From an uncultured Mycoplasma sp. (GTDB lineage Bacteria; Bacillota_I; Bacilli_A; RF39; UBA660): DNA of 64,000 bases. How positions within the stretch are numbered: the first letter of the stretch is position 1; each line of letters opens with the position of its first letter. The notes beneath the pieces were generated by a model, which was not told the origin of the DNA, did no database searches, and saw nothing but the letters and a program-made list of their open reading frames with translations. The stretch spans positions 27,806 to 91,805 of the forward strand of contig CANSFH010000002.1 in assembly GCA_947646115.1 (NCBI GenBank), in the 5' to 3' direction. Both the position numbers and the translations under genes were made by a program. Below, one piece after another: positions 1-64,000 of the stretch.

Positions 1-19
1 TTAATAAAAGGAGCTAAAT

Positions 20-286
20 ATGAAATATCATTATAAAACAACAAATACTTGTGCTAAAGAAATTGAATTCGACCTAAATGGCAATACCATAACAAATGTA
101 AAATTTTTAGGTGGAGGTTGTCCAGGAAATCTTCAAGCATTACCCAAGCTAGTTGAAGGCCTTACAGTTGAAGAAATAACATCTAAATTAAATGGCATAA
201 ACTGTGGAATTAGAGGAACTTCCTGTGCAGATCAACTATCAAAAGCAGTTAAAGAAGCTTATGAAAATTCTAAACAAAATATATAA
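20..286 (+). CDS. Small 4-Cys TSCPD-domain protein
   Basis: 88 aa with a GTSCADQ motif (TSCPD-like, as in NrdJ C-terminal domains) plus a GGGCPGN motif. A terminator hairpin follows. Confidence 0.5.
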   Translation: MKYHYKTTNTCAKEIEFDLNGNTITNVKFLGGGCPGNLQALPKLVEGLTVEEITSKLNGINCGIRGTSCADQLSKAVKEAYENSKQNI

Positions 287-292
287 CAAAAA

Positions 293-330
293 AATCAGTA
301 TTGGATATTAATCTAATACTGATTTTTAAA
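293..330. terminator. Rho-independent terminator hairpin, possibly bidirectional
   Basis: Perfect 9-bp stem atcagtatt/aatactgat with a T-run after it on + and an A-run before it (T-run on -). Confidence 0.6.
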
Positions 331-333
331 TAA

Positions 334-501
334 TTATTTTTCTAAATTTTTTAAGGCAAACAGACAAGCATCTATTACAAACTTTGAAAACGTAATCTTA
401 TTATTTGTTACTTTATTTATTTCTTTAATTAATTCTTTAGGAAACCTAATGCACTTATTATTAGTTTCCTCTTTTGTTTTTTCTTCTATTTTAAACTTCA
501 T
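334..501 (-). CDS. Unannotated 55-aa ORF (MKFKIEEKTKEETNNKCIRFPKELIKEINKV...), possibly ribbon-helix-helix-like
   Basis: ATG at 501..499 lies 5 nt after an AGGAG that overlaps the stop codon of the 510..1832 gene, so the two look translationally coupled. Stop is TAA at 336..334. It falls below the 60-aa ORF-track cutoff. Confidence 0.35.
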   Translation of the reverse strand: MKFKIEEKTKEETNNKCIRFPKELIKEINKVTNNKITFSKFVIDACLFALKNLEK

Positions 502-509
502 TAGAACTC

Positions 510-1832
510 CTACTGTACAACATAAGGATCACTTGCTGTTCCTTTTCCTGTTAATGTTATATCTGAACGAAGATTTATTACTGGACGAACACCATGCATT
601 ACGTGTACAGTCCAAAAGGCGAGGTCACCATCCTGATTCACAAAGAACACGCTGGAACCATAATGAGATGGAGACATAGTCCAGTAAACTTGCCCTGTAT
701 ATAAGTAATAGTTTTTATTTGTTGTTCCATATATACTACCTGCCATTGCTACTTCATCTGCTGTTATTAGTCCTATTGGATATATTAAACTTTTATTTCC
801 TTTACTTGCTCCACTTACTGTATATAAGTCTTCTGTGGGGCATGTTAGTACGGGTGCTCTATTTGTTTTTAACCTTACATATGCTCCATAATATGTTGTA
901 GTTATTCCTGTTCCTCCTTTATTGTCTATTAATTTATCACTTGTACTTGGTGTTCTATCACCACAGAAGCCAGCATTTGTATCTATTTTACTTGCATAAC
1001 TAGATAGATTGCTTGTATACCAAGTCTCTAATGACTCTAAAATTGTTGATTTTGTTCCTGTTCCATGTACCTCTCCTGATGTATATTTGAAGCCTACGTA
1101 CATATTATTGTTATACGATGAATTGAATGCTTTACTTGCAACTGCTATACTATCGCTAGTTGATATTCCATTATTATGTATGCTTGTTCCATCATAAATC
1201 AAACGGACACTTCCATCACCATTTATTCTAATGATTCGCCAATATTTATTTGCAAATTTAACATAGTTATTTGTTACTGCACCTCTCCAGTAATATGTAT
1301 CTCCATCATCATCTTTAGCTTTAAATACTCCTTCATCTGTTGTTGCAATTTTACTAAAATCTGGGGTTTCATTCTTTGGGATTATGCTTGCTAAAATTTT
1401 ATCTTTTGCAGAATTCTTTTCAAAATATAAATAGCACTTTGCTTTCTTTTTACTTGCGCTAATAATTACTTGTCCGTTTTGATAGCTTAAATTGATATTA
1501 TTATCCTTGATATATAGCCCTAAATCATTTTTAGTTTCACAATAACTAGTATTTACTAGTTTATATCCATTACTTGGAATATATTTTATCATATCCTTAC
1601 ATTCATTTATAGTTGGATCGCAAGTATAAACATCTCCCGCAATATTTATATACCTTATTCTATAATCATAGGGTGTATATGTTATAGTACCTTCTAATAT
1701 TGTAAATTTTTTTACTGTCCTATATTTGGCAAAACTTTGATGCACTATTAAAACAATAGCTATTATTACAAATACTATTACTCCGATTATTATTTCTTTT
1801 TTATGACTTTTTCTTATTACTTCAAATTGCAT
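510..1832 (-). CDS. Membrane-anchored/secreted hypothetical protein
   Basis: 440 aa with an N-terminal hydrophobic anchor (IIIGVIVFVIIAIVLIV) and a large G/T/S/N/Y-rich ectodomain. I recognise no family. Confidence 0.55.
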   Translation of the reverse strand: MQFEVIRKSHKKEIIIGVIVFVIIAIVLIVHQSFAKYRTVKKFTILEGTITYTPYDYRIRYINIAGDVYTCDPTINECKDMIKYIPSNGYKLVNTSYCETKNDLGLYIKDNNINLSYQNGQVIISASKKKAKCYLYFEKNSAKDKILASIIPKNETPDFSKIATTDEGVFKAKDDDGDTYYWRGAVTNNYVKFANKYWRIIRINGDGSVRLIYDGTSIHNNGISTSDSIAVASKAFNSSYNNNMYVGFKYTSGEVHGTGTKSTILESLETWYTSNLSSYASKIDTNAGFCGDRTPSTSDKLIDNKGGTGITTTYYGAYVRLKTNRAPVLTCPTEDLYTVSGASKGNKSLIYPIGLITADEVAMAGSIYGTTNKNYYLYTGQVYWTMSPSHYGSSVFFVNQDGDLAFWTVHVMHGVRPVINLRSDITLTGKGTASDPYVVQ

Positions 1833-2010
1833 TATTTATCCCTTCCTTACAAAGTTCTAAATAATGAGGCCTCAATTATATTAGAAATTTATCATTTATA
1901 TTAATATTATATATCCTGGGTATACTAAAGTCAAGAAAAATAACACAATATATTACACCAGAATGCATACTGGCTTTATATTTGAGAAAATTAAAAAAGG
2001 TGAAGTATAT

Positions 2011-2466
2011 ATGGACATTAGTAACAAGTTAAGAGAGCTACGAGAACAATACAACTATAGTCAAGATGAAATTGCAAAAAAAATTGAGATCAGCCGTGTA
2101 CAATACAATCAATACGAAAATAATTATTTTACTATACCAATAAAACATTTACTTAACTTGTGCAATTTTTATAACATTTCTATTGATTATATTTTTGATA
2201 TGACAGAACTTCAAAATTATAAAAATATAAAAAAAGATGTAAATAAAATAGAAGCTGGTAATCGTCTTAAAGAATTTCGCAAAGAAAACAAGCTTACCCA
2301 AACTAAACTTGCAAGTATTCTTAATACTACGTTTTCCAGTATTGCTTTTAACGAGAAAGGCAGAAACTTAATTGCCACTCCATTTCTTTATACAATATGC
2401 AAAAAATACAACATATCTGCAGACTATCTTTTAGGTCGCATTGATAATCCCAAATATATAAAATAA
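2011..2466 (+). CDS. XRE-family transcriptional regulator with two HTH domains
   Basis: Two Cro/C1-type HTH segments (LRELREQYNYSQDEIAKKIEISRVQYNQYE and LKEFRKENKLTQTKLASIL). I placed the start at the internal ATG 2011, which follows GGTGA. Confidence 0.7.
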   Translation: MDISNKLRELREQYNYSQDEIAKKIEISRVQYNQYENNYFTIPIKHLLNLCNFYNISIDYIFDMTELQNYKNIKKDVNKIEAGNRLKEFRKENKLTQTKLASILNTTFSSIAFNEKGRNLIATPFLYTICKKYNISADYLLGRIDNPKYIK

Positions 2467-2557
2467 TATTAATTATATCCATCTAAATTTGCTTTTAAAG
2501 TAAGTATAAAAAAACAATAACCGCTAATATTAATATTAGAAATGGAGTTGTAATTAC

Positions 2558-3073
2558 TTGAAATCCACAGGTGTAGTAAGAAGAATAGATGAATTAGGAA
2601 GAATTGTAATTCCTAAAGAAATAAGAAGAAATCTAGGAATTCGTGATGGAGAAAACGTCGAAATATTTACAGAATATGATAGTATAATATTAAAAAAATA
2701 TAATCGTATGGAAAAAACTAGCTATTTAGCTAATATGTTATGTGAAATAGTATATAATGAATTTAATTATAAAATAATGATTACCGATCGAGAAAAAATT
2801 ATAGCCTCATCTGGAGTAGACCAAAACGTAAACAATAAAAACCTTTTAAAAGAAGAACTAAATTTAATTGAAAATCGAGAAACAATAACTAAAAATGATT
2901 ATATATTAAATTTAGAAGACATTCAAATAAAAGGCAGTTTTGTCTTTATTCCAATTATATCTTTAAATGATAGCATAGGCCTCGTAATAATGTATAGTCC
3001 CACTAGACTATCAAATGAATCAGCAATCGGTAAATTCATTTCTAGTATTTTTTCTCGTAAGTTAGATATTTAA
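2558..3073 (+). CDS. spoVT: Stage V sporulation protein T (AbrB-type N-domain plus GAF-like domain)
   Basis: The N-terminus (M)KSTGVVRRIDELGRIVIPKEIRRNLGIRDGENVEIF closely parallels B. subtilis SpoVT (MKATGIVRRIDDLGRVVIPKEIRR...). It starts with TTG and is about 171 aa. Confidence 0.8.
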   Translation: MKSTGVVRRIDELGRIVIPKEIRRNLGIRDGENVEIFTEYDSIILKKYNRMEKTSYLANMLCEIVYNEFNYKIMITDREKIIASSGVDQNVNNKNLLKEELNLIENRETITKNDYILNLEDIQIKGSFVFIPIISLNDSIGLVIMYSPTRLSNESAIGKFISSIFSRKLDI

Positions 3074-3194
3074 AAATATAATATGTACATTAATACATAT
3101 TTTTTTAATGATAAATTTATAAGAAATCTTAAAAATTAAGTTCTTGACTAGATAATGAACATATAATATAATAAAAATATCTTAAATGTTGAAG

Positions 3195-3385
3195 GAATGA
3201 GTACATATAATTTATTTTAAAGAAAGTTCGTGGTAGATGCAAACGAATAATAAATAATATGGAAGATGACTCTGGAGTTTAAACGGCAACTCTCCGTTAT
3301 CGAGTTTGAGAGCATGAAAAAAATCATGAATTAAGGTGGTACCGCGGAATATAATTCGTCCTTAATTTATGGTTTTTATTTGTTT
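3195..3385 (+). promoter_or_regulatory. T-box riboswitch leader, probably Met-specific, with promoter TTGACT-N17-TATAAT at 3144..3172
   Basis: Conserved T-box sequence AATTAAGGTGGTACCGCGG at 3334..3352. A competing terminator (aattaagg...ccttaatt plus T-run) lies just before the RBS of the HAD-metG operon. Confidence 0.75.
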
Positions 3386-3400
3386 TAAAGGAGAATATTT

Positions 3401-4021
3401 ATGAAAAAAATAAAAAGAATAATCTTCGATTTAGATGATACCCTAATTCCATGGAAAAAAGAATATAGTGCAGGCTTTAAAAAAGCACTTAAAGATTTTA
3501 ATTTAGATTATGATAATACTGATGCCGATTTAGTTGCGTACTATGAATCGATTTACCCTAATTATAATTATGAAGCTTTATTAAAAACTTTTAATGAATT
3601 TACTGGTCTAAATGCCTCTATAGATTTTATCCAAACTTGGCAAAATTATTTAGGTGAAATGGCTGAACCAGATAATGAAATAATTGAAGTTTTAGAATAT
3701 TTAAGCAAGAAATATGATTTAGTAGTATTAACTAACTGGTTTAGAGATTCCCAAGCGAAAAGATTAGCTAAAGCGCGAATGCGTGACTATTTTAGTGCCG
3801 TGTATGGCGCTGATAATTATAAAAAGCCATCAATAGAAAGTTTTAAAGAGGCAATTGGCGATTTAGAACCTAGCGAATGTATAATGATAGGTGACAATTA
3901 TAAAGAAGATATAGAAGGCGCATTAAATTGTGGACTTAAAGCTATTTATTTAACTAATAGGGAAGGAGAATTTGCAGCTCCAACTATTAAAAGCTTAAAA
4001 GAATTAAAAGAAATTTTATAA
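3401..4021 (+). CDS. HAD-superfamily hydrolase
   Basis: Motif I IIFDLDDTL (DxDxT). It is the first gene of the T-box-controlled operon. Confidence 0.75.
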   Translation: MKKIKRIIFDLDDTLIPWKKEYSAGFKKALKDFNLDYDNTDADLVAYYESIYPNYNYEALLKTFNEFTGLNASIDFIQTWQNYLGEMAEPDNEIIEVLEYLSKKYDLVVLTNWFRDSQAKRLAKARMRDYFSAVYGADNYKKPSIESFKEAIGDLEPSECIMIGDNYKEDIEGALNCGLKAIYLTNREGEFAAPTIKSLKELKEIL

Positions 4022-4042
4022 AAAAAGAAAGAGGAATTTATT

Positions 4043-5572
4043 ATGAATAAAAAATATTATGTATCTACTCCAATATATTATCCAAGTGCAGAATTTCATA
4101 TTGGTCATTGCTATACAACAATTATAGCTGATGCTCTAGCGAGATATAAAAGATTAACTGGTTATGATGTATACTATCAAACAGGAACAGATGAACATGG
4201 AGAGAAAATTGAAAAGAAAGCTGCATCCGCAGGTGTAACTCCAAAAGAATACGTTGATAAAATAATAGAAGACGCTAAAGATTTATGGCAATCTTTAAAT
4301 ATATCATATGATTTCTTTATGCGTACAACAGACGATTACCATGAAGCTTCTGTTCAAAAAATATTTAAAAAATTATATGAACAAGGAGATATTTATAAAG
4401 GCTCATATGAAGGACTATATTGTATCCCATGTGAATCCTTTTGGACAGAAACTCAAGCCGTGGACGGAAAATGTCCAGATTGTGGGCGAGAAGTTAAAAC
4501 AGTAAGTGAAGAAGCCTATTTCTTCAAACTATCTAAATATCAAGATCGTTTAGTTAAATTTTATAATGAACACCCAGATTTTATATTACCACTATCACGT
4601 AAAAATGAAATGCTAAATAACTTCATTAATCCAGGGCTAGAAGATTTATGTGTATCTCGTACTAGTTTTAAATGGGGAATACCAGTTGATTTTGACCCAG
4701 ACCACGTCGTTTATGTTTGGGTAGATGCTTTATCAAACTATATAACTACTTTAGGTTATCCCGATGAAAATAACGAACTATTTACAAAATACTGGCCAGC
4801 AGACCTTCACATTGTAGGTAAAGAAATTGTTAGATTCCATACTATTATTTGGCCTTGTTTATTAATGGCTCTTGATTTACCATTGCCACACCAAGTGTTT
4901 GGACATGGATGGTTAAAAATAGATGGTGGTAAAATCTCTAAAAGTTTAGGAAACTATAAAGACCCACGTGTATATATTAATGCTTATGGCGTTGATGCAG
5001 TAAGATATTATGCTCTTCGCGAAGTTCCCTTTGGACATGATGGTAATTTTTCTGAAGAAGCTCTAATATCTCGTACTAATGCTGATTTAGTAAATACTTT
5101 AGGCAATCTTGTTAACAGAACTATTAGTATGTCCCATAAATATTTTGATGGCATAGTTACTAATCCAAAAGTTGAAGAAGAGCTTGATAAAGATTTAATA
5201 ACTAATATTTTAGCTTTAAAAGATATCGTTGAAGAAAAAATGAACGAATTAAAAGTTAATGAAGCAATTGAAGAAATCATGGATGTATTAAGAAAGTGTA
5301 ATAAATACATTGATGACACAACACCATGGACTTTAGCTAAAGATGAAACAAAAAAAGAGCGCTTACAAACAATTCTATATAATCTTTTAGAAAGTATCCG
5401 TATTTGTACAATTCTTTTAACTCCATTTATTCCTGGAACTTGTGACAAAATATTAGCTAATTTAAATACTAAAGAAACATCTTATGATTCTATAAAAACA
5501 TTTGGTTTATTAGAAGAAGGTCTTAAACTAAATAATCCAGAAATCATATATAGTCGTATTGAAACTAAATAA
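4043..5572 (+). CDS. metG: Methionine--tRNA ligase, short form
   Basis: HIGH (HIGHCYT) and KMSKS (KISKS) motifs plus a CPDCG zinc knuckle. 509 aa, with no C-terminal tRNA-binding extension. Confidence 0.95.
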   Translation: MNKKYYVSTPIYYPSAEFHIGHCYTTIIADALARYKRLTGYDVYYQTGTDEHGEKIEKKAASAGVTPKEYVDKIIEDAKDLWQSLNISYDFFMRTTDDYHEASVQKIFKKLYEQGDIYKGSYEGLYCIPCESFWTETQAVDGKCPDCGREVKTVSEEAYFFKLSKYQDRLVKFYNEHPDFILPLSRKNEMLNNFINPGLEDLCVSRTSFKWGIPVDFDPDHVVYVWVDALSNYITTLGYPDENNELFTKYWPADLHIVGKEIVRFHTIIWPCLLMALDLPLPHQVFGHGWLKIDGGKISKSLGNYKDPRVYINAYGVDAVRYYALREVPFGHDGNFSEEALISRTNADLVNTLGNLVNRTISMSHKYFDGIVTNPKVEEELDKDLITNILALKDIVEEKMNELKVNEAIEEIMDVLRKCNKYIDDTTPWTLAKDETKKERLQTILYNLLESIRICTILLTPFIPGTCDKILANLNTKETSYDSIKTFGLLEEGLKLNNPEIIYSRIETK

Positions 5573-5606
5573 AAACAATATACTGCGTAACACAGTTAAA
5601 AAACAA

Positions 5607-5640
5607 GAATGAACTTTTTATCATTCTTGTTTTATTTTAT
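5607..5640. terminator. Bidirectional terminator between convergent genes
   Basis: 11-bp stem aacaagaatga/tcattcttgtt with flanking T-runs. Confidence 0.6.
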
Positions 5641-5645
5641 ATAGA

Positions 5646-6290
5646 TTACTTTCTACCTTCATCAGATTGTAGTATATTTTCCAGATATTGTATTTCTATT
5701 TTTTTCGAATCAATCATTGTACTATAATTCGAATTTGTTTGAAAATATTGAAGTGCATCTTTCGCTTCTAGTAGTTGTGCTCGAATAGTGTCCATATAAG
5801 TTAATTTTTTATCTTTTAATGCCCAATAATCTTGCATAATAGCCATTTTAACCTCATTACTAACATCTTGTGCACTTAAAGTTTCTTCAAAACTCCAATT
5901 CAAAAGAGCATAAACATTTCGCAATTTCGGGAAAAAACCTACCTCTTGTAGTACATCTTCAGCTATATTAAAACCAAAACTAACATCTACATAAATTGCT
6001 GAAGCTACATAATTTAAATTAGTTGGACATAATAAATATCCCATAAATTGCTCTAATATTTCTTTTTGTTTATCTTTAGAGCTCGCTTTAAAATGAATAC
6101 GATTTATAATAATATAAGCTTTGTCTAGTGGAGAGTAAATTTCAGCATCTAATAGCATATTCCCTTCATTATCATAAGCGTTAACAATTTCAAAACTATC
6201 AGGTTCAAAATCTCCATATCTAATTTTCATACTTTTTTTATTAAGACTATTAAATTTTCGTTCTCTATTTTCCTTAAAAGTAACAATCAT
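5646..6290 (-). CDS. Hypothetical protein
   Basis: 214-aa ORF with an RBS. I recognise no motif. Confidence 0.45.
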   Translation of the reverse strand: MIVTFKENRERKFNSLNKKSMKIRYGDFEPDSFEIVNAYDNEGNMLLDAEIYSPLDKAYIIINRIHFKASSKDKQKEILEQFMGYLLCPTNLNYVASAIYVDVSFGFNIAEDVLQEVGFFPKLRNVYALLNWSFEETLSAQDVSNEVKMAIMQDYWALKDKKLTYMDTIRAQLLEAKDALQYFQTNSNYSTMIDSKKIEIQYLENILQSDEGRK

Positions 6291-6434
6291 AAATCTTCCC
6301 TCTTAAATTAATTTAATTATTATACACAAATAAATTTAAATGTCAAATTTCTGAAATTATTAGTTTACTTTTTCTGTTCTTAAAAAGTCAGTTTTTTTAT
6401 ACTTTTTTTCATTATAATGATAATGGTGATATGT

Positions 6435-8150
6435 ATGAAAAATATAAATTATTTAAAATGGTTATTAAGTTATTCTAAAAAATCAAAAAAAGATTTATTT
6501 TTATATTTTTTAATGGGACTATTAATGGTAGTAGTCTGGATTTTTCTTCCCATTTACATGGCTAAATTAACATTAAGTTTAACAAATGGATCTTGGAGTG
6601 ATTTATATCATATCGCATTCTTTATTTTTGGCTTACATTTCTTTTATAACATATTTAAAGTATTAATAAGTAATTTTGCTCTTAAATTTATAACTGAAAC
6701 TTATCGCAACTTACATTTAGATATATCCGAAAAATTTATGAATACCAGTATCCAAGATATAAATAAAAAAAGTAGTGGTTACTACATAAATAGACTTACG
6801 GACGATACTTTAGATGTATCAGATTTCTTTATTAATATAACGGACGATATTATCGATATTTTAATAAACATTGGTTCATTAATTACTATATTTGTCCTAA
6901 ATAAATATATTTTTACTTATTATTTATATTTCCTTATCTTATTATATTTAATAAAGGCTACTAAAACAAATCATCGTATAAAATACGAAAAAAAGAAAAA
7001 AGAAACAGTTGAAAGCTTAATGACTAGCAATATTGAAATGATCAGAGGAATTGAAGAAATAAAGGTTTTAAATATTAAGAAAAAATTTTTAAATATTATA
7101 AACCAAAAGATAAAAAGATTTAGCTCATCCCTTATAAAATTAGATAATGTTGAGCGTTTCTACGATTTTATATACAATAGTAGTATTAATCTATTTCGCC
7201 TACTTTTGGTAGCGCTTTGCATATATTTAATATCTGAAAATAAACTAACTATTTCTATTGCACTAATTGCTATAAACTATGAATCTAATGTTTTTGACTT
7301 GTTAAAATTTACTGAATCTATCATTCATAATATCAAAAAATTTAAGTTATGTGCTAATAGAATCATGGAAATAACTAACTACCAAGATAAATCACCAGAA
7401 ATTTTTGGTACTAAAAACATTGATACACGTGATATAGTTTGTAAGTTAAATAATGTAACTTTTAGTTATAACAATTCTAAAAATATTTTAGAAGATATTA
7501 ATATCACAGTTGAACCTAAAAAGTTTATTGCTCTAGTAGGTAAAAGTGGCACTGGCAAAACAAGTATTTTAAATCTTCTAAATAAGCTTCATTTACCAAC
7601 TAAAGGATGTATTACTTTAAATGATATAGATATTAATGAATTAACAGAAGAATCATTAAGGAACAATATTTCAATAGTATGTCAAAATCCATATATTTTT
7701 AATATGACCATTAAAGAAAACTTAAAATTAGTAAAAGAAGACGCTACAGACGAGGAAATAGAAAAAGCTTGTATTATTGCTCAAATAGATAATGATATCA
7801 AAAAAATGCCTAAAGGTTACAATACTTTAATTGAAGAAAATGGTAAAAACTTAAGTGGTGGTCAAAAACAAAGGTTAGCTATCGCCCGAGTTATTCTAAA
7901 AAACACCCCTATTATTTTATTTGATGAAGCTACCAGTGCCCTTGATAATGAAACAGAAAAAAAATTAACTTTAGCTTTAAAAAAAATTTCTGGAAAATAT
8001 AGTATCATAATGGTCGCTCATAGACTATCAACGATTGAAAATAGCAATAAAATCTATTTCTTAAAAAATAAAAAAATTCTTGCCTATGGCACCCATCAAG
8101 AATTATTGAAATCATGTAAGCCATATCAAGAATTATATAAAAATAAATAA
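6435..8150 (+). CDS. ABC exporter with fused permease and ATPase
   Basis: N-terminal 6-TM domain, then Walker A GKSGTGKTS, signature LSGGQKQR and Walker B ILFDEATSALD. I preferred the start at ATG 6435, which follows GGTGA. Confidence 0.85.
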   Translation: MKNINYLKWLLSYSKKSKKDLFLYFLMGLLMVVVWIFLPIYMAKLTLSLTNGSWSDLYHIAFFIFGLHFFYNIFKVLISNFALKFITETYRNLHLDISEKFMNTSIQDINKKSSGYYINRLTDDTLDVSDFFINITDDIIDILINIGSLITIFVLNKYIFTYYLYFLILLYLIKATKTNHRIKYEKKKKETVESLMTSNIEMIRGIEEIKVLNIKKKFLNIINQKIKRFSSSLIKLDNVERFYDFIYNSSINLFRLLLVALCIYLISENKLTISIALIAINYESNVFDLLKFTESIIHNIKKFKLCANRIMEITNYQDKSPEIFGTKNIDTRDIVCKLNNVTFSYNNSKNILEDINITVEPKKFIALVGKSGTGKTSILNLLNKLHLPTKGCITLNDIDINELTEESLRNNISIVCQNPYIFNMTIKENLKLVKEDATDEEIEKACIIAQIDNDIKKMPKGYNTLIEENGKNLSGGQKQRLAIARVILKNTPIILFDEATSALDNETEKKLTLALKKISGKYSIIMVAHRLSTIENSNKIYFLKNKKILAYGTHQELLKSCKPYQELYKNK

Positions 8151-8684
8151 TTATAATAAATGCGCTAAACCCAAAATAAATAAAATAATTACTCCAATAA
8201 TATTAGCATACATTCCTAGTATTTTATTAGCTTGTTTACCAACTATTATCCCTCCATAAGTAAAAAGAAAACTGCAAACGGAAAAAATACTCATTGCTAA
8301 ATATATATTACTCGTAATAGCCTTTATTCCTAGTCCTACAGAAAAACTATCAATACTTACTCCAAAAGCAAATAAAAGCATACCTAAAAAAGATAAATTA
8401 AACTCTTCTTCTTCATGTTTTATAATATCAATAATCATTTGAATAGCTATAAAAATTAAAATAATTCCTAATAAAATATCGCATTTTAATTCAAAAGTTT
8501 TAATTAACTGTTCACCAAGCATCATTCCTAGCATTGGCTGTAAAAAATGCATTACTCCAACTATTGAAGATAAAATCAAGGCTTTTTTTCGAGATACATT
8601 AAACATGCCAACCCCTAAAGATAAAGAAAAAGTATCCATACTTAAAGCAATTCCTATTAAAATAATACTAAATATTTCTTTCAT
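8151..8684 (-). CDS. MntP/YtaF-family (DUF204) membrane protein
   Basis: Two DUF204-like repeats (LSMDTFSLSLGVG and SIDSFSVGLG) and about 6 TM segments. Confidence 0.6.
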   Translation of the reverse strand: MKEIFSIILIGIALSMDTFSLSLGVGMFNVSRKKALILSSIVGVMHFLQPMLGMMLGEQLIKTFELKCDILLGIILIFIAIQMIIDIIKHEEEEFNLSFLGMLLFAFGVSIDSFSVGLGIKAITSNIYLAMSIFSVCSFLFTYGGIIVGKQANKILGMYANIIGVIILFILGLAHLL

Positions 8685-8685
8685 T

Positions 8686-8722
8686 TAAAAAGCCTCCAAT
8701 ATAGTTTATTTTTGAAGGCTTT
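8686..8722 (-). terminator. Terminator hairpin downstream of spoIIR
   Basis: aaagcctcca...tgaaggcttt stem with flanking T-runs. Confidence 0.5.
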
Positions 8723-8725
8723 TTA

Positions 8726-9229
8726 TTAGAACTTTTTTAAAATATTTTTCACGTAAGACTGATACTTAATATCACTAATATCTTCTTCGTTATTATCTAA
8801 AAGACACAGCGGAGGAAAAAGAACACACCAAAAATTATTTCCCATTCCTTCACCCAAAGTAATTACTAATGATTCATAATCTCCAGCTTTATACATAACT
8901 CCTTTATAATTTTTGGTTGGAAAATAGTTTAAACCGTAATTTATATTATAAGGAACATTATATTCTTTAACCAATTTATCTATTGCATCCATATTAGAAC
9001 TAATTACATCTCTAACATCATTAGTACTATTAGCATCTTTAATCAAATTATATATTTCTTTTTCAATTTTATCTTTAATTAATAACTTATTTTGTTGATC
9101 TTGCACAGTATTACTATTAGCTATAACCCTAAATCTTATTGCATTACTAGGAATAATTATATCTTCCTCTTTTTTATTAAAAATAACTACTAAACTTACT
9201 ATAAATAATATAATAATAACTTTTTTCAA
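8726..9229 (-). CDS. spoIIR: Stage II sporulation protein R
   Basis: Signal peptide, IRFRVIANSN, and the signature GEGMGNNFWCVLFPPLC (the G.G.NWWCV.FPPLC motif of SpoIIR). Confidence 0.7.
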   Translation of the reverse strand: MKKVIIILFIVSLVVIFNKKEEDIIIPSNAIRFRVIANSNTVQDQQNKLLIKDKIEKEIYNLIKDANSTNDVRDVISSNMDAIDKLVKEYNVPYNINYGLNYFPTKNYKGVMYKAGDYESLVITLGEGMGNNFWCVLFPPLCLLDNNEEDISDIKYQSYVKNILKKF

Positions 9230-9454
9230 TGTATATCACCTAAAATAATATAGAGTTTAAAACAATTTTTTTATTCAAGAATTTTAATTAAACTAATATT
9301 TATTATAAAAACATTGACAATAACTAAGCTTTTAAGATATAGTATATTTGGTAAATTATTAAATTAATAGCACCAAAAAAAATATAAATCATAAAAAATA
9401 GTATAAGTGCCTAACTTATACTAAAATTTTTCTTAGGAGTAAGGGTGTGTTAAA

Positions 9455-10708
9455 ATGAAACAAATGATAATTGAAGGAAATAATATTCTTTCTGGAGATA
9501 TTCATATTGGCGGAGCTAAAAATAGTGCGGTAGCACTTATACCAGCTTCTATTATGGCTTATGGGGCCTCAACGATTAAAAATGTTCCAAATATTTCTGA
9601 TCGTGATGCCTTAATTGATATTTTAAAATTATTAAATTGTGATATAAAATTAACTAAAGATGAACTAATTATAGATACAACAGATTTAAAAAATGTAAAC
9701 ATTGATTGTAGCTATTCTAGCAAACTTAGAGCATCTTATTATTTTATGGGAGCTCTTTTAGGCCGTGATAAATATGTTGAAATATGTTTGCCTGGCGGCT
9801 GTAACATTGGTACAAGACCTATAGATATTCATATTGATGGTTTTAAGGCATTAGGAGCCAAAGTAACAATAAAAGATAATAAATATATTTTAGAAGCAGA
9901 CAAATTAATTGGTACTGATATTAATCTTCGCTTTAAAAGTGTTGGAGCAACTATTAATATAATGCTTGCAAGTGTTCTAGCAGAAGGAGTAACTACCATT
10001 CACAATGCCGCAGAAGAAATAGAAATAATTAATATTGCAGAATTTTTAAATGCTATGGGAGCTAAAATAACAGGAGCGGGAACAGCAACTATTACGATAA
10101 CAGGAGTGGAATCTTTATATGGCGCTGAAATTTCGGTATTACCAGACCGTATAGAAGCAGGAACGTATATTATTCTTGGAGCTCTTTGTGGTCAAGAGTT
10201 GTGTATAAAAGATATTAATCCTCATCATTTAGAATCTTTAATTAACACTTTAAAAAACATAGGTGTTGATATCAAAGTTAATTCTAATAATATTCTAATA
10301 AATAAAACAGAAAATCTCCGACCAGTTAATATAAAAACTGAAGTATATCCTGGTTTTCCGACCGATATAGGCCAACCTATGAGCGTATTATTAACTCAAA
10401 TATCAGGATCTTCAGAATTTGAAGAAACTATATGGGAAAATAGAATGGGGCATATTCCATCTTTAACGAAAATGGGCGCAAATATCAAAGTAAATAAAAA
10501 TAAAGCAACCATTATTGGTCCTACCGCATTAAAAGGAGCAGAAGTTCTAGCTACAGATTTAAGAGGGGGAGCATCCCTAGTTTTAGCAGGATTAATTGCG
10601 GATGGAACAACCATTATAACTGATGTTGAACATATTTTAAGAGGATACGAAAATATTGTTTTAAAGCTTAAAAATGTAGGTGCTAAAATAGAAATAAGAG
10701 AAATATAG
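9455..10708 (+). CDS. murA: UDP-N-acetylglucosamine 1-carboxyvinyltransferase
   Basis: 417 aa with the typical MurA N-terminus (GGAKNSAVALIPA) and a CNIG active-site cysteine region. Lying next to rpmE resembles B. subtilis murAB. Confidence 0.95.
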   Translation: MKQMIIEGNNILSGDIHIGGAKNSAVALIPASIMAYGASTIKNVPNISDRDALIDILKLLNCDIKLTKDELIIDTTDLKNVNIDCSYSSKLRASYYFMGALLGRDKYVEICLPGGCNIGTRPIDIHIDGFKALGAKVTIKDNKYILEADKLIGTDINLRFKSVGATINIMLASVLAEGVTTIHNAAEEIEIINIAEFLNAMGAKITGAGTATITITGVESLYGAEISVLPDRIEAGTYIILGALCGQELCIKDINPHHLESLINTLKNIGVDIKVNSNNILINKTENLRPVNIKTEVYPGFPTDIGQPMSVLLTQISGSSEFEETIWENRMGHIPSLTKMGANIKVNKNKATIIGPTALKGAEVLATDLRGGASLVLAGLIADGTTIITDVEHILRGYENIVLKLKNVGAKIEIREI

Positions 10709-10743
10709 TTTAATAAAGCTATATTTTTTTTGAGGTGAAATTT

Positions 10744-11412
10744 ATGAAGAAAAAACTGATAATTATTGTCTTGTTAGGTGGTATTTTATCAGTTATTATT
10801 TATTTTTATGCTAAAAATGATGAAATAAATATAACCGCTATCGGTGATGGTTTATCTAATGGAATGACACCTTATAATATAGAAGGATATAGTTTTAATG
10901 ATTATTTAAAGGAAGATTATACAACTTCTCATAAGTTAAAAAATTATATTTATGAATTTGCCAGCGCTGGTATTACAACTAAAGAATTAATTTATGATAT
11001 TAAAGAAAATAAAGAATTAACTATAAAAAATGAACTAATGGAAATTCAAAGAGCAATTAATGAAGCCGATATTCTAACTATTGCTATAGGCATGGATGAA
11101 ATAATGAATACTAAATTAACTAGAGAAGCAATAAATGAATTTAAAAACAATTTAAAAGAGTTATTTGGTATGATTAAAATGTTAAATCAAAACAAAATTT
11201 TTATTATTGGCCTATACGAAAATAAATTTAAAGATGCTTTAACAATTAATAAAATAAATGCTATTATTAGAGATACAGCTTTAACTAATGGCTTTATATT
11301 TGTAGATATAACTAAAATAGCTAAACCTGAATATTTCTTAACAAATGATAGTTATTACTTAAATTATAATGGCCATAAAGCTATTTATAAAGAAATAAAA
11401 AAGATAATTTAA
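10744..11412 (+). CDS. SGNH/GDSL-family hydrolase with N-terminal membrane anchor
   Basis: GDSL-like block ITAIGDGLSNG after a TM helix. Confidence 0.55.
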   Translation: MKKKLIIIVLLGGILSVIIYFYAKNDEINITAIGDGLSNGMTPYNIEGYSFNDYLKEDYTTSHKLKNYIYEFASAGITTKELIYDIKENKELTIKNELMEIQRAINEADILTIAIGMDEIMNTKLTREAINEFKNNLKELFGMIKMLNQNKIFIIGLYENKFKDALTINKINAIIRDTALTNGFIFVDITKIAKPEYFLTNDSYYLNYNGHKAIYKEIKKII

Positions 11413-11505
11413 TAATTTTACTTGTAAACTTCATAAAATATGATATAATACTTGTGACTATTAATTTACTATGTCAAAAAATTTGATATGGCGGGAGGGA
11501 ATAAG

Positions 11506-11718
11506 ATGAAAAAAGGTATTCATCCAGAAACAAAAGAAATAACAATTACTTGTGCATGTGGAGCATCATTCAAAGCTCACTCAACAAAAGAAAATATCCA
11601 AGTTGAAATTTGTAGTGAATGTCATCCATTCTATACAGGAGCTCAAGGTAAAGTTAAGAAAACTGGTAATATTGAGAAATTTAACCGTAAATATGGTTTA
11701 AATAACGAAACAAAATAG
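11506..11718 (+). CDS. rpmE: 50S ribosomal protein L31
   Basis: MKKGIHPE... with CxxC...CxxC zinc ribbon (CAC...CSEC). Promoter TTGTAA...TATAAT upstream. Confidence 0.9.
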
Positions 11719-11763
11719 TAATTACGAAAGTGATTACTTTTTAATTGTTCTTACTTTATCTTA

Positions 11764-12414
11764 CTAAAAATAAATTTTATAAAAAAGAAAAGCTAATATT
11801 CCAATTATTATAAAAATACATATTTTAACAAAATGTTCTTTAAAATTATAATACCACAAAACTATTCTCGTCAAAAATTTAATAGACCAATTTAAATCAT
11901 TAATTTTTATTTTTATAATATCTAGTTCATCTACTTTTTCCCCAGTGAAATCACACTTCACACGATTTATAATTCTAGAAATTAAAATAAACATACAACT
12001 TGTATTTAGCTTTTTCTTTAGCTTAAACTTATCAGTTTTATTTTTTCCTTGTGATTTATAAGTATATTGCATATAATCTTTAATAGCCTTAACAGTTTTA
12101 GATGAACAATACATATAATTATCTTCTAGAACTCGCGTTAAAGCATTAATATCACTTATTGATATATCATCATTTATTTCATAAGCTTTTTTATAAGAAT
12201 TAACTATATTAAAACCATTCATAAATAAATCTACCCAAAAACGTAAAATTTTCTCCTGTAAATCAACACCCTTATCTTTAAAATATTGAGTTGTTAAACT
12301 CTTTTTAGTATTTTTAGAAGTAAATTTAGCAGTAATATAAGCAACAATTATTGTAACTATAAACCCCATTATTTTCATTCCATTTTCTGATAAAATAAAA
12401 TCTTTATAACTCAT
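11764..12414 (-). CDS. Hypothetical membrane protein
   Basis: 216 aa with N- and C-terminal hydrophobic helices. No motif recognised. Confidence 0.4.
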   Translation of the reverse strand: MSYKDFILSENGMKIMGFIVTIIVAYITAKFTSKNTKKSLTTQYFKDKGVDLQEKILRFWVDLFMNGFNIVNSYKKAYEINDDISISDINALTRVLEDNYMYCSSKTVKAIKDYMQYTYKSQGKNKTDKFKLKKKLNTSCMFILISRIINRVKCDFTGEKVDELDIIKIKINDLNWSIKFLTRIVLWYYNFKEHFVKICIFIIIGILAFLFYKIYF

Positions 12415-12527
12415 AATAAAATCACCAAACCTATTATAACTTACTATTTAAAATATATATAGTAAATTATTAATTTTTTCTTTAAAAATAACTAATAATT
12501 TGGTATTATAAAGCAGTGGTGAAACAT

Positions 12528-13130
12528 ATGGAAGAACTATTTCGTATCAATGGTAAGACAATTTATAATATAAACACTACCATTTTATATACTAGTGATT
12601 TTAATTTTAATGCTGATGCTATTATATATTTAAATAACGGCTGTCTTTTATTTGAAAAAAATGGTCGCTATAATATAAATGACATTTCTGATGAACTATT
12701 AGACATATTTGAATGTTTACCATTAAAAAATAAACAAAATTTAACTAAAATAGATGAAATTAAAATAAATATTCTTGGAAACTTATTAAGTCCCAAAAAA
12801 GTCTTTGTTTTCTTAAATATTTTCACATATTTAGATAATAAATTTAAAAATAAATTAATTAGTTTTCTTGCTAGGGCCAATAAAATAGTTATAAACTATA
12901 CCACTGATATTGAAGAAGTTTTATTATTTCCCTATTTAATAATCAGTCAAAAAAAACAAATAATTATTGAAGGAAATACAGAGGAAGTTTTAAAAGAAGA
13001 AAGAATAATTAAAAAATTAGGTTTTAATCTTCCATTTATTGTGGAATTATCAAGTGGATTAAAATACTATGGATTAGTTGATAAAGTTTATTTTAATAAT
13101 GAAAGCTTGGTGGAAGATTTATGGAAGTAG
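12528..13130 (+). CDS. Degenerate EcfA-like ABC ATPase (predicted inactive)
   Basis: ABC-ATPase-like layout, but Walker A is absent (ADAIIYLNNGCLLF), the signature is LSPKK instead of LSGGQ, and Walker B is YLD instead of DE. It occupies the ecfA1 position upstream of truA. Confidence 0.45.
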   Translation: MEELFRINGKTIYNINTTILYTSDFNFNADAIIYLNNGCLLFEKNGRYNINDISDELLDIFECLPLKNKQNLTKIDEIKINILGNLLSPKKVFVFLNIFTYLDNKFKNKLISFLARANKIVINYTTDIEEVLLFPYLIISQKKQIIIEGNTEEVLKEERIIKKLGFNLPFIVELSSGLKYYGLVDKVYFNNESLVEDLWK

Positions 13131-13738
13131 CAAGAATCCTCGAAAATAAAGCGCCCAATAAAATTTATGGAATAATGGGAAATATAGATATTACTGCTAA
13201 TAATGTAAATTATTCTCTTGTAACAGAGTTTAAATTTAGTGGTTCTGTTATGAATTATTTAAATAGTCCCAAAGCTAAAAATGCTCTTAAAATGGTAATG
13301 CTAACTGAAAATTATTTAGAAAAAAAAGTTGAAGATTTAAGCGAAACTGAAATAAAAAAAATAATTCTTGCGAATGCCTTAATTAAAAACAAAGAATATA
13401 TTGTATTAGATTACTTTGAAAAAGGAATAACTTACAAAGAACGAGAAAGTTTTAAAAGATTATTTCGCAAATTATCAAATGAATATCAAAAAAGCATTAT
13501 ACTATTTACCAATGATATAACTTTCCTTTGGGATATAGCTGATGAAATAATATATGTGGATAACAAAGAAGTTATTAACACTTTTACTAAAGATAAATAT
13601 TTTGAATTAGCTAAATTAGTAGATCAACCAGAAATAGTAAAATTTATCGAATTAATGCGCTCTAAAAATATTAATGTTGAAAACTATAAAAATGTTTTAG
13701 ATTTACTTAAAGCAATTTATAGAATTAAAGGTGAGTAA
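13121..13738 (+). CDS. Degenerate EcfA-like ABC ATPase (predicted inactive)
   Basis: Aligns by eye to the ABC signature/Walker B/H-loop block, but with LSETE for LSGGQ, LDYFE for ILDEPT, FTND for the H-loop and GIMGNIDIT for Walker A. It overlaps the previous gene by 10 nt. Confidence 0.5.
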   Translation: MEVARILENKAPNKIYGIMGNIDITANNVNYSLVTEFKFSGSVMNYLNSPKAKNALKMVMLTENYLEKKVEDLSETEIKKIILANALIKNKEYIVLDYFEKGITYKERESFKRLFRKLSNEYQKSIILFTNDITFLWDIADEIIYVDNKEVINTFTKDKYFELAKLVDQPEIVKFIELMRSKNINVENYKNVLDLLKAIYRIKGE

Positions 13739-13740
13739 CA

Positions 13741-14475
13741 ATGCATTATTTAATAAGTATAAAGTATGATGGTTCTAAATTTTATGGTTTTCAACGTTTA
13801 AAAGAAAAAGAATCAGTTCAAAAAAAATTAGAGGAAGCCTTAACTATCATTAATAAAAAAGAAGTTACTATAAAAGGTGCTGGAAGAACTGACCGTGGAG
13901 TTCATGCATTAGATCAAAAAGCAACTTTTGATTTAGATATAAATATTGCTCCTGTAAGATTAAAAAATGCGCTAAATAGTTTAGTTAAGCCTTATATTTA
14001 TATTACTGATGTTAAAGTGGTACATGATACATTTCATGCTAGATTTGATACATTAAAAAAAGAATATATTTATAAAATAAATTTAGGTGAATATGATCCT
14101 TTAAAAAAAGATTACTATTATGAGCCAGAATTCAAACTAAATATTAAAGAAATGAAAAAATGTGCTAAACTATTTATTGGCATTCATAACTTTAAAAATT
14201 TTGTATCAGGTACAAGAACAAATTATGATTGCATTATTTATAACATTAAGTTTAAGAAGAAAAAAAATATTCTTGAAATAAAATTTATTGGCAAAAGTTT
14301 TTATCGATATATGGTAAGAAATTTAGTAGGAGCCATGCTAGATGTTAGTATCAAAAGAATAAGTTTAGATGATATTAAAAATGCTTTAAATAGTCCTGAA
14401 AAGGAAAAAGCATTTAGTACTGCGGAAGCTCAAGGCTTATACTTAAACAAAATCTATTATAAAGGAGAAAAATAA
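13741..14475 (+). CDS. truA: tRNA pseudouridine(38-40) synthase
   Basis: Catalytic motif GAGRTDRGVHA. 244 aa, in the conserved position upstream of rplM-rpsI. Confidence 0.9.
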   Translation: MHYLISIKYDGSKFYGFQRLKEKESVQKKLEEALTIINKKEVTIKGAGRTDRGVHALDQKATFDLDINIAPVRLKNALNSLVKPYIYITDVKVVHDTFHARFDTLKKEYIYKINLGEYDPLKKDYYYEPEFKLNIKEMKKCAKLFIGIHNFKNFVSGTRTNYDCIIYNIKFKKKKNILEIKFIGKSFYRYMVRNLVGAMLDVSIKRISLDDIKNALNSPEKEKAFSTAEAQGLYLNKIYYKGEK

Positions 14476-14477
14476 AT

Positions 14478-14792
14478 ATGGATAACAACAATATACTAGT
14501 AGCGATGTTTGTCCAAAATTATGATAAAATGACTCAAGCTGTAGCAGGAAATATTAATTGGTTATATCAAATAGCATGCATAAATTGTACTTTAAGTTCC
14601 TTAATAGATGCCAAAGATCATTTAGATGAAATAAGTAAGTTTTATATATATAATACTCTTACTATTGCCATGTCTTTCGAAAGAAAATATGCTGGTTCTA
14701 GAATAGCTGAAGTAGAATCATTAAAAGCATATTTGGAAACATTAAAAAAATTATCAATTAAACGTGAAGACTTTAAAAGGTCATCAAGATAG
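14478..14792 (+). CDS. Hypothetical protein
   Basis: 104 aa. An AGGAG RBS lies 10 nt upstream and overlaps the end of truA. Confidence 0.45.
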   Translation: MDNNNILVAMFVQNYDKMTQAVAGNINWLYQIACINCTLSSLIDAKDHLDEISKFYIYNTLTIAMSFERKYAGSRIAEVESLKAYLETLKKLSIKREDFKRSSR

Positions 14793-14815
14793 CTATTATT
14801 TGCAAAATTTCTAAA
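14788..14815 (+). promoter_or_regulatory. Near-consensus sigma-A promoter with extended -10 (TTGCAA-N16-TGaTATAAT)
   Basis: TTGCAA at 14788..14793 and TATAAT at 14810..14815 preceded by TG. It points into the ORF-free GC-rich segment. Confidence 0.6.
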
Positions 14816-14822
14816 ATATGAT

Positions 14823-15405
14823 ATAATTATATTTCGAAATGGCACATTATTCTAGTCAATACATATTACGAAGACGAATGTAAAAGATCGTTACAGAGCA
14901 CATCTATGAAACTTCTGGTGCTTGCTTCTTGCGCCCAGCTTGGGGTGAGTGCTGGAAATGAAGATTTCTTGGGCGACCATAATGGCATATGGCAAACGCC
15001 CCAGGTTATCGCGGAGACCTAACTTTGTGGAATAAATAATTCTACGAACTAGGCTTGAACCTACTTGTGGCGAAAGTTATGAGTAGTGTAGCTTGGCTTG
15101 AGTGGGAAACGGGGATAAATGACAGCTAAATCTGGCGTGTACATGTTACAGATTTAGTATTGCTTTTTGAAACGTTTACTGCAAAAGAGCATAAGTAATG
15201 GGGGTATTGTCGAGGAAAACTCCTAGAGTGCATATTAGAGTAAGATTGCAGTGTGTACTAAGTGGCAATCAGGTAATAAGATAGGTAACTACTTATTTAT
15301 TCCTTTAAATGGGAACGGCCTACGTGGTAACATTTAGGTAGGGATAAGGGAAATCCAACCTGACCTTAAGTCGCAAAGTTTATTATTTTAATAGCCATTT
15401 CAAAA
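14823..15405 (+). ncRNA. Large structured non-coding RNA, candidate OLE-like
   Basis: About 580 nt with no ORF in any frame and roughly 45% GC against a roughly 27% background. Perfect local stems are visible (cttgggg/ccccagg near 14935..14995 and agctaaatctg/cagatttagt near 15120..15160). It has its own promoter and is followed by a 4-TM membrane protein gene. Confidence 0.5.
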
Positions 15406-15421
15406 TTAAATAGGTAATAAT

Positions 15422-16012
15422 ATGAAAGATAAAAAGAATAAAGAAAAATATAATAAAAAAGCAAGCAAACAAAATAAGAATGTAAATATGAAAGCAGATT
15501 ATAAATGGATAGTGACAATAACACTGACAGCTTTTATAATCACTTTTGTTATGAGTTCATTTTCTGAAATTGCTCTAAAAGATATAAGTTTAATTTTTGG
15601 TATCTTAATAGTAGTAATTTTTATAGCTTTAGGAATAATTTTTGATATGATTGGTGTTTCTGTAACTGTCGCTGATAAAAAAGTATTTCACTCTATGGCT
15701 GCCAAAAAAGTAAGTGGCGCACGAGTAGCTTTAAAACTTATTGAAAACAATTCTAAAGTTTCCAGTTTTTGTAATGATGTTATTGGCGATATATGTGGTA
15801 TTCTATCTGGTACTGCCGCATCTACCATTGCTATATTATTAGCTAACGAATTAAAAATAAACTTATTTTTAGTCACATTAATTATTACTAGTTTAATCGC
15901 TGCCTTTACAATTGGAGGTAAAGCTTTAGGTAAAAGCATAGCAATAAATCATTCTAATAATATTTTATATAAGTTTGCTAAAGTTTTAAAAATATTTAGT
16001 AAGGAAAAATAA
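15422..16012 (+). CDS. Small 4-TM membrane protein, possibly OapA-like
   Basis: 196 aa (about 21 kDa) with a lysine-rich N-terminus and four hydrophobic helices. It lies immediately after the ncRNA candidate with no intervening terminator. Confidence 0.5.
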   Translation: MKDKKNKEKYNKKASKQNKNVNMKADYKWIVTITLTAFIITFVMSSFSEIALKDISLIFGILIVVIFIALGIIFDMIGVSVTVADKKVFHSMAAKKVSGARVALKLIENNSKVSSFCNDVIGDICGILSGTAASTIAILLANELKINLFLVTLIITSLIAAFTIGGKALGKSIAINHSNNILYKFAKVLKIFSKEK

Positions 16013-16204
16013 TATAATTATATAAAAAACCAATAAATTGTCAAAAATGATAGAAAAAAATGCAAAAAATAAAAAATCTATCATTTTTCATTTGACAAAA
16101 CCATATAATTTACATATAATTTTAAATGGTACATTTTATTTGTTGGAGTTCCAATACCCTGGGAAAGTAGAAAGAACGAAAACTAATGAAAGGAAAAAAT
16201 AGTT

Positions 16205-16636
16205 ATGAAGACATTCATGCAAACAAAAGAAAACATTGAACGTAATTGGTATGTAATCGATGCTGAAGGAAAAAATTTAGGTCGTGTTGCTACTAAAGCT
16301 GCAACTATCCTTAGAGGAAAACATAAAGTTACATATACTCCTCACGTAGACTGTGGAGATTATGTAATTATTGTTAACGCAGCAAAAGTTAATTTAACTG
16401 GAAATAAGTTAAATGACAAAATGTATTATAATCACTCTGGATTTCCAGGAGGATTAAGAGAAAGAAACGCTAAAACTATGATTGAAAAGTATCCAGAAGA
16501 AATGCTTGAAAGAGCTGTAAAAGGTATGCTTCCTCATGGTGCCTTAGGCAGAAAAATGGGTAAGAAATTATTCGTTTATGCTGATGGAAACCATAAACAT
16601 GAAGCACAAAAACCTGTTTCTATGGATATTGATTAG
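16205..16636 (+). CDS. rplM: 50S ribosomal protein L13
   Basis: 143 aa with the typical L13 sequence ([14 protein letters not shown]...). Confidence 0.95.
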
Positions 16637-16648
16637 GAGGTATAATTA

Positions 16649-17065
16649 ATGGCTAAACAAGTTTGGACTGCAACAGGTCGTCGTAAAAGAAGTTCTGCTC
16701 AAGTAAGAATTACTGGTGGAACTGGAAATATTACAGTAAACGGAGTAGACGTTAATGAATATTTTCCAAACCAAATCTTAGTTATGGATTTAAAACAACC
16801 ATTAACTGTAACAAATAACGACAATCGTTTTGATATTGAAGTAACAGTTAAAGGTGGAGGATTCTCTGGTCAAGCTGGAGCTATTCGTTTAGGTATTGCA
16901 AGAGCATTACTTGAATTTGATGCTAACACTGATCAAACAAGAGAAGATTCTTATCGTAAAATTTTAAAAACAAACGGTTTCTTAACTCGTGATGCTAGAG
17001 TAAAAGAACGTAAAAAATACGGTCTTAAAAAAGCTCGTCGCGCACCACAATTCTCAAAGAGATAA
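16649..17065 (+). CDS. rpsI: 30S ribosomal protein S9
   Basis: C-terminal ...[19 protein letters not shown]...[25 protein letters not shown]. Confidence 0.95.
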
Positions 17066-17072
17066 TATATAT

Positions 17073-17108
17073 TCAATGTTTCAAAGTCCGATATATTCGG
17101 GCTTTTTT
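17073..17108 (+). terminator. Rho-independent terminator after rpsI
   Basis: Hairpin gtccga-tatat-tcgggc followed by TTTTTTT. Confidence 0.6.
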
Positions 17109-17304
17109 TGTGTAACAAAAATCACTATGGCGGAATCCCTAGTTGAGGTGAACTAGGATTATCGGGCAATATTAGTACTTTAAGCCTTATATCATCATTT
17201 ATCAGCTCTTTAATTATTGCTATTATCTTTAATATTTTTAATACTTAATAATTAAATTGCTTATATTTAAAGATTATGATAATATTTAAAATAGGAGTGT
17301 GCCT

Positions 17305-18171
17305 ATGAAAAAAGTTTTAGAATCTGTCGGGGTATTTTTGGTTGCCATCTTAATAACTGGGTGTATGAATGTCAAAATGGTTATGAAAGTTAATGACGAT
17401 AAAAGTGTTGATGTAAATATGACCATGGAATTAGATTTACTTGAATATGCTAAATTAACAAATTCATTTGGAGAAAATTTAACAGAAGAAGACCTAAAAA
17501 AACAGTTGAATGAAGCTATGAATTCTGAAGATTTCAATATGGATGAATTTATGGATGAAGAACAGAGAAAAGAAATGGAAAGTCAAGGATATAAAGTTGA
17601 TGTAATCCTTGATAAAGAAAAATATATTTATAGAATTGTCTTAACACAGCACTTTAATAATATTGATGATGCTTCAAAAACAGAAGAAGAAGCTACAAAG
17701 AAAGATGATAATGATAAAGTTATAAATAACTTCTTCATTAAAACATCAAATAACACTTATAAATTTGATATCGATAGCACTGACAATTCATCTACTGAAA
17801 CAGATTCAGATATAAATAATTCAATGAATGAAATGATCAATAATATGGCAAGTATTACATATAATTATGAAATTACACTGCCAACTAAACCTATATCCAA
17901 TAATGCTACTAAAGTATCTAATGATGGTAAAACTTTAACTTGGGATTTAAAGGCTAATGATAAAAATAAAGTTGAATTTGAATTTGCTTTTCCAGAACCT
18001 AAAGAAGAAACTAAAACACCAGTCGCTACAGCTTCTACTAACAATTTTACAAGCTTTTTTAAAGATATGAATAATGAAAAAATTCTGGCTCTTGGTCTTA
18101 TTGTTGGTGGTTCCTTAACATTGGTAGTTGCTACTATTGCTTACTTCACAAGTAATAGAAAAAATAAATAA
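17305..18171 (+). CDS. Lipoprotein with a low-complexity acidic ectodomain
   Basis: Signal peptide ending in the lipobox LITGC, with AGGAG 7 nt upstream of ATG 17305. The body is D/E/N/K-rich with a C-terminal hydrophobic segment. Confidence 0.6.
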   Translation: MKKVLESVGVFLVAILITGCMNVKMVMKVNDDKSVDVNMTMELDLLEYAKLTNSFGENLTEEDLKKQLNEAMNSEDFNMDEFMDEEQRKEMESQGYKVDVILDKEKYIYRIVLTQHFNNIDDASKTEEEATKKDDNDKVINNFFIKTSNNTYKFDIDSTDNSSTETDSDINNSMNEMINNMASITYNYEITLPTKPISNNATKVSNDGKTLTWDLKANDKNKVEFEFAFPEPKEETKTPVATASTNNFTSFFKDMNNEKILALGLIVGGSLTLVVATIAYFTSNRKNK

Positions 18172-18247
18172 AGTATAAATTAATAAAAATTGTAAAAAGT
18201 TTAAAAAAATGCTATAATAAAGTCGCTTTAAAAGGAAGTGACTTTTT

Positions 18248-19594
18248 ATGTTTGATACTATTTGCGCTATCTCGACTTCACTAGGTGTAGGAGCTATTTC
18301 TATAATCCGTGTAAGTGGAAGTGAGGCTATCTCTATTGTTGATAAACTTTTTAAAGGGAAATCTTTAAAAGAAGTGGAAAGTCACACTATAACATATGGC
18401 CATATCATTAATAATAATGAGGTAATTGATGAAGTTTTAGTAAGTGTATTTAAAGCGCCAAAAACTTATACAATGGAAGATACTGTTGAAATAAATACTC
18501 ATGGAGGAATTGCTACTACTAAAAAAGTTTTAGAATTATTACTAGAAAATGGCGCTCGACTTGCTAATCGTGGAGAATTCACTAAACGTGCCTTTTTAAA
18601 TGGACGTATTGATTTATCTGAAGCGGAAGGGGTAGAAAGTTTAATAAATGCAACTACTGATTTAGAACGTAAATTAGCTCTTAATACAATGAGTGGTAAA
18701 GTATCCAGAAAAATAAAAAAAGTTCGTAATATTATAGTCGAACTTATGGCCAATATTGAAGTAAATATTGATTTCCCTGAATATGAAGATGCTTTAGTCA
18801 TAACTTTAGATAATCTTCCGCCTAAATTAAATGAAATAAAAAGAGAATTAGAAAGCTTACTTGATGAAGCTAAAATTGGTCGTATAATTGAGGATGGAAT
18901 TAAAGTAGCTATCATTGGTCGCCCTAATGTCGGTAAAAGTAGCATATTAAATGCTCTGTTAGATGAAAACAAGGCTATTGTTACTGATATTGCGGGAACT
19001 ACTCGTGATATTGTAGAAGGTGCTATTGAACTTAAAGGGATAAAATTAAAATTTATTGATACTGCTGGTATTCGTGAAACTACAGATATTGTTGAACGAA
19101 TAGGCGTTGATAAATCATTAGAAATGTTAGATAGAGCTGACCTTGTCATTCACGTTTTAAATAACAATGAAGAATTAAATGAAACTGATAAAGAATTAAT
19201 AGCAAAACTCAAAGATAAAACTCATATTACTTTTATTAATAAATCAGATTTAGCATCAAAACTAACACTTGAAGATAATGCCATTGTTAGAGGAAATACT
19301 ACAAGTGATGACGGACTAAACTCTTTAAAAGATAAAATAATTGAACTATTTGATTTAGAAAGTATTAGTAACTCTTCTTTAGATGTTGTATCAAGTACAA
19401 GAGTAATTAATTTAATTAAAGAATCACTGAAACATATTAATAATGCTCTAGCAAATGTTAGTGCAAGTATTCCTGTTGATATGATAGCAATCGATATTAA
19501 GGCTGCCTGGGATGCTTTAGGTGAAATTACTGGTGAATCTTATCAAGATGAATTATTAGATACTTTATTTAGTAAATTTTGTTTAGGAAAGTAG
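18248..19594 (+). CDS. mnmE: tRNA modification GTPase MnmE
   Basis: G-domain motifs GRPNVGKSS and DTAG, with the C-terminal CxGK (CLGK). Confidence 0.95.
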   Translation: MFDTICAISTSLGVGAISIIRVSGSEAISIVDKLFKGKSLKEVESHTITYGHIINNNEVIDEVLVSVFKAPKTYTMEDTVEINTHGGIATTKKVLELLLENGARLANRGEFTKRAFLNGRIDLSEAEGVESLINATTDLERKLALNTMSGKVSRKIKKVRNIIVELMANIEVNIDFPEYEDALVITLDNLPPKLNEIKRELESLLDEAKIGRIIEDGIKVAIIGRPNVGKSSILNALLDENKAIVTDIAGTTRDIVEGAIELKGIKLKFIDTAGIRETTDIVERIGVDKSLEMLDRADLVIHVLNNNEELNETDKELIAKLKDKTHITFINKSDLASKLTLEDNAIVRGNTTSDDGLNSLKDKIIELFDLESISNSSLDVVSSTRVINLIKESLKHINNALANVSASIPVDMIAIDIKAAWDALGEITGESYQDELLDTLFSKFCLGK

Positions 19595-19601
19595 GCATAT
19601 T

Positions 19602-20102
19602 ATGATACGTAAAGCAAACTTAAATGATTTAAATAATATAATGGAAATTGTTCGTAGTATTCAAGTAGAAATGAAAGAAGAAAATAATCCTCAATGGAAC
19701 GAAGAGGATGATTATCCAAATAAAGAGAAATTTACTGAAGATATTAATAAAAATGCTTTATATGTTTACGAAATAGATAGTAATATTAAAGGTTTTATGT
19801 CCATTACTCTAGATAATAAAGAATATGCTGAATTGTTAAAAACATCTAACAAACCTGCCTATGTTCTTCATCGTTTAGCTATCAGAAAAGAAAATCGTAA
19901 AGAAGGATTAGCTTCTAAATTTTTCGAATATGCTGAATCTTTAGCTAAAGAAAACAATATAAAGATTTTAAAGGCTGATACTGAAGAACATAATCTTAAA
20001 ATGAATAATTTATTTTTAAAATTAGGTTTCAAGAAAAAAGGCGAATTTGAATATGATGATTATCCAGGGTCTTATATCTACTATGAAAAGGAAATAAAAT
20101 AA
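19602..20102 (+). CDS. GNAT-family N-acetyltransferase
   Basis: 166 aa with a GNAT-like core (HRLAIRKENRKEGLASKFFEY). Confidence 0.75.
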   Translation: MIRKANLNDLNNIMEIVRSIQVEMKEENNPQWNEEDDYPNKEKFTEDINKNALYVYEIDSNIKGFMSITLDNKEYAELLKTSNKPAYVLHRLAIRKENRKEGLASKFFEYAESLAKENNIKILKADTEEHNLKMNNLFLKLGFKKKGEFEYDDYPGSYIYYEKEIK

Positions 20103-20122
20103 AAAACGAAAGAAGTGATTTT

Positions 20123-21979
20123 ATGTATGATTTAATCGTTGTTGGTGGTGGTCATGCTGGTTGTGAAGCTGCTCATATAGGTGCAATATTAGGTTTAAAA
20201 ACTGCGCTAGTAACTGCCAATATTAAAAACATCGCTGATATGCCATGTAACCCATCCATCGGTGGAACTGCTAAAGGTATTATCGTTCGTGAAATTGATG
20301 CATTAGGTGGAATAATGGGCATTGTCGCTGACAAATCTCATTTTCAAATTAAAATGCTAAATAATGGCAAGGGCCCTGCTGTACGTAGTCTTCGCGCTCA
20401 AGCTGATAAAATTACTTACCCTCGTATAATGTTAGAAACTTTAAAAAGTACTGAAAATTTAACAATAGTTGAAGGTATGGCGGAAGAACTAATAGTTGAG
20501 AATAATAAAGTTAAAGGTGTAATACTTGCTGATGGTACTAAGATATCAAGTAATGCTGTAATTTTAACAACAGGAACTTATCTTAAAGGTAATATTTTAA
20601 TTGGCTCTGAAAATACTCCTGGTGGACCTCACGGTGAAGCAAGAAGCAATCATTTAAGTGATAATTTAAAGAATTTAGGCCTAACTATTCAACGACTTAA
20701 AACTGGAACACCACCAAGAATAAAAGAAAAATCTGTTGATTTTAGTAAAATGCAACCAGAATATGGAGATTATGAATATTTAACGTTTTCTCATGATCAA
20801 GAACCTTCTTACAAAATAAATGAACAACAAAGATGTTATCTTTTATATACAACATCTAAAACTCATGAAATAATAAAAGCTAATTTGGATAAATCAGCAA
20901 TGTATGGTGGATATGTTACAGGTATAGGGCCTAGATATTGTCCATCTATCGAAGATAAAATAGTAAGATTCGCTGATAAAGAACGTCATCAATTATTTAT
21001 GGAACCAGAAAGTGTTCATTACGATGAATGGTATTTACAAGGATTTTCTACATCTATGCCTCGTGATGTTCAAGAACTTATGGTTCATTCTTTACCAGGA
21101 TTAGAAAATGCCATTATAACTAAATATGCTTATGCAATTGAATATGATGCCATTGATCCGTTACAAATGAAGCCATCTCTTGAAAACAAATTAATTGAAA
21201 ATTTATTTACTGCAGGTCAAATAAATGGTACTTCAGGATATGAAGAAGCAGCAGCTCAAGGTTTAATTGCTGGTATTAATGCTCATCATAAATTAAAAAA
21301 TATTGAACCTTTAATATTAAAAAGAAATGAAGCTTATATAGGAGTATTAATAGATGATTTAGTAACCAAAGGAACAGCTGAACCATACCGCATGCTAACT
21401 AGCCGTGCTGAATTTAGACTTATTCTTCGTCACGATAATGCTGACTTAAGATTAAGAAGTATTGGTTATCAAAATGGTACAATTGATGAAGAGAGATACC
21501 AAAAACTAAATGAAAAAATAAATGCTATTAATGAGATTAAAAATATTTTACGAAATAGCAATTTACAATTAAATGAAGAAACAAAAGAAATATTTAAAAA
21601 ACATAATTTAGAAGTACCATCATTTAGTGTAAGTTTATATATATTACTAAAAAGACCAGAAATATCAATTAATTTCATAAAAGAACTAATTGATATTGAT
21701 TATACGAAAGAAATTTTAGAAGAAGTTGAAATTGAAGTTAAATACGAAGGCTATATTGCGAAAGCTTATAAAGAAGCTGAAAAAATGTTAAAATTAGAAG
21801 ATAAAATAATACCTGATGACATAGACTATAATGATATTTTGAATTTAGCTAGTGAGGCAAGACAAAAATTAGCTAAAGTAAGACCTAAAACTTTAGGGCA
21901 AGCAGCTAGAATATCAGGTGTCAATCCTGCAGATTTATCTATACTTTCTGTATATTTAAAAAAGAAATATAATAAATAG
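20123..21979 (+). CDS. mnmG: tRNA uridine 5-carboxymethylaminomethyl modification enzyme MnmG
   Basis: FAD-binding N-terminus VVGGGHAGCEAA. 618 aa. Confidence 0.95.
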   Translation: MYDLIVVGGGHAGCEAAHIGAILGLKTALVTANIKNIADMPCNPSIGGTAKGIIVREIDALGGIMGIVADKSHFQIKMLNNGKGPAVRSLRAQADKITYPRIMLETLKSTENLTIVEGMAEELIVENNKVKGVILADGTKISSNAVILTTGTYLKGNILIGSENTPGGPHGEARSNHLSDNLKNLGLTIQRLKTGTPPRIKEKSVDFSKMQPEYGDYEYLTFSHDQEPSYKINEQQRCYLLYTTSKTHEIIKANLDKSAMYGGYVTGIGPRYCPSIEDKIVRFADKERHQLFMEPESVHYDEWYLQGFSTSMPRDVQELMVHSLPGLENAIITKYAYAIEYDAIDPLQMKPSLENKLIENLFTAGQINGTSGYEEAAAQGLIAGINAHHKLKNIEPLILKRNEAYIGVLIDDLVTKGTAEPYRMLTSRAEFRLILRHDNADLRLRSIGYQNGTIDEERYQKLNEKINAINEIKNILRNSNLQLNEETKEIFKKHNLEVPSFSVSLYILLKRPEISINFIKELIDIDYTKEILEEVEIEVKYEGYIAKAYKEAEKMLKLEDKIIPDDIDYNDILNLASEARQKLAKVRPKTLGQAARISGVNPADLSILSVYLKKKYNK

Positions 21980-21980
21980 A

Positions 21981-22006
21981 GCATCAAGTAATTTGATGCT
22001 TTTTGC
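21981..22006 (+). terminator. Terminator after mnmG
   Basis: gcatcaa-gtaatt-tgatgc followed by TTTTTG. Confidence 0.6.
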
Positions 22007-22229
22007 TGCTGTTCATTAAGTTTAACTTTCATAGCAAATGCCAAATGTAGTTAGATTTAATATTAAAATACTCTTTCAAAGAGAGATGTATTCCAGATTA
22101 TTATCCCAAAATTTATTTTTTACACACTTCCTAAAAAATTAATAGTTACTATAATATAAGAGTAGGATAATTGCAAATAATCATTTTGTTCAATAGTATA
22201 ACTATGATATAATAAATGCGGTGATTAAG

Positions 22230-22937
22230 ATGAATATCGAAACATTTACTAGTGAATTAAAAAAACTAAATATAATTCCAACCCAAGAGCAACTAGAAGC
22301 TTTAGAGAAATACAAAAATATGCTTATTGAATATAATAAAAAATTTAATCTAACAGCTATAAAAACTGATGAAGAAATATATTTAAAACATTTTTATGAC
22401 TCATTAACTCTTATAAAAGCTATAGACTTAAACCAAGATCTAAAACTTCTTGATATTGGAACAGGCGCAGGATTTCCTGGTTTAGTTTTAAAAATAATGT
22501 TTCCTAGTTTAAATATTACATTACTTGATTCTAATAACAAAAAAATAACATTTTTAGAAACAGTAATTAAAGAATTAAACTTAAAAAAAATCAAATGTAT
22601 TTATGGTCGTGCTGAAGAATTAAATAATAGTTACCGTGAGTATTTTGATATAGTAACATCAAGAGCGGTTTCTCATTTGCGTATTTTATCAGAACTTTCT
22701 ATTCCCTACTTAAAAATCGAAGGTTTATTTCTACCTATGAAAGGTAATATCGCTGAAGAATTAAATGAGAGTGATAGTACATTAAAAGCTTTAAAATCTC
22801 ATATATTAGAAATAATAGAATTTAATCTTCCTATCGAAAATAGTAAAAGAGCAATTTTAAAAATAAAGAAGGAGGAGATTAGTCCGATTATATATCCTAG
22901 ACCATACGATAAAATCACTAAAAAACCATTAAAATAA
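22230..22937 (+). CDS. rsmG: 16S rRNA (guanine527-N7)-methyltransferase
   Basis: SAM motif LLDIGTGAGFPGLVL. It follows mnmE-mnmG. Start placed at ATG 22230. Confidence 0.9.
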   Translation: MNIETFTSELKKLNIIPTQEQLEALEKYKNMLIEYNKKFNLTAIKTDEEIYLKHFYDSLTLIKAIDLNQDLKLLDIGTGAGFPGLVLKIMFPSLNITLLDSNNKKITFLETVIKELNLKKIKCIYGRAEELNNSYREYFDIVTSRAVSHLRILSELSIPYLKIEGLFLPMKGNIAEELNESDSTLKALKSHILEIIEFNLPIENSKRAILKIKKEEISPIIYPRPYDKITKKPLK

Positions 22938-22986
22938 ACATAAAAAATTTAAAATGTCATTTATTTATAATAAAAGGAATGTTAAC

Positions 22987-24678
22987 ATGAAAAAAAATAT
23001 TGCTATTATTATAAGTATTATGACTCTTTTTTTTGCCATTTTTAAAATGCAAGTTTATTATGAAAAAGAACCCTTACTAACTTTTTCTGGAGAAAAAATA
23101 ACTAATTATTTTTATCACTATAATCTAAACAGCGGTTTAAACGAACTAACAAATATCACTATTTTAAATAACAAAATTTTTTACTTATCTAACAATACAT
23201 CTACTTATACATTATTTAGTCGAAATATTTATGAACCAAAAGAAAATAAAATAAAAGAGTTTAATGCTGATTGGTGTGAGTTTACAAATAAATATGTAAC
23301 TTGCAATAATAATGAATTTATTTATTTTTATAATTTAGAAAATAATCAAGAAATTAAAACAGCGTATGAAGATGAAATATCAATAATTCCATATAAAGAT
23401 ACATACTTAAAATTATCTAATAATAAATTAATATTACTTGAAAATAAAAACCAGTACCTGTTCCGTGATTTAAAAAATAAGTATTTAATTAAATACTTTT
23501 ATTATACAAAAGATAACACTTACATCATACTAGAAAAAGACAATATATTATACCTATATAATATTAAAGAAAACAGTTTTCAAACACTAGAAGATCCAAA
23601 TATTAAAAAATATGGCAATGGTTTTTATACCATTGCTGAAAACAAAATTTTAATATATGACTTATTAAATAATAATATTAAAGAATATTCTAATCGTAAT
23701 AACATTTTATTTGAAAATATTAATATACTTGCTGAAGATAACAAAACTTTATATTTAATAAACGCAGAAAATCTTGAAATAATAAATTTAGAACAAAATC
23801 TTAAAAAAATAATAAATTTAAAAAATTATAATCTAAAATCATTAACCAATATTTTTACTGTTAATAATTATATCTTTTTAGAAAGTCTATTAGATAACTA
23901 CTTAACATTATTAGATTTAAATGCTTATCCAGAAAAAAATATTCAAACTATTATTAATACTTCTGAATCTAAAGAAATTAATAAAGATTTATTTGCAAGC
24001 TATAATATAAATTTAAAAACCAAAGAAAATGCTATTATAGAATTTCCTGATTTTAAAGCTGAACTATTAACTGATGAAAATATTCTAAATAAAGCTATAA
24101 CTAAACTTGAAAAAATTTTTTCAAAGTTTAATAATGAGTTCTTTAATAATTTTTATGCTAATGATGCAAATGGGTTAAATATATATTTAACAGGTAATTT
24201 AACTCCAAGTGACTATTCTAGCCAAATAGCTAATCCTGCCGCTTACTCGCTATTTTATAATAATGAATATATGATTGTTATAGATATTAATGAAAATAAT
24301 TTAGAGGAATTATTATGCCATGAGCTAATGCACAACATTGAATTTAATTCCAAAAATAATAAACTTGATAATTTTTCTAAATGGGAAGACTTAAATCCTA
24401 AAGACTTTTATTATACTAATTCATATACTAAAGTAAGTGAATTTGACTATACAAAAAAAGAACAAAATATTAATAATGTTTATTTCATAGATAGTTACTC
24501 GCACACTTACAAAAGTGAAGATATGGCTCGCATATTTGAACAAATATGTTCTGTAGATACAAATAGTATAGTAAATGATTATCCAAATTTAAAAGAAAAA
24601 GGCAATTATTTAAAAGAAGTTATAATAAATAATTACCCAGAACTAAATGAATCGAATTTATTTAATAGTTTAAATTAA
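22987..24678 (+). CDS. Secreted N/K/Y-rich protein with a C-terminal HExxH motif (zinc-metalloprotease-like)
   Basis: N-terminal signal/TM (MKKNIAIIISIMTLFFAIF). CHELMHNIEF lies near the C-terminus. Confidence 0.45.
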   Translation: MKKNIAIIISIMTLFFAIFKMQVYYEKEPLLTFSGEKITNYFYHYNLNSGLNELTNITILNNKIFYLSNNTSTYTLFSRNIYEPKENKIKEFNADWCEFTNKYVTCNNNEFIYFYNLENNQEIKTAYEDEISIIPYKDTYLKLSNNKLILLENKNQYLFRDLKNKYLIKYFYYTKDNTYIILEKDNILYLYNIKENSFQTLEDPNIKKYGNGFYTIAENKILIYDLLNNNIKEYSNRNNILFENINILAEDNKTLYLINAENLEIINLEQNLKKIINLKNYNLKSLTNIFTVNNYIFLESLLDNYLTLLDLNAYPEKNIQTIINTSESKEINKDLFASYNINLKTKENAIIEFPDFKAELLTDENILNKAITKLEKIFSKFNNEFFNNFYANDANGLNIYLTGNLTPSDYSSQIANPAAYSLFYNNEYMIVIDINENNLEELLCHELMHNIEFNSKNNKLDNFSKWEDLNPKDFYYTNSYTKVSEFDYTKKEQNINNVYFIDSYSHTYKSEDMARIFEQICSVDTNSIVNDYPNLKEKGNYLKEVIINNYPELNESNLFNSLN

Positions 24679-24858
24679 AATATAATATTACTGCAAAAGT
24701 TATAATTATATAAAAAATTGATATAATAAATCTTTTTTGACTATATATATTTCGTTAATTGTGTTAAAATATTAACTAGAGGTACATTAGTTGAAGATAA
24801 TAGTAGAATTTTAAAAATAGCTAAAAGTTGCAGCTCTGATTGTCTAGTTTCTGTAACT

Positions 24859-25224
24859 ATGACTTGGAAGAGAAATCCATATGATGTTATGAGTGCTTAT
24901 TTAGAAAACACACGACTTGTAAATACTCCAAAAGCTGTAATTGGCCAAACTTCATACACGGATATTAAAAAGTTTAATAATGGGTTTGGAGTACATTATG
25001 GTGTAATAACTGGATATAAGTTTTCTATTTTAAATAGAGCTATAGCTTCAAGCAATGCTTTAACTGTTAGAGCATCATATCAGCACGCACAATCATCAGT
25101 AACTTTAAATGAATCAAAAAACTATGATTTTAGCACTAATGGCTATGGTGGAGTAATTAGATTTAGAAGCAGTACCGTCGCAGAAAAATATGATCAAATG
25201 GGAGGAGTATCAGTAACTTTATAA
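24859..25224 (+). CDS. Hypothetical protein
   Basis: 121-aa ORF. The start is uncertain. Confidence 0.3.
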   Translation: MTWKRNPYDVMSAYLENTRLVNTPKAVIGQTSYTDIKKFNNGFGVHYGVITGYKFSILNRAIASSNALTVRASYQHAQSSVTLNESKNYDFSTNGYGGVIRFRSSTVAEKYDQMGGVSVTL

Positions 25225-25556
25225 TGAAAAATTTTAAACTAAATGAAAACGAAGAATTTAAAGTGTCATTTGATAATGTAGTAGTTTTTGCAAACAATAA
25301 TAAATTTATTTTAACAGTATTTTTAACTAACAAAAGATTAGTTTTATTGCAAGATGTAAACAAAAAACTTGATTTTAATAGTTTTTTAAATGCTAAAGGA
25401 ATAAGTGTTCCCTCTGATTTAGAAATAATTTATGAAATAAAGTTGTCAGATATAGATGAAGTACAATTTTATGATGAGGAAAATCATATAATTTTAAAAA
25501 ATACTACAAATAAACTTAAAATACTATGTGAAGATTTAAATAAATATTTATATTAA
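25224..25556 (+). CDS. Hypothetical protein
   Basis: 110-aa ORF whose ATG overlaps the stop of the previous ORF. Confidence 0.3.
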   Translation: MKNFKLNENEEFKVSFDNVVVFANNNKFILTVFLTNKRLVLLQDVNKKLDFNSFLNAKGISVPSDLEIIYEIKLSDIDEVQFYDEENHIILKNTTNKLKILCEDLNKYLY

Positions 25557-25649
25557 AACAGAATAAACTTATTGATGCTTGTAACTTTGCTTTAGATAAT
25601 ATGGATAAATAAAAATATGTTATGTAATCTAATTACTTCATTCAAATTT

Positions 25650-25697
25650 GACATTAACTTATAATATTTTTAGTCAATAATAATATAAGTTAATGTC
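25650..25697 (+). terminator. Long-stem hairpin, either a terminator candidate or a protein-binding palindrome
   Basis: Perfect 14-bp inverted repeat gacattaacttata / tataagttaatgtc separated by 20 nt and followed by cttttattttgtctttt. Confidence 0.4.
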
Positions 25698-25897
25698 CTT
25701 TTATTTTGTCTTTTAGCTAAATATAATAAAACATAATTAGCCTTTATAAATAATAAATTATTATAAAATTATAACTTTTTAATAAGAAAGAATTCGACAT
25801 ATTTTGCACTTTCTCAAATTTAACTATATTTATAATTGAAAAAAGTATTTAATAATGATAAAATAAGATATAAGATAAAAATTGGGGCTGATTTTCT

Positions 25898-27046
25898 ATG
25901 AATTTAGAACAAAATATTTTACAAATTCCAATTGAGGAAATAATACCTAACAGGTTTCAACCGCGATTAACTTTTGACGAACGTGGATTAGAAGAACTAG
26001 CGAATTCTATTAAAGAACATGGGATAATTCAACCTTTAGTATTAAGACGTGTAGGCGATAAATATGAAATTATAGCAGGTGAAAGAAGATACAAGGCAGC
26101 AACTATGGCTGGACTTACTACTGTACCAGCTGTTGTAGCTAACGTAGATGATAATAAAAGTGCCGAAGTAGCAATTGTTGAAAATGTGCAACGCCGAGAT
26201 TTAACACCTATTGAAGAAGCCAGAAGTTATAAAAACTTGCTTGATAAAGGATATTTGACTCAAGTTGAACTAGCTAAAAAAATGGGCGTATCCCAAAGTG
26301 CTATAGCAAATAAATTACGCTTATTAAATTTAGACTCTTCAGTTCAAGATGCTTTATTAAATAACAAAATTAGTGAACGTCATGCAAGATCCCTATTAGT
26401 ATTGCCAAATGGAGAAATGCAAAAAGAATGGTTAAACAGAATTATCAATGAAAGAATGACTGTTCGTGAATTAGATGAGGCATTAAAAGAATTAAATAAT
26501 AAAAAAGAACCAGTTGAAGAAGAAATAGACATTCCACTTGTTAAGCCATTAGATATCGATGCTATAAAAAAGGAAGCCACAGAACTACCAAGTTTGGATA
26601 GTGATAGTGAAATTGCTAGAAAATTGCGTGAAATTGAGGAAGAGAAAAAATTCAATCCTGATATTATTCCCGCTGATCAAGCTACAAACAATTCTAAAAC
26701 TAATTTCTTTAACTTCCTTGAAAGTGAAACTGTTAATATGAATACTGAAGAAGCAACAATACCGAGCATAAATACTAATATTGAAATGCCAACTCCCCCA
26801 ACTTCTGTAACACCACAGCCTAAATATAATGAAAAAGAAGACTTTGATCCTGTATCATTAATAGATACTCTTGATCCAAATTATGAAAAACAGGTTGAAG
26901 AGAAAATGGGTATAGATTTAAAAAGTGCTATTACAAGTATTCGCGATACTAAAGATGCTTTAAGCATGAAAGGCTTTAAAGTAAGTATGGAAGAAACAGA
27001 TTTAGCAGACACTTATCAATTTGTTATAAAAATTAAAAAAGATTAA
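25898..27046 (+). CDS. ParB/Noc-like chromosome partitioning or nucleoid occlusion protein
   Basis: ParB box LVLRRVGDKYEIIAGERRYKAA, then an HTH (LTQVELAKKMGVSQSAIANKLRLL). 382 aa with a long acidic C-terminal extension. No parA follows it. Confidence 0.8.
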   Translation: MNLEQNILQIPIEEIIPNRFQPRLTFDERGLEELANSIKEHGIIQPLVLRRVGDKYEIIAGERRYKAATMAGLTTVPAVVANVDDNKSAEVAIVENVQRRDLTPIEEARSYKNLLDKGYLTQVELAKKMGVSQSAIANKLRLLNLDSSVQDALLNNKISERHARSLLVLPNGEMQKEWLNRIINERMTVRELDEALKELNNKKEPVEEEIDIPLVKPLDIDAIKKEATELPSLDSDSEIARKLREIEEEKKFNPDIIPADQATNNSKTNFFNFLESETVNMNTEEATIPSINTNIEMPTPPTSVTPQPKYNEKEDFDPVSLIDTLDPNYEKQVEEKMGIDLKSAITSIRDTKDALSMKGFKVSMEETDLADTYQFVIKIKKD

Positions 27047-27048
27047 TA

Positions 27049-27078
27049 AGCTATACATATAGCTTGTTTTTTTAATAT
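27049..27078 (+). terminator. Terminator after the parB-like gene
   Basis: Palindrome aagctata-cat-atagctt followed by GTTTTTTT. Confidence 0.6.
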
Positions 27079-27146
27079 AATTGACAAAAGTTTATAATAT
27101 GATATAATGATAACATAAGTTACCTATAAAGATAAGGAGAGTATTT

Positions 27147-27716
27147 ATGGCCGGTAGAAGTATTATAGATAAAGATACATTACTAAAAGTTGCTTTAAAA
27201 ATGGTTGAAGAACAAGGCATTGAAAGTATTAATGCTAGAGATCTTGCTAAAAATGCCAACATTTCTACCAAACCTATTTATCGCATCTATACTAGTCTTG
27301 ATGATCTTAAAAATGATGTTAATGAAATAATCAAAAAAGAATATGACACTTTTATTATGAAAAGGGTAGATAATAAAAATGCTCTTATTACAGTATGTGT
27401 AGCCTACATAGAATTTGCTCAAATGCATAAAAACTATTTTCGTTCCATGTTTTTATCAAATAATTTAAAATGGACTAGTGTAAATGATGTCTTAAATGAA
27501 AAATGGAATCAATCAACTATTATTAATCTTGTAAATAAACATGGGTTGACTTTTGAAGAAGCAAAAAATCTATTTATGCATGTCTGGCTTTACGCTAACG
27601 GACTTGCTACACTCATTGCCTCTAATGAACTAACTATTGATAATAAAGAAATATTAATTAGAGTTGTAAAAATATATAAAGAGTTATCTAGTAACTTAAA
27701 AGATTTAGTGAGATAG
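27147..27716 (+). CDS. TetR/AcrR-family transcriptional regulator
   Basis: N-terminal HTH (INARDLAKNANISTKPIYRIYTSLDDL). 189 aa. Confidence 0.8.
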   Translation: MAGRSIIDKDTLLKVALKMVEEQGIESINARDLAKNANISTKPIYRIYTSLDDLKNDVNEIIKKEYDTFIMKRVDNKNALITVCVAYIEFAQMHKNYFRSMFLSNNLKWTSVNDVLNEKWNQSTIINLVNKHGLTFEEAKNLFMHVWLYANGLATLIASNELTIDNKEILIRVVKIYKELSSNLKDLVR

Positions 27717-27796
27717 TGGATTTTTCCACTTTTTTTATGTAATTTTTTAAAATATTTTACATAGCATTTATTATAATTAATAATTATGTATTATTT

Positions 27797-27822
27797 AGTA
27801 CTTGACAAAACCAAGTACTAGA
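27797..27822 (+). promoter_or_regulatory. Promoter (TTGACA -35) overlapped by an 8-bp inverted repeat that is a likely PadR operator
   Basis: agtacttgacaaaaccaagtact holds agtacttg/caagtact arms around the -35, with TATTAT at -10. Confidence 0.4.
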
Positions 27823-27841
27823 GATATTATAAGAGCAAGAG

Positions 27842-28174
27842 GTGATAAATACGAATACGCAATATAAAAAAGGCGTCTTAGAATTGTTGATATTATTACT
27901 AGTTGAAAAAAAAGACATGTATGGTTATGAATTAGTAGAAGCAGTAAGTAAAATAGTTGATGTTAATGAAGGAACAATCTATCCTATATTAAAAAGACTA
28001 ACTAATGAAAACTATTTTGAAACATATACCAAAGTATCAACCGAAGGACCAATTAGAAAATATTATCATCTAACCGCCGCTGGTAAACTAACTAAAGATA
28101 AACAATTAACTGAGTGGAAAAAGTTTAGTAATTGTGTAAACGATTTTATTAAAAGGAGTGAGAAAAATGAATAA
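27842..28174 (+). CDS. PadR-family transcriptional regulator
   Basis: KGVLELLILLLVEKKDMYGYELVEAV...GTIYPILKRL. GTG start. Confidence 0.8.
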   Translation: MINTNTQYKKGVLELLILLLVEKKDMYGYELVEAVSKIVDVNEGTIYPILKRLTNENYFETYTKVSTEGPIRKYYHLTAAGKLTKDKQLTEWKKFSNCVNDFIKRSEKNE

Positions 28175-29810
28175 AGAAGCATTTTTAAAAAAATTAAGAA
28201 AAAGACTAAATGTTTTAGAAGATAGCGAAATTGAAGATATTGTCAGTGAATATGAAGGTTATATTGATGAAAAGGTGAGTCTTGGCTTAACAGAAGAAGA
28301 AGCTGTTAAAGAATTAGGTGATTTTGAAGAAATAGTAAATGATTTATTAAGTGCTTACAAATTAAAAGGAAATAATGAAGAAAATTATTTTAACAATATA
28401 TTTAATAAATTAGGAAACTTTATTGACAAATTTATGGATTCCCTAAACGATAAAAGTGGTCGCGATATAATTAGAATTTTAATTGAAATCATTTTAATTC
28501 TCTTCCTAATCTGTATTCTAAAAATTCCATTTGCCATGATTAGAGATTTAGGTGCAGACATATTTGAAGAATTAGTACGTCCTATAGGTTATGTGTTTGC
28601 AAGTATTTGGACTTTTATTATTGAAGTAAGTTATCTTGTGGTAGCGATTATTGTCTTCATTAAAATGGTACAAAAAAGATGTTTTAAAGAGTTAAGTGAA
28701 AACATAACGACCATTCGAGAAGACGAAGAAAATAAGGAAAAAGAGGCTAAAAAAAAGAAAAAGTCAGAAACTTCTAAAAATATTGAAAAGAAAAAAGAAG
28801 TAATTACAGAGACAAATAAAAATCATAGTATTGCAAATATTTTAACAGATATATGTATCTATACTTTAAAATTTATTGTACTTATGATTTTAATAGGAAT
28901 AGTATTTTATCTTATTGGAATGTCAGTAGCTATCGGATTTTCTATATACCTACTTATAAACGGCGTCCAATATTACGGAATATTCTTGCTTATGTTAGTA
29001 CTATTCTTTGGCGGTGCTTTATTTTTAGAATTATGCATTAACTTTATCTTTAATAAACATACTAAAGCCTTACCATTTTTTGTAAAATTAATCGTAATAA
29101 TTGTTCTTACTGGTATTAGTTTAACTATGAGCGCTGTTGAAATAGCTGAAACAGAAATCATATATGGCAGTACAAGTGAAAAAACTAATTCTATTACTAA
29201 AGATATCGAAATGACTAAAGACTTATCACTTTATAATTATAATAAAGTTGTAATAGACAATAATTTAAAAGACAAAGTTATAGTTGAATACATCTATCCT
29301 AATTTTAATGATGAAACTGAAATTGAAATAGTACTAAATAAATGTAGTGAAGGATATTGCCTTGGTACTAATGTTATTCATGCCAGCTGGAACAAAAAAT
29401 ATATTAAAAAACTCATTGAAAATCTAAAAGACAAAAAAGTATATGCCTATGATTTTTATTTAGAGAAAGTTATCCATATATCTGAAGAAAATTATAAGAT
29501 TATAGAAGATAATTATTATAAAGAAGAAAATGAAGATTACAATAATATGACTGAAACATTTTCTAGAACCTATAATATTTTAAATATTACTGATAGTAAT
29601 GATATTAATTATATGTATCTTACGCTTAGAGAATTCCAAGATGAAGATGTTAAAACTGTAAAAGTTCCTAAAAGTATTAGTAAAAGTATCAGTGAAAATG
29701 GTTTATATGATTTTACATTTGAATATACAAATATTTTTCAGGATAATATAGAATACATCTTTAAGAAATGTAAAATAGTTAATATTACTAAAGTATCAAA
29801 TGAAGAGTAA
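28167..29810 (+). CDS. DUF1700-type (HAAS) membrane protein partnered with PadR
   Basis: N-terminal MNKEAFLKKLRKRLNVLEDSEIEDIVSEYEGYIDEKVSLGLTEEEAVKELGDFEEI matches the DUF1700 pattern. Multiple TM helices and a long C-terminal domain follow. It overlaps the end of padR. Confidence 0.6.
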   Translation: MNKEAFLKKLRKRLNVLEDSEIEDIVSEYEGYIDEKVSLGLTEEEAVKELGDFEEIVNDLLSAYKLKGNNEENYFNNIFNKLGNFIDKFMDSLNDKSGRDIIRILIEIILILFLICILKIPFAMIRDLGADIFEELVRPIGYVFASIWTFIIEVSYLVVAIIVFIKMVQKRCFKELSENITTIREDEENKEKEAKKKKKSETSKNIEKKKEVITETNKNHSIANILTDICIYTLKFIVLMILIGIVFYLIGMSVAIGFSIYLLINGVQYYGIFLLMLVLFFGGALFLELCINFIFNKHTKALPFFVKLIVIIVLTGISLTMSAVEIAETEIIYGSTSEKTNSITKDIEMTKDLSLYNYNKVVIDNNLKDKVIVEYIYPNFNDETEIEIVLNKCSEGYCLGTNVIHASWNKKYIKKLIENLKDKKVYAYDFYLEKVIHISEENYKIIEDNYYKEENEDYNNMTETFSRTYNILNITDSNDINYMYLTLREFQDEDVKTVKVPKSISKSISENGLYDFTFEYTNIFQDNIEYIFKKCKIVNITKVSNEE

Positions 29811-29833
29811 ACCTAAAAAGTTTACTTTTTAAA
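29806..29833 (+). terminator. Terminator
   Basis: gtaaac-ctaaaaa-gtttac followed by TTTTT. Confidence 0.5.
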
Positions 29834-29900
29834 ATTACCTATTTACAATTGAAACAAAATAGTCCATAATTAAAAAGAAAGGAAATTTAAGGAGGATAAA

Positions 29901-30272
29901 ATGAAATTTTTAAAATGCTCATTATGTGGCGACACTGTTATAGCTCAAGAAAATAATTTATTTAGTTGTTGTAATGTAGAAATGCAAAAAGTAATGGCAA
30001 ACAAAACAGAAGCCGCTACAGAGAAACATATTCCTGTAGTTAACATTAAAGAAAATAATGCAACTATTGCAGTAGGAGAAATACCCCATCCTATGACTGA
30101 AGAACATTATATAGAATGGATTTATATTATAACTAATTTACGAGAAATAAGATATAATTTAAACCCAAATGCTAAACCAGAAGTAGAATTAACACCAGAG
30201 AAAAATGAAATTATAAAAGAAGTATATTCTTATTGTAATCTTCATAGTTTATGGTTAAATAAATTAAAGTAG
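29901..30272 (+). CDS. dfx: Desulfoferrodoxin (superoxide reductase)
   Basis: N-terminal CxxC...CC desulforedoxin-like site, EKHIPV, HPMTEEHYIEWI, and C-terminal YCNLHSLW. Confidence 0.8.
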   Translation: MKFLKCSLCGDTVIAQENNLFSCCNVEMQKVMANKTEAATEKHIPVVNIKENNATIAVGEIPHPMTEEHYIEWIYIITNLREIRYNLNPNAKPEVELTPEKNEIIKEVYSYCNLHSLWLNKLK

Positions 30273-30350
30273 ACTTTTGTTTACTTTTTTAAGTTTTAAT
30301 TAGTATTTAAATTTTAAATAAAGTGATATAATATATAAAAGGGTGGTAAA

Positions 30351-30938
30351 ATGAAAGTATCCTATAAAACTATAAAAGAAGATGAAAGCTATTTAAGACA
30401 AATATCCCAGCCTGTAGACTTTAATAATAATGCTTGGAAAGAATCAGTAGAGGCTTTAGATTATTTTTGTAAAAAGGAAAATAATTATATGGCCATGGCC
30501 TCAATTCAACTAGGCATCCCTTTAAGAATTGTTTATTTAAAAAAGACTGATTTAAATCGTTTAGAAGAAGATTATAATGAATCTAAAATATTAATTAATC
30601 CAATAATAAAGAAAAGTGTCGGTCTAACTAGATATTGGGAAGCTTGTGTTAGTTGCCTTGATAATACTGGATTAGTTGATAGACCATATGAAATAGAAGT
30701 AGAATATTATGATATTAATGAGGTTAAACATAAAGAAACATTTACAGGATTTAGTGCTACAGTTTTATCTCATGAGTTAGATCATTTAGATGGTATTCTT
30801 CACATTGATATTGCTAGTAAAATTTTACATATGAATATAGAAGAAAGAAAAGAATATCGTAAAACTCATCCTTACGAAATAATAAGCAAAACTGGAAAAC
30901 ATTCAAAACCAAGTAATAAAGAAAAAAGAGCAGAGTAA
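30351..30938 (+). CDS. Peptide deformylase-family protein (divergent)
   Basis: Motif II EACVSC and motif III HELDHLDG. Motif I is degenerate (MASIQLG). Confidence 0.6.
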   Translation: MKVSYKTIKEDESYLRQISQPVDFNNNAWKESVEALDYFCKKENNYMAMASIQLGIPLRIVYLKKTDLNRLEEDYNESKILINPIIKKSVGLTRYWEACVSCLDNTGLVDRPYEIEVEYYDINEVKHKETFTGFSATVLSHELDHLDGILHIDIASKILHMNIEERKEYRKTHPYEIISKTGKHSKPSNKEKRAE

Positions 30939-31014
30939 AGTGGACACTTACTTTGCTTGTTTTATTTTTATAAACCAATAAATACGTGATATAATAATAT
31001 TAGGAGGTTAAAAT

Positions 31015-31929
31015 ATGGAAAGTATAAGCATGTTAGAAAGATATGGCGAAGATTTAACCGCAAAAAATTATATTACTGACCCAGCAATAGGTCGTGATGA
31101 CGAAATAAAACAAATGATTTTAGCTCTTCTTACCCCTGAAAAAAGTGCATTATTAGTAGGCAAACCAGGTATTGGTAAAACTGCAATTGTAGAAGGACTT
31201 GCTTATCGTATTATCCAAGGTTATGTACCAGATGTATTATTAAATTATCAAATTATAAAAATAAATATAACTAGCCTTATTGGAAATACTATAATAAGTG
31301 GTGAAACAGAGAATAGAGTTGATTTATTAGTTCGTGAACTTAATACTAAAGATAATGTCATAGTATTTATTGATGAAACTCATCTTTTAATAAACAAAGA
31401 TGGTGGTATGGATTTTGCTAATATGCTAAAGGCAGGATTAGACCGTGGTACCATAAAAATGATAGGTGCAACTACTACTGATGAATATGAACAATATATT
31501 TTAAGAGATAGAGCATTTTTAAGACGTTTTCAAAAAATTGAAGTTGCTGAAAGTGATAAAGAAACAACTGTCGCAATCCTTATGGGAACTCTTCCCAAAA
31601 TAGAAGATAAAATTGGTGTAAAATGTGAGTATACAAATTTCATTAAAGAACGTATTATGCGATTTATTGTTGATATGACAGATGAATATAAAAGAGTATA
31701 CGAAATAGCCTCACGTTATCCCGATATATGTTTAACAATTGTATCTAATGCATATACTTTTGCATTATATGACAATAATCGTACTGTAACCATAAAACAT
31801 TTTTATAAAGCAATATGTAACGCTAAAAATATTTATGATGATGCTAGATTAAAAGAAATAGAAAGATTTAAAATAGAATTTGCTGATATTTTAAGAGAGG
31901 AAGGTGTTGATTTAGATGAACGGAACTAA
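31015..31929 (+). CDS. Clp/Hsp100-like AAA+ ATPase, single module
   Basis: Walker [22 protein letters not shown] typical of ClpA/B D1 domains. Only about 300 aa. Confidence 0.55.
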
Positions 31930-32971
31930 AGTTTTTCAAATTGGCTGTGGCCGAATGAGTAAGTATATTATGAAATATGTTTACGATTTAGGAGGAACCA
32001 TCGTAGGAGCAGTAGATGTGGATCCCGATAAATTAGGAGAGGATATTGGGACAATTATAGGAACTGAACCTAAAAATATTTTTATATTTGATACCTCAAA
32101 ATTGGAATATTTATTAAATGATACAAAGCCAGATATAGCAGTAATTACTACATTAAGTTATTTAAATGATGTAGAAGATACTATTAGAACTTGTGTTAGA
32201 TGTGGAGTAAATGTAATTACTACTAGTGAAGAATGCTTTTTTGCTTCAAATAGTAATCCCACTTTATTTCACGAATTAGACGTTTTAGCTGCAGCTAATA
32301 AAGTAACTATAACAGGCTGTGGATATCAAGATGTTTTTTGGGGAAATCTTATTACTGTATTAGCAGGATCTATTCATAATATTACCAAAATTAAGGGAAG
32401 TTCTTCTTATAATGTTGAAGATTATGGTATAGCTCTTGCAGAAGCTCATGGAGCAGGTTTAACATTTGATGAGTTTGAGAAAAAAATAGGAATTACCGAT
32501 AATATTAGTGATATAGTACGTGAAAAACTGATTATGGAAAGACAGTTTTCTCCTTCATATATGTGGAATGCCGTAGGGTGGATTGCTGATAAAATGAAGC
32601 TAACACCTATAAGATTAACTCAAAAATGTATTCCTGAAACGTCAGATATCGATTTACATAGTGAAACATTAAGTTTAGATATCGAAAAAGGAAATGCAAC
32701 TGGAATGAGTGCTATAGCAACTCTAGAAACAAAAGAAGGAATTATAATTGAAGCCGAATGTATTGGCAAAGTATATGGACCAGATGATTATGATAAAAAC
32801 GAATGGACCGTTTATGGTGAACCAGACACTACAATAACCGTGAATCGACCTGATACTGTAAGACTTACCTGTGCAAATATTGTAAACCGTATACCTGATG
32901 TTATAAAAGCTAAACCAGGATTTATTCCAACAAGCGAAATTGGAGAAAGCACTTATAAATTAAATTATTAA
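31916..32971 (+). CDS. NAD(P)-binding dehydrogenase (DapB-like or amine-dehydrogenase-like)
   Basis: N-terminal Rossmann fold [10 protein letters not shown]. 351 aa. Confidence 0.45.
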
Positions 32972-32974
32972 AAA

Positions 32975-33002
32975 CTCAAAAGAATTGAGTTTTTTATTTT
33001 AT
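32975..33002. terminator. Bidirectional terminator between convergent genes
   Basis: aactcaa-aaga-attgagtt followed by TTTTT. Confidence 0.6.
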
Positions 33003-33005
33003 GTT

Positions 33006-34865
33006 TTATATTTTAAGTTTAGTTTTTACAATTCTTTCTAAATGTTTTTGCAAAGCTTCATCACAAGCATATACATAACAACCCTTAATTCCTCTTGTAA
33101 GCAACACTCTATATGTATTTCTAATAATTTTATCAGCAAGCTTTTCATAATAAGACTTGTCTTTTTTCATTAAAACATATAATCCATACAATGACTTTTC
33201 TGTACTAGCTCGAGCTTTATAATCAGTTATTACTTTACCATTTCGATACTTTAAATCTGGTCCTATTATAACACCGATATAATCAAATTCTAACCCTTGA
33301 ACATTATGAACACATCCAACTTCATTTATAGCACTTATTCTTGTTGCAAACTGCTCCCCGTGTTTCAAATTCCAACTCATTTCAAAGTCATCAATTTTAA
33401 TATCTTTATATTGTTGATTATCAGCTTCTTTGGCATTTCTTGACCAACAAAAACCCGCTACTAACCTAGCATTATTAATAGTGTTTTTCTCTATTATTTC
33501 ATCTCTTAAATCTGTAGGAGTATCCATAACTTTAAAATCAAAATTAAAATTAACACTTCCTCTTTTATTATAAAGAATCTTATCTACGAAATCTAAATAA
33601 GAATCACTTCCATTACATCTAAATTGACTAGTAAGTTCTAGTTCCATAACATCAGCATTAAAGTATTTAGCAAAGTATTTGATATTTAAAATAGTTCCAA
33701 TATCTTTTAAAGTAATAATCTGTTTTTCATCAATAAAGAAAACCGATAATTTACTAGCATTCATAATTTCTTTAATCTGATTTTCGCCTATATTATTCCG
33801 CATGCCAGATTTTTCTGATAATCTATGAGATTCATCAACTAATAAAAAATCATATTTATTTGGATAATCCCTAAAGAAGTAACCCGAACTTTTAAATAAT
33901 TCATTTATACTGACTTCGTTCTTTCCATTTATTAATTTATTTTTATAAACTTTTCTGGGCGCCATATTTTTAGAAACATAAGCCCCCATTAAGCCTCTAG
34001 AAAGTAATTCGCCTAAAGCATTAATAGCTAAAATAGATTTACCACTCCCTGGCCCACCTTTAATTATCAAAACATTCTTTTTATTTTCAATATATGAAGC
34101 ATTTGCCTTGGATATAATTTCTTCCATAATTACTTTTTGTTCATCAAGCATAACAAACTCTTTACTTCCTTCTAGTATTCTATTAAGATGTTTAAGTAAT
34201 TTATTAGTCGGTTTAATATCGCTTTGATCAACTAGTTTTATAACTTCTAAATTATCACCATGTCTAATATTAGAATTAATTAAATCTTTTAAATAATCTT
34301 TATCATTCTTGCCAAACATTAAAACCTTTTTATAATAGGGACTATATTTTTTACTATATAAATCATCACTTAAGCTTAAATCATAATTGTGTAAATAAAC
34401 CAGAGGTACAACTTTTATCTTATAATCTTGAATGTTAATATTATAATTATTTAAAAGTTCAGCATAGCTTCCTACCTGATAAGCTGGGTGTAGCGAGTTT
34501 TTTTCTTTATCACCAATTAATGTTTTAATAACGCCATCTAAATTTTTTACTTCTTTAGCATATTCCCACTGTTTTAATTCGACTAATATAATCGTAGGTC
34601 TCATTTCCTCATTATAACCACTAATAATAAAATCTACTCTTTTACTTGTAAGTGGTATTCCATATTCAATTGTAATGCCAGCATTATCTGGTAATTCTTC
34701 TATAATGTCTTTCATAAAAGGTAAACTATTAGCCCAAGCTTTAATTTGATTTAGTTTGGTCTTTTTATTAAATTTTTCTTTATATGCGTCATATACTTTA
34801 TTACTTATAATATCTCTTTTGACATAATCTATAAACTCTTTTTTTAAACACGAAAAAACCATCAC
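33006..34865 (-). CDS. PD-(D/E)xK nuclease fused to a DUF2075-type SF1 helicase/ATPase (Schlafen-like or Nhi-like), a candidate defence protein
   Basis: N-terminal RVDFIISGY...ILVELKQW is a D...ELK restriction-endonuclease fold. Walker A GGPGSGKS. A long helicase-like C-terminal region follows. Confidence 0.65.
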   Translation of the reverse strand: MMVFSCLKKEFIDYVKRDIISNKVYDAYKEKFNKKTKLNQIKAWANSLPFMKDIIEELPDNAGITIEYGIPLTSKRVDFIISGYNEEMRPTIILVELKQWEYAKEVKNLDGVIKTLIGDKEKNSLHPAYQVGSYAELLNNYNINIQDYKIKVVPLVYLHNYDLSLSDDLYSKKYSPYYKKVLMFGKNDKDYLKDLINSNIRHGDNLEVIKLVDQSDIKPTNKLLKHLNRILEGSKEFVMLDEQKVIMEEIISKANASYIENKKNVLIIKGGPGSGKSILAINALGELLSRGLMGAYVSKNMAPRKVYKNKLINGKNEVSINELFKSSGYFFRDYPNKYDFLLVDESHRLSEKSGMRNNIGENQIKEIMNASKLSVFFIDEKQIITLKDIGTILNIKYFAKYFNADVMELELTSQFRCNGSDSYLDFVDKILYNKRGSVNFNFDFKVMDTPTDLRDEIIEKNTINNARLVAGFCWSRNAKEADNQQYKDIKIDDFEMSWNLKHGEQFATRISAINEVGCVHNVQGLEFDYIGVIIGPDLKYRNGKVITDYKARASTEKSLYGLYVLMKKDKSYYEKLADKIIRNTYRVLLTRGIKGCYVYACDEALQKHLERIVKTKLKI

Positions 34866-34941
34866 TTAAATCAACTCCTAAAAAAGCTAGCAAAAACATT
34901 AAGTCTTTACTAGCCCTTATATTATATATTATAACATATTT

Positions 34942-36393
34942 TTACTTAAAGCTGATATCAAAATTACTAGGTCCTTCAATACATTTACCATCTATATCAA
35001 ATCTTGAACCGTGGCATAAACAATCCCAAGTTTTTTCAATTTCATTGAACAATATGCCACACTTCATATGTGGACATTTATTATATACAATATGTTCTAA
35101 CCCATTTTCATCAGTATATATAGCAACACTCTTACCATGAATTTTTTTGTAGATAACTCTACAGTTATTAACATTATCTTTTGTGCTTTTTAGAATAGCT
35201 TTAACACTTGCTCCTATATCAATTGGCATTCTAATAACTTTACTTAAATTAATATTTCTATTTGGAGATAATAATTCTTCATAAGGATTATGTCTTTTCA
35301 TGATTATATCAGTAATAATCGTACCAGCTAAAGTTCCGTTAGTAATGCCCCAAGTATTAAAGCCTGTTGCCATAAGCATAGTATTTTCATCTTTATGGAT
35401 CCTTCCAATATAAGGCAAGTAATCATTAGTTATAATATCTTTATTACTCCAAATATACTCAAATTCCTTCTTTTTCTTTAAATCTAAAAAATTATTTTTA
35501 ATACTTTTAATATTAGCAGACACATAAGAATTAAATAAGTATATTAAATAATTGTTAGTTTTATTAGAATGATACCTAAAAGATATACAAGGCTTATCAA
35601 TGTTAATAGCACTAACTGAATAAAAATCTTTTTCCTCTTTTGCTCAAATATAAGAAGTTTCAATATGACTCTTTAGAGGCATCAAATAAGGAAACAAAAA
35701 GTAAGGATAATGGGTAGCAAAGACTACATATTTTGCTTTTATTTTATAGCCATTAACTAAAGCAATATAATTATCACTGGTTTTATCTATACTTTCTAAT
35801 TTAGAATTCTCATAAATGCTATCTTTAAATTTATTCTTTAAAAAATTAATATATTTAAGAGGATGAAACACATAAGTATCACTTACCTTTAAAGCCAGCT
35901 TTACATCGTTCATAAAAGGAATATTTTTCACTAGTTGGGAATTTACTTTACATTGGTTTAAAAATTTATATTCTTCCTCTATCTTATCACGACTATTATC
36001 ATCATTTGTAAATATATATGAATCTACTTTCTTTAAATCACAATCAATTTTTTCTTTTTCTATTCTATTTTTAAGAGTATTTACTGCTTCAACTTGACTT
36101 TTCAAATATAATTCTGCTTCTTTAAATCCTACGTATTTTCTAATATTCATATAAACTTTTTCCTGCAAAAAAGTAATTTTGGCAGTACTTCTGCACGTTA
36201 CACCATGTCCACATATATTTCTCTCAACTAAAGTAGCATTTATTCCGCTGTTTTTTAATTGATAAAGTGTTGATATCCCTGTTATACCTCCGCCAATAAT
36301 TAAAACATCAGTTTCCATATCTACAGTAACCGATTTACAGTTTTTAACATCTATATTATCTAACCAAATACTATAATTTTTCATACACATCAT
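34942..36393 (-). pseudogene. Disrupted FAD-dependent oxidoreductase with C-terminal Rieske [2Fe-2S] domain (YhfW-like), split into two ORFs
   Basis: ORF 35644..36393 holds the FAD-binding N-terminus (VLIIGGGITG). ORF 34942..35523 holds the rest of the DAO domain and the Rieske motifs CPHMKCG...CLCHGS. The two are separated by 120 nt containing stop codons. Confidence 0.5.
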
Positions 36394-36490
36394 TATTAAT
36401 ATGAGTAAAATAAATGTATTAATACATATAACTCTTGATTTTTTAGTAATTTTTTGATATCCTAATATTGCTTATTTATAAGCATTTTTG

Positions 36491-36567
36491 TGGCGGAATT
36501 GGTGAAGGGGTTAACACGGCAGATTGTGGCTCTGTTATGCATGGGTTCGAATCCCATATTTCGCCCC
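36491..36567 (+). tRNA. tRNA-His (anticodon GTG)
   Basis: G-1:C73 pair, acceptor GCGGAAT/ATTTCGC, anticodon loop TTGTGGC, T-arm GGGTTCGAATCCC, CCA encoded. It is near-identical in layout to B. subtilis tRNA-His. Confidence 0.85.
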
Positions 36568-36668
36568 ATATTGAATTTTACGCACAACTTTGTGCGAAAG
36601 TTAAAGTAAAAGTTCGTAATACTTGATATTATGGACTTTTTTCTTTGCAAAGGTGGTGAGTATATAAA

Positions 36669-36962
36669 ATGAATGTGTCCATAGAATTTTTAGAATTTCC
36701 TTTGTGTATAAAAAATAAAATACTTAGAATTAAAAATATTACCAAACTAAATATAGAATATATTGCAGGAAAGAATATTGTTTTTAATAACTCTAATTTA
36801 GGATTAAATGAACCACATAATATTATCATTAGTAATAATACTCACAGTCTAGTTTTACTTTGTTATGATAATGATTCAAATCTATATAATGAAGACTTAT
36901 TAGATACTATTACAATAACTGAATTAACCAATATAATTGAATATTTATTAAAAGAAAATTAA
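36669..36962 (+). CDS. Hypothetical small protein
   Basis: 97-aa ORF just downstream of tRNA-His. No motif recognised. Confidence 0.3.
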   Translation: MNVSIEFLEFPLCIKNKILRIKNITKLNIEYIAGKNIVFNNSNLGLNEPHNIIISNNTHSLVLLCYDNDSNLYNEDLLDTITITELTNIIEYLLKEN

Positions 36963-37290
36963 AAAATTTTTAAATTTGCTTTTTCCTTTATTTATAAGGG
37001 TTAAACAACTATTTTTTGGTGTACTTTTTAAGTTGTGTCAAAAGATGATATAGATAGTTATATAAAATCGTTAAGTGAATTTTATAAGATAAAACAAAAC
37101 AATTTAAATATAGATTCTATTAATTTAGAAGAACTAGGTCAAAAGAATAGTCTATTATAAATAATCCCTAACAAAAAAGAATCAAGAATCAAGATTTGAT
37201 AAAGAAAAATATACTTTATTGCAAATATGTAGTTAAGATTACTCGAAAATATGATAAAATATTATTTAGAAGATGTGTTGGGAGGTTTTT

Positions 37291-38079
37291 ATGAAGAACA
37301 TTAATCAACTTGAATTGAAGAAAAAGAAATATATAATTTTTGATATGGATGGTACATTAATTGATTCTATAGGTGTATGGAATAGAACAGATCAAAAACT
37401 AATAGAAGAATATGGGAATCAAACTATAGGATTAGATGAAATTCAAATTGAAAGAGATGAATTTCTTCATAGTAATCAAGATAGCGATATTTATTTAGCT
37501 TATTGTGAATATCTAATCTCAAAGTACAGTTTAAGTATTAGAAATGCCGAAGAATTATTAAGAATTAGATGGGATAAATCTGGAGAAGTATTAGAAAAAG
37601 AAATGGATTTCAAAGAAGATGTTGTACAATTAGTATTAAGATTAAAAAAACTTGGATTTATTCTTATTTTAGCAACTATGACAACTCAAGTTCAATTGGA
37701 TATTTATTCAAAAAGAAATAAGAAAATGCTAGAGCAAATGAATATTGCAGAAGTTTTTGATTTGATTACTAGAAAAGAAGATGTTATAAATAAGAAGCCT
37801 AATCCCGAAATATATATTAAAATTATGCAACATTATAATGCTAGTCCAGATGAATGTTTAGTGTTTGAAGATTCTTATACAGGAGTTTTAGCAAGTCAAA
37901 ATGCAGGAATAGAATGTATAAATATTTATGATAAATATGCTGATATAGATAGAGATAAAATAGATGGAATTACAGATTATAGTATTAAAAGTTATAGAGA
38001 GTTTTTAGGTTTAGTTGATACAATATATCCGATTGAACCAGAAAAAGAAATAAAAAGAGCTTTAAACCGAAATTGTTAA
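37291..38079 (+). CDS. HAD-superfamily hydrolase (beta-phosphoglucomutase-like subfamily)
   Basis: Motif I IIFDMDGTLIDS. GGGAGG RBS 6 nt upstream of ATG 37291. Confidence 0.75.
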   Translation: MKNINQLELKKKKYIIFDMDGTLIDSIGVWNRTDQKLIEEYGNQTIGLDEIQIERDEFLHSNQDSDIYLAYCEYLISKYSLSIRNAEELLRIRWDKSGEVLEKEMDFKEDVVQLVLRLKKLGFILILATMTTQVQLDIYSKRNKKMLEQMNIAEVFDLITRKEDVINKKPNPEIYIKIMQHYNASPDECLVFEDSYTGVLASQNAGIECINIYDKYADIDRDKIDGITDYSIKSYREFLGLVDTIYPIEPEKEIKRALNRNC

Positions 38080-38086
38080 TATAGGA

Positions 38087-38108
38087 GCGAGAAATTGCTC
38101 TTTTTTTG
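38087..38108 (+). terminator. Terminator
   Basis: gagcga-gaaa-ttgctc followed by TTTTTTT. Confidence 0.5.
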
Positions 38109-38306
38109 TTGTTTAAATTTAGAAAGGAGATGAGTTTTATTAATTATTTCTTTGAAATAGTCGTACCACAATTATTAGAATATTTAAAAAAATGCAAAGG
38201 ATGTTCCTTATTCTTTGTTATTTGAAGATTAATTAATAATAAGAACTATGAAAAAGAAGTAAAAGAAATTATTGAAAAATCTAATGGAATTAGTCAATAT
38301 TTCAAC

Positions 38307-39008
38307 TTGATAGATAATAAAATTATAGACCTAATTTCAAGTCAGTTTAATCATAATATAGATTATAAGGCCTATCAAATTATAGATAGACAAAAAATAT
38401 TAACTGATGACACAAAGAATACATATAACATATTAAAAGCAAGATTAATAAAAGAATTATTAAAACAGGTTGATGAAAAAGTATATTCTTGTAAATCTTG
38501 TAATAAATTAGTAGATAAATTCCCTAATGATGCAACAGTATTTCTTGGAAAAGATAATGATATCGTATTAGTTGGAGAAGCTCCTGCTAATAATGGTTTG
38601 AGAAAGAGTCATAAATTATGGTGTGATATAAATGATAAAGTATTACCTAGTGGAGTTGTATTACAAAAACTATTTGATATAATTGATAGAAATATCTTTG
38701 AAACAACATTTTTAGAATCAGTTAAATGTTATCCACTTGAAAGAAAAGATTTAAAAACTTGTTCTAATAATTGTAAGAACATAATGTTAGAACAATTAAG
38801 AATATTAAATCCTAAATTGATTATTACTTTAGGAGAATTTCCAACTAGAAATTTACTTGATTTTAAATTTAAAACATTTTCTGATGTCGTTGGTAACATA
38901 TATGAAGTAAATGGTTATAAAATATTACCTATTTATCATCCTAGCCCAATATCTCCGAAGAGTTATAAAGGTAATATTCCAATCATTAAAAAAATGAGAG
39001 AAATGTAG
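38307..39008 (+). CDS. Uracil-DNA glycosylase superfamily protein (family 4-like, Fe-S type)
   Basis: Motif A VLVGEAPANNG (GEAPG-like), motif B IYHPSPISP (HPSP), and four Cys (CKSC...C...C). TTG start. Confidence 0.5.
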   Translation: MIDNKIIDLISSQFNHNIDYKAYQIIDRQKILTDDTKNTYNILKARLIKELLKQVDEKVYSCKSCNKLVDKFPNDATVFLGKDNDIVLVGEAPANNGLRKSHKLWCDINDKVLPSGVVLQKLFDIIDRNIFETTFLESVKCYPLERKDLKTCSNNCKNIMLEQLRILNPKLIITLGEFPTRNLLDFKFKTFSDVVGNIYEVNGYKILPIYHPSPISPKSYKGNIPIIKKMREM

Positions 39009-39108
39009 CAATTTGTAGAATTATTTGATATAATGAATTTAGATTTAAAGGGCTAGTACAGACTTTGAATAAGTTTTGTATTGGTCTTTTTTAGATATGG
39101 GAGATAAA

Positions 39109-39627
39109 ATGAAAAAGATTATATTCTTAAGTGGTGTTCATGGCGTTGGTAAAGGATATATTGCCAAACAAATAGAAAAAGAAGTTAATATGCCAATATA
39201 TGAAGCAAGTAAGTTAATTCGATTAAATGGAGTATCAAGTGATAAAAATAAAAGAGTAGAGAATGTAGGAAACAACCAAGAGTTATTAATAAATTCGATA
39301 AATAATCTAATTAGTGATGAAATCTTTATTTTAGATGGTCATACCTGTTTGATAACTGCTGATAGAAACATTGAATCAATTGATATTAATTACTTTAGGG
39401 AAATTAACATTATAGGCATTATCTCTATTTATGATGATATTAATATTATAAAAGAAAGGATTTATAAAAGAGATAACATTAATTTTAGTAAATCATTATT
39501 AGATGATTTACAGCGAACTGAAATAGAAAATACCAAACGATTATCAAAACAATTATGTACCCCCCTATTGGTATTTAAAAATGGAGATAATATAAATAGG
39601 CTAATTGATTTTGTTAAAAGTTTGTAG
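39109..39627 (+). CDS. P-loop NTPase or kinase (AAA_33, adenylate/polynucleotide-kinase-like)
   Basis: Walker A FLSGVHGVGKGYIAKQI at the N-terminus. Small size (about 170 aa). Confidence 0.5.
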   Translation: MKKIIFLSGVHGVGKGYIAKQIEKEVNMPIYEASKLIRLNGVSSDKNKRVENVGNNQELLINSINNLISDEIFILDGHTCLITADRNIESIDINYFREINIIGIISIYDDINIIKERIYKRDNINFSKSLLDDLQRTEIENTKRLSKQLCTPLLVFKNGDNINRLIDFVKSL

Positions 39628-39637
39628 GAGGCTTTAA

Positions 39638-41128
39638 ATGATAAAAATATTATTAGACACTAATATAATCGTATATAGGGAAAGTGATAATGTTTATAAA
39701 GAAAAAATTGGAGAATTATTTAAAATAATAGATAATAATCCTAATATGTATAAGTACATACATCCAGTAATTAAACAAGAATTATTACAAAATGTTTACA
39801 ATGAAAAAAGAGATTTATTACTTGATAGGCTGACATCCTATAATGTTTTAGAAAATTGCAGAATGATTGATTCTAAATTAAAAGCAATAACAAATCCTTT
39901 AAATAAAACGGTCAATGACCAAATAGATGATATCATTTTAAATGAACTATATGTTGGTAAAGTAGATTTTTTAATCACTGAAGATAAAAAAATAAAGCAA
40001 AAATCAATCACTTTAGACATCGGCAATAAAGTAATGAATATTAATGAATTCATTTTTATAAATAGAAATGAGAAAAATATAAACCATAATATTTTAGATA
40101 TTTATAAAGTTAAGTTTGGAGATTTAGATATAAATGATTCTTTTTTTGATTCGCTAAAAAATGATTATCCTGGATTTTTAGATTGGTATGAAAGAAAGAA
40201 CAATGAAGATGTATATTGCTATAAAGAACAAGGTAAGATATTAGGATTATTATTTCTTAAAAATGAGGAACCTGAATCAGAAGATTACTCTGACATTAAG
40301 CCTATGATGAAACTAAATAGAAAATTAAAAATTTCCACTTTTAAAGTAGATATTGGTGGCAAAAAAATTGGAGAAAGATTTATGAAAATAGTATTTGATC
40401 AAGCACTATTTTCTATGGTAGATGAAATATATGTTACTATTTATGATAATGATGATAAAAAGATGAATCTGATAAGATATTTTGAAAAATTTGGATTTAA
40501 TTATTATGGAAAAAAGAATAATGAATTAGTATATGTTAGGAGCATGAAAAAGAATTTTGATGATAATAATCCTTTGAAAAATTATCCATACATAAAAAGA
40601 AATAATGATACATTTGTTATTCCAATCAAGCCTAAGTATCATACATATTTATTGCCTGATTCAATACTATATAGAGAATCATATAAGGATATTCATATGC
40701 CAGTTGAATATGCTATAAATAAATATTATATTACAAATAGTGGTTGGTTAGAGATTCCAAAAATTGGAGATAACATTGTTTTTTATCGTAGTCGACAAGA
40801 AGGTGCTATTGCTAAATATTCAAGTGTATTAACCACTATTGGTGTTGTTACTAATATTTTTATTCCAAAAAATGAACAAGAATTAGTTAATAAAGTTTCA
40901 GGAAGAACAGTATATAATGAAAGTGAATTAAGAAAAACATATAGTAAAAACACTTATGTAATTGAATTTGCATATATAACTACTTTAGATAAAAAATTAA
41001 ATTATGATTTTTGTAAAACAAATGGCATATTAGAAGAAGCCCCACGAGGAGTTTCTAAAATTGATAGTACAAAATTTCAAAAAATAATTGAGTTTGGTAA
41101 AATTGACACAACTTTAATTATTAAATAA
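39638..41128 (+). CDS. Three-domain protein: N-terminal PIN-like nuclease, central GNAT acetyltransferase, C-terminal ASCH/PUA-like domain
   Basis: MIKILLDTNIIVY...VDFLITEDKK supplies the PIN acidic residues. GNAT core ...IGERFMKIVFDQAL...IRYFEKFGFNYYGKK. The C-terminus FVIPIKPKYHTYLLP...GDNIVFYRS parallels the adjacent ASCH protein (ISIKPEYVNEIL...). Confidence 0.5.
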   Translation: MIKILLDTNIIVYRESDNVYKEKIGELFKIIDNNPNMYKYIHPVIKQELLQNVYNEKRDLLLDRLTSYNVLENCRMIDSKLKAITNPLNKTVNDQIDDIILNELYVGKVDFLITEDKKIKQKSITLDIGNKVMNINEFIFINRNEKNINHNILDIYKVKFGDLDINDSFFDSLKNDYPGFLDWYERKNNEDVYCYKEQGKILGLLFLKNEEPESEDYSDIKPMMKLNRKLKISTFKVDIGGKKIGERFMKIVFDQALFSMVDEIYVTIYDNDDKKMNLIRYFEKFGFNYYGKKNNELVYVRSMKKNFDDNNPLKNYPYIKRNNDTFVIPIKPKYHTYLLPDSILYRESYKDIHMPVEYAINKYYITNSGWLEIPKIGDNIVFYRSRQEGAIAKYSSVLTTIGVVTNIFIPKNEQELVNKVSGRTVYNESELRKTYSKNTYVIEFAYITTLDKKLNYDFCKTNGILEEAPRGVSKIDSTKFQKIIEFGKIDTTLIIK

Positions 41129-41182
41129 GATTTGAACTTAAAATTATGATATAATTAGAATAATAATAGGAGGAAATATTTT

Positions 41183-41557
41183 ATGTGTAAAATTTTGATT
41201 TCAATAAAGCCTGAATATGTAAATGAAATTTTATCTGGTAGAAAAAAATATGAATATAGAAAAGTCAAAGCAAAAAAAGATAATGTAGACAAAATGATCA
41301 TATATGCCACAGCTCCTATTATGAAAGTAGTAGCAGAAATAGAAATTTTAAAAATTCTAGAAGATACTCCAGATTTAATATGGGAAAATACAAAAGAGTA
41401 TTCAGGTATTAATAAATCTTTCTATGATAAATATTATGAAAATCGAAATATTGCGATTGCATATCAATTAGGAAAAATTGAAAAATATAATAAACCAAAG
41501 GAGTTAAGCGATTTGGGTATTTCATATAGTCCTCAATCATTCATTTATATTGATTAA
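41183..41557 (+). CDS. ASCH-domain (PUA-like) protein
   Basis: ILISIKPEYVNEILSGRKKYEYRK is a typical ASCH N-terminus. 124 aa. Confidence 0.6.
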   Translation: MCKILISIKPEYVNEILSGRKKYEYRKVKAKKDNVDKMIIYATAPIMKVVAEIEILKILEDTPDLIWENTKEYSGINKSFYDKYYENRNIAIAYQLGKIEKYNKPKELSDLGISYSPQSFIYID

Positions 41558-41719
41558 AGTTTAAAAATTTGATATAATTAATTTATCAAGTATTAATTAA
41601 ATACTTTTACGACTTGGGTGCAAAACTCATTTTGGTATTGCCCCATTATGATAATTACTCTCTATTTTAGGGAGTTTTTATTTGTTTTATTTTATGTTAT
41701 AATTATTAAGGTGGTTAAA

Positions 41720-42175
41720 TGACAATACGTGAATTTATTTAATCCTTAAATTTTGAAGAAAATTATTATTTTTATCATATAACAGGAAAAGGCAATGCAG
41801 AATTAATTTTAGAACAAGGACTATATGTAGAAGGGGACAATATTTTAAATACAAATAATATTCTTGAAACTACAACATTTCTAACGCCAGATATAGCTTC
41901 AGAAAGTTTAATATTTAGAAGTTTTTTAGAGGGGAGAACTAGGTAATATAGGAATTAGAGATACTTCTGAACTTGTTGTATTATGCGGTCCTAAAAGTTG
42001 TATGAAGCGAATAGTTTCAGATTTTGATGGTTATCAAGATGGAGTGTACTATGAAGGAATAATTCCTCGTGAATTTGTTATGGGTTATTTTGCGAATGAT
42101 ACATTAGAATTTACTGCAAATGAAAACTTTAGTTATGGAACAGATGCATTCTATGAATCAGTTACATATCGGTAA
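41720..42175 (+). pseudogene. Decayed gene with premature stop and frameshifts
   Basis: ATG at 41720 hits a stop after 7 codons. Two further reading-frame segments (YHITGKGNAELILEQGLYVEGDN... and GIRDTSELVVLCGPKSCMKRIVSDFDGYQDGVYYEG...) are coding-like but not contiguous. No ORF of 60 aa or more is present. Confidence 0.4.
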
Positions 42176-42248
42176 AAATAAAAATGAATAATTAATAAAA
42201 AATAAAATATAGATTATAAATATTTAATATAGAAAAGGAAGTATAAGT

Positions 42249-42797
42249 ATGAAAAAAGTATCTAATAGTATAGTAGGATTATTAAAAATAATTTTAAGTC
42301 TAATAAACTTAGTTTTAGCAATTGTAATTATTTTAAATATTTTATTATTAATGTCTTCTAGAGTTTTAAAGAACGCATATCCATCAATCCTCGATTATAC
42401 GTATTATGTTGTAGAAGAAAAAAATTCTTCTCTAAATTTAGATAAAGGAAATCTTTTAATAATTGATACAAGAACTACTGCTGACTCTGAAGATATTATT
42501 GTTTATCAAAATAATGATAAGCTAGACTATGCTATAGTAACTGAAAGTGATAATTATAGTGCGACTATTAATGAAAACGGCGAAGATATTAAAATTGATA
42601 ATGAATCTATATTAGGAATTGTTAAAATAAATATTCCTGAAGCAGGTACTATTGCAAATCAAATTTTAACAATTAAAGGATTAATCATTTCTGTCATGGC
42701 TATAACTATTACTGGTATAATTCAGGGATTACTAACTAAAAAGTCTAAAAAAGATAATCAAGTAAAACCAGATTTTGAAAATATGAAAAATATATAA
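42249..42797 (+). CDS. Membrane protein, possibly a type I signal-peptidase (S26/SipW)-like protein
   Basis: N-terminal TM, a central soluble domain and a C-terminal TM. This topology resembles SipW-type peptidases, but I could not place the catalytic Ser/His with confidence. Confidence 0.3.
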   Translation: MKKVSNSIVGLLKIILSLINLVLAIVIILNILLLMSSRVLKNAYPSILDYTYYVVEEKNSSLNLDKGNLLIIDTRTTADSEDIIVYQNNDKLDYAIVTESDNYSATINENGEDIKIDNESILGIVKINIPEAGTIANQILTIKGLIISVMAITITGIIQGLLTKKSKKDNQVKPDFENMKNI

Positions 42798-42862
42798 AGT
42801 ATTCAAATGAATATTTTATTTTTATAATTTTTTACTTATGTTATAATAAAATTGTGATTTAT

Positions 42863-43324
42863 ATGAACGAAAGATTTAAATTAAAAGTAGCAGTTATTCT
42901 AATACTTAGCAAAATAGAAAATAATGAAGAATATATATTACTTCAAAAAAGACAAAATACAGGTATATTAGATGGTTTTTACGATTGTTCATGTTGCGGT
43001 CATTTAGAAGAAGGCGAAACTCTAAAGGAAGGAATCATAAGAGAATCAAAAGAAGAACTAGGAATCGAAATAGAACCTCAGGACTTAGAGTTTAGTTCCC
43101 TTATGCACGCAACTTTTAAAGATGGTGGAGAATATTTACTTGTTACATTTAGTGCTAAAAAATTTATAGGAACAGCTAAGATTATGGAACCAAATAAATG
43201 TAGTGAATTAAAATGGTTTAACATCAATCAATTACCAGAAGAAGTCGCGGATACCAGAAGAATAGCTATTGAGTCCTATAAAAATAAAAATTATTATAAT
43301 GAATTTGGTTTTAAAAATAAGTAG
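42863..43324 (+). CDS. NUDIX hydrolase
   Basis: Nudix box GHLEEGETLKEGIIRESKEELGI. Confidence 0.8.
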   Translation: MNERFKLKVAVILILSKIENNEEYILLQKRQNTGILDGFYDCSCCGHLEEGETLKEGIIRESKEELGIEIEPQDLEFSSLMHATFKDGGEYLLVTFSAKKFIGTAKIMEPNKCSELKWFNINQLPEEVADTRRIAIESYKNKNYYNEFGFKNK

Positions 43325-43333
43325 GAGATAATT

Positions 43334-43987
43334 ATGCGAAAAATATATATACTAAGTGGTACTACAAAAGAAGATAATCTATTTACAAAAGAACAAGAAT
43401 CTTTAATAAAAGAAGATTTAAAAGGAAAAAGAAATTTGGTAGCTATTGGTGCCTGCGAAACAATTGAGGACAACGATCTATACTTTTATGGAAATGATAC
43501 AACTATTGGAACTATAAATTCGTTTCAGTTTAGTGATTTAAAGAAATTTGACTTACTTGATGAAAGAACATCAAAAGAGAGAGGAACAGAACTTTTAAAT
43601 AATGCTGATATAATTTATTTACAAGGTGGCAATCCTTTTGTACAGTTAGAATTTTTAAAGAGTAATAACTATGATGAAATACTAAAAAACTTTAATGGCA
43701 TTATTTTAGAGTTGAGTGCAGGATCTATGAATTTAAGTAAAACTTCTTTTTATTCAAAAGATGAAGACTACCCAGTATCAACATTAAATGAAGGATTAGG
43801 ACTGATAGATCTAACTATAGATCCACATTTTGATATTAATAATCCATTAAGAATTGATGAGGCTAAAAAATATTCTGTAAATCACTCAATAATTGGTTTG
43901 CCTGATTATTCGGCAATCATTATCAAAGGCAAAGAAATTATAAATATTGGGCCAAATTATAAATTTGAAAAAGGAAATATAGTATAG
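43334..43987 (+). CDS. Peptidase S51 (dipeptidase E)-like class I glutamine-amidotransferase-fold protein
   Basis: IIYLQGGNPF core typical of the S51 family. AGGAG RBS. Confidence 0.6.
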   Translation: MRKIYILSGTTKEDNLFTKEQESLIKEDLKGKRNLVAIGACETIEDNDLYFYGNDTTIGTINSFQFSDLKKFDLLDERTSKERGTELLNNADIIYLQGGNPFVQLEFLKSNNYDEILKNFNGIILELSAGSMNLSKTSFYSKDEDYPVSTLNEGLGLIDLTIDPHFDINNPLRIDEAKKYSVNHSIIGLPDYSAIIIKGKEIINIGPNYKFEKGNIV

Positions 43988-44043
43988 TTCTCTAGAGCTT
44001 TTATAAATAATAAGTGATAGGAAATAGGAAGAAGGAATAAAAT

Positions 44044-44478
44044 ATGAATACTATTATAGTAGGTGGTATAATCGAAAAAAAAGGAAAATACTTACTTGTC
44101 CAAGAAGCTCAAAAAAAGTGCTTTGGTAAATGGAATATTCCAGCTGGACATTTAGATCCTAATGAAACAATTTTTGAAGGAGCAAAAAGGGAAGTGTTTG
44201 AGGAAACAGGATGCAATGTAGAACTAGCAGGAATCCTTCAAATAGCAAATAAAGTATCTCCATCTGATACTTGGATAAGTGTAATTTTTGCTACTAAATT
44301 AATAGAAGAAAATATAGCTTTTGATAAAAAAGAAATACTAGATGTCAAATGGTTCACTTATGAAGAACTACTAAATATGAAAAATGAATTGCGTGCATAC
44401 GATTGGATTATAGATAGTATAAAAGCTTTAAGAGAAAATAAAATCCTAGATATAAATCGGGTTATAGTTATAAAATAA
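44044..44478 (+). CDS. NUDIX hydrolase
   Basis: Nudix box GHLDPNETIFEGAKREVFEETG. Confidence 0.8.
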   Translation: MNTIIVGGIIEKKGKYLLVQEAQKKCFGKWNIPAGHLDPNETIFEGAKREVFEETGCNVELAGILQIANKVSPSDTWISVIFATKLIEENIAFDKKEILDVKWFTYEELLNMKNELRAYDWIIDSIKALRENKILDINRVIVIK

Positions 44479-44498
44479 AAAAAGCTACATGGTAACTT

Positions 44499-45383
44499 TT
44501 ATATAAAAAAATCATTAATATTTTCACAACCTGCGATAACTTCTCTCCCTACTGAGATCAAGTTATCTTTTTTTAGTTTAAATGACCATTTTACTAATGC
44601 TATTTTTCCATTTTCAATCTCAATACAAGTTATACCATTAGGATGAATTGCTGAACCATCATTAAAATAATAGCTTTCGCCTATCAATGGATATATTGGC
44701 TTATGCGTATGTCCTGCAATAACAATTTTTTTGTTTTCTTTACTCCATTTTTCTAGCTTTTTATCAGTAGATTTTGTACCTTTATAATTTTTTGCCGCAC
44801 TTGTCGGATCTTTTAAGCCAAATCTTTCTAAAGGTCGCCAAACATTTCTTACCAAGAATCTTGCTAATCGCCAAAGAGTACTATTAAGTAAATCCACTTG
44901 ATGACCATGTAGTAAAAATATATCATTATCATTATAATTTAAAACAACACTTTCATATACTTGTAAATTATTTAATAAATCATTTTCCTTTTTAGTATAT
45001 ATATCCTTATAACTATAAAAAGTATTTTCTAAAATCGCTTTATTTTTTTTACACATATCATGATTACCATATATCATTATTAATCTTTTTTCTTCATTGA
45101 ATTTTCTCAATAATTTAAAAGTACTTAAATGTCCTGTAATAATCTCTCTATAATTTTTTACTTCCCACATATCATCGCCATCACCAAGTTCTATATATTT
45201 AAAACCTTGAGTATAATATGTTTTTAAAGCTGCTTCATATATATTCTCATTATGAACAAAATTGTCATAAGAATCTCCTGATCCTCTATGTATATCACTC
45301 ATTATAACTATCTTACTTTCGTCATTAATATTTATTTTATTAGCATTAAGAAAAACTTTATCTAATTTTTTATATCTTTTCAT
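44499..45383 (-). CDS. Calcineurin-like metallophosphoesterase
   Basis: Motifs IMSDIHRG, GDGDD (ELGDGDDMW), GNHD (IYGNHDM) and GHTH (IAGHTHKP). Confidence 0.75.
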   Translation of the reverse strand: MKRYKKLDKVFLNANKININDESKIVIMSDIHRGSGDSYDNFVHNENIYEAALKTYYTQGFKYIELGDGDDMWEVKNYREIITGHLSTFKLLRKFNEEKRLIMIYGNHDMCKKNKAILENTFYSYKDIYTKKENDLLNNLQVYESVVLNYNDNDIFLLHGHQVDLLNSTLWRLARFLVRNVWRPLERFGLKDPTSAAKNYKGTKSTDKKLEKWSKENKKIVIAGHTHKPIYPLIGESYYFNDGSAIHPNGITCIEIENGKIALVKWSFKLKKDNLISVGREVIAGCENINDFFI

Positions 45384-45502
45384 TTTATATACTCCTTTCC
45401 ATTAATAAATTATGCTTTACAAAAATAAATGAAAAGGCGTTTAATCTATAAAAAGCAATTTAAATATGATATAATATAATAAATAAAAAAAGGAGCAAAA
45501 GT

Positions 45503-46054
45503 ATGAATAATTATTTATTGTTACATGGAAGTTTTGGCAGTCCTTTTTCTAATTGGCTACCTTGGTTAAGAAGTGAACTTGAAAAACAAAACTTAATTGT
45601 ATATACACCAGACTTTCCAACTGGCGTAGGATTTCAAACATATGAAGACTGGTCTAAATTATTAAAATGTTATGTTTCTTCTAATATTATAAATGATAAT
45701 ACTATTATTTTCGCTCATTCTATAGCTCCAGTATTTATATGCAAATTCTTAATAGAAAACAAAATAAAAGTTAAAAAACTAATATTTGTATGTGGTTTTA
45801 ACAATTACTTTGGTATCAATGAAGAATATGATACAGTAAATAAATCAATGTATTTAGACAATTTAAGTGAAATAAAAAATTATTGTAATGATATCGTGTG
45901 CTTTTATACTAAAAACGATCCATATGTAAAATATGAAGCTGAAAAAGAGTTTGCTAGCGTAGTAGCTACCAATGAAATTGTTATACCTGATGGCGGTCAT
46001 TTAAACTCGGAGTCAGGATATACTAAATTTGTAAATTTATTAGAAGAAATATAG
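45503..46054 (+). CDS. Alpha/beta-fold serine hydrolase (YdeN/RBBP9-like)
   Basis: LLHGSFGSPFSNWLPWL N-terminus and a nucleophile elbow-like AHSIAP. About 180 aa, typical of the family. Confidence 0.5.
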   Translation: MNNYLLLHGSFGSPFSNWLPWLRSELEKQNLIVYTPDFPTGVGFQTYEDWSKLLKCYVSSNIINDNTIIFAHSIAPVFICKFLIENKIKVKKLIFVCGFNNYFGINEEYDTVNKSMYLDNLSEIKNYCNDIVCFYTKNDPYVKYEAEKEFASVVATNEIVIPDGGHLNSESGYTKFVNLLEEI

Positions 46055-46066
46055 AAGGAAAATCAT

Positions 46067-46693
46067 ATGAATGAAATGGTAATGGTCGTCGATTCTAAAT
46101 GGTTAAATAAAACTTTTGGTGAAAGTTCCAAAAATATTATTCGTATCGAAGAGAAAAAATTTATAAAATCAATCGCATCAAATTATAAGTTTATTGAACG
46201 TAGTATTGCCGAAACAAACTATAATTATAAGCAAATAATTTCTTATTGCCTAATAATATGGGATAATGAAATATTTATGACTAAACGAGCAGCTAATATA
46301 ACCGAGAAGAGACTTCAAAATTGTTATTCTATTGGCATAGGGGGACATATAAACAATAGTGATACTAAAAATAATAATATTGTTATAGAAGGAATGTTAA
46401 GAGAACTATTTGAAGAAGTAAATATTCCATGTTCATATTCATATGAATTTTATGGTATAATTAATGATAATTCAAGTGAAGTTGGTTTAGTTCATGCAGG
46501 AGTTTGTTTTATAATAAAATTAAAAGAAAAAGAATGCTCTATCAAAGAAAATGAAAAATTGCATGGCCTTTGGATTAATAAAAAAGAAATTAATCAGTAT
46601 ATGGATAATTTCGAAAATTGGTCACAAATATTAATAAATTCCTATATTAAGAATATTGAAAATAATATGGAGGCACAAAATGAAAATAACTAA
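46067..46693 (+). CDS. Hypothetical protein with a divergent Nudix-like box
   Basis: GIGGHINNSD...EGMLRELFEEVNI partially fits the GX5EX7REUXEEXGU Nudix box, but the spacing of the first Glu is off. Confidence 0.3.
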   Translation: MNEMVMVVDSKWLNKTFGESSKNIIRIEEKKFIKSIASNYKFIERSIAETNYNYKQIISYCLIIWDNEIFMTKRAANITEKRLQNCYSIGIGGHINNSDTKNNNIVIEGMLRELFEEVNIPCSYSYEFYGIINDNSSEVGLVHAGVCFIIKLKEKECSIKENEKLHGLWINKKEINQYMDNFENWSQILINSYIKNIENNMEAQNENN

Positions 46694-47327
46694 ATATCCA
46701 CAATCTTGTTTAATGATTGAAACAAATAATAAAAAGATTTTAATTGATCCTGGAAGTCTAAAATATGAAGATAGATTTCTAGATTCTTGGAAGAAAGCAA
46801 ATATAATTCTAATAACACATAAACATTTTGATCATATAAATGTAAATGTTTTAAAAGACCTAAATATTCCGATATATTCAACAAATGAAGTCCAAACTTC
46901 TTATCCTGAAATAAATATTAATATTGTCAAAACAAACGATGTTATTGAATTAGATAATATTAAAATTGAAGTTGTTAAAGCAGTTCATGGTTATAATCCT
47001 AAACTTAAAAATGGTTTAGAAGTATTAGAAAATGTTGGATATATTATAGATGATAATAAACAACGCTTATATATAACCAGTGATACAATCTGTTTTAATA
47101 ATGACTATAAAGCCGATATTGTTGCTCTTCCTGTAACTGGTTATGGACTTACAATGACATCTTATGAAGCATCATTATTCGCAATTGAACTTGGAGCTAA
47201 ATTAGTATTACCAACTCATATGGATAATGCTACATATCCAACTGATACTAAATATATGGAGAAAAATTTTAAAGAATTTAATATAAATTATAAAGTTTTA
47301 CAAATTAATCAAACTATTGAAATGTAA
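46680..47327 (+). CDS. Metallo-beta-lactamase-fold hydrolase
   Basis: HxHxDH motif ITHKHFDHIN. GGAGG RBS 6 nt before ATG 46680. It overlaps the end of the previous gene. Confidence 0.7.
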   Translation: MKITKYPQSCLMIETNNKKILIDPGSLKYEDRFLDSWKKANIILITHKHFDHINVNVLKDLNIPIYSTNEVQTSYPEININIVKTNDVIELDNIKIEVVKAVHGYNPKLKNGLEVLENVGYIIDDNKQRLYITSDTICFNNDYKADIVALPVTGYGLTMTSYEASLFAIELGAKLVLPTHMDNATYPTDTKYMEKNFKEFNINYKVLQINQTIEM

Positions 47328-47351
47328 ATATTTTGTTAAAGGAGAAAAATT

Positions 47352-48092
47352 ATGAATCAACTATTTTATCAAAAAGAACCAGAAAATCTAAGTCTGCAGC
47401 CTACATTACAGAGTAGCAATGCAAAAGATATAATAAGCTATGACGTATTTAAAGAAAATTTAGCAAGATATGGTAATATGACAAGTGAAGAATTTTTTGC
47501 AATTATAATTAATAATAGTCAAGGATATGAATTTTTTTCTAGAGAATTACTAATTAATTTTGCTATGATTAACTTAAATAATATAGAATCAATAAGAGCA
47601 CAACATCAAAGTGTAAGTGAGTTTGAAAATAATTTTGGTGTATCAGTAAAAAAGAAATTTTTGACGCTATTTCCTGATTTACATCAATATGAATTAATGA
47701 GTAAAGAAGATTTAAGTATTTTTGTAAGATCTGTTGGCCCTTTTCAAACTACAATATTGCTTGATCAATTATCTAATAGCAATAAAGGAGCATTGTATAA
47801 TACTATATGTGAATATGATGACTTTTGGTTTAATGCTTATCTACGAGGCTTTTCTTTTGCAGCTAAAATGGGATATAGCAGCTTAATCTGCTCTTTATTA
47901 ACACCTGATGATATAAAAACATTAAAAGATCAATTCAATGAATATAGAACAAATATTATAAATTACGTACCTAAAAATGAAGAAGAGAATAGAATTAAGG
48001 AGAAGGACTTGAAGGAATTAGATGATATTATCGCATTTTGTTCTAGATTGTTAGATGAATTGAATTTTAAAGATGAAACATCTAGAGCTTAA
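47352..48092 (+). CDS. Hypothetical protein
   Basis: 246-aa ORF with a good RBS (AAAGGAG). No motif recognised. Confidence 0.4.
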   Translation: MNQLFYQKEPENLSLQPTLQSSNAKDIISYDVFKENLARYGNMTSEEFFAIIINNSQGYEFFSRELLINFAMINLNNIESIRAQHQSVSEFENNFGVSVKKKFLTLFPDLHQYELMSKEDLSIFVRSVGPFQTTILLDQLSNSNKGALYNTICEYDDFWFNAYLRGFSFAAKMGYSSLICSLLTPDDIKTLKDQFNEYRTNIINYVPKNEEENRIKEKDLKELDDIIAFCSRLLDELNFKDETSRA

Positions 48093-48116
48093 ACTTAAAC
48101 TAAATTTTAATAGTTA

Positions 48117-48150
48117 TAAAAAGCAAATACTCGAAATTAAGTATTTGCTA
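48117..48150. terminator. Bidirectional terminator between convergent genes
   Basis: 9-bp stem agcaaatac/gtatttgct followed by AATTTTTT. Confidence 0.6.
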
Positions 48151-48155
48151 ATTTT

Positions 48156-51100
48156 TTATTTAAATAAATTTTTAATTTTAGTCCATAAACTTGTATCTTT
48201 AACTATCTCTTGTTGAATTTCTTCTTTCTCTTCATATTTAACTCCAGATATAGTTAAGACAAATTTAGTTTCTCCTTGATTAGCTTTATTATTCATTGTA
48301 AATGTTTGATAATTTTCACCTAATTTTACTAAAGCTTCAATTCTATTTTGGGCACTTTTGACATTAATATTAACTAAATTACTTATATTAGTAATTCCAT
48401 CTTTATTATATTTTGAAATGCCTTCATTTAAAGATTTACTTCCTAAATATAATTTATTTACACCATTTGCTAAAGCGGGAATATTCTTAACTAAGGCATC
48501 TACACCATTATATAAAGTAGTAGTACCATTAACTATTTGTGTACTTCCTGATTTTAATGATTTAACGCCTGTCTCAAGTTCCGTTAACATACTATTAAGA
48601 GTAGATGGTAATGTCGCACCAAGCAGTGTATTATATTGTTCTAATAAAGCTATAATGTTTTTATTTTGTTCTTTTAATTCTTCTGTACTAGATAATGTTT
48701 TAATCATTTCTTTATTTTTAGTAATTGTAGTTGTAAGTGTTGTCCAAGTATTTTTCATCATTGTTAAAGAATTAACGTTTTCATTTATTAAGTCACCAAT
48801 TGGAGTGCCTTGTGTTAAGGCTAAAGCTTGCATTGTTGCACTATTTAAAGCATTTGCAGCCTCACTACTATTTAATTTATTTAATTCTTTTTTAGCTTCT
48901 GTAATAGTTTTAAGTAAATAACTAATGCCATTATCAAGTTCTACAGAACCATTCTTTAAACTTTTAGCGCCATCATTTAATAATGTAATTTTACTAGCCA
49001 GTACTTTAGCATTTTCATTTAAATTATAAGCACCATCAAGTAAAGCTTTAGAACCAGCTTCAATTTCATCAATTGATTCTTTTAAAATATCAACGTTTTT
49101 ATATAAATCATCCATTTTATCAAATATTTTTAAATCATCTCTACTAATAACTTTAGGAGTTATTATGGAATAAATATTTGGTAACTCAAATTTACTTGTA
49201 GTATATTCAATAACTACTTTATCCATACCCTTAAGATCATTAAGTTTTAAGCTTTCATATAAACCAGGAGTGGAAATTCCTACAACCATATTATCTTTAC
49301 CATTGTTAATGACTTTACCATTACTAACAACTACATTTTGTGATTCACTTCCTTTTATAATTAAACCAGTAGTTACCATAAAAGGTGTATATAAAGTTTC
49401 ACTTTTACCATTTACTTTAACAACATGTTTATTACTATTTGTATATTTAATTTCAAGTTTAATTTTACCACTTTTACCAAGTAATTCATCTAAAGTTTTT
49501 TCTTCATCATCTAAATAGTATTTAACACTTAAGTTTACTGGAAGCTCTTTATTTGTTTTACCTTGATAATATATATCATTACCAGTAGTATACCAAGTAA
49601 TTTTATTACCATTTATTTTATACTCTTCTTTACCATTAATATTTATGATATCAAGTAAGTTAGATTCATCTTCTAAAATTTCTTTATTATTTAAATTATT
49701 TAAATGTTCATTAACAATTATATTTTTAACAGTTCCATCACTATTTAGTTTGGCATATACAGTTTCATCTTTTGTTAAAGCATAAACAGGATTAGCATAA
49801 AGAGCACCTAACAAAATAGCTCCAATCGCTGCTACTTTTTTAATATTATTTTTCATTTTCTTATCATCCTTTCTTTTAAAACCGCTTGTTGTTTTAATAA
49901 TTAATTTATCAAATATAAGTAATATTGCAGGAAGTATAAATATAACTACTACCATACTAATGATAGCTCCTCTAGAAATTAATGTACATAGTGAACTAAT
50001 CATCTCGAGATCCGAATAAATTCCAACACCAAACGTTGCCCCAAAGAAGCACATACCACTAACAATTATAGAACCTACAGAAGTATTTAAAGTTTCTTTT
50101 ATAGCTTCCTCTGGCAGTAAATTATTTTTTCTATGTTTTAGATAAGTCGTGGATACAAGTATAGCATAATCAATTGTTGCTCCAAGTTGGATTGTACCAA
50201 GAACTATTGGTGCCACAAATGGAAGCTCAATTCCACCGAAATAAGGAATACTCATATTTATAAATATTGCAAATTCAATTACTAAAATAAGTAGAATTGG
50301 TAAACTTACAGACCTTAATACAAAAAGCATTATCATTAAAATACAAACAATTGATGATACATTAACATTTTTAAAATCAGTATCACTTATTGTAACTAAA
50401 TCTTTCATAAGTGGTCCTTCACCAGCAAGTATTGCTTTATCATCATATTTATCAATTATATTATTGATAACATCAACTTGATTATTTAATTCATCACTAG
50501 CAATTTCAAAGCTAGAATTAATAAGAACCATCTGATAATTTTCACTTTCAAATATTTTTATAATATCTTCACTTAATAATTCTCTTGAAATTCCCATACT
50601 CTCTAATTTATTAAATGATAAAGCAAAATCTATACCTTCAACGTTCTCAATTTCATCAAGCATATTTCTTAATTCCGAAGTTTTAATATTTTTATCAACT
50701 AATATTATTTCTGGTGAAACAATATTAAATTTTTCTTTAAGTTCGTTATTTGCTACAATTGAGTCCAAATCTTTTGGTAAACTTTCATCTAATTTATAAT
50801 ATACCGAAACTTTATTATTAGCTAAATAAGCTGGTATTAATAAAATTAAGAAAATAGCAAATACTTTTTTATAGTGTCTTACAATAAAGTTATTTAGCTT
50901 TGTAAAATTAGGTAATATTGATTTATGTTTAAACTTATCAATTAATTTATCACTTACTAGTAATAAACTAGGAAATACTGTAAGTACACATACAACTCCT
51001 AAAAAAACACCTTTAGCCATTACAAGTCCTAAATCTGAACCTAAAGTTAATTTCATTGTAATAAGTACTAAAAAACCTGCAATAGTAGTAAGACTACTTC

Positions 51101-51929
51101 CCACAACTGACGTAAAAGTCTCATGAATAGCAATACTCATTGCTTTCTTTTTATCCTCTTCCTTCTTTTTAGCATTTTGATATGCATGATATAAGAAGAT
51201 CGAGAAGTCAGTTGTAACCCCCAATTGTAATACTGCGACTAGCGCTTTTGTTATATAAGATATTTCTCCAAATATAATATTTGTTCCTAAATTAAATAAT
51301 ATTGCAATTCCAATATTAATAAGTAATAGGAATGGTACAATATAAGAGTCCAGTGATAACTCTAAAACTAAAATACATAATATAACAGCAATCACAATAT
51401 ATATAAATATTTCTTTTTCAGATAGGTTCATCGTATCAAGTACCATTGAACTCATCCCACTTACTTTAGCATTATAACCTGCTATTTCTTTGATTTTCTG
51501 AACGGCATTTAAAGTTTCTATTGAACTAGTGCCATCTCTAAATGTGATAAGCATTAAATCAGTAACATCTTTATGAATTTTATCTTGTAAATCATTTGGC
51601 AGAACTTCAATTGGAATCATTGTTCCAATCGCATCATAAGTACTGACTACTTTTTCAACACCATCTATTTTTTTGATTTCACTTTCTAAATTTAAAATTT
51701 CATTGGGGCTCAAATCATTAAGCATTGATACAGCGAACGCTCCCATATTAAATTCATCTGTTAAAATACCTTGACCTTTAATTGTTTCAATATCTTCAGG
51801 TAAATAAACTAATATATCATAATTTATTTTCGTCGCCTGTATTCCAATAAAGGCTGGTATCATTAAAATTAATGTTAGTATTAGAATAGTAACTCTATTC
51901 TTTACTATAAAATCTTCAAATTTTTTCAC
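48156..51929 (-). CDS. MMPL/RND-superfamily membrane transporter continuous in-frame with a secreted coiled-coil (YhgE/Pip-like) C-terminal module
   Basis: Residues 1-690 form two 6-TM RND/MMPL-type halves with large loops. Residue 692 begins MKNNIKKVAAIGAILLGALYANPVYA, which reads as a signal peptide. It is followed by about 565 aa of repeats such as LNENAKVLASKITLLNDGAKSLKNGS that look like coiled coil. Confidence 0.7.
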   Translation of the reverse strand: MKKFEDFIVKNRVTILILTLILMIPAFIGIQATKINYDILVYLPEDIETIKGQGILTDEFNMGAFAVSMLNDLSPNEILNLESEIKKIDGVEKVVSTYDAIGTMIPIEVLPNDLQDKIHKDVTDLMLITFRDGTSSIETLNAVQKIKEIAGYNAKVSGMSSMVLDTMNLSEKEIFIYIVIAVILCILVLELSLDSYIVPFLLLINIGIAILFNLGTNIIFGEISYITKALVAVLQLGVTTDFSIFLYHAYQNAKKKEEDKKKAMSIAIHETFTSVVGSSLTTIAGFLVLITMKLTLGSDLGLVMAKGVFLGVVCVLTVFPSLLLVSDKLIDKFKHKSILPNFTKLNNFIVRHYKKVFAIFLILLIPAYLANNKVSVYYKLDESLPKDLDSIVANNELKEKFNIVSPEIILVDKNIKTSELRNMLDEIENVEGIDFALSFNKLESMGISRELLSEDIIKIFESENYQMVLINSSFEIASDELNNQVDVINNIIDKYDDKAILAGEGPLMKDLVTISDTDFKNVNVSSIVCILMIMLFVLRSVSLPILLILVIEFAIFINMSIPYFGGIELPFVAPIVLGTIQLGATIDYAILVSTTYLKHRKNNLLPEEAIKETLNTSVGSIIVSGMCFFGATFGVGIYSDLEMISSLCTLISRGAIISMVVVIFILPAILLIFDKLIIKTTSGFKRKDDKKMKNNIKKVAAIGAILLGALYANPVYALTKDETVYAKLNSDGTVKNIIVNEHLNNLNNKEILEDESNLLDIININGKEEYKINGNKITWYTTGNDIYYQGKTNKELPVNLSVKYYLDDEEKTLDELLGKSGKIKLEIKYTNSNKHVVKVNGKSETLYTPFMVTTGLIIKGSESQNVVVSNGKVINNGKDNMVVGISTPGLYESLKLNDLKGMDKVVIEYTTSKFELPNIYSIITPKVISRDDLKIFDKMDDLYKNVDILKESIDEIEAGSKALLDGAYNLNENAKVLASKITLLNDGAKSLKNGSVELDNGISYLLKTITEAKKELNKLNSSEAANALNSATMQALALTQGTPIGDLINENVNSLTMMKNTWTTLTTTITKNKEMIKTLSSTEELKEQNKNIIALLEQYNTLLGATLPSTLNSMLTELETGVKSLKSGSTQIVNGTTTLYNGVDALVKNIPALANGVNKLYLGSKSLNEGISKYNKDGITNISNLVNINVKSAQNRIEALVKLGENYQTFTMNNKANQGETKFVLTISGVKYEEKEEIQQEIVKDTSLWTKIKNLFK

Positions 51930-52107
51930 TTTTTAACCTCCGTCATCAACCATTTTATTCCTTTCCTAAAAAATATCCATCAACATATCTCAATATTTGT
52001 TTAATATCCAACACTTGTAGCAATATGTACTAATAAATATCCAACTTTATGTATGATATCTTTACAAAAAGTATAATATTAATTATAATGTAGGTAAGGT
52101 GAAGCAT

Positions 52108-52671
52108 ATGGAAAATAAAATAGATTTAAGAATAATAAAAACCAAAAAAAATATTTATGAAACATTTGAAAATCTTATGAAAAATCATTCTTTTGAAGAA
52201 ATAAAAGTATCTGATATATGTACTCTTGCGATGATTAATCGTTCTACTTTTTATGCTCATTACAATGATAAATATGAACTACTCGAAGAATATATAAATA
52301 ATATGAAAGATTTAATATCTAAAGAATTAGAAAAAAATACTAATATAACTAATTCTAAAGAATATTATTTAGAAATGATAAAACTATTACTTAACCATAT
52401 TGAATTAAAAAGAGATACTTTTGCTTCCATTATGATAAATAATAAAAATAGTATTACAATGGATATATTATATGATGTTATTGATAAAGACATTATTAAA
52501 CAAATAAAAATTAATAACGACCATCAAGCAACTTTAGTTCCTATAGATATAATCTCAAGATTTTATTTAGGTGCTGTAATAAGTATTTGTACTGAATGGA
52601 TAGTTAGTAAAAAATATACTAAAGAAGAAATTTTAAAATATTTTGAACTATTAATTAATGATAATATATAA
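52108..52671 (+). CDS. TetR/AcrR-family transcriptional regulator
   Basis: HTH ISDICTLAMINRSTFYAHYNDKYELLE. It is divergent from the MMPL gene, the classic regulator/transporter pairing. Confidence 0.75.
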   Translation: MENKIDLRIIKTKKNIYETFENLMKNHSFEEIKVSDICTLAMINRSTFYAHYNDKYELLEEYINNMKDLISKELEKNTNITNSKEYYLEMIKLLLNHIELKRDTFASIMINNKNSITMDILYDVIDKDIIKQIKINNDHQATLVPIDIISRFYLGAVISICTEWIVSKKYTKEEILKYFELLINDNI

Positions 52672-52685
52672 AATAGGAGAATTAT

Positions 52686-53540
52686 ATGAATAAGATTAAT
52701 AACAAAAATTTTGAGGATATTTCACCAACTGCAATTGTAACATCATATCCAAGAACTTTTACTGATATTCCATATGAAAAAGAAATATATAGTTGGCTAG
52801 AAAAAAATTGTAGCTCTAATGTAGCATTATATAAAGATTTAGCTCCAGAAATAGAAGCTAGATATAAACTCATTAACAAGCTTTTAGACAAATATAAAAT
52901 AAAACAAGTTTTAGAACTAGCCGCCGGTTATTCATCTCGTGGTTTGATTTATTCAAAAAATGGTTATAAATATATTGAATTAGATTTGAAAGAGGTTTCA
53001 AAAAATAAAGAAAGAATTATTAAAAACATTACTAATGAATTTCCTGCTAATTTAAAATTAATTTCTGGAAATGCTTTAAAAAGTAATGATTTTGATAAAT
53101 GTAGTTCTTATTTAGAAAAAAATCAACCAGTCGCAGTAATAAACGAGGGGTTATTAAGATATTTGACCTTTGCTGAAAAGAAAATCGTTGGAGAAAATAT
53201 TCATAAATTATTATCAGTTCATAATGGTATTTGGATAACTTCTGATTTAACGCCTAAAAAATTTATCAGTTCTCAAAATGAAGCATTAACGGATTTTAAT
53301 TCAAAAGTAGCTAATATAACATCACGTAATAACTTAAATGATAGATTTGAAAATCTGGAACATGTAAAAAAATTTTATGGAAATATCGGATTTGAAGTAA
53401 TTGAAGTTCACAAATTTAGTGAAGTAAAAGATGAATTATATTCAGTAAATACTTTAAATATTATAAATAATAAAATAGAAAAAACATTAGATGATGCGAT
53501 AGTGGTAGTAATGAAAGTGAATAAACATCAATATAACTAG
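52686..53540 (+). CDS. Class I SAM-dependent methyltransferase (LCM/TcmP-like O-methyltransferase family)
   Basis: Motif I VLELAAGYSSRG. AGGAG RBS. Confidence 0.55.
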   Translation: MNKINNKNFEDISPTAIVTSYPRTFTDIPYEKEIYSWLEKNCSSNVALYKDLAPEIEARYKLINKLLDKYKIKQVLELAAGYSSRGLIYSKNGYKYIELDLKEVSKNKERIIKNITNEFPANLKLISGNALKSNDFDKCSSYLEKNQPVAVINEGLLRYLTFAEKKIVGENIHKLLSVHNGIWITSDLTPKKFISSQNEALTDFNSKVANITSRNNLNDRFENLEHVKKFYGNIGFEVIEVHKFSEVKDELYSVNTLNIINNKIEKTLDDAIVVVMKVNKHQYN

Positions 53541-53632
53541 TAGTTACGAAAAATATAATTACTATAAATATATTTAATGAACTTTACTAAACTACTTATC
53601 TATGTTAAAATACGGCGCAAGGAGTGTTTATT

Positions 53633-54253
53633 ATGACTACTAAAAGTTTAATAGTTAAAAGACAAGAATTATATGATATTGTTGAAATAGTTTCTGATGC
53701 TTCTAATAGCTATCAATTTACTTCACTAAAAAAATTCCATACAGGTGGTTATAAAAAGATAGTTAATAGAACTTATTTTGCTGATAAATCTTCTATATTC
53801 ATTGCAATTACTTTGAGTAACGATAATATGCCAATAGAAGGAATTTTTGATATAAATACATATAAACAGAGTAGAAACAAGGTTAATGGTACTTATAGGA
53901 TAGAATATTTTGCTATTGGTTCATTAAATGGCGAGCCTTGTACTATGGTATTTTTATCCCTTATTAGTAGAAAGGGCGTAAGGACAGAAATTAATAATAT
54001 TAAATTAACTGGAGTAGACATACCTAAAACTCTAGAAGATTTAGAAAAGTTGTTAGCTAGATTTGAAGAAATAATATGTAGTTTATCTGATAGAAGTTAC
54101 ACTTCAGAGTTATTTAAAATAAGCACTATTTACTCCCAAATAGAATTGTTAGAAGAAGAAAAGAAAAGTTTAAATTATGATGAGCAAGCCATAATAGATG
54201 GAATTATTGCAAGTTTGGCAAGTTCTCCCCAAACAGCACTGGGTATTAAATAA
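53633..54253 (+). CDS. Hypothetical protein
   Basis: About 206-aa ORF. AAGGAG lies 8 nt before ATG 53633. Confidence 0.4.
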   Translation: MTTKSLIVKRQELYDIVEIVSDASNSYQFTSLKKFHTGGYKKIVNRTYFADKSSIFIAITLSNDNMPIEGIFDINTYKQSRNKVNGTYRIEYFAIGSLNGEPCTMVFLSLISRKGVRTEINNIKLTGVDIPKTLEDLEKLLARFEEIICSLSDRSYTSELFKISTIYSQIELLEEEKKSLNYDEQAIIDGIIASLASSPQTALGIK

Positions 54254-54305
54254 ATAATGTTGGAGAACAAAATATGTTAAAAAATATCTAAAAAATATTG
54301 AAATA

Positions 54306-54330
54306 AAAGAATTATTCTTTTTTTTTTGCT
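54306..54330 (+). terminator. Terminator
   Basis: Palindrome aagaat-t-attctt followed by TTTTTTTTT. Confidence 0.45.
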
Positions 54331-54364
54331 ATATATGGGGTAGAATATATTTGAGGATATAGTT

Positions 54365-56539
54365 ATGAAAGAGATATTTAATAAATTATACAAAATCTTA
54401 ATTATAGTCATGTTATTTATATGGGGAATTATAACTTTTTCTAGTTGTTTTCATGTTTATGAAAGATTTTATAATCCTATTGCTATTTTTTTTGGTGGGT
54501 TTATTATTTTGCTAATTATCTATAATGTTTATCAATTAATAAAGAAAATAAATCCCAAATATCATGACAAAATTGCATTAGGTATGTTTCTTACAAGTTT
54601 AGTTATCATGCTATTATGGGGTCTTAATAATGAAATAATTCCAGCGTATGATTTATCTCATATAATCGCAAAAAGTGATTTACTCCTAAAAAATAACCAT
54701 CATTTTGGTCAGGAAATATATTTCTCAATTTATCCTACACAAATTCCCATAACTATATTTATATATGGAATTAAAGCAGTAGGAACTTTCTTTAACATAA
54801 CTAATCTAAATGCCTTTGTAATCATTTATAATGCTATAATGACTTCTCTAATGTTCTTATTTATATATAAAATTGTTAAGAAATTATCTAATAGTAATTT
54901 AGCTCTAATTGTTATGTTTATTACAATGTTATACCCTGACTTTTACTTATATATTCCATATTATTATACGGATATCATGGCTTTACCTTTTGGAATAATT
55001 GGTTTTTATTTATTACTGGCAGGTGATACCAAAGAAAATAAAAAAAGTTATATTTACTATTTGCTTGCTGGTATCCTTTTTGGAATAGGCTTTAAACTCC
55101 GTGTAACAACTATTATTATTCTTATTGCTTATATTATTTGTTTATTAAGAAATACTAAATTAAAATTAATTTTAAAAAAGCTTTTATTTATTTTTATAGG
55201 AATTATTTTAATCTTATTTACTTATTCTAAAGTTATATATCCATTCTTTAATATTGAAATAGATGAATCAGTTAAAGTACCACCTCTACATTGGGTAATG
55301 ATGGGAACTAATCCGGAAACTAATGGAGGATATGATGACGCTGCTATTAATTATTCTATAAATAGTCAAGATAAAAATAATGACATAAAAAAAGTTATTA
55401 AAGAGCGCATACCTAAATTAAATCCCAAATTTTATTATAATAAGCTACGTAAAGTTTGGTCAGAAGGAGACCATGATATTCAAAGAAAATATGCTCTAAC
55501 AAAATCTATGTCTGAAGTAAGAAACTATATTAGTGGTCCAATGTGTGGTATTTTAAGATACTATACTCAAATGTTAAAATTTGCAATTTATACATTATTT
55601 TTGATAAGTATAGCTAATCAACTTAAAAAGAAAAATACTTTTCAAGATAGTAAAATAGCGCCTATTATTATAAGTGTATTTGGTGGTATTCTCTTCTATT
55701 TATTATGGGAAGCATTAAGTCGTTATAGTTTTTCTTTTCTACCTCTTATAATAATTGGTACATATGCAGGAATTGATATATTTGTAAATAACTTTAATCC
55801 CAATATTTTTACTTTAAAAAATAAAACCTATAATATTAAAAAAGGCAAAAAAATCATTGGCATAATAATGATTATTGCTCTAATAGCAGGTCTTATAATT
55901 GGCACTAAATATGTAGCTAACGATAAACAAGTATTTGAATTAGAACGTAATTTACAAAAATATTCTTCAAGAACTTTTGAGCCTCTATATCACAAAACTT
56001 TAAAAGAAGTATTTAGAGTATCAAAACCATTTAACCGAATTCAATTAAGAGTATTAACTGATAATATAACTGAAAGTATAGAATATACCTATGAAATATA
56101 TAAATCTAATAATGAACTTATTTATAAAAGTACTTATGGCTTTGACCCTCAAAATGAACATATTATGCGTAAAATAACTTTATATGTTCCGACTGTAAAT
56201 GTCACAAAAGAAGAAGAATTCTATGTATTATTTTATTCTAATGAAGCGACTAAAAATAACCATATTAAATTAAATACTTATAAGTTTCAAGATAAAGTAA
56301 AAAATGACCCTGAATTTAGTCCAGAAGTTTTAGGTCCCGATTTTGATTTAAATCCTAATAGTGAAACCTATTTTAATAACAAATTATATACTGGAAATTT
56401 ATTTATCCGTGTTTTTGAAAAAGTAAAAAGACCATTTATTAAAAAAGAAAATTATATAATTATATCTCTGATAGCTGTTTTCTTTATTGGTAGTAATATT
56501 TACTTTAGCTTGATAAAAAAGGAACAAAAAAATGAATGA
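54365..56539 (+). CDS. Polytopic membrane protein with C-terminal soluble domain, putative GT-C-fold glycosyltransferase (ArnT/PMT/YfhO-like)
   Basis: 724 aa with more than 10 TM helices in the first 500 residues and a roughly 200-aa extracytoplasmic tail. The family assignment rests on topology only. Confidence 0.4.
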   Translation: MKEIFNKLYKILIIVMLFIWGIITFSSCFHVYERFYNPIAIFFGGFIILLIIYNVYQLIKKINPKYHDKIALGMFLTSLVIMLLWGLNNEIIPAYDLSHIIAKSDLLLKNNHHFGQEIYFSIYPTQIPITIFIYGIKAVGTFFNITNLNAFVIIYNAIMTSLMFLFIYKIVKKLSNSNLALIVMFITMLYPDFYLYIPYYYTDIMALPFGIIGFYLLLAGDTKENKKSYIYYLLAGILFGIGFKLRVTTIIILIAYIICLLRNTKLKLILKKLLFIFIGIILILFTYSKVIYPFFNIEIDESVKVPPLHWVMMGTNPETNGGYDDAAINYSINSQDKNNDIKKVIKERIPKLNPKFYYNKLRKVWSEGDHDIQRKYALTKSMSEVRNYISGPMCGILRYYTQMLKFAIYTLFLISIANQLKKKNTFQDSKIAPIIISVFGGILFYLLWEALSRYSFSFLPLIIIGTYAGIDIFVNNFNPNIFTLKNKTYNIKKGKKIIGIIMIIALIAGLIIGTKYVANDKQVFELERNLQKYSSRTFEPLYHKTLKEVFRVSKPFNRIQLRVLTDNITESIEYTYEIYKSNNELIYKSTYGFDPQNEHIMRKITLYVPTVNVTKEEEFYVLFYSNEATKNNHIKLNTYKFQDKVKNDPEFSPEVLGPDFDLNPNSETYFNNKLYTGNLFIRVFEKVKRPFIKKENYIIISLIAVFFIGSNIYFSLIKKEQKNE

Positions 56540-57083
56540 AAGAATAACCATAATCTCATTATTTAATGTTAAAGATTTAAAAAAAATTAATAATGTTTTA
56601 AGTTCTATAAATATTTCTCTATGTAAAGTACCTTTTGGTAAAAATATAATTAATAGAAAAGATGTTGATACCTTACCTTGGCATTTTACTTTATCAGCTG
56701 GAGACATCACTAAAGAAAATCTTGCCAAGGAAAGTTTAAAAAATATCAAATTTAATGAATTTGTCATCAGCATTAATAAATTAGAAGTTTTGCCTGGTAA
56801 AGAAAATAGTTATGTTTTGGTTTTTAACATTATACCTAATAAAGAGCTAACATTGCTTCATAAAAAGATTTATGAAATACTACCCACAAATAAGTACAAT
56901 CCTGATAATTTTATATTTCATATTACTATTCATATAAGTAAAGATTATGAAGAAATAATGAATCTAAAAAAAGAAATAGAAAGAAATTTCCAGCCATTTA
57001 AACTAGTAATTGATAAAATTGGTCTATTTCGTATATATCCAGCATCATTAGTAAGTGAGTATTCAAGTATAAAAAAAGTTTAA
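56532..57083 (+). CDS. 2H phosphoesterase superfamily protein (LigT / 2'-5' RNA ligase-like)
   Basis: Two H-x-T-x motifs (WHFTLS and FHITIH). It overlaps the end of the upstream gene. Confidence 0.6.
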   Translation: MNERITIISLFNVKDLKKINNVLSSINISLCKVPFGKNIINRKDVDTLPWHFTLSAGDITKENLAKESLKNIKFNEFVISINKLEVLPGKENSYVLVFNIIPNKELTLLHKKIYEILPTNKYNPDNFIFHITIHISKDYEEIMNLKKEIERNFQPFKLVIDKIGLFRIYPASLVSEYSSIKKV

Positions 57084-57114
57084 AACCTCAAACTAAAAAT
57101 AAGAGGTTTTTTAT

Positions 57115-58506
57115 ATGGATAAATTAAGCAAATACAAATCAAAAAGAGACTTTACTAAAACTAGTGAACCTAAAGGCCAAGTTTCTAAAAATTCTAAAAA
57201 ATTACGTTTTTGTGTCCAACATCATGCTGCTCGTCGTGATCACTATGACTTTCGTTTAGAGTATAATGGAGTATTAGTTAGTTTTGCTATTCCCAAAGGA
57301 CCTAGCTATAACCCTAAAGATAAACGTTTAGCTGTTCATGTTGAAGACCATCCTTTAAGTTATCGTAATTTTGAAGGTACTATACCTAAAGGCGAATATG
57401 GTGGAGGTACAGTAATGTTATGGGATTATGGCTACTGGGAACCTCATAAAAATATGAAGGTTGATTTTAAAAAAGGACCTGTCAAATTTATTTTAAAAGG
57501 AAAAAGATTAATAGGAGAGTGGACACTAGCAAACCTATCTGATAATAATTGGCTATTAATAAAAGATCGAGATAATTTAAAAACTTTTGATAATATAAAT
57601 GATTTTGATACTAGTATTAAAACTGGAAGAACTATGACTGAAATATCCCGTAATATTAAAATTCTTAAAAAAGAAAATGATGAAATGATAATTGAAGGCA
57701 TAACCATAACTAATCCTAATAAAATTATTTACAAAAATCCTAAAGTAACAAAACTAGATATAGTTTTATATTATCAAGCTGTTGCAAAACACATGTTACC
57801 ATATTTAGAAAATAGACCAATCAGTGTAATTAGAGCGCCATCAGGAACTAGTGGAACCAAATTTTTTAAAAAACATTTAGAAAATAATAATGGCCTTGGT
57901 AAAGTTAAAATAAAAGACTTTGCTAACGAAAAAGATGATTACTACTACATTAAAAATATTGAAGGATTAATAAACGAAGTTCAAATGAATAGTTATGAAT
58001 TTCACATCTGGGGTAGCAAAGTGCCACGGCTAAAACATCCCGATATTTTAGTTTTTGATTTAGACCCCGACGAAAGTGTGAAATTAAAAAAAGTTCGTGA
58101 AGGTGTAAGAGATTTAAAAAGCATATTAGATGAATTAAACCTAGATTCTTATCTAAAAACAAGTGGTGGCAAAGGATATCATATAGTAGTTCCAATTGCT
58201 AACATCACTTTAAAAGAATATAAAGACATAGCTATGAATATTGCTAAATTAATGGAAGCTAAATGGCCTAATAAATATACAAGTAACATAAAAAAAGCAT
58301 CACGTAAAGGTAAAATATTCATTGACTATTTACGAAATTCGTTTGGTGCTACAAGTGTCGCTCCTTATTCATTACGTTTAAGAAAAAAAGCTACCATATC
58401 ACTTCCTATAGCTTGGAGTGATTTAGATAAAGTAAAACCCGATAGTTTTACCATTCGAGACTTAAATGATATATTAAAAAAGCCAAATCCCTGGCCAAAA
58501 TTTTAA
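57115..58506 (+). CDS. LigD-type 3'-phosphoesterase (PE) domain fused to an NHEJ primase-polymerase (Pol) domain, with no ligase domain
   Basis: PE motif LRFCVQHHAARRDHYDFRLE. Pol-domain motifs ILVFDLDPDE and KTSGGKGYHIVVPI. At 463 aa it is too short to carry a LIG domain. Confidence 0.7.
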   Translation: MDKLSKYKSKRDFTKTSEPKGQVSKNSKKLRFCVQHHAARRDHYDFRLEYNGVLVSFAIPKGPSYNPKDKRLAVHVEDHPLSYRNFEGTIPKGEYGGGTVMLWDYGYWEPHKNMKVDFKKGPVKFILKGKRLIGEWTLANLSDNNWLLIKDRDNLKTFDNINDFDTSIKTGRTMTEISRNIKILKKENDEMIIEGITITNPNKIIYKNPKVTKLDIVLYYQAVAKHMLPYLENRPISVIRAPSGTSGTKFFKKHLENNNGLGKVKIKDFANEKDDYYYIKNIEGLINEVQMNSYEFHIWGSKVPRLKHPDILVFDLDPDESVKLKKVREGVRDLKSILDELNLDSYLKTSGGKGYHIVVPIANITLKEYKDIAMNIAKLMEAKWPNKYTSNIKKASRKGKIFIDYLRNSFGATSVAPYSLRLRKKATISLPIAWSDLDKVKPDSFTIRDLNDILKKPNPWPKF

Positions 58507-58654
58507 ATAAACACATAAATTGATAAAGTTATATTAATACCAATTATTATATTTAGTTAAATAGTCATAACCACACCTACCAGTATTATCTTCAGCATCT
58601 AAACTAACACAATTTTCTCTTAACTTTTTATTTACGTCATTAATAACATAATAT

Positions 58655-59413
58655 CTAGCATAAATCTCTAAATATCTTAAAAATAGAATTTAAACCATTA
58701 AAACAAATATTTTTATAAAGGAAAGAGCATTCTCTCAAATAAATGTCTTGCACTAAATCATCCACATCATTTTTAACTTGATTGCGAATATCATTACTAA
58801 ATTTAGTAGTCTCGCGATAAATAATTTTTTTAATAGTTTTTAATCTTTTTTGAGGAATGTAATTTAATACTTCATTCACACCATTCCTATATAAAACAAA
58901 AAGATAAATAAAATCAGTATTTTCATCATAATTTTTATTTTGATATAAATTAATAAATTTTTTAACTTGATTATTACTAATTGCTAGTTTACCTTTTTTG
59001 TTTACTTTATCTTTTAAAAACCACACTATATTAAAAGCTTCTTTTTTTGAAAAACCTTTTTTGTATAATTTATTTAATGAAGCAAATTCTACATTTAAAA
59101 CTTCTGAAATTTCCGCAAATCTATATGTATTAGTTTTTTCCATCCATTTTATAAAATTAATAATTCTTTTTTTATTTTTAATATTTAAATGTTTTTTAAT
59201 AACTAAATTAATTATTTTGTTTAATTCCATATCTTCGTATTTTTTTCGATAATATCTTATTGAACTTAACACATTTTCATAATCTAACATTTCTTGTTTA
59301 CAATAACTATAAACTTTATAATTTTGATAAAAGTATTTTACCTCTCTATCAACTTTATTCTTTTCTTTTACTCCATTCATTTTTATCTCTCTTTTACTAC
59401 TTTTTTGTTTCAA
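58655..59413 (-). CDS. Hypothetical protein, possibly frameshifted at its 3' end
   Basis: 252-aa K/N-rich ORF. A further coding-like segment (...NDVNKKLRENCVSLDAEDNTGRCGYDYLTKYNNWY) continues in another frame over 58507..58650. Confidence 0.35.
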   Translation of the reverse strand: MKQKSSKREIKMNGVKEKNKVDREVKYFYQNYKVYSYCKQEMLDYENVLSSIRYYRKKYEDMELNKIINLVIKKHLNIKNKKRIINFIKWMEKTNTYRFAEISEVLNVEFASLNKLYKKGFSKKEAFNIVWFLKDKVNKKGKLAISNNQVKKFINLYQNKNYDENTDFIYLFVLYRNGVNEVLNYIPQKRLKTIKKIIYRETTKFSNDIRNQVKNDVDDLVQDIYLRECSFLYKNICFNGLNSIFKIFRDLC

Positions 59414-59594
59414 ATTTTTTAATAATTATTTCTTCCAAAATGAAAAAACAAACTATTTTATACCCAACTATAGCAATACTATATCATAACTACATAAAAA
59501 AATAAATATAATAAAATATAGTAAATAAAACATCTATTGTAGAAAAAGTATTTTTATGTTATAATACTTTTGCAAGAAAAAGGAATGATTAAAA

Positions 59595-59813
59595 ATGTTA
59601 GAAACAATTTTATTAATAGTATCTGTCTTAATAATCGCTGTTGTTTTACTTCAAGGAGCAAAAGCTAGCGATGGCAGTCAAATAATTTCAGGTGGTAATG
59701 AAACATTATTTCAAAATATGAAAGAAAGAGGATTTGAGTTATTTATTAGTAGATTTACTCTTGTTCTAGGAATTGCTTTCTTTATTATCTCTTTAGTACT
59801 ATTCTTAAAATAA
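59595..59813 (+). CDS. secG: Preprotein translocase subunit SecG
   Basis: 72 aa with two TM helices and the LLQGAKAS loop typical of SecG. Promoter TTGTAG-N16-TTATAAT upstream. Confidence 0.7.
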   Translation: MLETILLIVSVLIIAVVLLQGAKASDGSQIISGGNETLFQNMKERGFELFISRFTLVLGIAFFIISLVLFLK

Positions 59814-59816
59814 ACA

Positions 59817-59845
59817 GCTTGTAGCTGTTTTTTCTTTTATTTGTT
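59817..59845 (+). terminator. Terminator after secG
   Basis: aacagct-tgt-agctgtt followed by TTTTCTTTT. Confidence 0.6.
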
Positions 59846-59885
59846 TCATATTTATAATATAATAATAACAAGAAAGAGTGATTTT

Positions 59886-61271
59886 ATGAAATTATACAAT
59901 ACAGAGACAAGAACTATTGAAGAGTTTGTTCCATGGATACCAGGAGAAGTAAAAATGTATACATGTGGCCCGACTGTTTATAGTTATGCTCACATTGGTA
60001 ATTTAAGAACATATATAATGGAAGACATTCTTGAAAAAACTTTAAGAATATTAGGGTATAAAGTAACACGTGTTATGAATATCACAGATGTTGGCCATTT
60101 AAGTAGTGATGCTGATACTGGCGAAGATAAAATGGTTAAAAGTGCTAAAAAAGAACAAAAGACAGTATTAGATATTGCGCGTTTCTACACAGAAGCTTTC
60201 TTTAAAGATACTGAAAAGCTAAATATCAAAAAACCAGAGATAGTAAGTCCTGCTACTGAAAATATTGATGAATATATTAAAATAATTACAAAGTTATTAG
60301 AAACTGGTTATGCTTATAGCGCTGGCGGAAATATTTACTTTGATACCTCTAAATTAGATAATTATTATCGTTTGTCTAATCACATTGGTGAGGAACTTAT
60401 CAGTGGAGTACGTGATTCAGTTGAAGAAGACAATAACAAAAAAAATAAAACAGACTTTGTTTTATGGTTTACTAAATCTAAATTTGAAGATCAAGACCTT
60501 AAATGGGAAAGTCCCTTTGGTACAGGATATCCTGGTTGGCATATCGAATGTACTGGTATATCTTTAAAAAATCTTGGAGAGCATTTAGACATTCACTGTG
60601 GCGGTGTAGATAATATATTCCCTCATCACACTAATGAAATAGCTCAATCTGAAGCTTTTATTGGTCACAAATGGTGTAATTATTGGGTGCATGGAGAACA
60701 TTTAAATGATGCTACAGGAAAAATGAGTAAATCTAAAGGCCATGTTTTAACTGTGTCATTTCTAGAAGAAGAAGGATTTAATCCTTTAAGTTACCGTTTT
60801 ATGGTTTTACAAAGCCATTATCGCAAACAACTTACTTTTAGCTTGGAATCATTAAGTGGAGCTGAAAATGCTTATAAAAAACTTAAAAGACAAGTTTTAA
60901 ATCTACAAAATGATGGCGAAATAGATAATAATTTATTCGTCAAATATACAAATGAATTCAAAGAATATTTAAGCGACGACCTAAATACTGCTAATGCTCT
61001 AACTTTAATGTATGAAGTTTTAAAAAGTGAAACAAATGACTTTACTAAAAAAGCTATCATTGAATATTTTGACAAAGTATTATCTTTAGATTTAACTAAA
61101 ATAGAAGAAAAAAATATTGATAAAAATTATATAGAAGAAATGATTGCTAAAAGAAATGAAGCTAAAAAGAACAAAGATTTTACAACATCTGATGCCATAC
61201 GTGATGAATTATTAAGCCAAGGTATTATTCTAAAAGATACTCGTGAAGGCACAACTTATGAGGTAGAATAA
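59886..61271 (+). CDS. cysS: Cysteine--tRNA ligase
   Basis: HIGN (YAHIGNLRTY) and KMSKS motifs, plus the zinc-binding C...HxxC region. Start placed at MKLYNTE. Confidence 0.95.
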   Translation: MKLYNTETRTIEEFVPWIPGEVKMYTCGPTVYSYAHIGNLRTYIMEDILEKTLRILGYKVTRVMNITDVGHLSSDADTGEDKMVKSAKKEQKTVLDIARFYTEAFFKDTEKLNIKKPEIVSPATENIDEYIKIITKLLETGYAYSAGGNIYFDTSKLDNYYRLSNHIGEELISGVRDSVEEDNNKKNKTDFVLWFTKSKFEDQDLKWESPFGTGYPGWHIECTGISLKNLGEHLDIHCGGVDNIFPHHTNEIAQSEAFIGHKWCNYWVHGEHLNDATGKMSKSKGHVLTVSFLEEEGFNPLSYRFMVLQSHYRKQLTFSLESLSGAENAYKKLKRQVLNLQNDGEIDNNLFVKYTNEFKEYLSDDLNTANALTLMYEVLKSETNDFTKKAIIEYFDKVLSLDLTKIEEKNIDKNYIEEMIAKRNEAKKNKDFTTSDAIRDELLSQGIILKDTREGTTYEVE

Positions 61272-61906
61272 TGAATTTTCTAATTGAATTAGTCTTTTTA
61301 ATAGTTTTATTTATAATCTTAGTAGCTAATTTTGGTGTATACAAATTATACAAAAAATATAAAAATATACCTAATGAATCTTTAAAGTCTGGCTTTGAAA
61401 TAGCTCAAATAATATCCCAAGAATATTGCCATACAGAGCCCCATATTATTAAAAGAAAAGGTAAATTTTTAGATCACTATAAAGAAAATCGTAATGTTAT
61501 CAAACTTTCACCTGAAGTTTTTGATGGTACTGATTTATATTCAGCTTTTGTTAGTGCACATTTAGCATTAGAAACTGAAAATAAAGAGCAAAAAACTAAA
61601 GCTTTTAATAATTATGCTTCTTTTTGTGTATTGTTTTCTTATGTAATGCTAATAATTGGATCTTTTCTAAAAAATACTGGCATAATCCATTTTGGTTTAG
61701 TACTATTTATATTTTCATTTCTCTTAATTATTATTGCTAGTGAACTTTATGGCCGAAAAGAAGAAAATTTATCAGAAATATACAAATTTATTGAAGAAAA
61801 TGAACTTATCAAGCCTTCTGATGATGACATAAAAAATATTTTTATTATTTTAGCTATTATGCCACTAGCAAAACTTCCCTACGGTTTTATAAATTATTTT
61901 AAATAA
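61271..61906 (+). CDS. Small membrane protein, translationally coupled to cysS (TAATG overlap)
   Basis: 211 aa with an N-terminal TM helix and two central TM helices. The family is uncertain. A YugP-like Zn-peptidase was considered, but I see no HExxH. Confidence 0.4.
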   Translation: MNFLIELVFLIVLFIILVANFGVYKLYKKYKNIPNESLKSGFEIAQIISQEYCHTEPHIIKRKGKFLDHYKENRNVIKLSPEVFDGTDLYSAFVSAHLALETENKEQKTKAFNNYASFCVLFSYVMLIIGSFLKNTGIIHFGLVLFIFSFLLIIIASELYGRKEENLSEIYKFIEENELIKPSDDDIKNIFIILAIMPLAKLPYGFINYFK

Positions 61907-61909
61907 ATT

Positions 61910-61940
61910 AGACATTTTCCTAAATAAATGTCTTTTTATA
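61910..61940 (+). terminator. Terminator
   Basis: agacattt-tcctaaat-aaatgtct followed by TTTT. Confidence 0.55.
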
Positions 61941-62001
61941 TGCCAAAAAGACTTTAATTAACTCATATTTATTGATATAATTAAAAATAAGGTGATATTA
62001 T

Positions 62002-64000
62002 ATGAAACTAGAAGTAAATGGTTTTAATATCTGGAATATTATACTTGTAACTTTCGTAGCTAGTATGATTTTAGTTTTTTTAGTAAAGAAAGTTGCTGTT
62101 CAAATAAATGCCATGGATATACCAAATAAAAGAAAAGTTCATCAAAAACCTATTCCCCGTTTAGGTGGTTTAGCAATCTTTTTAGCATTTCTTATTGGAT
62201 ATATGTTTTATGGTACAATATCTACTCAAATGATTAGCGTATTAATAGGTGGGTTTATTATTATTTTAACTGGTATTGTAGATGACATTAATTCAGTACC
62301 AGCTAGATATAAGTTTTTTTGCCAAACAGTTGCTGCGACCATAGTAGTAGTTTATGGAAAATTATTTTTTACAAATATAACTATTTTAGGTTTCACTTTA
62401 GCATTTCCCAATTGGATTAATATGATATTATCAATTTTCTTTATAGTTGCAATAATAAATGCCATTAATTTAATAGATGGTTTAGACGGTTTAGCATCTG
62501 GAATTAGTTCAATTTACTTTTTAACTATTGCTATATTAGGTTTTGTTTTAAATGAATTAGGTGGTTTAGATATTATTTTATCTTTAATTATGCTAGGTAG
62601 TACTCTTGGATTTTTATTCCATAATTTCCCACCAGCAAAAATATTTATGGGTGACACTGGTAGTATGTTCCTAGGTTTTATGATATCAGTAATAGCTTTA
62701 CTTGGTTATAAAGTTGCTACTATAACATCAGTCATTATTCCAATAATTATTTTATTTATTCCTATATTTGATACTGTTCTAGCCATTATAAGAAGAGTTT
62801 TAAAAAAGGAATCAATTGGTACACCAGATAAGGAACATTTCCATCACCAACTACTTAAAATGACATCATCACCAACTAAAACAGTTTTAATCATTTATTT
62901 TATAAATGCAGTGTTTTCTGCAATATCTATTTTATTTGTTCTAGGTGACAATAAGCAAGCAATCGCAATATATATATTAGTAATGATATTCTTCTTATTT
63001 TTAGTACTAAAAACTAATATATTATTTGACCATAACAAAAGTAAAAATAGAAAAAACATCAAAAGTGAATTAAGCATAATAATTTTTATAATGAAAATAA
63101 AATTGCAAAGTTTAAGTTTTCGAAAAAAAATATATATCTTTGGAGCGCCAGAACACGGTAATTTAGGAGATCAAGCTATAATTTATGCTGAAAGACAATT
63201 TTTTAAAGATAATTTCAAAGCATATAAAATAATTGAAGTAGAATCATATAAGATCAGCAAATGTATAGATTTATTAAAGAAAATAGTAAAAACAAGTCCT
63301 ATATTTGTTCATGGTGGAGGGTTTTTAGGAACAATTTGGGAAGAAGAAGAAAAAATGTTTAGGATTACCATAAAATCTTTTCCTAATAACAAGATTATTG
63401 TAATGCCCCAAACTATCTTTTTCTCTAACGATGAAAAAGGGAGAAAGACCTTAGAAGAATCACAAAAAATATACTCTGCCCATAAAAATCTATTAATTTT
63501 ATGTAGAGAAAAATACTCCTACGATTTTATGAAAGAAAACTTTCCAGAATGTAATACAATATTAACACCTGATATGGTATTATATTTAAACTTTGACTTA
63601 AAAAAGGATACTGACAATAAAGTCCTATTTTGTATTAGAAAAGATAAAGAAAAAATAAATTATAATTTACAGGAAGCAGAAAACTACATAAAAGAAAAAA
63701 ATATGAATATTGTGTATACTGATACTGTCATTCCAAATCGTGTAAAACAACATAGCAGAAAGCAATTCTTATTAAAAAAATTAAATGAGATATCAAATAG
63801 TAAATTAGTAGTTACAGATCGTCTCCATGGTATGGTATTTTCGTTAATAGCCAAAACTCCATGTGTTGTTTTGGAAAATAATAGTTATAAAATAAAAGGC
63901 GTTTATAATTGGATAAAAAATATAAATTATATTAAACTTTCTCAAGAAAAAAACTTAATAAAAGATATAGAAGAATTATTAAATATTAATCCTATAGATA
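62002..64000 (+). CDS. TagO/WecA-family (MraY-like GT4) undecaprenyl-phosphate sugar-1-phosphate transferase fused in-frame to a polysaccharide pyruvyl-transferase-like domain (3' end beyond window)
   Basis: VHQKPIPRLGG, INLIDGLDGLA and DKEHFHH are the TagO/WecA motifs. From about residue 360 it reads IYIFGAPEHGNLGDQAIIYA...TDRLHG, which is CsaB/pyruvyl-transferase-like. I translated 62002 through 63999 by eye and found no stop. The ORF track omits it because it is incomplete. Confidence 0.65.
   Translation, partial: MKLEVNGFNIWNIILVTFVASMILVFLVKKVAVQINAMDIPNKRKVHQKPIPRLGGLAIFLAFLIGYMFYGTISTQMISVLIGGFIIILTGIVDDINSVPARYKFFCQTVAATIVVVYGKLFFTNITILGFTLAFPNWINMILSIFFIVAIINAINLIDGLDGLASGISSIYFLTIAILGFVLNELGGLDIILSLIMLGSTLGFLFHNFPPAKIFMGDTGSMFLGFMISVIALLGYKVATITSVIIPIIILFIPIFDTVLAIIRRVLKKESIGTPDKEHFHHQLLKMTSSPTKTVLIIYFINAVFSAISILFVLGDNKQAIAIYILVMIFFLFLVLKTNILFDHNKSKNRKNIKSELSIIIFIMKIKLQSLSFRKKIYIFGAPEHGNLGDQAIIYAERQFFKDNFKAYKIIEVESYKISKCIDLLKKIVKTSPIFVHGGGFLGTIWEEEEKMFRITIKSFPNNKIIVMPQTIFFSNDEKGRKTLEESQKIYSAHKNLLILCREKYSYDFMKENFPECNTILTPDMVLYLNFDLKKDTDNKVLFCIRKDKEKINYNLQEAENYIKEKNMNIVYTDTVIPNRVKQHSRKQFLLKKLNEISNSKLVVTDRLHGMVFSLIAKTPCVVLENNSYKIKGVYNWIKNINYIKLSQEKNLIKDIEELLNINPID

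Follow-up and report, generated by a model that had tools for sequence, protein, structure and literature searches.

ECF ATPases and related systems

ABC nucleotide-binding domains (NBDs) are textbook motor domains. Several heterodimeric ABC proteins, among them TM287/288, TAP1/2, CFTR and Pdr5, have one degenerate nucleotide-binding site; systems of the TM287/288 type keep one consensus site, and their NBDs continue to drive a membrane domain. The described proteins closest to the pair reported here are the ATPase subunits EcfA1 and EcfA2 (also written EcfA and EcfA') of group II ECF transporters, represented in the PDB by L. delbrueckii ECF-FolT (5d3m and 8bms). In these transporters, toppling of the S-component is driven by the binding and hydrolysis of ATP. 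The Q-helix motif that follows the Q-loop forms a groove for the coupling helices of EcfT, and the C-terminal helices of group II EcfA contribute to dimerisation (PMC6828968).

As described below, a 64,000-nt stretch of DNA (the window) contains two short open reading frames (ORFs) upstream of truA, psA1 and psA2, which are one-to-one orthologues of EcfA1 and EcfA2, respectively. They share with canonical EcfA1/EcfA2 loci the gene order, a 10-nt overlap and the place upstream of truA, and with the canonical proteins a RecA-like core, running from the Walker B through the H-loop strand, and a C-terminal dimerisation domain. Unlike EcfA1 and EcfA2, however, each protein is missing ~70-80 N-terminal residues, has neither the catalytic motifs nor the Q-helix, and is encoded without an adjacent ecfT.

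Other systems offer partial parallels. In heterodimers with one degenerate site an NBD is likewise kept despite the loss of catalytic residues, but the psA pair has lost both sites, with physical deletion of the P-loops, and its neighbourhood encodes no membrane partner. The soluble ABC proteins ABCE1/RLI, the ABC-F factors and UvrA also have an ABC fold without a membrane domain; these are active tandem ATPases with intact motifs, whereas each psA protein is one truncated domain without the motifs, nearer to EcfA by profile and by structure. Finally, the plant ABCI11-type NBDs are ECF-related and, like the psA pair, do not conserve the T-docking Q-helix motif; in contrast to the pair, they are full length and keep all NBD domains and motifs (PMC6828968).

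Layout of the locus

The earlier note on this DNA had reported two intact ORFs overlapping by 10 nt upstream of truA, and both are present at the positions it gave. The main features are as follows:

12481..12509, + strand: promoter-like site ahead of psA1 (TTTAAA, 17-nt spacer, TATTAT, with an upstream TG; weak)
12518..12522, + strand: Shine-Dalgarno-like GGTGA of psA1, read from the sequence
12528..13130, + strand: psA1 (ORF1), an N-terminally shortened, catalytically dead EcfA1 homologue of 200 aa (profiles, PDB, AlphaFold, Foldseek)
13109..13130, + strand: putative translational-coupling junction of psA1 and psA2 (Shine-Dalgarno-like GGTGGA at 13109-13114, psA2 ATG at 13121)
13121..13738, + strand: psA2 (ORF2), an N-terminally shortened, catalytically dead EcfA2 homologue of 205 aa (profiles, AlphaFold, Foldseek)
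13728..14475, + strand: truA with its Shine-Dalgarno-like site (TIGR00071, E 3.9e-53)

ORF1 can be listed from a GTG at 12516 (a 204-aa form), but in the family alignment homologues begin at the ATG at 12528, 5 nt downstream of GGTGA. The start codon of psA2 sits within the psA1 codons L-W-K, and the shared stretch, 13121-13130, is exactly 10 nt, ATGGAAGTAG. At the second junction, the Shine-Dalgarno-like AAGGTGAG of truA (13728-13735) overlaps the 3' end of psA2, and truA starts 2 nt past the psA2 stop codon. The promoter-like site should be read with the base composition in mind, as consensus matches in this AT-rich region barely exceed shuffled expectation. From that site onward there is no terminator-like site until 17083-17105, past rpsI.

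The same 10-nt A1/A2 overlap is found in 149 of 150 related loci, canonical ECF modules included. This conservation, with the Shine-Dalgarno-like sites before each start, supports the view that psA1 and psA2 would be co-translated. Because the overlap is ancestral, it is not independent evidence of new selection, for which the earlier note had cited it in arguing against simple decay.

That note had also placed the pair in an array running from rplQ through ecfA, ecfA' and ecfT to truA, rplM and rpsI. The downstream part stands, in that rplM-rpsI lies 2.5 kb 3' of the pair, with a 104-aa ORF, an OLE RNA and an oapA-like gene in between. The upstream part does not: upstream of the pair in the window are rpmE and a divergently oriented gene, with no rplQ. 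The classical rpoA-rplQ-...-ecfA1-ecfA2-ecfT-truA array is found in a relative (L161). Between psA2 and truA there is no multi-TM ORF, EcfT-like or otherwise, as the note had said.

Family assignment and loss of the catalytic motifs

Homology of the pair to EcfA is seen with NCBIfam, PDB profiles and structure prediction; Pfam gives almost nothing. psA1 matches ECF_ATPase_1 (TIGR04520) with E 1.8e-10 and 40.7 bits over profile positions 144-269 of 269, and psA2 matches ECF_ATPase_2 (TIGR04521) with E 4.7e-15 and 55.4 bits over positions 123-266 of 279; both are 6- to 8-fold under the curated equivalog cut-offs of 315 and 330 bits, respectively. Against Pfam ABC_tran (25-bit cut-off), psA1 has no match and psA2 scores 14.8 bits. 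In the PDB, EcfA1 8bms_A is matched by psA1 with E 5.5e-8 over residues 76-204 of the 204-aa form, or 1.2e-9 with the family profile. The AlphaFold models are confident (pLDDT 93.8 for psA1 and 91.5 for psA2), and a Foldseek search of the PDB returns EcfA1 8bms_A at the top for psA1 (E 1.5e-9, TMq 0.72) and EcfA2 chains at the top for psA2 (8bms_B, E 3.4e-11, TMq 0.75), so that the best structure matches have TM ~0.72-0.75 for both. Thus profiles and folds agree on the ABC/EcfA homology that had been proposed by eye. psA1 and psA2 are each nearer to the respective canonical orthologue than to one another; a profile-profile comparison of psA1 with psA2 is weak (probability 11%).

A different family was also considered for psA2, whose top PDB sequence match is ABCE1/RLI. 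NCBIfam, synteny and structure all point to EcfA2, and the ABCE1 assignment was therefore rejected; the match probably reflects generic ABC similarity only.

The positions of the former motifs in psA1 were taken from alignments to EcfA1 (with HMMER for the signature), and the C-terminal domain from invariant columns of the family:

12741..12755, + strand: LTKID, replacing the LSGGQ signature
12801..12836, + strand: VFVFLNI in place of the Walker B strand, then YLD in place of the D-loop
12894..12908, + strand: H-loop equivalent NYTTD, His replaced by Thr
12969..13127, + strand: C-terminal domain, EG..VLKEE.I.KKLGFNLPFIVELS.GLKYYGL....LV..LWK

In the Walker B strand of psA1 the Asp has become Asn and the catalytic Glu has become Ile; the canonical VIILDE/QSTSMLD aligns to VFVFLNIFTYLD. 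This alignment shifts two of the earlier assignments, which were out of register: LSPKK, taken for the signature, forms the loop that precedes the Walker B strand, and YLD, taken for Walker B, corresponds to the D-loop (SMLD). Residues N123, Y124 and T125 at the H-loop are invariant across the psA1 family. The best conserved stretch of psA1 is the C-terminal domain, which it has in common with canonical EcfA1 and which aligns to the end of EcfA1 in the PDB (LGFNLPF...LWK).

For psA2, alignments with full-length relatives and at the level of single residues give the following:

13160..13183, + strand: KIYGIMGN, normally the beta-strand just ahead of the Walker A P-loop
13337..13351, + strand: signature equivalent LSETE
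13394..13417, + strand: YIVLDYFE in place of Walker B, with the Asp retained but Tyr for the catalytic Glu and FE for PT
13505..13516, + strand: H-loop equivalent FTND, His replaced by Asn
13700..13723, + strand: C-terminal motif DLLKAIYR, nearly invariant

Here the earlier reading of LSETE, DYFE and the Asn of the H-loop is borne out. It was right, too, that Walker A is gone at GIMGN, and the alignments extend this: KIYGIMGN is only the strand leading in, and the ~46 residues that should follow it (P-loop, P-loop helix and antiparallel beta subdomain) are deleted. The AlphaFold model has a strand at 15-20 and then a strand at 31-34, with no intervening helix. Y98 and F99 are invariant across the psA2 family, and DLLKAIYR is found in full-length EcfA2 relatives of the same radiation as well.

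Taken together, psA1 and psA2 both lack the Walker A P-loop, the catalytic Glu, the H-loop His, LSGGQ and the EcfT-docking Q-helix. Neither G-x4-GK[ST] nor LSGG occurs in any of the 240 homologues of the pair that were listed. The Q-helix motif (X-P-D/E-X-Q-hydrophobic) is present in neither protein in 93 of 93 ecfT-less loci, its column being deleted in psA2, and the start of the helical subdomain is deleted in both proteins in all of these loci. From the sequences, the two proteins are predicted not to bind nucleotide.

Conservation and selection

An intact psA1-psA2-truA triad occurs at 77 genome loci, from metagenome-assembled genomes of GTDB species that form two deep clades. Over all ecfT-less loci the number is 93, and in each of these only a few nt at most separate truA from the psA2 stop codon. 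The proteins are 200 and 205 aa long in one clade and ~157 and 184 aa in the other. Homologous sequences form at least 280 clusters for psA1 and at least 203 for psA2, and both families have constant length and dozens of invariant residues, with no indels among sequences ~55% identical. The named relatives are filed by NCBI under 'Bacilli incertae sedis'.

Over 67 pairs, the median dN/dS is 0.19 for psA1 and 0.18 for psA2, compared with 0.12 for truA; the values are alike in both clades, and close pairs give 0.12-0.24. The comparison with orthologues that had been proposed for separating selection from decay thus points to purifying selection. Decay was one of the two readings offered originally, and a reduced, AT-rich genome (~25% GC) in which all the catalytic motifs of the pair are gone is where young pseudogenes, or even an assembly artefact, might be expected. 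Against this are an identical protein on 15 independent contigs from several projects, the intact orthologues in 77 loci of two deep clades and the purifying selection on both genes. Simple decay is refuted, and neutral decay or artefact retains next to no probability; the preference for selection was well placed, and the constant lengths and confident compact folds support it further. With homology, lost catalytic residues and purifying selection, psA1 and psA2 fit the criteria of pseudoenzymes.

The same data bear on the idea that the two ORFs are translated spacers, with truA expression needing open upstream frames and the protein products being irrelevant. The tight coupling at both junctions would suit such a role, as would the fact that both ORFs become progressively shorter across lineages. 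The idea predicts dN/dS near 1 and free variation in length, however, and the observed medians of 0.18-0.19, the dozens of invariant residues, the lack of indels at ~55% identity and the confident predicted folds make it very improbable.

Relatives and the loss of ecfT

Metagenomic relatives form a graded series, from canonical ecfA1-ecfA2-ecfT-truA loci through loci in which one Walker A is lost to the ecfT-less truncated pairs. Along the series EcfT scores ever lower against Pfam CbiQ (72, 57, 37 and 18 bits), and then the gene is gone. In the ecfT-bearing states B and C only one subunit keeps Walker A, an arrangement resembling the asymmetric ABC systems with one degenerate site. State D relatives keep EcfT (CbiQ 18.5 bits) with an A1 without Walker A and an A2 with a variant, G-x4-GKE; therefore, degenerate ATPases and EcfT coexist in some lineages. 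In state E the P-loop is retained in A1 and there is no neighbouring ecfT, so either ecfT can be relocated or ATP binding can persist without it.

In neighbour-joining trees, the ecfT-less state F groups with the ecfT-bearing state B (100 of 100 bootstraps), while the ecfT-bearing state C is joined by clades 1 and 2 and state E (100 of 100); a single group of all ecfT-less lineages is recovered in 0 of 100. The groupings are the same whether TruA is used by itself or the data are concatenated. ecfT has been lost at least two times independently, each time with retention of the A pair.

Search for ECF partners

No ecfT/CbiQ-like ORF is found at the locus in any of the 93 ecfT-less loci, EcfT is not found in the window or the 10 kb on either side of it, and an EcfT HMM has no match in 1.27 Mb of lineage sequence. 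A Pfam search for partners covered the membrane proteins of the window and representatives of all TM/ABC ORF clusters flanking the pair in the 77 genomes. Among these TM and ABC ORFs there is no CbiQ, S-component or canonical EcfA; the search instead yielded the unrelated families MntP, YitT, FtsEX, DUF92, RDD and TspO and an ABC exporter. The absence of ecfT holds for the locus and for the lineage sequence searched. When a database was queried with the closest EcfT profile, 52 clusters were obtained, to be set against the much larger psA numbers above, and three sampled from the 52 all belong to full-length A1-A2-T-truA loci. As a negative result this carries little weight, because only relatives sharing exact 5-residue words with the query are reached.

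These searches bear on whether the pair could still belong to an ECF transporter, with an EcfT encoded at another locus, perhaps very divergent or acquired from a different source, binding the dead A1/A2 dimer as a cytoplasmic scaffold; the S-components would then work by facilitated diffusion or with another source of power. State D, in which EcfT accompanies degenerate A1 and A2, lends this some plausibility. In the ecfT-less loci, however, both proteins have lost the Q-helix motif and the start of the helical subdomain, EcfT is found solely beside full-length A proteins, the 1.27 Mb of lineage sequence searched shows no EcfT or S-component, and EcfT relatives in the database are too few to match the psA clusters. 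We consider a scaffold role of this kind unlikely.

A nucleotide-free heterodimer as the favoured reading

The explanation that we favour, with a probability of roughly 60%, is that the psA proteins are descendants of EcfA1 and EcfA2 that form a nucleotide-free heterodimer with a role other than transport. psA1 and psA2 descend directly from the two ATPases in a group II ECF transporter for vitamins and, in this lineage of uncultured, low-GC gut Bacilli, have been reduced to a minimal core of ~200 residues. Probably co-translated, they may associate constitutively, and without nucleotide, through their C-terminal dimerisation domains, which are the best conserved part of the proteins and common to canonical EcfA and EcfA'; the C-terminal helices are present in both predicted models. 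Such a pseudo-ATPase dimer would no longer power transport and may serve a structural or regulatory role without ATP hydrolysis or EcfT, and this role was probably already a secondary function of EcfA/EcfA' in the ancestor. As the pair is under purifying selection after ecfT left the locus, it probably still functions without either. A literature search turned up neither an account of EcfA pairs that are truncated or doubly degenerate nor anything on a second function of EcfA/EcfA', and ECF transport is not mentioned in the RFN20/RF39 genome papers found.

A more specific version of the heterodimer explanation is that the dimer has been recruited as a partner or regulator of TruA, or acts on tRNA or ribosomes. 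truA is the sole invariant genomic associate of the pair, always following within a few nt and translationally coupled, while other neighbours vary, and ABCE1/RLI, the best PDB sequence match of psA2, is a ribosome-binding ABC protein. NCBIfam and structure searches put psA2 with EcfA2 rather than with ABCE1. The ecfA1A2T-truA-rplM-rpsI linkage is itself ancestral, which counts in favour of this version; since the adjacency is inherited from that ancestral operon, it is no evidence of a functional link. We regard this version as rather improbable, and a functional link of the pair to truA is only a hypothesis.

Returning to the nucleotide-free heterodimer, a bolder generalisation can be put forward tentatively, with odds that we judge to be against it. 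The EcfA/EcfA' of Firmicutes may carry a second, transport-independent function in the C-terminal half of the dimer, perhaps linked to truA or translation, and in several lineages of gut Bacilli that gave up ECF transport, this function alone may have preserved a minimal nucleotide-free A1/A2 heterodimer, at least two times independently. If true, a second function linked to truA or translation would also explain the stubborn tie of ecfA1A2T to the truA-rplM-rpsI operon.

Significance

The psA proteins, now annotated as 'hypothetical', belong to no Pfam family. The pair should not be scored as an ECF transporter when the metabolism of RF39/RFN20-like gut Bacilli is reconstructed. The relatives provide a natural degeneration series, from two ATP sites to one, to none with EcfT and to none without EcfT, which is suited to studying the number of ATP sites that an ECF module requires. 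The psA pair itself would be a clear case of a bacterial ABC pseudo-ATPase, with both ATP sites deleted and the gene for the membrane partner missing from the locus, yet held by purifying selection throughout a large radiation and arising more than once; such a case implies that EcfA/EcfA' would have a role besides powering S-components.

Gene layout at the locus

The two shortened, EcfA1- and EcfA2-related genes considered here, psA1 and psA2, lie on the same strand, both 5' of truA, in a window with a GC content of ~25%:

12481-12509 (+), modest promoter-like site ahead of psA1
12528..13130 (+), psA1, 200 aa, start ATG 12528 (ORF1 as listed opens at GTG 12516)
13121..13738 (+), psA2, 205 aa, GGTGGA preceding its ATG
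13741..14475 (+), truA (TIGR00071, E 3.9e-53)
17083-17105 (+), terminator-like site after rpsI, the only one on this strand

The psA1 start is set at 12528 rather than 12516 because the Met of this ATG is the first residue in all psA1 homologues in the alignment, and the ATG is preceded, at 5 nt, by GGTGA. The psA2 ATG falls within the final psA1 codons (ATGGAAGTAG), giving a 10-nt overlap, and truA starts 2 nt past the psA2 stop, with its AAGGTGAG site inside psA2. We infer that psA1, psA2 and truA are translationally coupled. The earlier note had described two ORFs overlapping by 10 nt before truA, with no ecfT at the locus, and both observations hold. It had also placed them in an rplQ...ecfA-ecfA'-ecfT-truA-rplM-rpsI array. 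The downstream part of this is correct (truA is followed by a 104-aa ORF, an OLE RNA, a gene for a CNNM/OapA-like membrane protein and rplM-rpsI); rplQ is not upstream in the window, where psA1 has as its 5' neighbours rpmE and a 216-aa gene of divergent orientation. The classical rpoA-rplQ-...-ecfA1-ecfA2-ecfT-truA array is present in one relative with an intact locus (state A in the table below).

Homology and fold

Against Pfam ABC_tran, psA2 scores 14.8 bits and psA1 has no match. The best NCBIfam matches are ECF_ATPase_1 for psA1 (E 1.8e-10, profile positions 144-269 of 269) and ECF_ATPase_2 for psA2 (E 4.7e-15, positions 123-266 of 279), with both scores far under the curated cut-offs. 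Among PDB sequences, psA1 aligns with EcfA1 of the L. delbrueckii ECF module to its last residue (E 5.5e-8; 1.2e-9 with the family profile), and EcfA2 is one of several ABC proteins that align with psA2. AlphaFold models made from 74-76 homologues are confident and predict compact folds (pLDDT 93.8 and pTM 0.88 for psA1, 91.5 and 0.85 for psA2), for which the top Foldseek hits are EcfA1 chains (8bms_A, E 1.5e-9, TMq 0.72) and EcfA2 chains (8bms_B, E 3.4e-11, TMq 0.75), respectively. The ABC fold first read from the sequence by eye is thus confirmed by NCBIfam, PDB and Foldseek comparisons, and the two proteins are one-to-one orthologues of EcfA1 and EcfA2.

In the PDB, the psA2 family profile matches archaeal ABCE1/RNase L inhibitor (E 2.3e-13) ahead of EcfA2 (3.6e-8). 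An ABCE1-like identity was rejected, as NCBIfam and structure comparison favour EcfA2; the likeness probably reflects generic ABC similarity plus the LSxxE signature.

Motif loss and what remains

In alignments with full-length relatives and in predicted secondary structure, the psA2 strand KIYGIMG runs straight into the Q-loop strand, a deletion of ~46 residues that takes out the P-loop with its helix, as well as the antiparallel beta subdomain. The remaining psA2 motifs read LSETE (signature), IVLDYFE (Walker B, with Asp kept and Glu replaced by Tyr) and FTND (H-loop); their psA1 equivalents are LTKID, VFVFLNI and NYTTD, with YLD as the D-loop. The earlier note was right that all catalytic motifs are gone, and right in its psA2 assignments; its ORF1 assignments of 'LSPKK' to the signature and 'YLD' to Walker B were out of register, LSPKK being the loop before the Walker B strand and YLD the D-loop. 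None of the 240 listed psA1/psA2 family members carries G-x4-GK[ST] or LSGG.

The groove that takes up the coupling helices of EcfT is built by the Q-helix motif X-P-D/E-X-Q-hydrophobic (PMC6828968). This motif is missing from both the psA1 and psA2 counterparts in every ecfT-less locus (n=93). Judged from sequence, canonical nucleotide binding is predicted to be impossible for either protein and the EcfT-docking groove to be lost. The core from the Walker B strand to the H-loop strand is retained in both, and the C-terminal domain is kept above all else (...VLKEE.I.KKLGFNLPFIVELS.GLKYYGL...LWK in psA1, ...P.I..F......Y...DLLKAIYR in psA2). The corresponding domain of group II EcfA proteins has a part in dimerisation (PMC6828968).

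Conservation and selection

Database clusters number at least 280 for psA1 and at least 203 for psA2. The best 120 listed homologues of each are 53%-100% identical and of essentially constant length; none has a Pfam domain and every named one is 'hypothetical'. Both alignments contain dozens of invariant columns and essentially no internal indels. When one genome per GTDB species was scanned, psA1-psA2-truA was found in 77 of 79 loci, in two ecfT-less groups: clade 1, with proteins of ~200 and ~205 aa (e.g. Mycoplasma sp. CAG:776, Ca. Caccenecus avistercoris), and clade 2, with ~157 and ~184 aa (e.g. Clostridium sp. CAG:609, Firmicutes bacterium CAG:460, Ca. Onthocola), 33-45% identical to the former.

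Nei-Gojobori dN/dS, calculated for the window against a relative with 89% identity, is 0.12 for psA1, 0.16 for psA2 and 0.06 for truA; the medians over 67 pairs are 0.19, 0.18 and 0.12, alike in clades 1 and 2. Both genes are under selection, as the earlier note had argued from the intact, overlapping ORFs. Neutral decay or an artefact is highly improbable given these ratios, the 77 intact loci and an identical psA2 protein on 15 contigs (JGI, ENA and Logan assemblies) in unchanged context. The ratios also contradict the idea that the genes are translated spacers needed only to couple truA, which has very little chance of being correct.

A degeneration series in relatives

Among 1.84 billion representative proteins, a profile search found 400 matches at E <=1e-10 that share the C-terminal motif. 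They grade continuously from full-length proteins with every motif, via full-length ones lacking Walker A, into truncated forms. A metagenome scan retrieved 80 loci of full-length relatives, with truA downstream in every one whose downstream end is readable. The loci (L numbers) can be graded as states A-F:

Table. States of the ecfA1-ecfA2(-ecfT)-truA locus among metagenomic relatives (state; A1; A2; EcfT, with Pfam CbiQ score; loci)
A; Walker A kept; Walker A kept; yes, 72 bits
B; no Walker A; Walker A kept; yes, 37 bits; L092-L118
C; Walker A kept; no Walker A; yes, 57 bits; L090/L101/L106/L110/L135
D; no Walker A; variant G-x4-GKE; yes, 18.5 bits; L119-L134, L148 (e.g. L123 5246..7588)
E; 269 aa, only P-loop kept; 262 aa, dead; no; L142-L149, L164, L166 (e.g. 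L144 1730..4064)
F; 186-221 aa; 238-255 aa; no

Beyond state F, the most reduced forms are the window type and clade 2. EcfT is seen solely beside full-length A proteins; ecfT is present in 47 loci and absent, with truA adjoining, in 93. The 10-nt A1/A2 overlap occurs in 149 of 150 loci and is therefore ancestral.

Many uncultured relatives have Walker A in one ATPase only, A2 in some lineages (state B) and A1 in others (state C); such loci resemble single-ATP-site ECF modules, and their adjacent EcfT is diverging in sequence. In state D, Glu replaces Ser/Thr in the A2 P-loop and EcfT is barely recognisable, its score being under the CbiQ cut-off; such a module may have little or no ATPase activity and yet retain the T component. 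In state E, the A1 P-loop (GTGACGKT) is intact, the signature, catalytic Glu (DD) and H-loop His are lost, and truA is directly next; it may be an ATP-binding, non-hydrolysing intermediate.

Independent losses of ecfT

Neighbour-joining trees (100 bootstraps) used either TruA by itself or TruA combined with the A1 and A2 C-termini. State F clusters with state B, and clades 1 and 2 plus state E with state C, each in 100/100 replicates; a single group of all ecfT-less lineages appears in 0/100. Thus, ecfT was lost at least twice. These are distance trees from short alignments, and the conclusion rests on the nodes with 100% support, not on finer branching order. Each loss kept the A pair, with N-terminus trimmed and motifs stripped; the pair has been kept convergently.

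It is unlikely that the dead pair scaffolds an EcfT encoded elsewhere. CbiQ, S-components and canonical EcfA were found neither among the membrane proteins of the 64-kb window, nor in 10 kb past each window end, nor among clusters of transmembrane and ABC ORFs flanking the locus in 77 genomes, and an EcfT HMM from 47 relatives had no match in 1.27 Mb of sequence from the lineage. The state C EcfT profile, the closest, returned only 52 clusters from the database, and the three placed in context all belong to full-length A1-A2-T-truA loci. Hundreds of clusters would be expected if clade 1/2 genomes had a related copy, in a search that sees only relatives with exact shared 5-residue words.

Other features of the window and its relatives

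3180..3366 (+), T-box leader, 112 bits, 5' of a HAD-family hydrolase gene (3401..4021) and a gene for a class I aminoacyl-tRNA synthetase (4043..5572)
2558..3073, 8726..9229, 9455..10708, sporulation/cell-wall genes (SpoVT-like, SpoIIR, MurA)
14478..14792 (+), 104-aa ORF
14823..15414 (+), full-length OLE (ornate, large, extremophilic) RNA, RF01071, 382 bits
15422..16012, CNNM/OapA-like membrane protein, directly 3' of OLE
31015..31929 (+), AAA ATPase
33006..34865 (-), Schlafen group 3-like DNA/RNA helicase (PF09848, E 3.6e-89)
56532..57083, 2'-5' RNA ligase/LigT-like gene
57115..58506, LigD-type primase-polymerase gene

The OLE RNA, between truA and rplM, has a promoter-like site with an extended -10 ending at 14827. 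It also occurs in L007 (11398..11990) and L019 (2349..2941); the OLE-oapA insert is confined to some clade 1 genomes (not L008, L010, L035, L041 or L057). The organism that carries it here is a reduced, host-associated gut member of the Bacillus class, not an extremophile. The 104-aa ORF begins 2 nt past truA, stops just 5' of OLE and matches no Pfam or NCBIfam family; it is kept in the closest relatives only (L001-L006, L086, and a 111-aa form in L027), with a dN/dS of 0.24 against L086.

The T-box arrangement recurs in L007, L008, L035 and L041. With BofA just past the window (L170 18071..18265), the SpoVT-like, SpoIIR and MurA genes indicate that, in contrast to wall-less Mycoplasmatales-like relatives, the lineage retains genes for sporulation and peptidoglycan synthesis. 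The AAA ATPase lies ~1 kb upstream of the helicase, and 31015..34865 may be a defence-type island. The names of the LigT-like and LigD-type genes come from precomputed Pfam annotation of the same contig.

Comparison with known systems and proposed role

Compared with EcfA1 and EcfA2, the proteins keep the fold and C-terminal domain and lack every other functional defining feature; annotation as ECF ATPases should be avoided. Unlike ABC heterodimers with a single degenerate site, they have lost both sites, and unlike the active soluble ABC proteins ABCE1, ABC-F factors and UvrA, they are predicted to be inactive. We found no dedicated Pfam or NCBIfam family, and no description of doubly degenerate or truncated EcfA pairs in the searchable literature. 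The only invariant associate of the pair is truA; as this linkage is inherited from the ancestral operon, it is a lead to a possible partner. We propose that psA1 and psA2 would form a constitutive, nucleotide-free heterodimer through their conserved C-terminal domains, a pseudo-ATPase that may have a structural or regulatory role without need of EcfT, probably a pre-existing secondary function of EcfA/EcfA'.

Follow-up and report, generated by a model that had tools for sequence, protein, structure and literature searches.

We begin by asking what is encoded between truA and rplM in the stretch of DNA considered here (64,000 nucleotides, referred to as the window), where a GC-rich region with little coding potential is followed by the gene of a small membrane protein. 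The first-pass annotation, made from the sequence alone, proposed an OLE-like RNA with an oapA-like partner or, as a fallback, an uncharacterised large RNA. Our analysis makes it almost certain that the locus is an ole-oapA operon, in which the gene of the OLE (ornate, large, extremophilic) RNA is followed by oapA, the gene of its membrane anchor. The original proposal is upheld by a full-length match to the Rfam family RF01071, by covariation among homologs and by the hallmarks of OapA in the downstream protein.

Identity of the RNA

The region 14823-15405 does lack ORFs of 60 aa or more, as first described: a 67-aa ORF on the minus strand (14642-14845) overlaps its first 23 nt only, and the ORFs of at least 40 aa inside it are limited to two on the minus strand, 14866-14988 (40 aa) and 15366-15524 (52 aa). 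The reported rise in GC content is also real, with 39.3% over 14823-15405 against 26.0% for the window, and this region is the highest-GC 583-nt stretch in the whole 64 kb. The figure of about 45% that had been given for it, however, applies to the 5' half only (46.2% at 14900-15120). For annotation, the locus is a large non-coding gene of the sort left blank by ORF-based pipelines. One gene caller set a spurious 14-aa product inside the OLE RNA.

A scan with the Rfam covariance models, which the first-pass annotation had suggested as a check, matches OLE (RF01071) at 14823-15414 on the plus strand with 381.9 bits (E = 1.2e-108, gathering score 50). The match covers positions 1-616 of the 616 in the model and is not truncated; we take 14823-15414 as the extent of the OLE RNA gene and 14836-15401 as its conserved structured core. 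When 14788-16012 is compared with all Rfam families, OLE is the sole match, and RNase P RNA, tmRNA and the others are absent, which bears out the earlier judgement by eye that neither RNase P nor tmRNA fits. Elsewhere in the 64-kb window the only other Rfam matches are a T-box (3180-3366) and a tRNA (36493-36565).

The copies of relatives score 349-389 bits against the same model, and those of Bacillus salacetis and Alkaliphilus, which were retrieved with the same oapA query as the relatives, score 506-536 bits. The window copy is thus about 130-150 bits below canonical Bacillus/Alkaliphilus OLE (382 vs 506-536), because the host has 26% GC and the stems are rich in A and U.

Could this be a different, uncharacterised large structured RNA that is OLE-like only in size and context? 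The flanking genes truA and rplM do differ from the OLE context given in the earlier note. Against this, the covariance-model match is full-length at E 1e-108, the conserved OLE blocks (listed below) are invariant, and the genes that flank OLE loci vary anyway, so that we give such an RNA practically no credence. With RF01071 matched end to end, the fallback of an uncharacterised RNA is superfluous. Nothing that we find speaks against the OLE identification, and the window copy is an ordinary, full-length OLE, of a family already described, at a locus that was left unannotated.

A published survey lists 2,822 OLE hits across Bacillota genomes, uncultured gut clades included (PMC11332333). OLE biology gains little here beyond a further full-length copy, whose host is an AT-rich gut bacterium known only from uncultured material. 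Three features of the locus are potentially useful: a position-conserved promoter that fixes the likely 5' end of OLE RNA, a compact unit of RNA and OapA amid ribosomal-protein genes, and a GUAC loop palindrome that is consistent with the published OLE dimer model.

Conservation of the RNA structure

Is the structure of this RNA maintained in its relatives? The loci were gathered via the downstream protein and comprise 6 contigs encoding the same protein and 80 GTDB-representative loci. Using the window RNA as the query (nhmmer), an OLE homolog is found directly upstream, on the same strand, at 81 of these 86 oapA-homolog loci. Among the five exceptions, two have no upstream sequence and three (L024, L053 and L065) have no OLE within 4 kb. 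The alignment contains 72 full-length copies (the window and 71 homologs) and was made with MAFFT, not fitted to structure. The Rfam consensus structure is projected onto it via the window sequence, and the same structure with the 3' partners slid by 1-3 columns serves as the control.

The Rfam structure has 147 pairs, 134 of them canonical in the window. Over these pairs 89.8% of the cells are paired across the alignment, compared with 38-46% in the slid controls, and the covariation score is 0.491 against 0.10-0.14; changes on both sides are seen at 117 of the 147. RNAalifold independently recovers most of the same stems and adds long-range pairs. The 31 long-range pairs that are absent from the Rfam structure line are 85% paired (34-45% when slid), and 23 of them have changed on both sides. 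The duplex of the P3 stalk forms from quite different sequences in 8 sampled homologs. The covariation check that had been suggested for this RNA therefore returns extensive compensatory changes. Judging from the alignment, such changes preserve about 25 helices, the long-range P1-P3.1 stalk among them.

The sequence is conserved as well. There are 111 invariant columns in the 72 sequences, all of them present in the window copy, and the conserved OLE blocks UUCUAGU, GCCCAG, AAUGGCAU, GGAGAC, UGAAA, GAGGAAA, CCUAG, ACUAAGUGG and GGGAAAUCC are invariant.

These results bear on a second alternative, in which the region is a decayed protein gene, or a non-functional OLE relic in a reduced genome. 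Genes do decay nearby in the host lineage (EcfA-like ORFs with no ecfT), and one small OLE hairpin is missing. The compensatory changes, on the other hand, occur within the same clade and require selection on RNA structure; other strains of the species have virtually the same copy, and neither the promoter nor the partner gene is damaged. A conserved ORF was sought in the homologous regions and none was found, the longest stop-free stretch having a median of 69 aa and being unshared; a protein-coding gene at this place in relatives was what the first-pass annotation had named as the finding that would turn the RNA into a pseudogene. Because the pairs covary and the homologs have no conserved reading frame, the pseudogene alternative is excluded, and we consider decay as a whole extremely improbable.

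Architecture of the RNA

We turn to the anatomy of this OLE RNA, in which all features lie on the plus strand and the stem names are deduced from the text of three papers (PMC12265935, PMC12286853, PMC9723947). The closing helix P1 has its 5' strand at 14836-14843 (GAAATGGC), pairs with 15394-15401 (GCCATTTC) and has double changes at 7 of its 8 pairs across the homologs. It is followed by P2, which contains CUAG (14845-14847 and 14851-14855, pairing with 15223-15230), P3 (14857-14862 with 15204-15209) and P3.1 (14865-14869 with 15195-15199). In the published model, the P2-P3.1 stalk joins the two domains of the RNA and has OapA sites at its flanks (PMC12265935, PMC12286853, PMC9723947).

The P4 hairpin (14873-14892) has the loop UGUAAAAG with a conserved run of A at 14882-14885. 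Alignment positions T59, A60, A61 and A62 are invariant in the 72 sequences, as is UAAAA in L4, and these A's of the P4 loop correspond to the A-A bridge that links the dimer in the cryo-EM structure (PMC12286853). A junction helix (14896-14899 with 15091-15094) is among the long-range pairs tested above. The near-palindrome after P4 is imperfect in the window (CAUCUAUG, 14901-14908) and would correspond to one of the published OapA sites.

Both the P5/P5.1 hairpin (14912-14958, loop GCCCA) and the P6 hairpin (14963-15010, conserved loop AUGGCA) are supported by the Rfam match and by covariation. On either side of P5/P5.1 are UGAAA (14907-14911) and GGAGAC (15013-15018), which make up the k-turn described as the OapC site (PMC9723947, PMC12286853), and P6 lies in the region of the published bS21 site (PMC12054373). 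The hairpins P7 (15018-15053) and P8 (15061-15086) are present and covary. P9 is a long hairpin of 97 nt (15095-15191), with a distal helix formed by 15125-15134 and 15149-15158.

Two local helices had been pointed out at the outset. One of them (agctaaatctg...cagatttagt) is real and is this distal arm of P9. The other (cttgggg...ccccagg) is complementary on paper, but its halves, 14940-14946 and 15000-15006, are the 3' strands of successive hairpins in the conserved fold, and the proposed pairing is rejected. For the distal P9 arm, the register given by cmscan has 15 mostly non-canonical pairs and was replaced by the evident 10-bp helix. Two relatives (L018 and L019) lack the distal P9 arm.

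The 3' domain spans 15212-15393. It opens with the hairpin GAG-GAAAA-CUC (15212-15222), followed by CCUAG, and then by an enclosing helix (15233-15243 with 15383-15393). The four-way-junction region contains two GUAA-capped hairpins, one with a single-nucleotide bulge (15276-15296), which is the equivalent of P13, and a second at 15318-15339. Helices 13-19 of this domain are 91-100% paired across the alignment. Since the GNRA loop and bulge of P13 form the published OapB site (PMC7936274), the motif nucleotides of both the OapB and the OapC sites (UGAAA, GGAGAC and the GUAA loop with a 1-nt bulge) are present, as far as sequence goes. The hairpin that is missing, with 4 bp and 12 nt at model positions 424-435, is absent from the window copy and from all gut relatives aligned, and is kept in the Alkaliphilus, Bacillus and some Clostridia copies.

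This architecture can be compared with those of the OLE RNAs already studied, from Halalkalibacterium halodurans, Clostridium acetobutylicum and C. botulinum. The likeness extends to the length (about 570-590 nt), to P1-P10 and the P12-P15 region, to the conserved blocks, to an L4 rich in A, a palindrome in the P9 loop, the nucleotides of the k-turn and a bulged P13 with a GNRA cap, and to oapA immediately downstream. The window copy differs in having its own promoter, in its location between truA and rplM and in the absence of the hairpin at model 424-435.

Two OLE variants have hosts of a similar kind, namely uncultured low-GC gut Bacillota that are available as metagenome assemblies only (RF39 variant 2 and TANB77 variant 1; PMC11332333). 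Variant 2, of the RF39 clade, is without P7 and P8 (Fernando and Breaker 2024, PMC11332333), and in variant 1, of the TANB77 clade, P7-P9 are short and the OapB site in P13 is often missing (PMC11332333). We reject the first assignment on the covarying P7 and P8, and the second on the 97-nt P9 and the P13 GUAA loop with its bulge. With P7, P8, a long P9 and the P13 loop, the window OLE is of the full-length type.

The loop of P9 holds the self-complementary UGUACA (15138-15143), a candidate kissing-loop dimer contact. A palindromic tetranucleotide is found in the P9 loop of 64 of 70 homologs (GGCC in 29, GUAC in 24, AGCU in 8 and others in 3), compared with 35% of shuffled loops. The cryo-EM work describes an intermolecular kissing loop and reports swaps among GGCC, GAUC and AGCU (PMC12286853); these are the palindromes given in the main text of that paper, whereas the window palindrome is GUAC. 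If the contact is real, a kissing loop with GUAC would add another independent swap in favour of dimerisation of the RNA. The elements for a homodimer, the A-rich L4 and the palindromic P9 loop, are thus both present at the level of sequence.

The OapA partner protein

The gene that follows, oapA (15422-16012, plus strand), encodes a protein of 196 aa and 21.4 kDa with four membrane helices and a DxxxD motif. All that had been said of it, namely 196 aa, about 21 kDa, four hydrophobic helices and a Lys-rich N-terminus, is confirmed. The hydrophobic segments lie at about residues 30-48, 55-73, 120-141 and 146-164, the first 27 residues include 10 Lys/Arg, and the AlphaFold model has long helices at 27-52, 57-83, 110-144 and 148-176. 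The DxxxD motif is D119-V-I-G-D123, within the invariant FCNDVIGD.

The protein has 4,329 database relatives at E <=0.001. With the proteins of Bacillus salacetis and Alkaliphilus whose genes adjoin canonical OLE it shares 42-44% identity, and the invariant blocks in that alignment are FDM.G, FCNDVIGD and T.GGKA.GK. It has the published hallmarks of the OapA family: a size of about 21 kDa, four helices that span the membrane, the DxxxD motif, a weak similarity to CNNM and a gene placed after ole. Nothing notable sets it apart from the family; its N-terminal tail is unusually Lys-rich and poorly conserved.

The similarity to CNNM proteins needs some care. The Pfam CNNM domain (PF01595) is matched marginally, with 30.4 bits against a threshold of 28.4, and no other domains are found; a weak CNNM match is the published behaviour of OapA (PMC11332333). 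The window OapA has zero prolines and so lacks the conserved CNNM proline. A PDB sequence search with OapA gives no match at E up to 1, and the relation to the CorB/CorC membrane domain is visible only by fold comparison, by which the modelled OapA has a CorB/CorC-like transmembrane fold. The CNNM/CorB/CorC/MpfA transporters differ from the window OapA, which is without the CBS pair and without CorC/HlyC, nothing following its membrane domain. Three membrane helices are published for the CorB monomer, whereas the window OapA has four, with DxxxD and without proline. We considered and rejected a CorC/MpfA Mg2+ transporter: the protein is OapA and not such a transporter because its 196 aa comprise a membrane domain only, with no CBS or CorC domain. 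OapA stands outside the CNNM/CorC transporter family, though it possibly works in a related way (PMC11332333).

Promoter and transcription unit

Upstream of the RNA, the promoter scan recovers the TTGCAA-N16-TGaTATAAT element described in the first-pass annotation and finds its position conserved in homologs. The promoter (14800-14827, plus strand) consists of a -35 TTGCAA (14800-14805), a 16-nt spacer with the TG of an extended -10 at 14819-14820, and TATAAT (14822-14827). Promoter-like matches are common in AT-rich DNA (30 found, with 21 expected), and for this reason the positional conservation was tested. A promoter with at least 10 of 12 matching positions, 8-16 nt upstream of the P1 anchor, is present at 49 of the 72 OLE loci (68%), compared with 0.7% of random anchors drawn from the same loci, and the TG extension is seen at 50 of the 72. 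By its elements, the OLE promoter is of the sigma-A/sigma-70 type and lies immediately upstream of the 5' end of the RNA. Transcription would start at about 14834-14836, coinciding with the first conserved helix.

From the end of P1 (15401) to the ATG of oapA (15422) there is a spacer of 20 nt without predicted structure. Scanning finds neither a terminator nor a promoter between OLE and oapA, in agreement with the earlier statement that no terminator separates the RNA from the next gene. Co-transcription of OLE and oapA is accordingly a prediction well supported by the sequence.

Downstream of oapA there is a weak terminator-like element (16046-16090, plus strand), with a 9-bp A/U-rich stem (16046-16054 with 16077-16085), a 22-nt loop and UUUUU. 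This hairpin has a folding energy of -6.2 kcal/mol (z -4.4) and is missed by a scan that requires G+C. The element is not conserved in L088, whereas in L007, a sister species, a canonical terminator occupies this place. A perfect promoter for rplM-rpsI, TTGACA-17-TATAAT, follows at 16092-16120 (plus strand) and is conserved together with its leader in L088. We find no L13 leader or other Rfam family in 15990-16260 at permissive E-values. A perfect antisense promoter opposite oapA (16044..16017, minus strand) is not conserved in L088 and is set aside as due to chance or specific to the species.

The arrangement raises a third alternative, that the RNA acts mainly in cis, as a long structured 5' leader controlling the translation or stability of oapA, and not as a processed trans-acting particle. 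Promoter, RNA and oapA do form a compact unit with an unstructured 20-nt spacer and no internal terminator or promoter, and the linkage of OLE to oapA is nearly universal (81 of 86 loci). We nevertheless judge this quite improbable. Other genes stand between OLE and oapA in several relatives, no OLE lies within 4 kb of three oapA homologs, and about 25 covarying helices far exceed what a leader requires. Moreover, the published OLE is an abundant RNA that binds the proteins OapA, OapB, OapC and bS21 and forms RNA-only dimers (PMC12265935, PMC12286853).

Proposed mechanism

For the trans-acting OLE particle that we prefer, a working model can be assembled from the published systems. A single transcript from near 14835 would run through the RNA and oapA, as suggested by the OLE work in H. 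halodurans and Clostridium. The RNA of about 570 nt would fold, like published OLE, into two domains joined by the P3 stalk, and would form homodimers via the A-rich L4 and the UGUACA loop of P9. OapA dimers would bind the RNA and keep it at or in the membrane (PMC12265935). The particle would help the cell to withstand too much Mg2+, cold, alcohols and growth on poor carbon sources (PMC12265935, PMC12054373, PMC10898510), the likely route being modulation of an OapA cation pathway together with contacts to bS21 and other translation factors. That the RNA is transcribed with oapA, processed, dimerised, bound by OapA and located at the membrane is thus predicted here by analogy with other species.

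Genomic context and host

The remaining question concerns the neighbourhood. The locus lies between truA (13741-14475) and rplM/rpsI (16205-17065), a position peculiar to this genus, with neighbours that had been correctly read and had been held against OLE; the objection itself does not stand, as the context varies among OLE loci. Apart from contigs of the same species, only L007 and a widespread relative, P0022, share the order (degenerate ecfA-like pair)-truA-[orf104]-OLE-oapA-rplM-rpsI-...-mnmE; their OapA proteins are 83% (L007) and 82% (P0022) identical to that of the window. Strains of the same species have an essentially identical OLE copy. In more distant gut relatives, OLE-oapA follows an MscS-channel gene in one, and lies between an HD-domain gene near rplQ and rimP-nusA-infB in another. 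Because the contexts of the relatives differ in this way, it is a mobile context that accounts for the unusual synteny, with no need for a different RNA. In some relatives a gene is inserted between OLE and oapA, encoding a ~190-aa unknown protein or a cold-shock protein, or being larger. Gene decay is seen nearby in the host lineage, where the EcfA-like ORFs are degenerate and ecfT is missing.

A Pfam scan of ten further ORFs in the window finds no OapB-like (KOW), OapC-like (L7Ae) or MpfA-like protein among them, and the absence of OapB/OapC has been reported for other gut clades. We tentatively raise the idea, though we think it rather unlikely to be right, that in this gut lineage of reduced genomes ole and oapA form an autonomous module of two genes, driven by a conserved promoter of its own, which has repeatedly moved into translation-related operons and which would amount to a minimal particle of RNA and OapA if the host as a whole is also without OapB and OapC. 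If such a minimal particle exists, its location would suggest a functional link with the ribosome, which would agree with the binding of bS21 that has been published.

The host is an uncultured low-GC (26% G+C) gut bacterium. Known OLE hosts belong to the Bacillota and are typically anaerobic, spore-forming or both; for the present host, genes for SpoIIR and desulfoferrodoxin are encoded in the window or in the relatives. The titles of database records are an unreliable guide to taxonomy, some being plainly wrong, and Ca. Scybalousia, for one, is listed with the Bacteroidales.

Variation of the OLE-oapA locus in relatives

We begin with the collected loci that encode relatives of OapA, the membrane-protein partner of OLE RNA. 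At three of them (L024, L053 and L065) the oapA homologs are 50-55% identical, and no OLE RNA is found by nhmmer or Rfam searches within 4 kb on either side of the homolog. In the OLE copies at two other loci, L018 and L019, whose source records are titled Bacilli and Mollicutes, the long P9 hairpin lacks its entire distal arm (columns 438-489 of A1, the MAFFT alignment of OLE copies) and therefore the kissing loop, the candidate dimer contact. Despite the missing arm, the L019 RNA scores 382 bits.

Additional genes can lie between OLE and oapA. In one subclade (L037, L046, L062, L075 and L079, at about 3300-4000 in each locus), this position is occupied by a conserved ORF whose product starts M..SKIKFYSLGSEKIDLSKI and has about 190 residues (110 in L046); it is a candidate for a further OLE-associated protein. 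OLE mutants of H. halodurans are cold-sensitive, which makes it notable that the gene located between OLE and oapA in the collected locus L028 (3551-4001) encodes a cold-shock protein (KVKWFNNDKGYGFIE...).

A "14-residue product" is placed inside the OLE RNA by the public gene call in two of the loci (L001, 3418-3777; L005, 1773-2132), so the OLE region is mis-annotated in existing assemblies. For several OLE-oapA loci (L016, L017, L027, L030, L045 and others), the source bin carries the label Muribaculaceae, Bacteroidaceae or Ca. Scybalousia, the last of which NCBI taxonomy places in Bacteroidales. These bins are probably mislabelled or contaminated, as was likewise suspected for non-Bacillota hits in the published OLE survey (PMC11332333).

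Genes and signals around the operon in the window

Between truA and the OLE promoter is an ORF of 104 aa (14478-14792) that has no match in Pfam or NCBIfam. It is found in the same-species contigs. In the sister species (L007) and at another collected locus, L088, it is missing, and OLE directly follows truA.

Upstream of truA lie two ORFs (12516-13130 and 13121-13738) that overlap and are each about 204 aa long. Their matches, which have weak NCBIfam scores, are confined to the C-terminal halves of EcfA1 and EcfA2, the ATPases of ECF transporters. Neither has a Pfam ABC_tran match and, on inspection by eye, no Walker A is seen, LSETE replaces LSGGQ and Walker B is degenerate; no ecfT gene is found between the pair and truA. 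Because both reading frames are preserved in L007 (55% identity), and likewise in L088 and L089 (a further collected locus), the pair looks like conserved, catalytically dead remnants of ATPases.

The region upstream of rplM (16092-16204) holds a perfect TTGACA-17-TATAAT promoter followed by an 85-nt leader. About 70 nt of this region are almost identical in L088 with divergent flanks, and the leader matches no Rfam family, including the L13 leader; one possibility is an r-protein leader that has yet to be catalogued. On the minus strand, a second perfect consensus (TTGACA-16-TATAAT, 16017-16044) is directed into the 3' end of oapA, antisense to the gene; L088 does not conserve it. At L004 (1858-4240), a locus from a different strain of the window's species, rpsI is immediately followed by genes for a phage integrase and an S24/HTH repressor and by a DUF739 gene, which suggests that a prophage or island insertion site adjoins the operon.

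Elsewhere in the window, a T-box leader (3180-3366, 111.9 bits) lies upstream of two ORFs, 3401-4021 and 4043-5572; the second has MetRS-type domains of class I tRNA synthetases.

What the first reader, a model, noticed from the sequence alone, without database searches (positions are those of the whole stretch)
33006..34865. PD-(D/E)xK nuclease plus DUF2075/SF1-helicase single-protein candidate defence gene next to tRNA-His
Seen in sequence: the 619-aa protein has an N-terminal restriction-endonuclease-like motif (RVDFIISGY...ILVELKQW, giving D...E-L-K), a P-loop GGPGSGKS, and a long helicase-like C-terminus.

Established knowledge: this layout matches the DUF2075/Schlafen-like ATPase family. 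Fusions of a nuclease with an SF1 helicase act as stand-alone anti-phage or anti-plasmid proteins, Nhi-type for example.

It sits in a short accessory stretch between a core convergent terminator at 32975 and tRNA-His at 36491, next to a disrupted oxidoreductase gene. That is a typical defence-islet context.
Basis: partly seen in the sequence, partly recalled or inferred. Interest (0 to 1): 0.6.

Follow-up and report, generated by a model that had tools for sequence, protein, structure and literature searches.

The report
Nuclease-helicase candidate phage-defence gene
A 619-residue protein in an uncultured gut bacterium joins a DNA-cutting domain to a DNA-unwinding motor, the same build as three proven single-protein phage defences, so it is a new branch of a known kind; its mRNA leader also sits in front of many other defence genes.

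Summary
The ORF at 33006-34865 (-) encodes 619 aa. It has a full-length Pfam SLFN-g3_helicase (ex-DUF2075) domain (E 3.6e-89) and an N-terminal domain with no Pfam model. That domain carries a family-invariant E67...D78...E96-x-K98...Q130xxxY134 nuclease signature.

The defence reading is plausible but unproven. PADLOC gives only superfamily-level hits (PDC-S41 1.6e-17, Nhi 2.6e-14). The protein therefore shares the architecture of Nhi, Nhi-like and AbiO without belonging to any modelled family.

The "accessory stretch" reading is only partly right. The gene holds the same slot, co-diverging with its neighbours, in 15 of 19 informative related species. Two of those 15 copies are disrupted. It is absent from 4 species, in at least two of them by deletion. 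Mobile elements insert on the other side of tRNA-His.

Relatives at 36-46% identity lie on plasmids and in restriction-modification, CRISPR or STAND-NTPase islands, in both bacteria and archaea.

One unexpected finding: the gene's leader is an extended -10 box followed by a conserved terminator-like hairpin. It recurs 4.2 kb away in front of a PDC-M11 candidate system, and in metagenomes in front of at least 10 other defence-type genes.

Verdict: new member of a known kind, moderate interest.

The parts
33006..34865 (-). CDS of the 619-aa nuclease-helicase protein (GTG start, TAA stop)
   Evidence: An identical 618-aa product (P0001) is on record in public assemblies.
34161..34865 (-). N-terminal domain (residues 1 to about 235), PD-(D/E)xK / NERD-like nuclease fold with no Pfam model
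   Evidence: AF2 model pLDDT 87. Best BFVD match is a 'Nuclease-related domain protein', E 1.3e-4, TM 0.47, followed by several PD-(D/E)XK proteins. PDB Foldseek gives only weak hits to PD-(D/E)xK nucleases. 1360 clusters share the domain, nearly always at the N-terminus of proteins of about 620 aa.
34464..34667 (-). Putative catalytic core: E67 (strand 1), D78 (strand 2), E96-L-K98 (strand 3), Q130-x3-Y134 (following helix)
   Evidence: Invariant in 25 close homologues and in 61 distant ones. Placement on strands and helix is from the model. Reading the QxxxY helix as a RecB-family motif rests on established knowledge.
33060..34079 (-). SF1B-type helicase domain (residues 263-602), Pfam PF09848 SLFN-g3_helicase / DUF2075
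   Evidence: E 3.6e-89. Foldseek gives DSH9, RecD2, SLFN11, Dna2, IGHMBP2, Upf1 and Dda at E 3e-10 to 3e-6.
34035..34058 (-). Walker A / helicase motif I, GGPGSGKS (residues 270-277). Walker B D344-E345 lies at 33831-33836.
   Evidence: G273, G275, K276 and E345 are invariant.
34866..34936 (-). 5' leader. Extended -10 box: TG at 34935-34936 and TATAAT at 34928-34933. A 15-bp hairpin at 34883-34917 is followed by a T-run. RBS AGGAG at 34875-34879.
   Evidence: Fold dG -21.9 kcal/mol, z -4.3. The leader is conserved upstream of the helicase in every helicase-bearing locus. The structure is supported by one compensatory pair and several G-U switches. The covariance model scores 56 bits on the sense strand and 18 bits on the antisense strand.
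32970..32994 (.). A+T-rich bidirectional hairpin between the convergent stop codons of the DAP_DH_C-like gene and the helicase
   Evidence: z -2.6 on + and -4.7 on -. Not found by the consensus scan.
34942..36393 (-). Upstream neighbour: a FAD-dependent oxidoreductase with a Rieske domain, interrupted by one TGA (35644-35646). Present or absent independently of the helicase.
36493..36568 (+). tRNA-His (GTG), the conserved landmark of the locus. Mobile elements lie beyond its 3' end in relatives.
39046..39095 (+). Second copy of the leader hairpin (GGGCTAGTACAGACTT...), preceded by the extended -10 box TGATATAAT
   Evidence: 61 bits, E 5.9e-12
39109..41557 (+). Operon behind the second leader: a P-loop AAA_17 protein, PDC-M11A (496 aa) and PDC-M11B/ASCH (124 aa). 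This is a separate candidate defence system.
   Evidence: (PDC-M11A E 2.5e-145 over its full length; PDC-M11B E 1e-44)

Best explanation
The gene most likely encodes a self-contained nuclease-helicase that defends the cell against phages or other invading DNA. It has the same architecture as Nhi, Nhi-like and AbiO.

Proposed mechanism:
1. The C-terminal SF1B-type motor binds ATP and translocates on single-stranded DNA exposed in replicating or recombining foreign DNA.
2. The motor feeds that DNA to the N-terminal PD-(D/E)xK (NERD/RecB-like) nuclease.
3. The nuclease degrades the DNA, so phage DNA does not accumulate.

No partner protein is needed in this lineage.

Expression is probably kept low. 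The gene has its own extended -10 promoter, and its transcript begins with a terminator-like hairpin directly before the ribosome-binding site.

Shown here: the domains, the conserved catalytic and ATPase residues, the genomic distribution and the leader.

Inferred: substrate, polarity, trigger, anti-phage effect and the role of the leader.
For: Architecture:
- PF09848 helicase over its full length.
- SF1B structural neighbours RecD2, Dda, Dna2, Upf1 and SLFN11.
- Walker A/B and the nuclease residues E, D, ExK and QxxxY are invariant across 61 divergent relatives, so both activities are under selection.
- The N-domain's nearest folds are NERD and PD-(D/E)XK nucleases.

Link to defence:
- PADLOC matches PDC-S41, Nhi and, in relatives, AbiO.
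- Nhi, Nhi-like and AbiO are experimentally validated single proteins with a PD-(D/E)xK domain plus a DUF2075/SLFN_3-like helicase.

Family-level context:
- Homologues at 36-42% identity are on plasmids of Methanosphaera, Halalkalicoccus, Hymenobacter, Priestia, Marivirga and Halomonas, and in a Microcystis phage.
- They lie next to restriction-modification genes, an ABC-three-component system, DUF262 and DUF3578.
- A 46% homologue lies between Cas1-Cas2/HNH genes and a STAND NTPase.
- This patchy spread across bacteria and archaea indicates horizontal transfer.

Dispensability, among 19 informative related species:
- Absent in 4. A leader and 5' coding remnant in L029 shows deletion there, and the leader-type hairpin remaining in L023 is compatible with it.
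- Split in L035, and a nonsense codon in L030.
- Absent at this locus in all 59 more distant species.

Local context:
- A PDC-M11 candidate system lies 4.2 kb away across tRNA-His.
- An AIPR Abi-type gene occupies that flank in the closest relative.
- The leader is shared with at least 10 other defence-type cargo genes.
Against: - There is no experiment on this protein or its subfamily.
- Similarity to validated systems is only at superfamily level. The Nhi profile covers the helicase part only, and AbiO does not hit the window protein.
- Within its clade the gene behaves like a stable chromosomal gene. It holds the same slot in 15 species. Identity decays in step with the neighbours: helicase 92/71/68/68%, DAP_DH_C 97/72/70/70%. 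dN/dS is 0.14-0.21.
- The gene is not inside the integrated elements.
- No strain-level absence was seen, although only 3-4 contigs of the species exist.
- The N-domain has no significant match to a solved structure.
- Whether genomes lacking the gene at this locus carry it elsewhere could not be checked.
Confidence: 0.6

Rival explanations
1. It is a chromosomal DNA-repair or replication-fork-processing enzyme, analogous to Dna2, AddAB or RecD2. It would have been inherited vertically in this small-genome gut lineage and would trim ssDNA flaps or ends during repair rather than attack foreign DNA.
For: - Stable synteny and co-divergence with the flanking genes in 15 species.
- Purifying selection on both domains.
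- Structural similarity to Dna2 and RecD2.
- A RecB-like QxxxY helix in the nuclease domain.
- 8 of 61 family members carry a C-terminal LexA-like Peptidase_S24 domain, which hints at a link to DNA damage.
- The gene lies outside the integrated elements.
Against: - Absent in 4 of 19 related species and disrupted in 2.
- Absent at the locus in all more distant relatives.
- No NCBIfam equivalog or housekeeping helicase family matches.
- Distant homologues are on plasmids and in restriction-modification or CRISPR islands, with a cross-domain patchy distribution.
- dN/dS is 2-6 times higher than for the core neighbours.
- The leader is shared with defence-type cargo.
Confidence: 0.15
2. It is a defence enzyme, but of the modification-dependent (type IV-like) kind. 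It would recognise and destroy DNA carrying phage-type base modifications, as proposed for the Nhi-like protein, rather than sensing replication intermediates.
For: - Phages escape Nhi-like by losing a DNA methylase.
- Relatives in Priestia, Marivirga and a Microcystis phage are preceded by a MazG-like nucleotide pyrophosphohydrolase.
- In Priestia the neighbour is a DUF3578 protein.
- DUF2075 proteins neighbour modification-dependent endonucleases.
Against: - No modification-reading domain (SRA, PUA, DUF3427, YTH or similar) is detected in the 619 aa.
- The MazG-like partner is absent from the window and its whole clade.
Confidence: 0.15
3. It acts as an abortive-infection toxin, like AbiO. 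Once triggered, the nuclease-helicase degrades host as well as phage DNA, and the infected cell dies or stops growing. The terminator-like leader would exist to keep a toxic protein at a very low level.
For: - AbiO has the same architecture and is toxic at high copy number.
- One Nhi homologue was toxic when induced.
- The leader hairpin plus T-run lies between the promoter and the RBS.
- The same leader precedes kinases, HNH and other effector-type defence genes.
Against: - S. epidermidis Nhi protects by preventing phage DNA accumulation, and the paper's model is degradation of phage-specific replication intermediates, not host killing.
- Nothing in the sequence distinguishes the two modes.
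- Long-term vertical retention argues against high toxicity.
Confidence: 0.1

Closest known systems
Nhi (SERP2475, Staphylococcus epidermidis; Bari et al., bioRxiv 10.1101/776245)
   Same: A single polypeptide with an N-terminal PD-(D/E)xK nuclease and a DUF2075-overlapping SF1B helicase. Both activities are required for immunity. Homologues are patchily spread by horizontal transfer and lie near defence genes.
   Different: The PADLOC Nhi profile aligns only with the helicase part (residues 234-560, E 2.6e-14), so the nuclease domains are not detectably homologous. Nhi carries an extra C-terminal glyoxalase/bleomycin-resistance-like domain, which is absent here. No functional data exist for the window protein.
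Nhi-like (Millman et al. 2022, bioRxiv 10.1101/2022.05.11.491447)
   Same: Defined by architecture alone: a predicted N-terminal nuclease plus PF09848, with no sequence identity to Nhi. It is validated as anti-phage. By that definition the window protein is another 'Nhi-like' protein.
   Different: Direct sequence comparison was not possible because the sequence was not at hand. Nhi-like appears to be triggered by methylated phage DNA. No such indication exists here.
AbiO (Lactococcus abortive infection protein)
   Same: An N-terminal restriction-endonuclease-like PD-(D/E)xK domain plus a C-terminal SF1B / SLFN_3-like helicase, in a single gene. 53 of 61 family relatives give weak AbiO hits.
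   Different: The window protein itself does not reach E <= 1 against the AbiO profile. AbiO is a gene of lactococci.
PADLOC candidate PDC-S41
   Same: This is the best PADLOC hit, and the only one that aligns with the N-terminal domain (residues 5-302 against profile positions 7-276). 60 of 61 relatives hit it.
   Different: E-values stay at 1e-17 to 1e-21 and cover under half of the 657-position profile, so it is a related family and not the same one. PDC-S41 is itself an untested candidate, and no paper in the searched library mentions it.
Dna2 / RecB-family nuclease-helicases
   Same: A PD-(D/E)xK nuclease with a QxxxY helix lies N-terminal to an SF1B motor in one chain. Dna2 is a structural hit (5ean, E 1e-7).
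   Different: No Fe-S cluster cysteines were noted. The protein is far shorter, not universal in its clade, and sits in a different context.
Group 3 Schlafens (SLFN11, SLFN5, SLFN13) and bacterial Schlafen nucleases
   Same: The helicase domain belongs to the same Pfam family, PF09848. SLFN11 is a structural hit.
   Different: The Schlafen core RNase (AlbA_2-type) domain that defines Schlafens and the recently described bacterial Schlafen defences is absent. It is replaced here by a PD-(D/E)xK-type domain.

Membership tests
Pfam PF09848 SLFN-g3_helicase (DUF2075) | Profile match above the gathering score over the whole domain | tested here: met
   299.9 bits against a cut-off of 24. Residues 263-602 align with profile positions 1-354 of 354.
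SF1 helicases (SF1B-like) | Conserved Walker A (GxGKS/T), Walker B (DExx) and further helicase motifs, with a RecA-like tandem fold | tested here: met
   G273, G275, K276, E345, D379 and Q414 are invariant in 61 relatives. Foldseek hits RecD2, Dda, Upf1, Dna2 and IGHMBP2 with probability 1.0. Translocation polarity was not testable.
PD-(D/E)xK nuclease superfamily | Catalytic D...(D/E)xK on consecutive beta strands | tested here: met
   D78 lies on strand 76-84 and E96-L-K98 on strand 90-98. E67, Q130 and Y134 are also present. All are invariant.
PD-(D/E)xK nuclease superfamily | Significant structural or profile similarity to a known member | tested here: inconclusive
Nhi (PADLOC PDLC02372) | Full-length homology that includes the Nhi nuclease domain | tested here: not met
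   E 2.6e-14. Only profile positions 178-441 of 470 align, with residues 234-560.
Nhi / Nhi-like / AbiO functional class | Anti-phage protection that depends on the nuclease and helicase active sites | not testable with these tools
   This needs phage challenge of wild-type and active-site mutants.
PADLOC PDC-S41 | Strong full-length profile match | tested here: not met
   E 1.6e-17, covering profile positions 7-276 of 657. The best among 61 relatives is 2.7e-21.
Schlafen proteins | Schlafen core (AlbA_2-type) RNase domain | tested here: not met
   No such Pfam hit at E <= 1. The N-domain folds as a PD-(D/E)xK-like domain.
Housekeeping helicases (RecD, HelD/HelR, PcrA and similar) | NCBIfam equivalog or subfamily match, and universal presence in related genomes | tested here: not met
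   No NCBIfam hit above noise; the best is E 0.0025, far below the cut-off. The gene is absent or disrupted in 6 of 19 related species and absent at the locus in 59 more distant ones.
Defence genes in general (operational criteria) | Enrichment next to known defence systems, and variable presence | tested here: met
   Family level: restriction-modification, ABC-3C, DUF262, Cas1-Cas2, HNH and STAND neighbours. Local: PDC-M11 4.2 kb away, and an AIPR gene in the closest relative. Presence or absence across species. Not quantified against a genome-wide background.

The most novel reading that the evidence does not exclude
The roughly 70-nt leader is an extended -10 promoter followed by a hairpin with the 5' arm GGGCTAGTA(A/C)AGACTT, a U-run and the RBS. 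It may be a dedicated cis-regulatory RNA module of a defence 'regulon', or a cassette system, in low-G+C gut Bacilli.

It may act as a leader terminator that keeps many unrelated and potentially toxic defence genes almost silent and lets them be read through under a common signal such as infection. It may also mark the boundary at which defence cargo is swapped next to tRNA-His.

The nuclease-helicase would then be one of many cargoes under this control. The other cargoes seen are PD-T4-6-type kinases, PDC-M11, PDC-M30, PDC-M68, PDC-S36, PDC-S46, TPR-CSD and restriction-endonuclease-like proteins.
Probability: 0.2. Interest if true: 0.7.

Novelty: new member of a known kind. Interest (0 to 1): 0.42.

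Why it matters
Single-protein nuclease-helicases (Nhi, Nhi-like, AbiO) are among the simplest nucleic-acid-targeting immune proteins. Only a few branches of the very large DUF2075 family have been tested.

This branch has at least 1360 clusters at 50% identity and spans bacteria, archaea and a phage. It has its own uncatalogued nuclease domain and no dedicated model in PADLOC or Pfam, so defence annotators see it weakly at best. Adding it would improve defence annotation of uncultured gut Bacilli.

It is also a useful evolutionary case. The gene family is mobile across domains, yet in one clade it has been retained in a single chromosomal slot across many species.

The shared leader, if it is regulatory, would give a sequence handle for finding new defence genes in these genomes. 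It would also allow a test of how expression of such genes is restrained.

Tried and rejected
- **Alternative genetic code.** I asked whether the TGA in the oxidoreductase means UGA = Trp. Rejected: TGG is used for Trp, and long ORFs lack TGA. Homologues have Gly at that position, and another contig has the gene intact.
- **Sequence search against solved structures.** The full-length protein gave only noise, namely a HEPN toxin and spermidine synthase. The N-domain profile gave spurious hits to designed armadillo repeats.
- **Rfam on 32800-37300.** Only tRNA-His was found, so the leader is not a known RNA family.
- **Consensus promoter scan.** Not informative in 26% G+C DNA: 36 sites found against 29 expected.
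- **Is the hairpin merely the oxidoreductase terminator?** Rejected as the sole explanation. It is present before the helicase where no co-directional gene lies upstream (L011). It also recurs at unrelated loci.
- **Is it a generic terminator family of these genomes?** Rejected. A covariance model run over 952 kb of related loci found strong hits only at the helicase leader and at one other cargo leader per locus.
- **Is there a conserved partner gene?** A MazG-like protein precedes some distant relatives but is absent here. The DAO-Rieske gene is present or absent independently of the helicase.
- **Strain-level presence or absence in the same species.** Only 3-4 contigs exist, and all carry the gene, so this is uninformative.
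- **Literature.** Nothing was found on PDC-S41. Recent 'bacterial Schlafen' papers concern the RNase domain, which this protein lacks.
Full report
**1. The observation**

The window has 26% G+C. The ORF at 33006-34865 on the minus strand encodes 619 aa. An identical product is on record from public assemblies.

The start is most likely the GTG at 34865. AGGAG lies 9 nt upstream, and orthologues begin GTG-ATA, which excludes the second codon as their start.

Pfam assigns residues 263-602 to PF09848 SLFN-g3_helicase, formerly DUF2075, at E 3.6e-89 over the entire profile. NCBIfam gives nothing meaningful.

tRNA-His is at 36493-36568. An A+T-rich hairpin at 32970-32994 lies between the two convergent stop codons.

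The 'disrupted oxidoreductase' is a single TGA (35644-35646) in an otherwise continuous DAO+Rieske frame. It is a nonsense change at a position where homologues have Gly. The gene is intact on another contig that carries the identical helicase. UGA is a stop here, not Trp.

**2. Anatomy of the protein**

An AlphaFold2 model built on 25 homologues is confident: pLDDT 87, pTM 0.84.

The C-terminal two thirds match SF1B helicases. Foldseek hits are DSH9, RecD2, SLFN11, Dna2, IGHMBP2, Upf1 and Dda, at E 3e-10 to 3e-6.

The N-terminal ~235 residues have no Pfam family. No solved relative is detectable by sequence or profile.

Modelled alone, the N-domain has pLDDT 87. Its weak PDB neighbours are mostly PD-(D/E)xK nucleases: EndoMS, SfsA, Can2, Bax1, BsoBI and HamA, with the best at E 0.066. 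Against predicted viral structures the best match is a 'Nuclease-related domain' (NERD) protein at E 1.3e-4, TM 0.47. Several proteins annotated PD-(D/E)XK follow.

The strongest argument for an active nuclease is conservation. In 61 representatives at 28-66% identity to the query, E67, R76, D78, E96, K98, W100, H126, P127, Q130 and Y134 are invariant. So are Walker A (G273, G275, K276) and Walker B (E345).

In the model D78 and E96-x-K98 lie on consecutive strands, and Q130xxxY134 lies on the following helix. From established knowledge, this is the arrangement of RecB-family PD-(D/E)xK nucleases.

**3. The family**

A search with the N-domain alone against 1.84 billion cluster representatives finds 1360 clusters at E <= 1e-3. 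The match is almost always at the N-terminus of proteins of about 620 aa. This is therefore a coherent two-domain family.

Some members are about 800 aa, and 8 of 61 carry a Peptidase_S24 (LexA-like) domain.

PADLOC recognises the window protein, and 60 of 61 relatives, only weakly: PDC-S41 1.6e-17 (best 2.7e-21), Nhi 2.6e-14 and AbiO (relatives only, best 2e-18). Nhi aligns with the helicase part only. PDC-S41 is the only model that aligns with the N-domain. The family therefore has no model of its own and is not a member of these families in the strict sense.

The literature shows that Nhi, Nhi-like and AbiO are validated single-protein defences with this architecture. Nhi-like was named on architecture alone.

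**4. Genomic context in relatives**

The organism is an uncultured gut member of the Bacilli. Relatives are labelled 'Bacilli bacterium', 'Mycoplasma sp. CAG:776' and Candidatus Caccenecus.

In contigs carrying helicases at 100%, 92%, 72% and 68% identity, the gene is always convergent with the same block: DAP_DH_C-like, AAA, (Pdf), desulfoferrodoxin, HAAS, PadR. tRNA-His is always on the other side.

Identities decay together:

| Protein | L003 | L007 | L011 | L014 |
|---|---|---|---|---|
| Helicase | 92% | 71% | 68% | 68% |
| DAP_DH_C | 97% | 72% | 70% | 70% |
| AAA | 99% | 88% | 84% | 83% |

dN/dS against the closest relative is 0.14 for the helicase (N-domain 0.16, helicase domain 0.11). 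It is 0.02-0.07 for the core neighbours.

Integrases, a prophage, nSTAND3 and resolvase genes lie beyond the 3' end of tRNA-His, away from the helicase.

I used the DAP_DH_C gene as an anchor in one genome per species and then ran tblastn. The close clade has 21 species:

| State of the helicase | Species | Loci |
|---|---|---|
| Present in the slot | 15 | of these, 11 complete, 2 cut by contig ends, L035 split into two ORFs, L030 with a CAA-to-TAA stop at codon 392 |
| Absent | 4 | L017, L023, L029, L032 |
| Contig too short to tell | 2 | L024, L027 |

L029 keeps the hairpin's 5' arm and the first helicase codons, and L023 keeps a leader-type hairpin directly after the oxidoreductase stop. 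The L029 loss is therefore a deletion, and L023 is compatible with one, although the hairpin there could also serve as that gene's terminator.

All 59 more distant species lack the gene at this locus. The gene is equally not a freshly acquired islet.

**5. Context of distant homologues**

tblastn finds full-length homologues at 36-42% identity on plasmids of Methanosphaera, Halalkalicoccus, Hymenobacter, Priestia, Marivirga and Halomonas, and in a Microcystis phage. Their neighbours are:

- a BPTD_3080 restriction endonuclease, a methyltransferase and a second DUF2075 gene in Hymenobacter;
- an ABC-three-component system, a restriction endonuclease, DUF3578, a MazG-like protein and type I restriction-modification genes in Priestia;
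- a DUF262 gene in Methanosphaera.

A 46% homologue lies between Cas1-Cas2/HNH genes and a STAND NTPase.

The MazG-like partner seen in three lineages is absent from the window clade.

**6. The leader**

A conserved extended -10 box (TGTTATAAT) lies between the oxidoreductase stop and the helicase start. Eleven nt after it comes a 15-bp hairpin, AGGGCTAGTAAAGAC/GTTTTTGCTAGCTTT, with a T-run. AGGAG follows immediately.

The element is nearly invariant at the DNA level in front of the helicase in every helicase-bearing locus. That includes loci with no co-directional upstream gene.

RNAalifold supports 11 pairs, with one compensatory A-U to C-G change and several G-C/G-U and U-A/U-G switches. 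The G-U pairs make the structure specific to the sense strand. A covariance model scores 56 bits on the sense strand and 18 bits on the antisense strand.

Rfam has no such family.

A near-copy lies at 39046-39095, again behind an extended -10 box. It sits directly upstream of an operon encoding an AAA_17 P-loop protein plus PADLOC PDC-M11A (E 2.5e-145) and PDC-M11B (E 1e-44).

I then scanned metagenomes for the 5' arm and filtered for a hairpin plus a T-run. This yields about 30 instances in low-G+C contigs, in front of different genes. All ten non-helicase cargoes scanned hit PADLOC models, one of them only weakly:

- Ser/Thr kinases of PD-T4-6 type, in three cargoes
- PDC-M68A (HNH)
- a TPR plus cold-shock-domain protein
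- PDC-S36 / NOV_C
- PDC-S46 (E 1e-183)
- PDC-M30A
- a restriction-endonuclease-like protein
- a P-loop ATPase (weak hit)

Some other cargoes do not look defensive. These are secreted YHYH-like proteins and small membrane proteins.

Many of these leaders follow a conserved 189-aa protein, with or without the UDG gene, and in some loci a small resolvase. That protein is not in the window.

Over 952 kb of related loci the model finds strong hits only at these two kinds of site. The element is therefore not a generic terminator.

One caveat: the metagenome instances were found through the 5' arm, so its invariance among them is by construction.

**7. Interpretation**

The best-supported reading is a stand-alone nuclease-helicase defence enzyme of the Nhi/AbiO architectural class (confidence 0.6).

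Both active sites are under selection. The family is horizontally mobile and linked to defence islands. The local gene is dispensable across species. It also shares a leader with other defence candidates.

Against this, it is unusually stable within its clade, similarity to validated systems is remote, and nothing has been tested.

The rivals are a repair or replication enzyme (0.15), a modification-dependent variant of defence (0.15) and an abortive-infection mode (0.1).

It is a new member of a known kind. The leader is the least expected part and deserves separate follow-up.

Noticed in passing
window 34866-34936 (-) and 39046-39095 (+); also L014 1077-1125, L021 10609-10657, L125, L151, L168, L183, L201, L215 and others: A conserved leader, made of an extended -10 box, a hairpin with the 5' arm GGGCTAGTA(A/C)AGACTT, a T-run and an RBS, precedes the helicase and a second operon in the window. 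In metagenomes of low-G+C gut Bacilli it precedes many different genes, most of them defence-type. It is not in Rfam. It is specific to the sense strand and shows one compensatory pair.
   Followed up: partly
window 39109-41557 (+): An operon of an AAA_17 P-loop protein (172 aa), a 496-aa protein matching PADLOC PDC-M11A over its full length (E 2.5e-145) and an ASCH-domain protein matching PDC-M11B (E 1e-44). This is a second candidate defence system, on the 3' side of tRNA-His.
   Followed up: partly
window 35644-35646 (-): A single nonsense TGA, where homologues have Gly, splits the DAO+Rieske oxidoreductase into 249-aa and 193-aa ORFs. The same split occurs in contig L001, while the gene is intact in L002, which has an identical helicase. 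This is recent pseudogenisation or a strain polymorphism.
   Followed up: yes
L035 9527-11376; L030 1780-3632; L029 5406-5535; L023 11124-11169: Decay series of the helicase in related species. It is split into 148-aa and 389-aa ORFs in L035. L030 has one CAA-to-TAA stop. In L029 the ORF is deleted but the hairpin's 5' arm and the first codons remain. In L023 only a leader-type hairpin remains, directly after the oxidoreductase stop.
   Followed up: yes
L029 5575-7266 (+); L035 11526-13214 (+): A 562-563-aa protein of unknown function, with only a weak Helicase_C_3 hit and no PADLOC hit, is inserted between the helicase leader and the oxidoreductase gene in two species.
   Followed up: partly
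L099 7585-7914; L100 5657-5986; Marivirga plasmid hit H7: In distant relatives from a Priestia plasmid, a Marivirga plasmid and a Microcystis phage, a MazG-like nucleotide pyrophosphohydrolase (109 aa in the Priestia and Microcystis copies, which were scanned) lies directly upstream of the DUF2075 gene. This suggests a two-gene variant of the system. The partner is absent in the window clade.
   Followed up: partly
family members among P0126-P0269 (about 790-815 aa): Eight of 61 family representatives carry a Peptidase_S24 (LexA/UmuD-like autoprotease) domain. This hints that some members are controlled by RecA-ssDNA or DNA damage.
   Followed up: no
L014 1172-2287; L018 9666-10784; L125, L151, L153, L169, L183, L212, L215: A conserved 189-aa protein lies just upstream of the 'type-2' leader in many contigs that carry different defence cargo. 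In some loci a 106-aa resolvase fragment and a 76-aa protein accompany it. This suggests a conserved island scaffold with swappable cargo. It is not present in the window.
   Followed up: partly
window 29901-36393 compared with L003: Synonymous divergence from the closest relative rises towards tRNA-His: Dfx 0.00, Pdf 0.09, AAA 0.18, DAP_DH_C 0.21, helicase 0.30, oxidoreductase 0.46. This is compatible with recombination having homogenised the core flank but not the stretch holding the helicase and the oxidoreductase.
   Followed up: no
L003 4691-6682 (-) compared with window 36600-42800: The 3' flank of tRNA-His differs between close relatives. The window has a 97-aa ORF, HAD, UDG and the PDC-M11 operon. 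The relative with 92% helicase identity has DnaJ-like, 179-aa and AIPR (Abi-type) genes. Both stretches are bounded by the same NUDIX, Metallophos, Ser_hydrolase, Lactamase_B and MMPL block. It looks like a variable hotspot.
   Followed up: partly

Follow-up and report, generated by a model that had tools for sequence, protein, structure and literature searches.

A predicted defence cassette of the PDC-M11 type at a decayed integrative element in an uncultured Mycoplasma sp.

Operons in which a (PIN)-GNAT-EVE protein is encoded beside an ASCH protein, and frequently an AAA_17 protein as well, were described by Bell, Wolf and Koonin, who credit Iyer et al. (2013) and state that none of these modules has been characterised so far (Bell et al., 2020; PMC7641849). 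The gene pair is searchable in PADLOC as PDC-M11, one of 145 phage-defence candidates in a preprint (Payne et al., 2024), where it is cassette CAS_00069. In lambdoid E. coli phages the corresponding proteins, GevT (357 aa) and GevA (125 aa), carry toxin and antitoxin labels, which come from one GenBank annotation (PV340567.1); no paper behind these labels, and no experimental work on the (PIN)-GNAT-EVE/ASCH family, was found in the literature searched. Among characterised ASCH proteins the nearest relative of the partner is ZmASCH (PDB 5GUQ/5GUS), a Mg-dependent, ssRNA-specific ribonuclease and RNA binder that also binds ssDNA without cutting it. A second reference point is E. coli YqfB, an ASCH protein that hydrolyses N4-acetylcytidine using the triad K21, T24 and E74, with R26 in the oxyanion hole.

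The window considered here is the whole 64-kb stretch of DNA that was analysed. Four co-directional genes near tRNA-His, which the initial annotation had grouped as one module, are real (plus-strand ORFs 38307-39008, 39076-39627, 39638-41128 and 41183-41557), but they do not all belong to one unit, as the first comes, in truncated form, from the backbone of an integrative element and is no conserved partner of the others. The region consists of two separate things: a three-gene cargo cassette (39093-41562) and a YunG-UDG gene from a decayed element. Its features are as follows.

36493..36568, plus strand: tRNA-His (GTG) (ARAGORN; Rfam tRNA, 58.8 bits)
37038..37190, plus strand: C-terminal remnant of a serine recombinase (tblastn with the L087 recombinase)
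38130..38273, plus strand: remnant of a 63-aa backbone gene (tblastn)
38307..39008, plus strand: YunG-UDG gene of the UDG superfamily, family-4-like, 5′-truncated, 233 aa (Pfam UDG)
39009..39092, plus strand: conserved sequence bounding the cargo slot on the left (blastn against L087)
39109..39627, plus strand: NMP-kinase-like P-loop protein (Pfam AAA_17), 172 aa from the ATG at 39109
39638..40072, plus strand: VapC-like PIN domain, part of the 496-aa PDC-M11A protein
40073..40567, plus strand: GNAT acetyltransferase domain, part of PDC-M11A
40568..41128, plus strand: PUA-like (EVE/ASCH) C-terminal domain, part of PDC-M11A
41183..41557, plus strand: stand-alone ASCH protein (PDC-M11B, GevA-like), 124 aa
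41563..41709, plus strand: conserved sequence bounding the cargo slot on the right (blastn against L087 and L088)

The tRNA-His gene is a chromosomal landmark beside the element and belongs to the surroundings of the system rather than to the system itself; a homolog is found immediately 5′ of either the cassette or the element at loci L004, L005, L006, L087 and L088. At L087-L090 it adjoins a complete serine recombinase gene. Residues 516-566 of the L087 recombinase (578 aa, with Resolvase and Recombinase domains) match the window over 51 aa with 63% identity by tblastn, and because only this C-terminus of the large serine recombinase remains, the element in the window is decayed. The 63-aa backbone gene is likewise a remnant, with 69% identity to residues 1-49 of 63 and an in-frame stop at 38223. 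Small hydrolases neighbour the cassette in the window, and neither RM genes nor another established defence system adjoin it; two NUDIX genes and one for a HAD phosphatase flank it, as does the UDG-superfamily gene.

A UDG-superfamily protein with GEAP and HPSP motifs had been recognised from the outset, and this identification holds, although six cysteines are present, including a CxxC, where four had been counted. The protein passes the Pfam UDG superfamily threshold only (2.9e-12) and falls well short of the curated family-4 thresholds (TIGR00758, 45.6 against 125.3 bits; Arch_udg, 51.5 against 250); its motif A reads GEAPA where family 4 has GE(A/G)PG, whilst HPSP is kept. Full-length YunG+UDG relatives of about 298 aa are abundant. 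The window gene lacks the first 57-62 or so codons, its YunG match covers positions 66-115 of 116 (the C-terminal half of the profile), the deletion junction sits at a 9-bp microhomology, and at the start there is a TTG with no ATG and no evident ribosome-binding site. The gene is thus 5′-truncated and not intact. It belongs to the backbone of the tRNA-His-adjacent element, which formerly had a serine recombinase, and it lies outside the defence cassette.

This placement bears on the suggestion, made in the initial annotation, of a repair or detoxification module, in which the UDG would excise an odd base, the kinase, HAD and NUDIX proteins would process nucleotides, and the PIN-GNAT-EVE and ASCH proteins would recognise the lesion. 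The NMP-kinase-like gene and the flanking UDG, HAD and NUDIX genes speak for it. However, in a homolog survey of 82 M11A-related loci the UDG gene accompanies the pair at just three, all close relatives, and is absent from 79; its downstream slot carries unrelated cargo elsewhere; conservation of the neighbourhood does not extend to the HAD and NUDIX genes; and genes for base excision or nucleotide salvage are not regularly co-transcribed with the homologs. The pair is moreover patchily distributed and found in prophages, plasmids and RM operons. With the UDG excluded from the unit the repair reading therefore loses its main support, and we consider it very unlikely.

The borders of the cassette are sharp. 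Similarity to L087 (blastn) ends at 39092 and restarts at 41563. The left border holds an extended -10-like box, TTTGATATAAT, and the right border holds another such box, followed by a two-hairpin element of about 75 nt (z = -4.94 from alignment and fold; no match in Rfam) and then a terminator at 41657-41675; a terminator scan placed terminators only before the UDG gene and after the ASCH gene. The same slot contains a gene for a 630-aa protein at L087-L090 and for RhuM, or PDC-S05 (3.7e-148), at L091. The kinase gene and the two genes after it fill exactly a variable cargo slot 3′ of YunG-UDG, in which the cargo differs between genomes. Together they form one cargo unit, for which 39093-41562 is the natural construct.

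Such mobility has to be set against the idea of a housekeeping RNA-modification enzyme, for example one that acetylates tRNA or rRNA, binds RNA through a PUA-like domain and works with an accessory RNA-binding protein. Domains of the PUA/ASCH superfamily are often fused to RNA-modifying enzymes (Bell et al., 2020), and an ASCH domain like that of the window is fused to ribosomal protein L22 (NCBIfam PRK12279). Yet cassette copies that are 97.8% identical occur in unrelated flanks, the cassette sits as cargo in the slot of an integrative element, most related genomes with the same element lack it, it has been partly lost at L005, and the protein contains a VapC-type PIN domain. A housekeeping role is very unlikely on these grounds.

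The 496-aa protein (hereafter A; ORF 39638-41128, plus strand) and the ASCH protein (B) were identified by a PADLOC search, as the initial annotation had advised. A matches the PDC-M11A model PDLC04422 at E=2.5e-145, residues 3-495 aligning with positions 2-500 of the 501 in the profile, and B matches the PDC-M11B model PDLC04425 at E=1e-44; both are full-length matches, and the genes are adjacent and co-directional in the window. A also has the domains that characterise the proteins of Bell et al. (2020): an N-terminal PIN with acidic residues, a central GNAT and a C-terminal EVE (PUA-like) domain. Of the PIN-GNAT-ASCH organisation proposed earlier, the first two domains stand, whilst the third is better described as EVE, a homolog of A clearing the Pfam EVE threshold (23.8 bits against 23). 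The C-terminus had been thought to mirror the neighbouring ASCH protein, but no pairwise sequence similarity is detectable (BLASTP E=12) and the two are related at the fold level only. Nor is the fusion a new architecture, being present in Bell et al. (2020; PMC7641849) and in PADLOC as PDC-M11, and having PIN-less homologs annotated in GenBank PV340567.1.

The PIN domain is VapC-like, with four acidic residues that are invariant among homologs, and numerous polar residues are invariant in the GNAT and EVE domains. The β4-α3 loop of the GNAT domain reads G-G-K-K-I-G-E-R (K-x-x-G-E-R, with G245-E246-R247 invariant) where the canonical motif is Q/RxxGxG/A, so acetyltransferase activity is not assured; the nearest structures are N-terminal acetyltransferases, not TA toxins. 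The EVE/PUA-like domain is a predicted reader of a base or nucleic acid.

B is a stand-alone ASCH protein, as first proposed (Pfam ASCH, 2.9e-5), and a predicted antitoxin or regulator. In the window it begins 54 nt past the A stop on the same strand; at 79 of the 82 loci it adjoins A, mostly overlapping the A stop by about 23 nt. It matches ZmASCH in the PDB (1e-5), and ZmASCH itself matches PDC-M11B at 3e-29. Residues G19, K21, E24, R26, Y41 and P117-Q118-S119 of B are at least 90% conserved, and B keeps most of the ZmASCH cleft residues (Y47, K53, S128 and the GxKxxExR motif) as Y41, Q118-S119 and G19-K21-E24-R26; the K53 position is M47 in B, with K48 alongside. ZmASCH differs in being a solo gene without a GNAT-EVE partner. 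We place B in the ZmASCH branch and not in the YqfB branch.

The initial annotation also named a small Walker-A kinase, and this is supported by Pfam AAA_17 (7e-12) and by profile matches in the PDB to adenylate kinase 1 (6.6e-8) and to UMP/CMP kinases. Its P-loop Walker A motif (GxxGxGK), L-D-G-H with a Walker-B-like Asp, R-D with a lid Arg, and a Glu are invariant in 17 homologs. The longest ORF (39076-39627) would give 183 aa, but the ATG at 39109 (172 aa) agrees with the gene call at L001 and is likely the true start. The gene falls inside the slot borders and lies directly upstream of A at 18 of the 82 loci, across phyla; it is a facultative, NMP-kinase-like third gene of the system.

Gene for gene, the cassette matches the (PIN)-GNAT-EVE system of Bell et al. 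(2020), including the ASCH gene and the facultative AAA_17 gene, and loci related to it are likewise phyletically broad and patchy, with links to type I RM systems and a PIN-less prophage form. Nothing essential differs; the window cassette is not near an RM system and lies instead in the slot of a decayed serine-recombinase element beside tRNA-His. PDC-M11 is defined as two genes, whereas in the window and at about 20% of loci the NMP-kinase-like gene accompanies the pair. GevT is 38% identical to residues 151-495 of A (E=9e-56) and GevA 42% identical to B over its full length (E=1e-37), and both match the same PADLOC models as A and B. The gene order is that of the window, with the GevT and GevA genes overlapping; GevT differs in lacking both a PIN domain and an accompanying kinase gene and in being phage-borne. 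On its sequence, then, the cassette is a member of the described (PIN)-GNAT-EVE/ASCH(/AAA_17) system, a known kind.

The family is widespread: it comprises more than 2000 clusters at 90% identity, occurs in at least 561 species-representative genomes and extends to some archaea as well as to prophages and plasmids. Neighbourhood conservation, which had been raised as a check at the outset, is strong, A and B being adjacent at the 79 loci noted above across many phyla. RM genes lie near the pair at some of the 82 loci (HsdM at nine, HsdS at seven, HsdR at six), and genes for YhcG nuclease, Fic and HNH proteins also recur beside it. The PIN-less pair lies between cI and kil in lambdoid phages, and the pair has HTH-domain neighbours on rhizobial plasmids. 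There are no RM genes in the 64-kb window, and most related loci are likewise without them nearby; RM association is thus a frequent, not a defining, feature of the family. Of the earlier suggestion of a new modification-sensing defence or toxin arrangement, a mobile, defence- or toxin-like pair is upheld by this adjacency and by the RM, prophage and plasmid contexts, whilst its novelty is not.

The RM links are relevant to DNA-base acetylation, which, according to the summary in Bell et al. (2020), was proposed by Iyer et al. (2013). Under an RM-like logic, the GNAT-EVE protein would acetylate a DNA base, the cell's own or an invader's, the ASCH protein would read the mark and the PIN would be a back-up nuclease. 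EVE domains read modified DNA bases, PIN-GNAT-EVE proteins often occur within type I RM operons, and fusions join ASCH partners to HsdS or to HTH domains of the XRE type (Bell et al., 2020; PMC7641849); the HTH-ASCH and HsdS-ASCH fusions suggest that the ASCH partner has DNA, not RNA, as its ligand. The Hsd counts and the HTH neighbours given above agree with this. Against it, the PIN is of the VapC RNase type, ZmASCH degrades ssRNA and binds ssDNA without cutting it, RM genes are absent near most loci, the window included, and we found no acetylated DNA base tied to the family in the literature searched. We regard DNA-base acetylation as unlikely. A broader scheme, immunity through nucleic-acid base acetylation in which the GNAT writes on DNA or tRNA, EVE in cis and ASCH in trans read or guard the mark, the PIN executes and the kinase couples the system to the nucleotide pool, is distinctly unlikely. 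To our knowledge, base acetylation of this kind has been established for no defence system so far.

The reading we prefer, to which we give a probability of about 0.6, combines a PDC-M11-type cassette and a separate truncated UDG gene with a toxin-antitoxin-like abortive-infection mechanism that we infer as the most likely function. A would be the effector: its EVE/PUA-like pocket would dock on a possibly modified nucleotide, most likely in RNA such as tRNA or rRNA, its GNAT domain would move an acetyl group from acetyl-CoA onto the docked target, and its VapC-like PIN domain would cut RNA. In uninfected cells B, with its ZmASCH-like nucleic-acid-binding cleft, would hold the effector back, through direct binding or through competition for a shared ligand, and the kinase would be an accessory, not essential, with a nucleotide as its substrate or a modulating effect on the pair. 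We lean towards RNA as the target on account of the VapC-like PIN, the assignment of B to the ZmASCH family and the L22 fusion of the B-like domain.

These features invite comparison with type II TA toxins of the VapC-type PIN and GNAT (AtaT/TacT) classes. A shares with them a VapC-like PIN fold with four acidic residues and a GNAT fold, and the cassette resembles these systems in its mobile setting and in having a small partner gene, here downstream. In A, however, both toxin-type domains are fused together and to EVE, and whereas the type II partner is VapB, RHH or HTH and encoded upstream, that of the window is an ASCH protein encoded downstream.

Evidence on the relation between A and B comes from L005, the one close relative in which B has been lost and a transposase fragment adjoins. 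Here A carries 10 substitutions at alignment positions with at least 90% conservation (the median is 2), including R14M, E15K, G245R, H335Y and D341N, and its dN/dS is 0.37, against 0.09-0.12 where B is kept. The decay of this A protein without the ASCH gene would fit a need for ASCH to tolerate the effector. Decay of a solo A gene is also expected from any partly deleted operon. At L081 an apparently intact A is found with the kinase and no B within reach.

How B might restrain A is a separate question. In a DarT/DarG-like scheme the GNAT would N-acetylate a base, for example cytosine at N4, and an ASCH amidohydrolase would remove the mark. The activity of YqfB provides a precedent, and of the GxKxxExR motif that the two proteins share, K21 and R26 are conserved in M11B. 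The catalytic triad is nonetheless incomplete in B, as the position of the YqfB nucleophile (T24) is a Glu that is at least 90% conserved, and M11B groups with ZmASCH (PDC-M11B, 3e-29), itself a solo protein without a GNAT partner, away from the YqfB branch. This grouping argues against a simple deacetylase antitoxin, and we hold enzymatic reversal to be quite improbable.

As a single instance the window cassette adds little, for the architecture is known from computational work of 2013 and 2020, is searchable as PDC-M11 and has homologs with a TA label in GenBank. The literature searched yielded no biochemical account of what the family acetylates or cleaves. The family is nevertheless worth work: it is very widespread and combines, in one protein, a reader of modified bases with two enzymes of toxin type. 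Three observations could be of use to experimentalists, namely the joint movement of kinase and pair as a single cargo unit between sharp borders, the relative without an ASCH gene, in which the effector is decaying, and the placement of the ASCH partner in the ZmASCH branch, which speaks against a simple deacetylase antitoxin.

Genes 3 and 4 of this locus form a pair that belongs to a candidate defence system described before and as yet uncharacterised. The initial annotation had placed four consecutive ORFs beyond tRNA-His, and each is confirmed with unchanged coordinates:

36493-36568: tRNA-His, 1.7 kb upstream of the four-ORF group
38307-39008, + strand: gene 1, UDG, 233 aa
39076-39627, + strand: gene 2, AAA_17 P-loop kinase, 183 aa
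39638-41128, + strand: gene 3, protein A, 496 aa
41183-41557, + strand: gene 4, ASCH protein B, 124 aa

Against PADLOC-DB, a check that had been proposed earlier, gene 3 matched PDC-M11A over its full length (E=2.5e-145) and gene 4 matched PDC-M11B (E=1e-44). PDC systems are 145 'phage defence candidates' that Payne et al. (preprint) derived from genes lying within BREX, DISARM and type I RM loci, and PDC-M11 is a two-family cassette with 293 occurrences. The same architecture was described as '(PIN)-GNAT-EVE' by Bell, Wolf and Koonin in 2020 (PMC7641849), with an ASCH protein in almost all operons and an AAA_17 protein in many; the PIN-containing form is associated with type I RM and the PIN-less form with prophages. 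These authors attribute both the original description and the proposal that a DNA base is acetylated to Iyer et al. 2013, and considered all the modules uncharacterised as of 2020 (PMC7641849). Contrary to what had been supposed, the architecture is not new. Our literature search found no experimental paper on GNAT-EVE after 2020. In tblastn searches of phage records, a PIN-less pair was located between cI and kil of lambdoid E. coli phages, and one record, PV340567.1, labels it 'GevT toxin' and 'GevA antitoxin'. GevT shares 38% identity with residues 151-495 of A and GevA 42% with B, and both match the PDC-M11 models. Apart from one unrelated mention, a literature search for GevT, GevA and PhiR47_2 returned no paper behind the names.

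The whole of A has no Pfam match, and a profile search against PDB sequences gave nothing significant. Scanned separately, its N-terminal domain matched PIN_3 across the whole profile (E=0.015) and its central domain matched Acetyltransf_1 (E=0.083); the third domain matched nothing in the window copy and exceeds the Pfam EVE threshold in a Pontibacter homolog. Catalytic-type residues are conserved across 96 homologs. The PIN domain has three invariant acidic residues (D7, E48, D97) and two more, D94 and D116, with conservation of at least 90%; the invariant polar residues of the GNAT domain include K231, K236, E246, R247, K250, E263, Y265, T267, K293 and E296; and the conserved stretches of the EVE domain are Y334-H335-T336, P340-D341-S342 and F382-Y383-R384. 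These scans and residues bear out the initial reading of A as PIN, GNAT and PUA-like, except that the third domain is better labelled EVE than ASCH. The proposed echo between the C-terminus of A and the N-terminus of gene 4 has no statistical support: BLASTP found no sequence similarity between the C-terminal domain and B (E=12).

B itself matches Pfam ASCH (2.9e-5) and carries the GxKxxExR motif (G19, K21, E24, R26) together with counterparts of the ZmASCH cleft (Y41 for Y47, Q118-S119 for Q127-S128), all at least 90% conserved among 76 homologs. ZmASCH is a member of this family too (PDC-M11B, 3e-29 in PADLOC): it is an RNase that requires Mg, acts specifically on single-stranded RNA and can bind ssDNA as well, but in Z. 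mobilis it is a solo gene. A GNAT-EVE partner for ZmASCH was considered and rejected, since the 375-aa protein encoded upstream of it shows no relationship to M11A (BLASTP E=2.3; hhalign probability 0.2%) and has no PADLOC match. A role for B as a YqfB-type deacetylase is unlikely, since B has a conserved Glu in place of T24, the nucleophile of the YqfB amidohydrolase. We also observed a match of B to the C-terminal 'unknown domain' of the L22 ribosomal-protein fusion family PRK12279 (NCBIfam, E=1.6e-11), which links this ASCH branch to the ribosome.

The family of A comprises more than 2000 clusters at 90% identity, nearly all of about 500 aa, and occurs in at least 561 species-representative genomes, which span many bacterial phyla and include a few archaea; the closest relatives of the window copy come from gut MAGs labelled uncultured Bacilli, Tenericutes or Mollicutes. 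Among 82 loci with flanks, coupling of A to B is tight: an M11B homolog (phmmer) adjoins A in 78, with one more interrupted by a contig end, commonly overlapping the stop of A by ~23 nt and lying upstream of A in three. The kinase is facultative, directly upstream of A in 18 of the 82, in very diverse phyla. It matches Pfam AAA_17 (7e-12), its profile matches adenylate and UMP/CMP kinases, and its GxxGxGK, D-G-H and R-D motifs are invariant; a single-sequence structure model was too poor to use (pLDDT 34.9). Recurrent neighbours of A were HsdM (9 loci), HsdS (7), HsdR (6), YhcG/DUF1016 nuclease (6), Fic (5) and HNH (4), and the family is also found on plasmids, with rhizobial copies beside HTH-domain genes. 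The neighbourhood is therefore conserved, and of defence and mobile type, which speaks against the refutation foreseen in the initial annotation (homologs confined to housekeeping operons and sharing no neighbours).

In 23 loci (for example L082 8946-10004, L026 9009-10004 and L073 9006-10004) an unannotated protein of ~350 aa accompanies M11A, immediately upstream of it in 19 (intergenic distance -20 to +28 nt) and at ~800 bp from it in the other 4. This protein shows no relationship to the kinase, is missing from the window and has no Pfam or PADLOC match; its conserved motifs include ERFHICTWEF, NSRFIFNDS and KGISKSTIIYDIKINE. It is a possible alternative third component of PDC-M11, and we saw no mention of it as such in the literature on the system. 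Separately, the archaeal virus Methanothermobacter phage psiM100 carries a full-length homolog of PIN-GNAT-EVE (27% identity, 98% coverage; matches H9/H10) at 8230-9678, within its 'inserted fragment IFa'.

Gene 1 matches the Pfam UDG superfamily (2.9e-12) and only the C-terminal half of a YunG domain; NCBIfam family-4 UDG models fall far under their cut-offs. The 3.36-kb block at 38284-41646 shares 97.8% identity with metagenomic contig L001, whose flanks otherwise differ, and the left end of the block lies inside this gene, which in L001 and more than 1000 relatives is a ~298-aa YunG-UDG fusion. The usual setting of the fusion runs from tRNA-His through a 578-aa serine recombinase, a few variable genes, a 63-aa gene, a 184-aa gene and YunG-UDG to a single variable slot and a conserved junction. 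The slot holds different cargo in different loci:

L087-L090: 630-aa protein
L091: RhuM, PADLOC PDC-S05 (3.7e-148)
L001 and window: kinase-A-B

Homology between the window and L087, which has the full recombinase, runs up to 39092 and restarts at 41563, so that kinase-A-B exactly fills the slot. Two remnants of the element persist:

37038-37190: 51-aa remnant, all that the window keeps of the recombinase
38130-38273: broken 63-aa gene

A deletion at a 9-bp microhomology has removed the 184-aa gene from the window, together with the first ~57 codons of YunG-UDG. The truncated gene has a dN/dS of 0.14-0.18, uninformative on the time since deletion because the deletion is recent (window and L001 being 97.8% identical). 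On the + strand, terminator-like hairpins are confined to 38083-38102 and 41657-41675, and the truncated UDG and the cassette may share one transcript. Another locus, L006, does not share the truncation: the YunG part upstream is retained there, apparently with a 1-nt frameshift. The four-gene unit of the initial annotation accordingly dissolves: UDG belongs to the backbone of a recombinase element, ahead of a slot with variable cargo, and accompanies the pair in only 3 of 82 loci, all close relatives.

Several further features of the element were observed. In L006, UDG copies flank kinase-A-B on both sides (8634-9374 and 12322-12852), the second with an internal deletion and both with the apparent YunG frameshift, which suggests tandem or recombined elements. 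The right slot border, 41563-41709 (counterparts at L001 8466-8605 and L087 8891-9042, and in L003 and L006), has an extended -10-like box followed by a ~75-nt two-hairpin stretch nearly identical in six loci, after which the terminator hairpin differs by locus. The fold of this RNA scores z = -4.94, and Rfam has nothing that matches it; a small RNA, a leader and a recombination border are all conceivable. Kinase-A-B is also flanked by a 19-bp direct repeat, ATTTGATATAATNAATTTA, with nearly identical copies at 39023-39041 and 41566-41584; it may simply represent two promoter-like boxes in AT-rich DNA.

The remaining window is ordinary chromosome (MetRS, MnmG, ABC and MMPL transporters), and G+C is uniform at ~24-25%. 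An Rfam scan of 36000-42500 found the tRNA and nothing else, predicted promoters did not exceed background in this AT-rich DNA (67 against 53 expected from shuffling), and other large window proteins gave only weak or non-specific PADLOC matches. On the far side of tRNA-His, a 619-aa DUF2075/Schlafen-group-3 helicase (33006-34865, - strand; Pfam 3.6e-89), with moderate PADLOC matches to PDC-S41 (1.6e-17) and Nhi (2.6e-14), may be a second defence-type gene. Neighbouring - strand ORFs at 34942-36393, of 249 aa (N-terminal part of an FAD-dependent oxidoreductase) and 193 aa (Rieske domain), look like a single gene broken by a frameshift or stop.

Loci where A stands without B bear on how the two might interact. 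In L005, a close relative, A is kept, B and the kinase are gone and a transposase fragment adjoins. This A carries ten changes at columns at least 90% conserved, against a median of two, and many are radical (R14M, E15K, G25E, G245R, H335Y, D341N, E347K). Measured against the window copy it has a dN/dS of 0.37, compared with 0.09-0.12 for A genes that retain B. Such decay hints that active A is not tolerated without B, and would also be seen in a half-deleted operon. L081 has an apparently intact A and kinase with no B within reach.

In conclusion, the defence or toxin reading of the locus fits, and its novelty and four-gene unity do not. The VapC-like PIN domain, the ZmASCH-like B and the fusion of a B-like domain to ribosomal protein L22 lead us to lean towards RNA as the target of A; DNA is still in play, given the published HTH-ASCH and HsdS-ASCH fusions. 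On the favoured model, A would be the effector, docking on a nucleotide through its EVE domain, acetylating the target with its GNAT domain and cutting RNA with its PIN domain, and B would restrain it. The whole cassette may act as an abortive-infection or addiction module.
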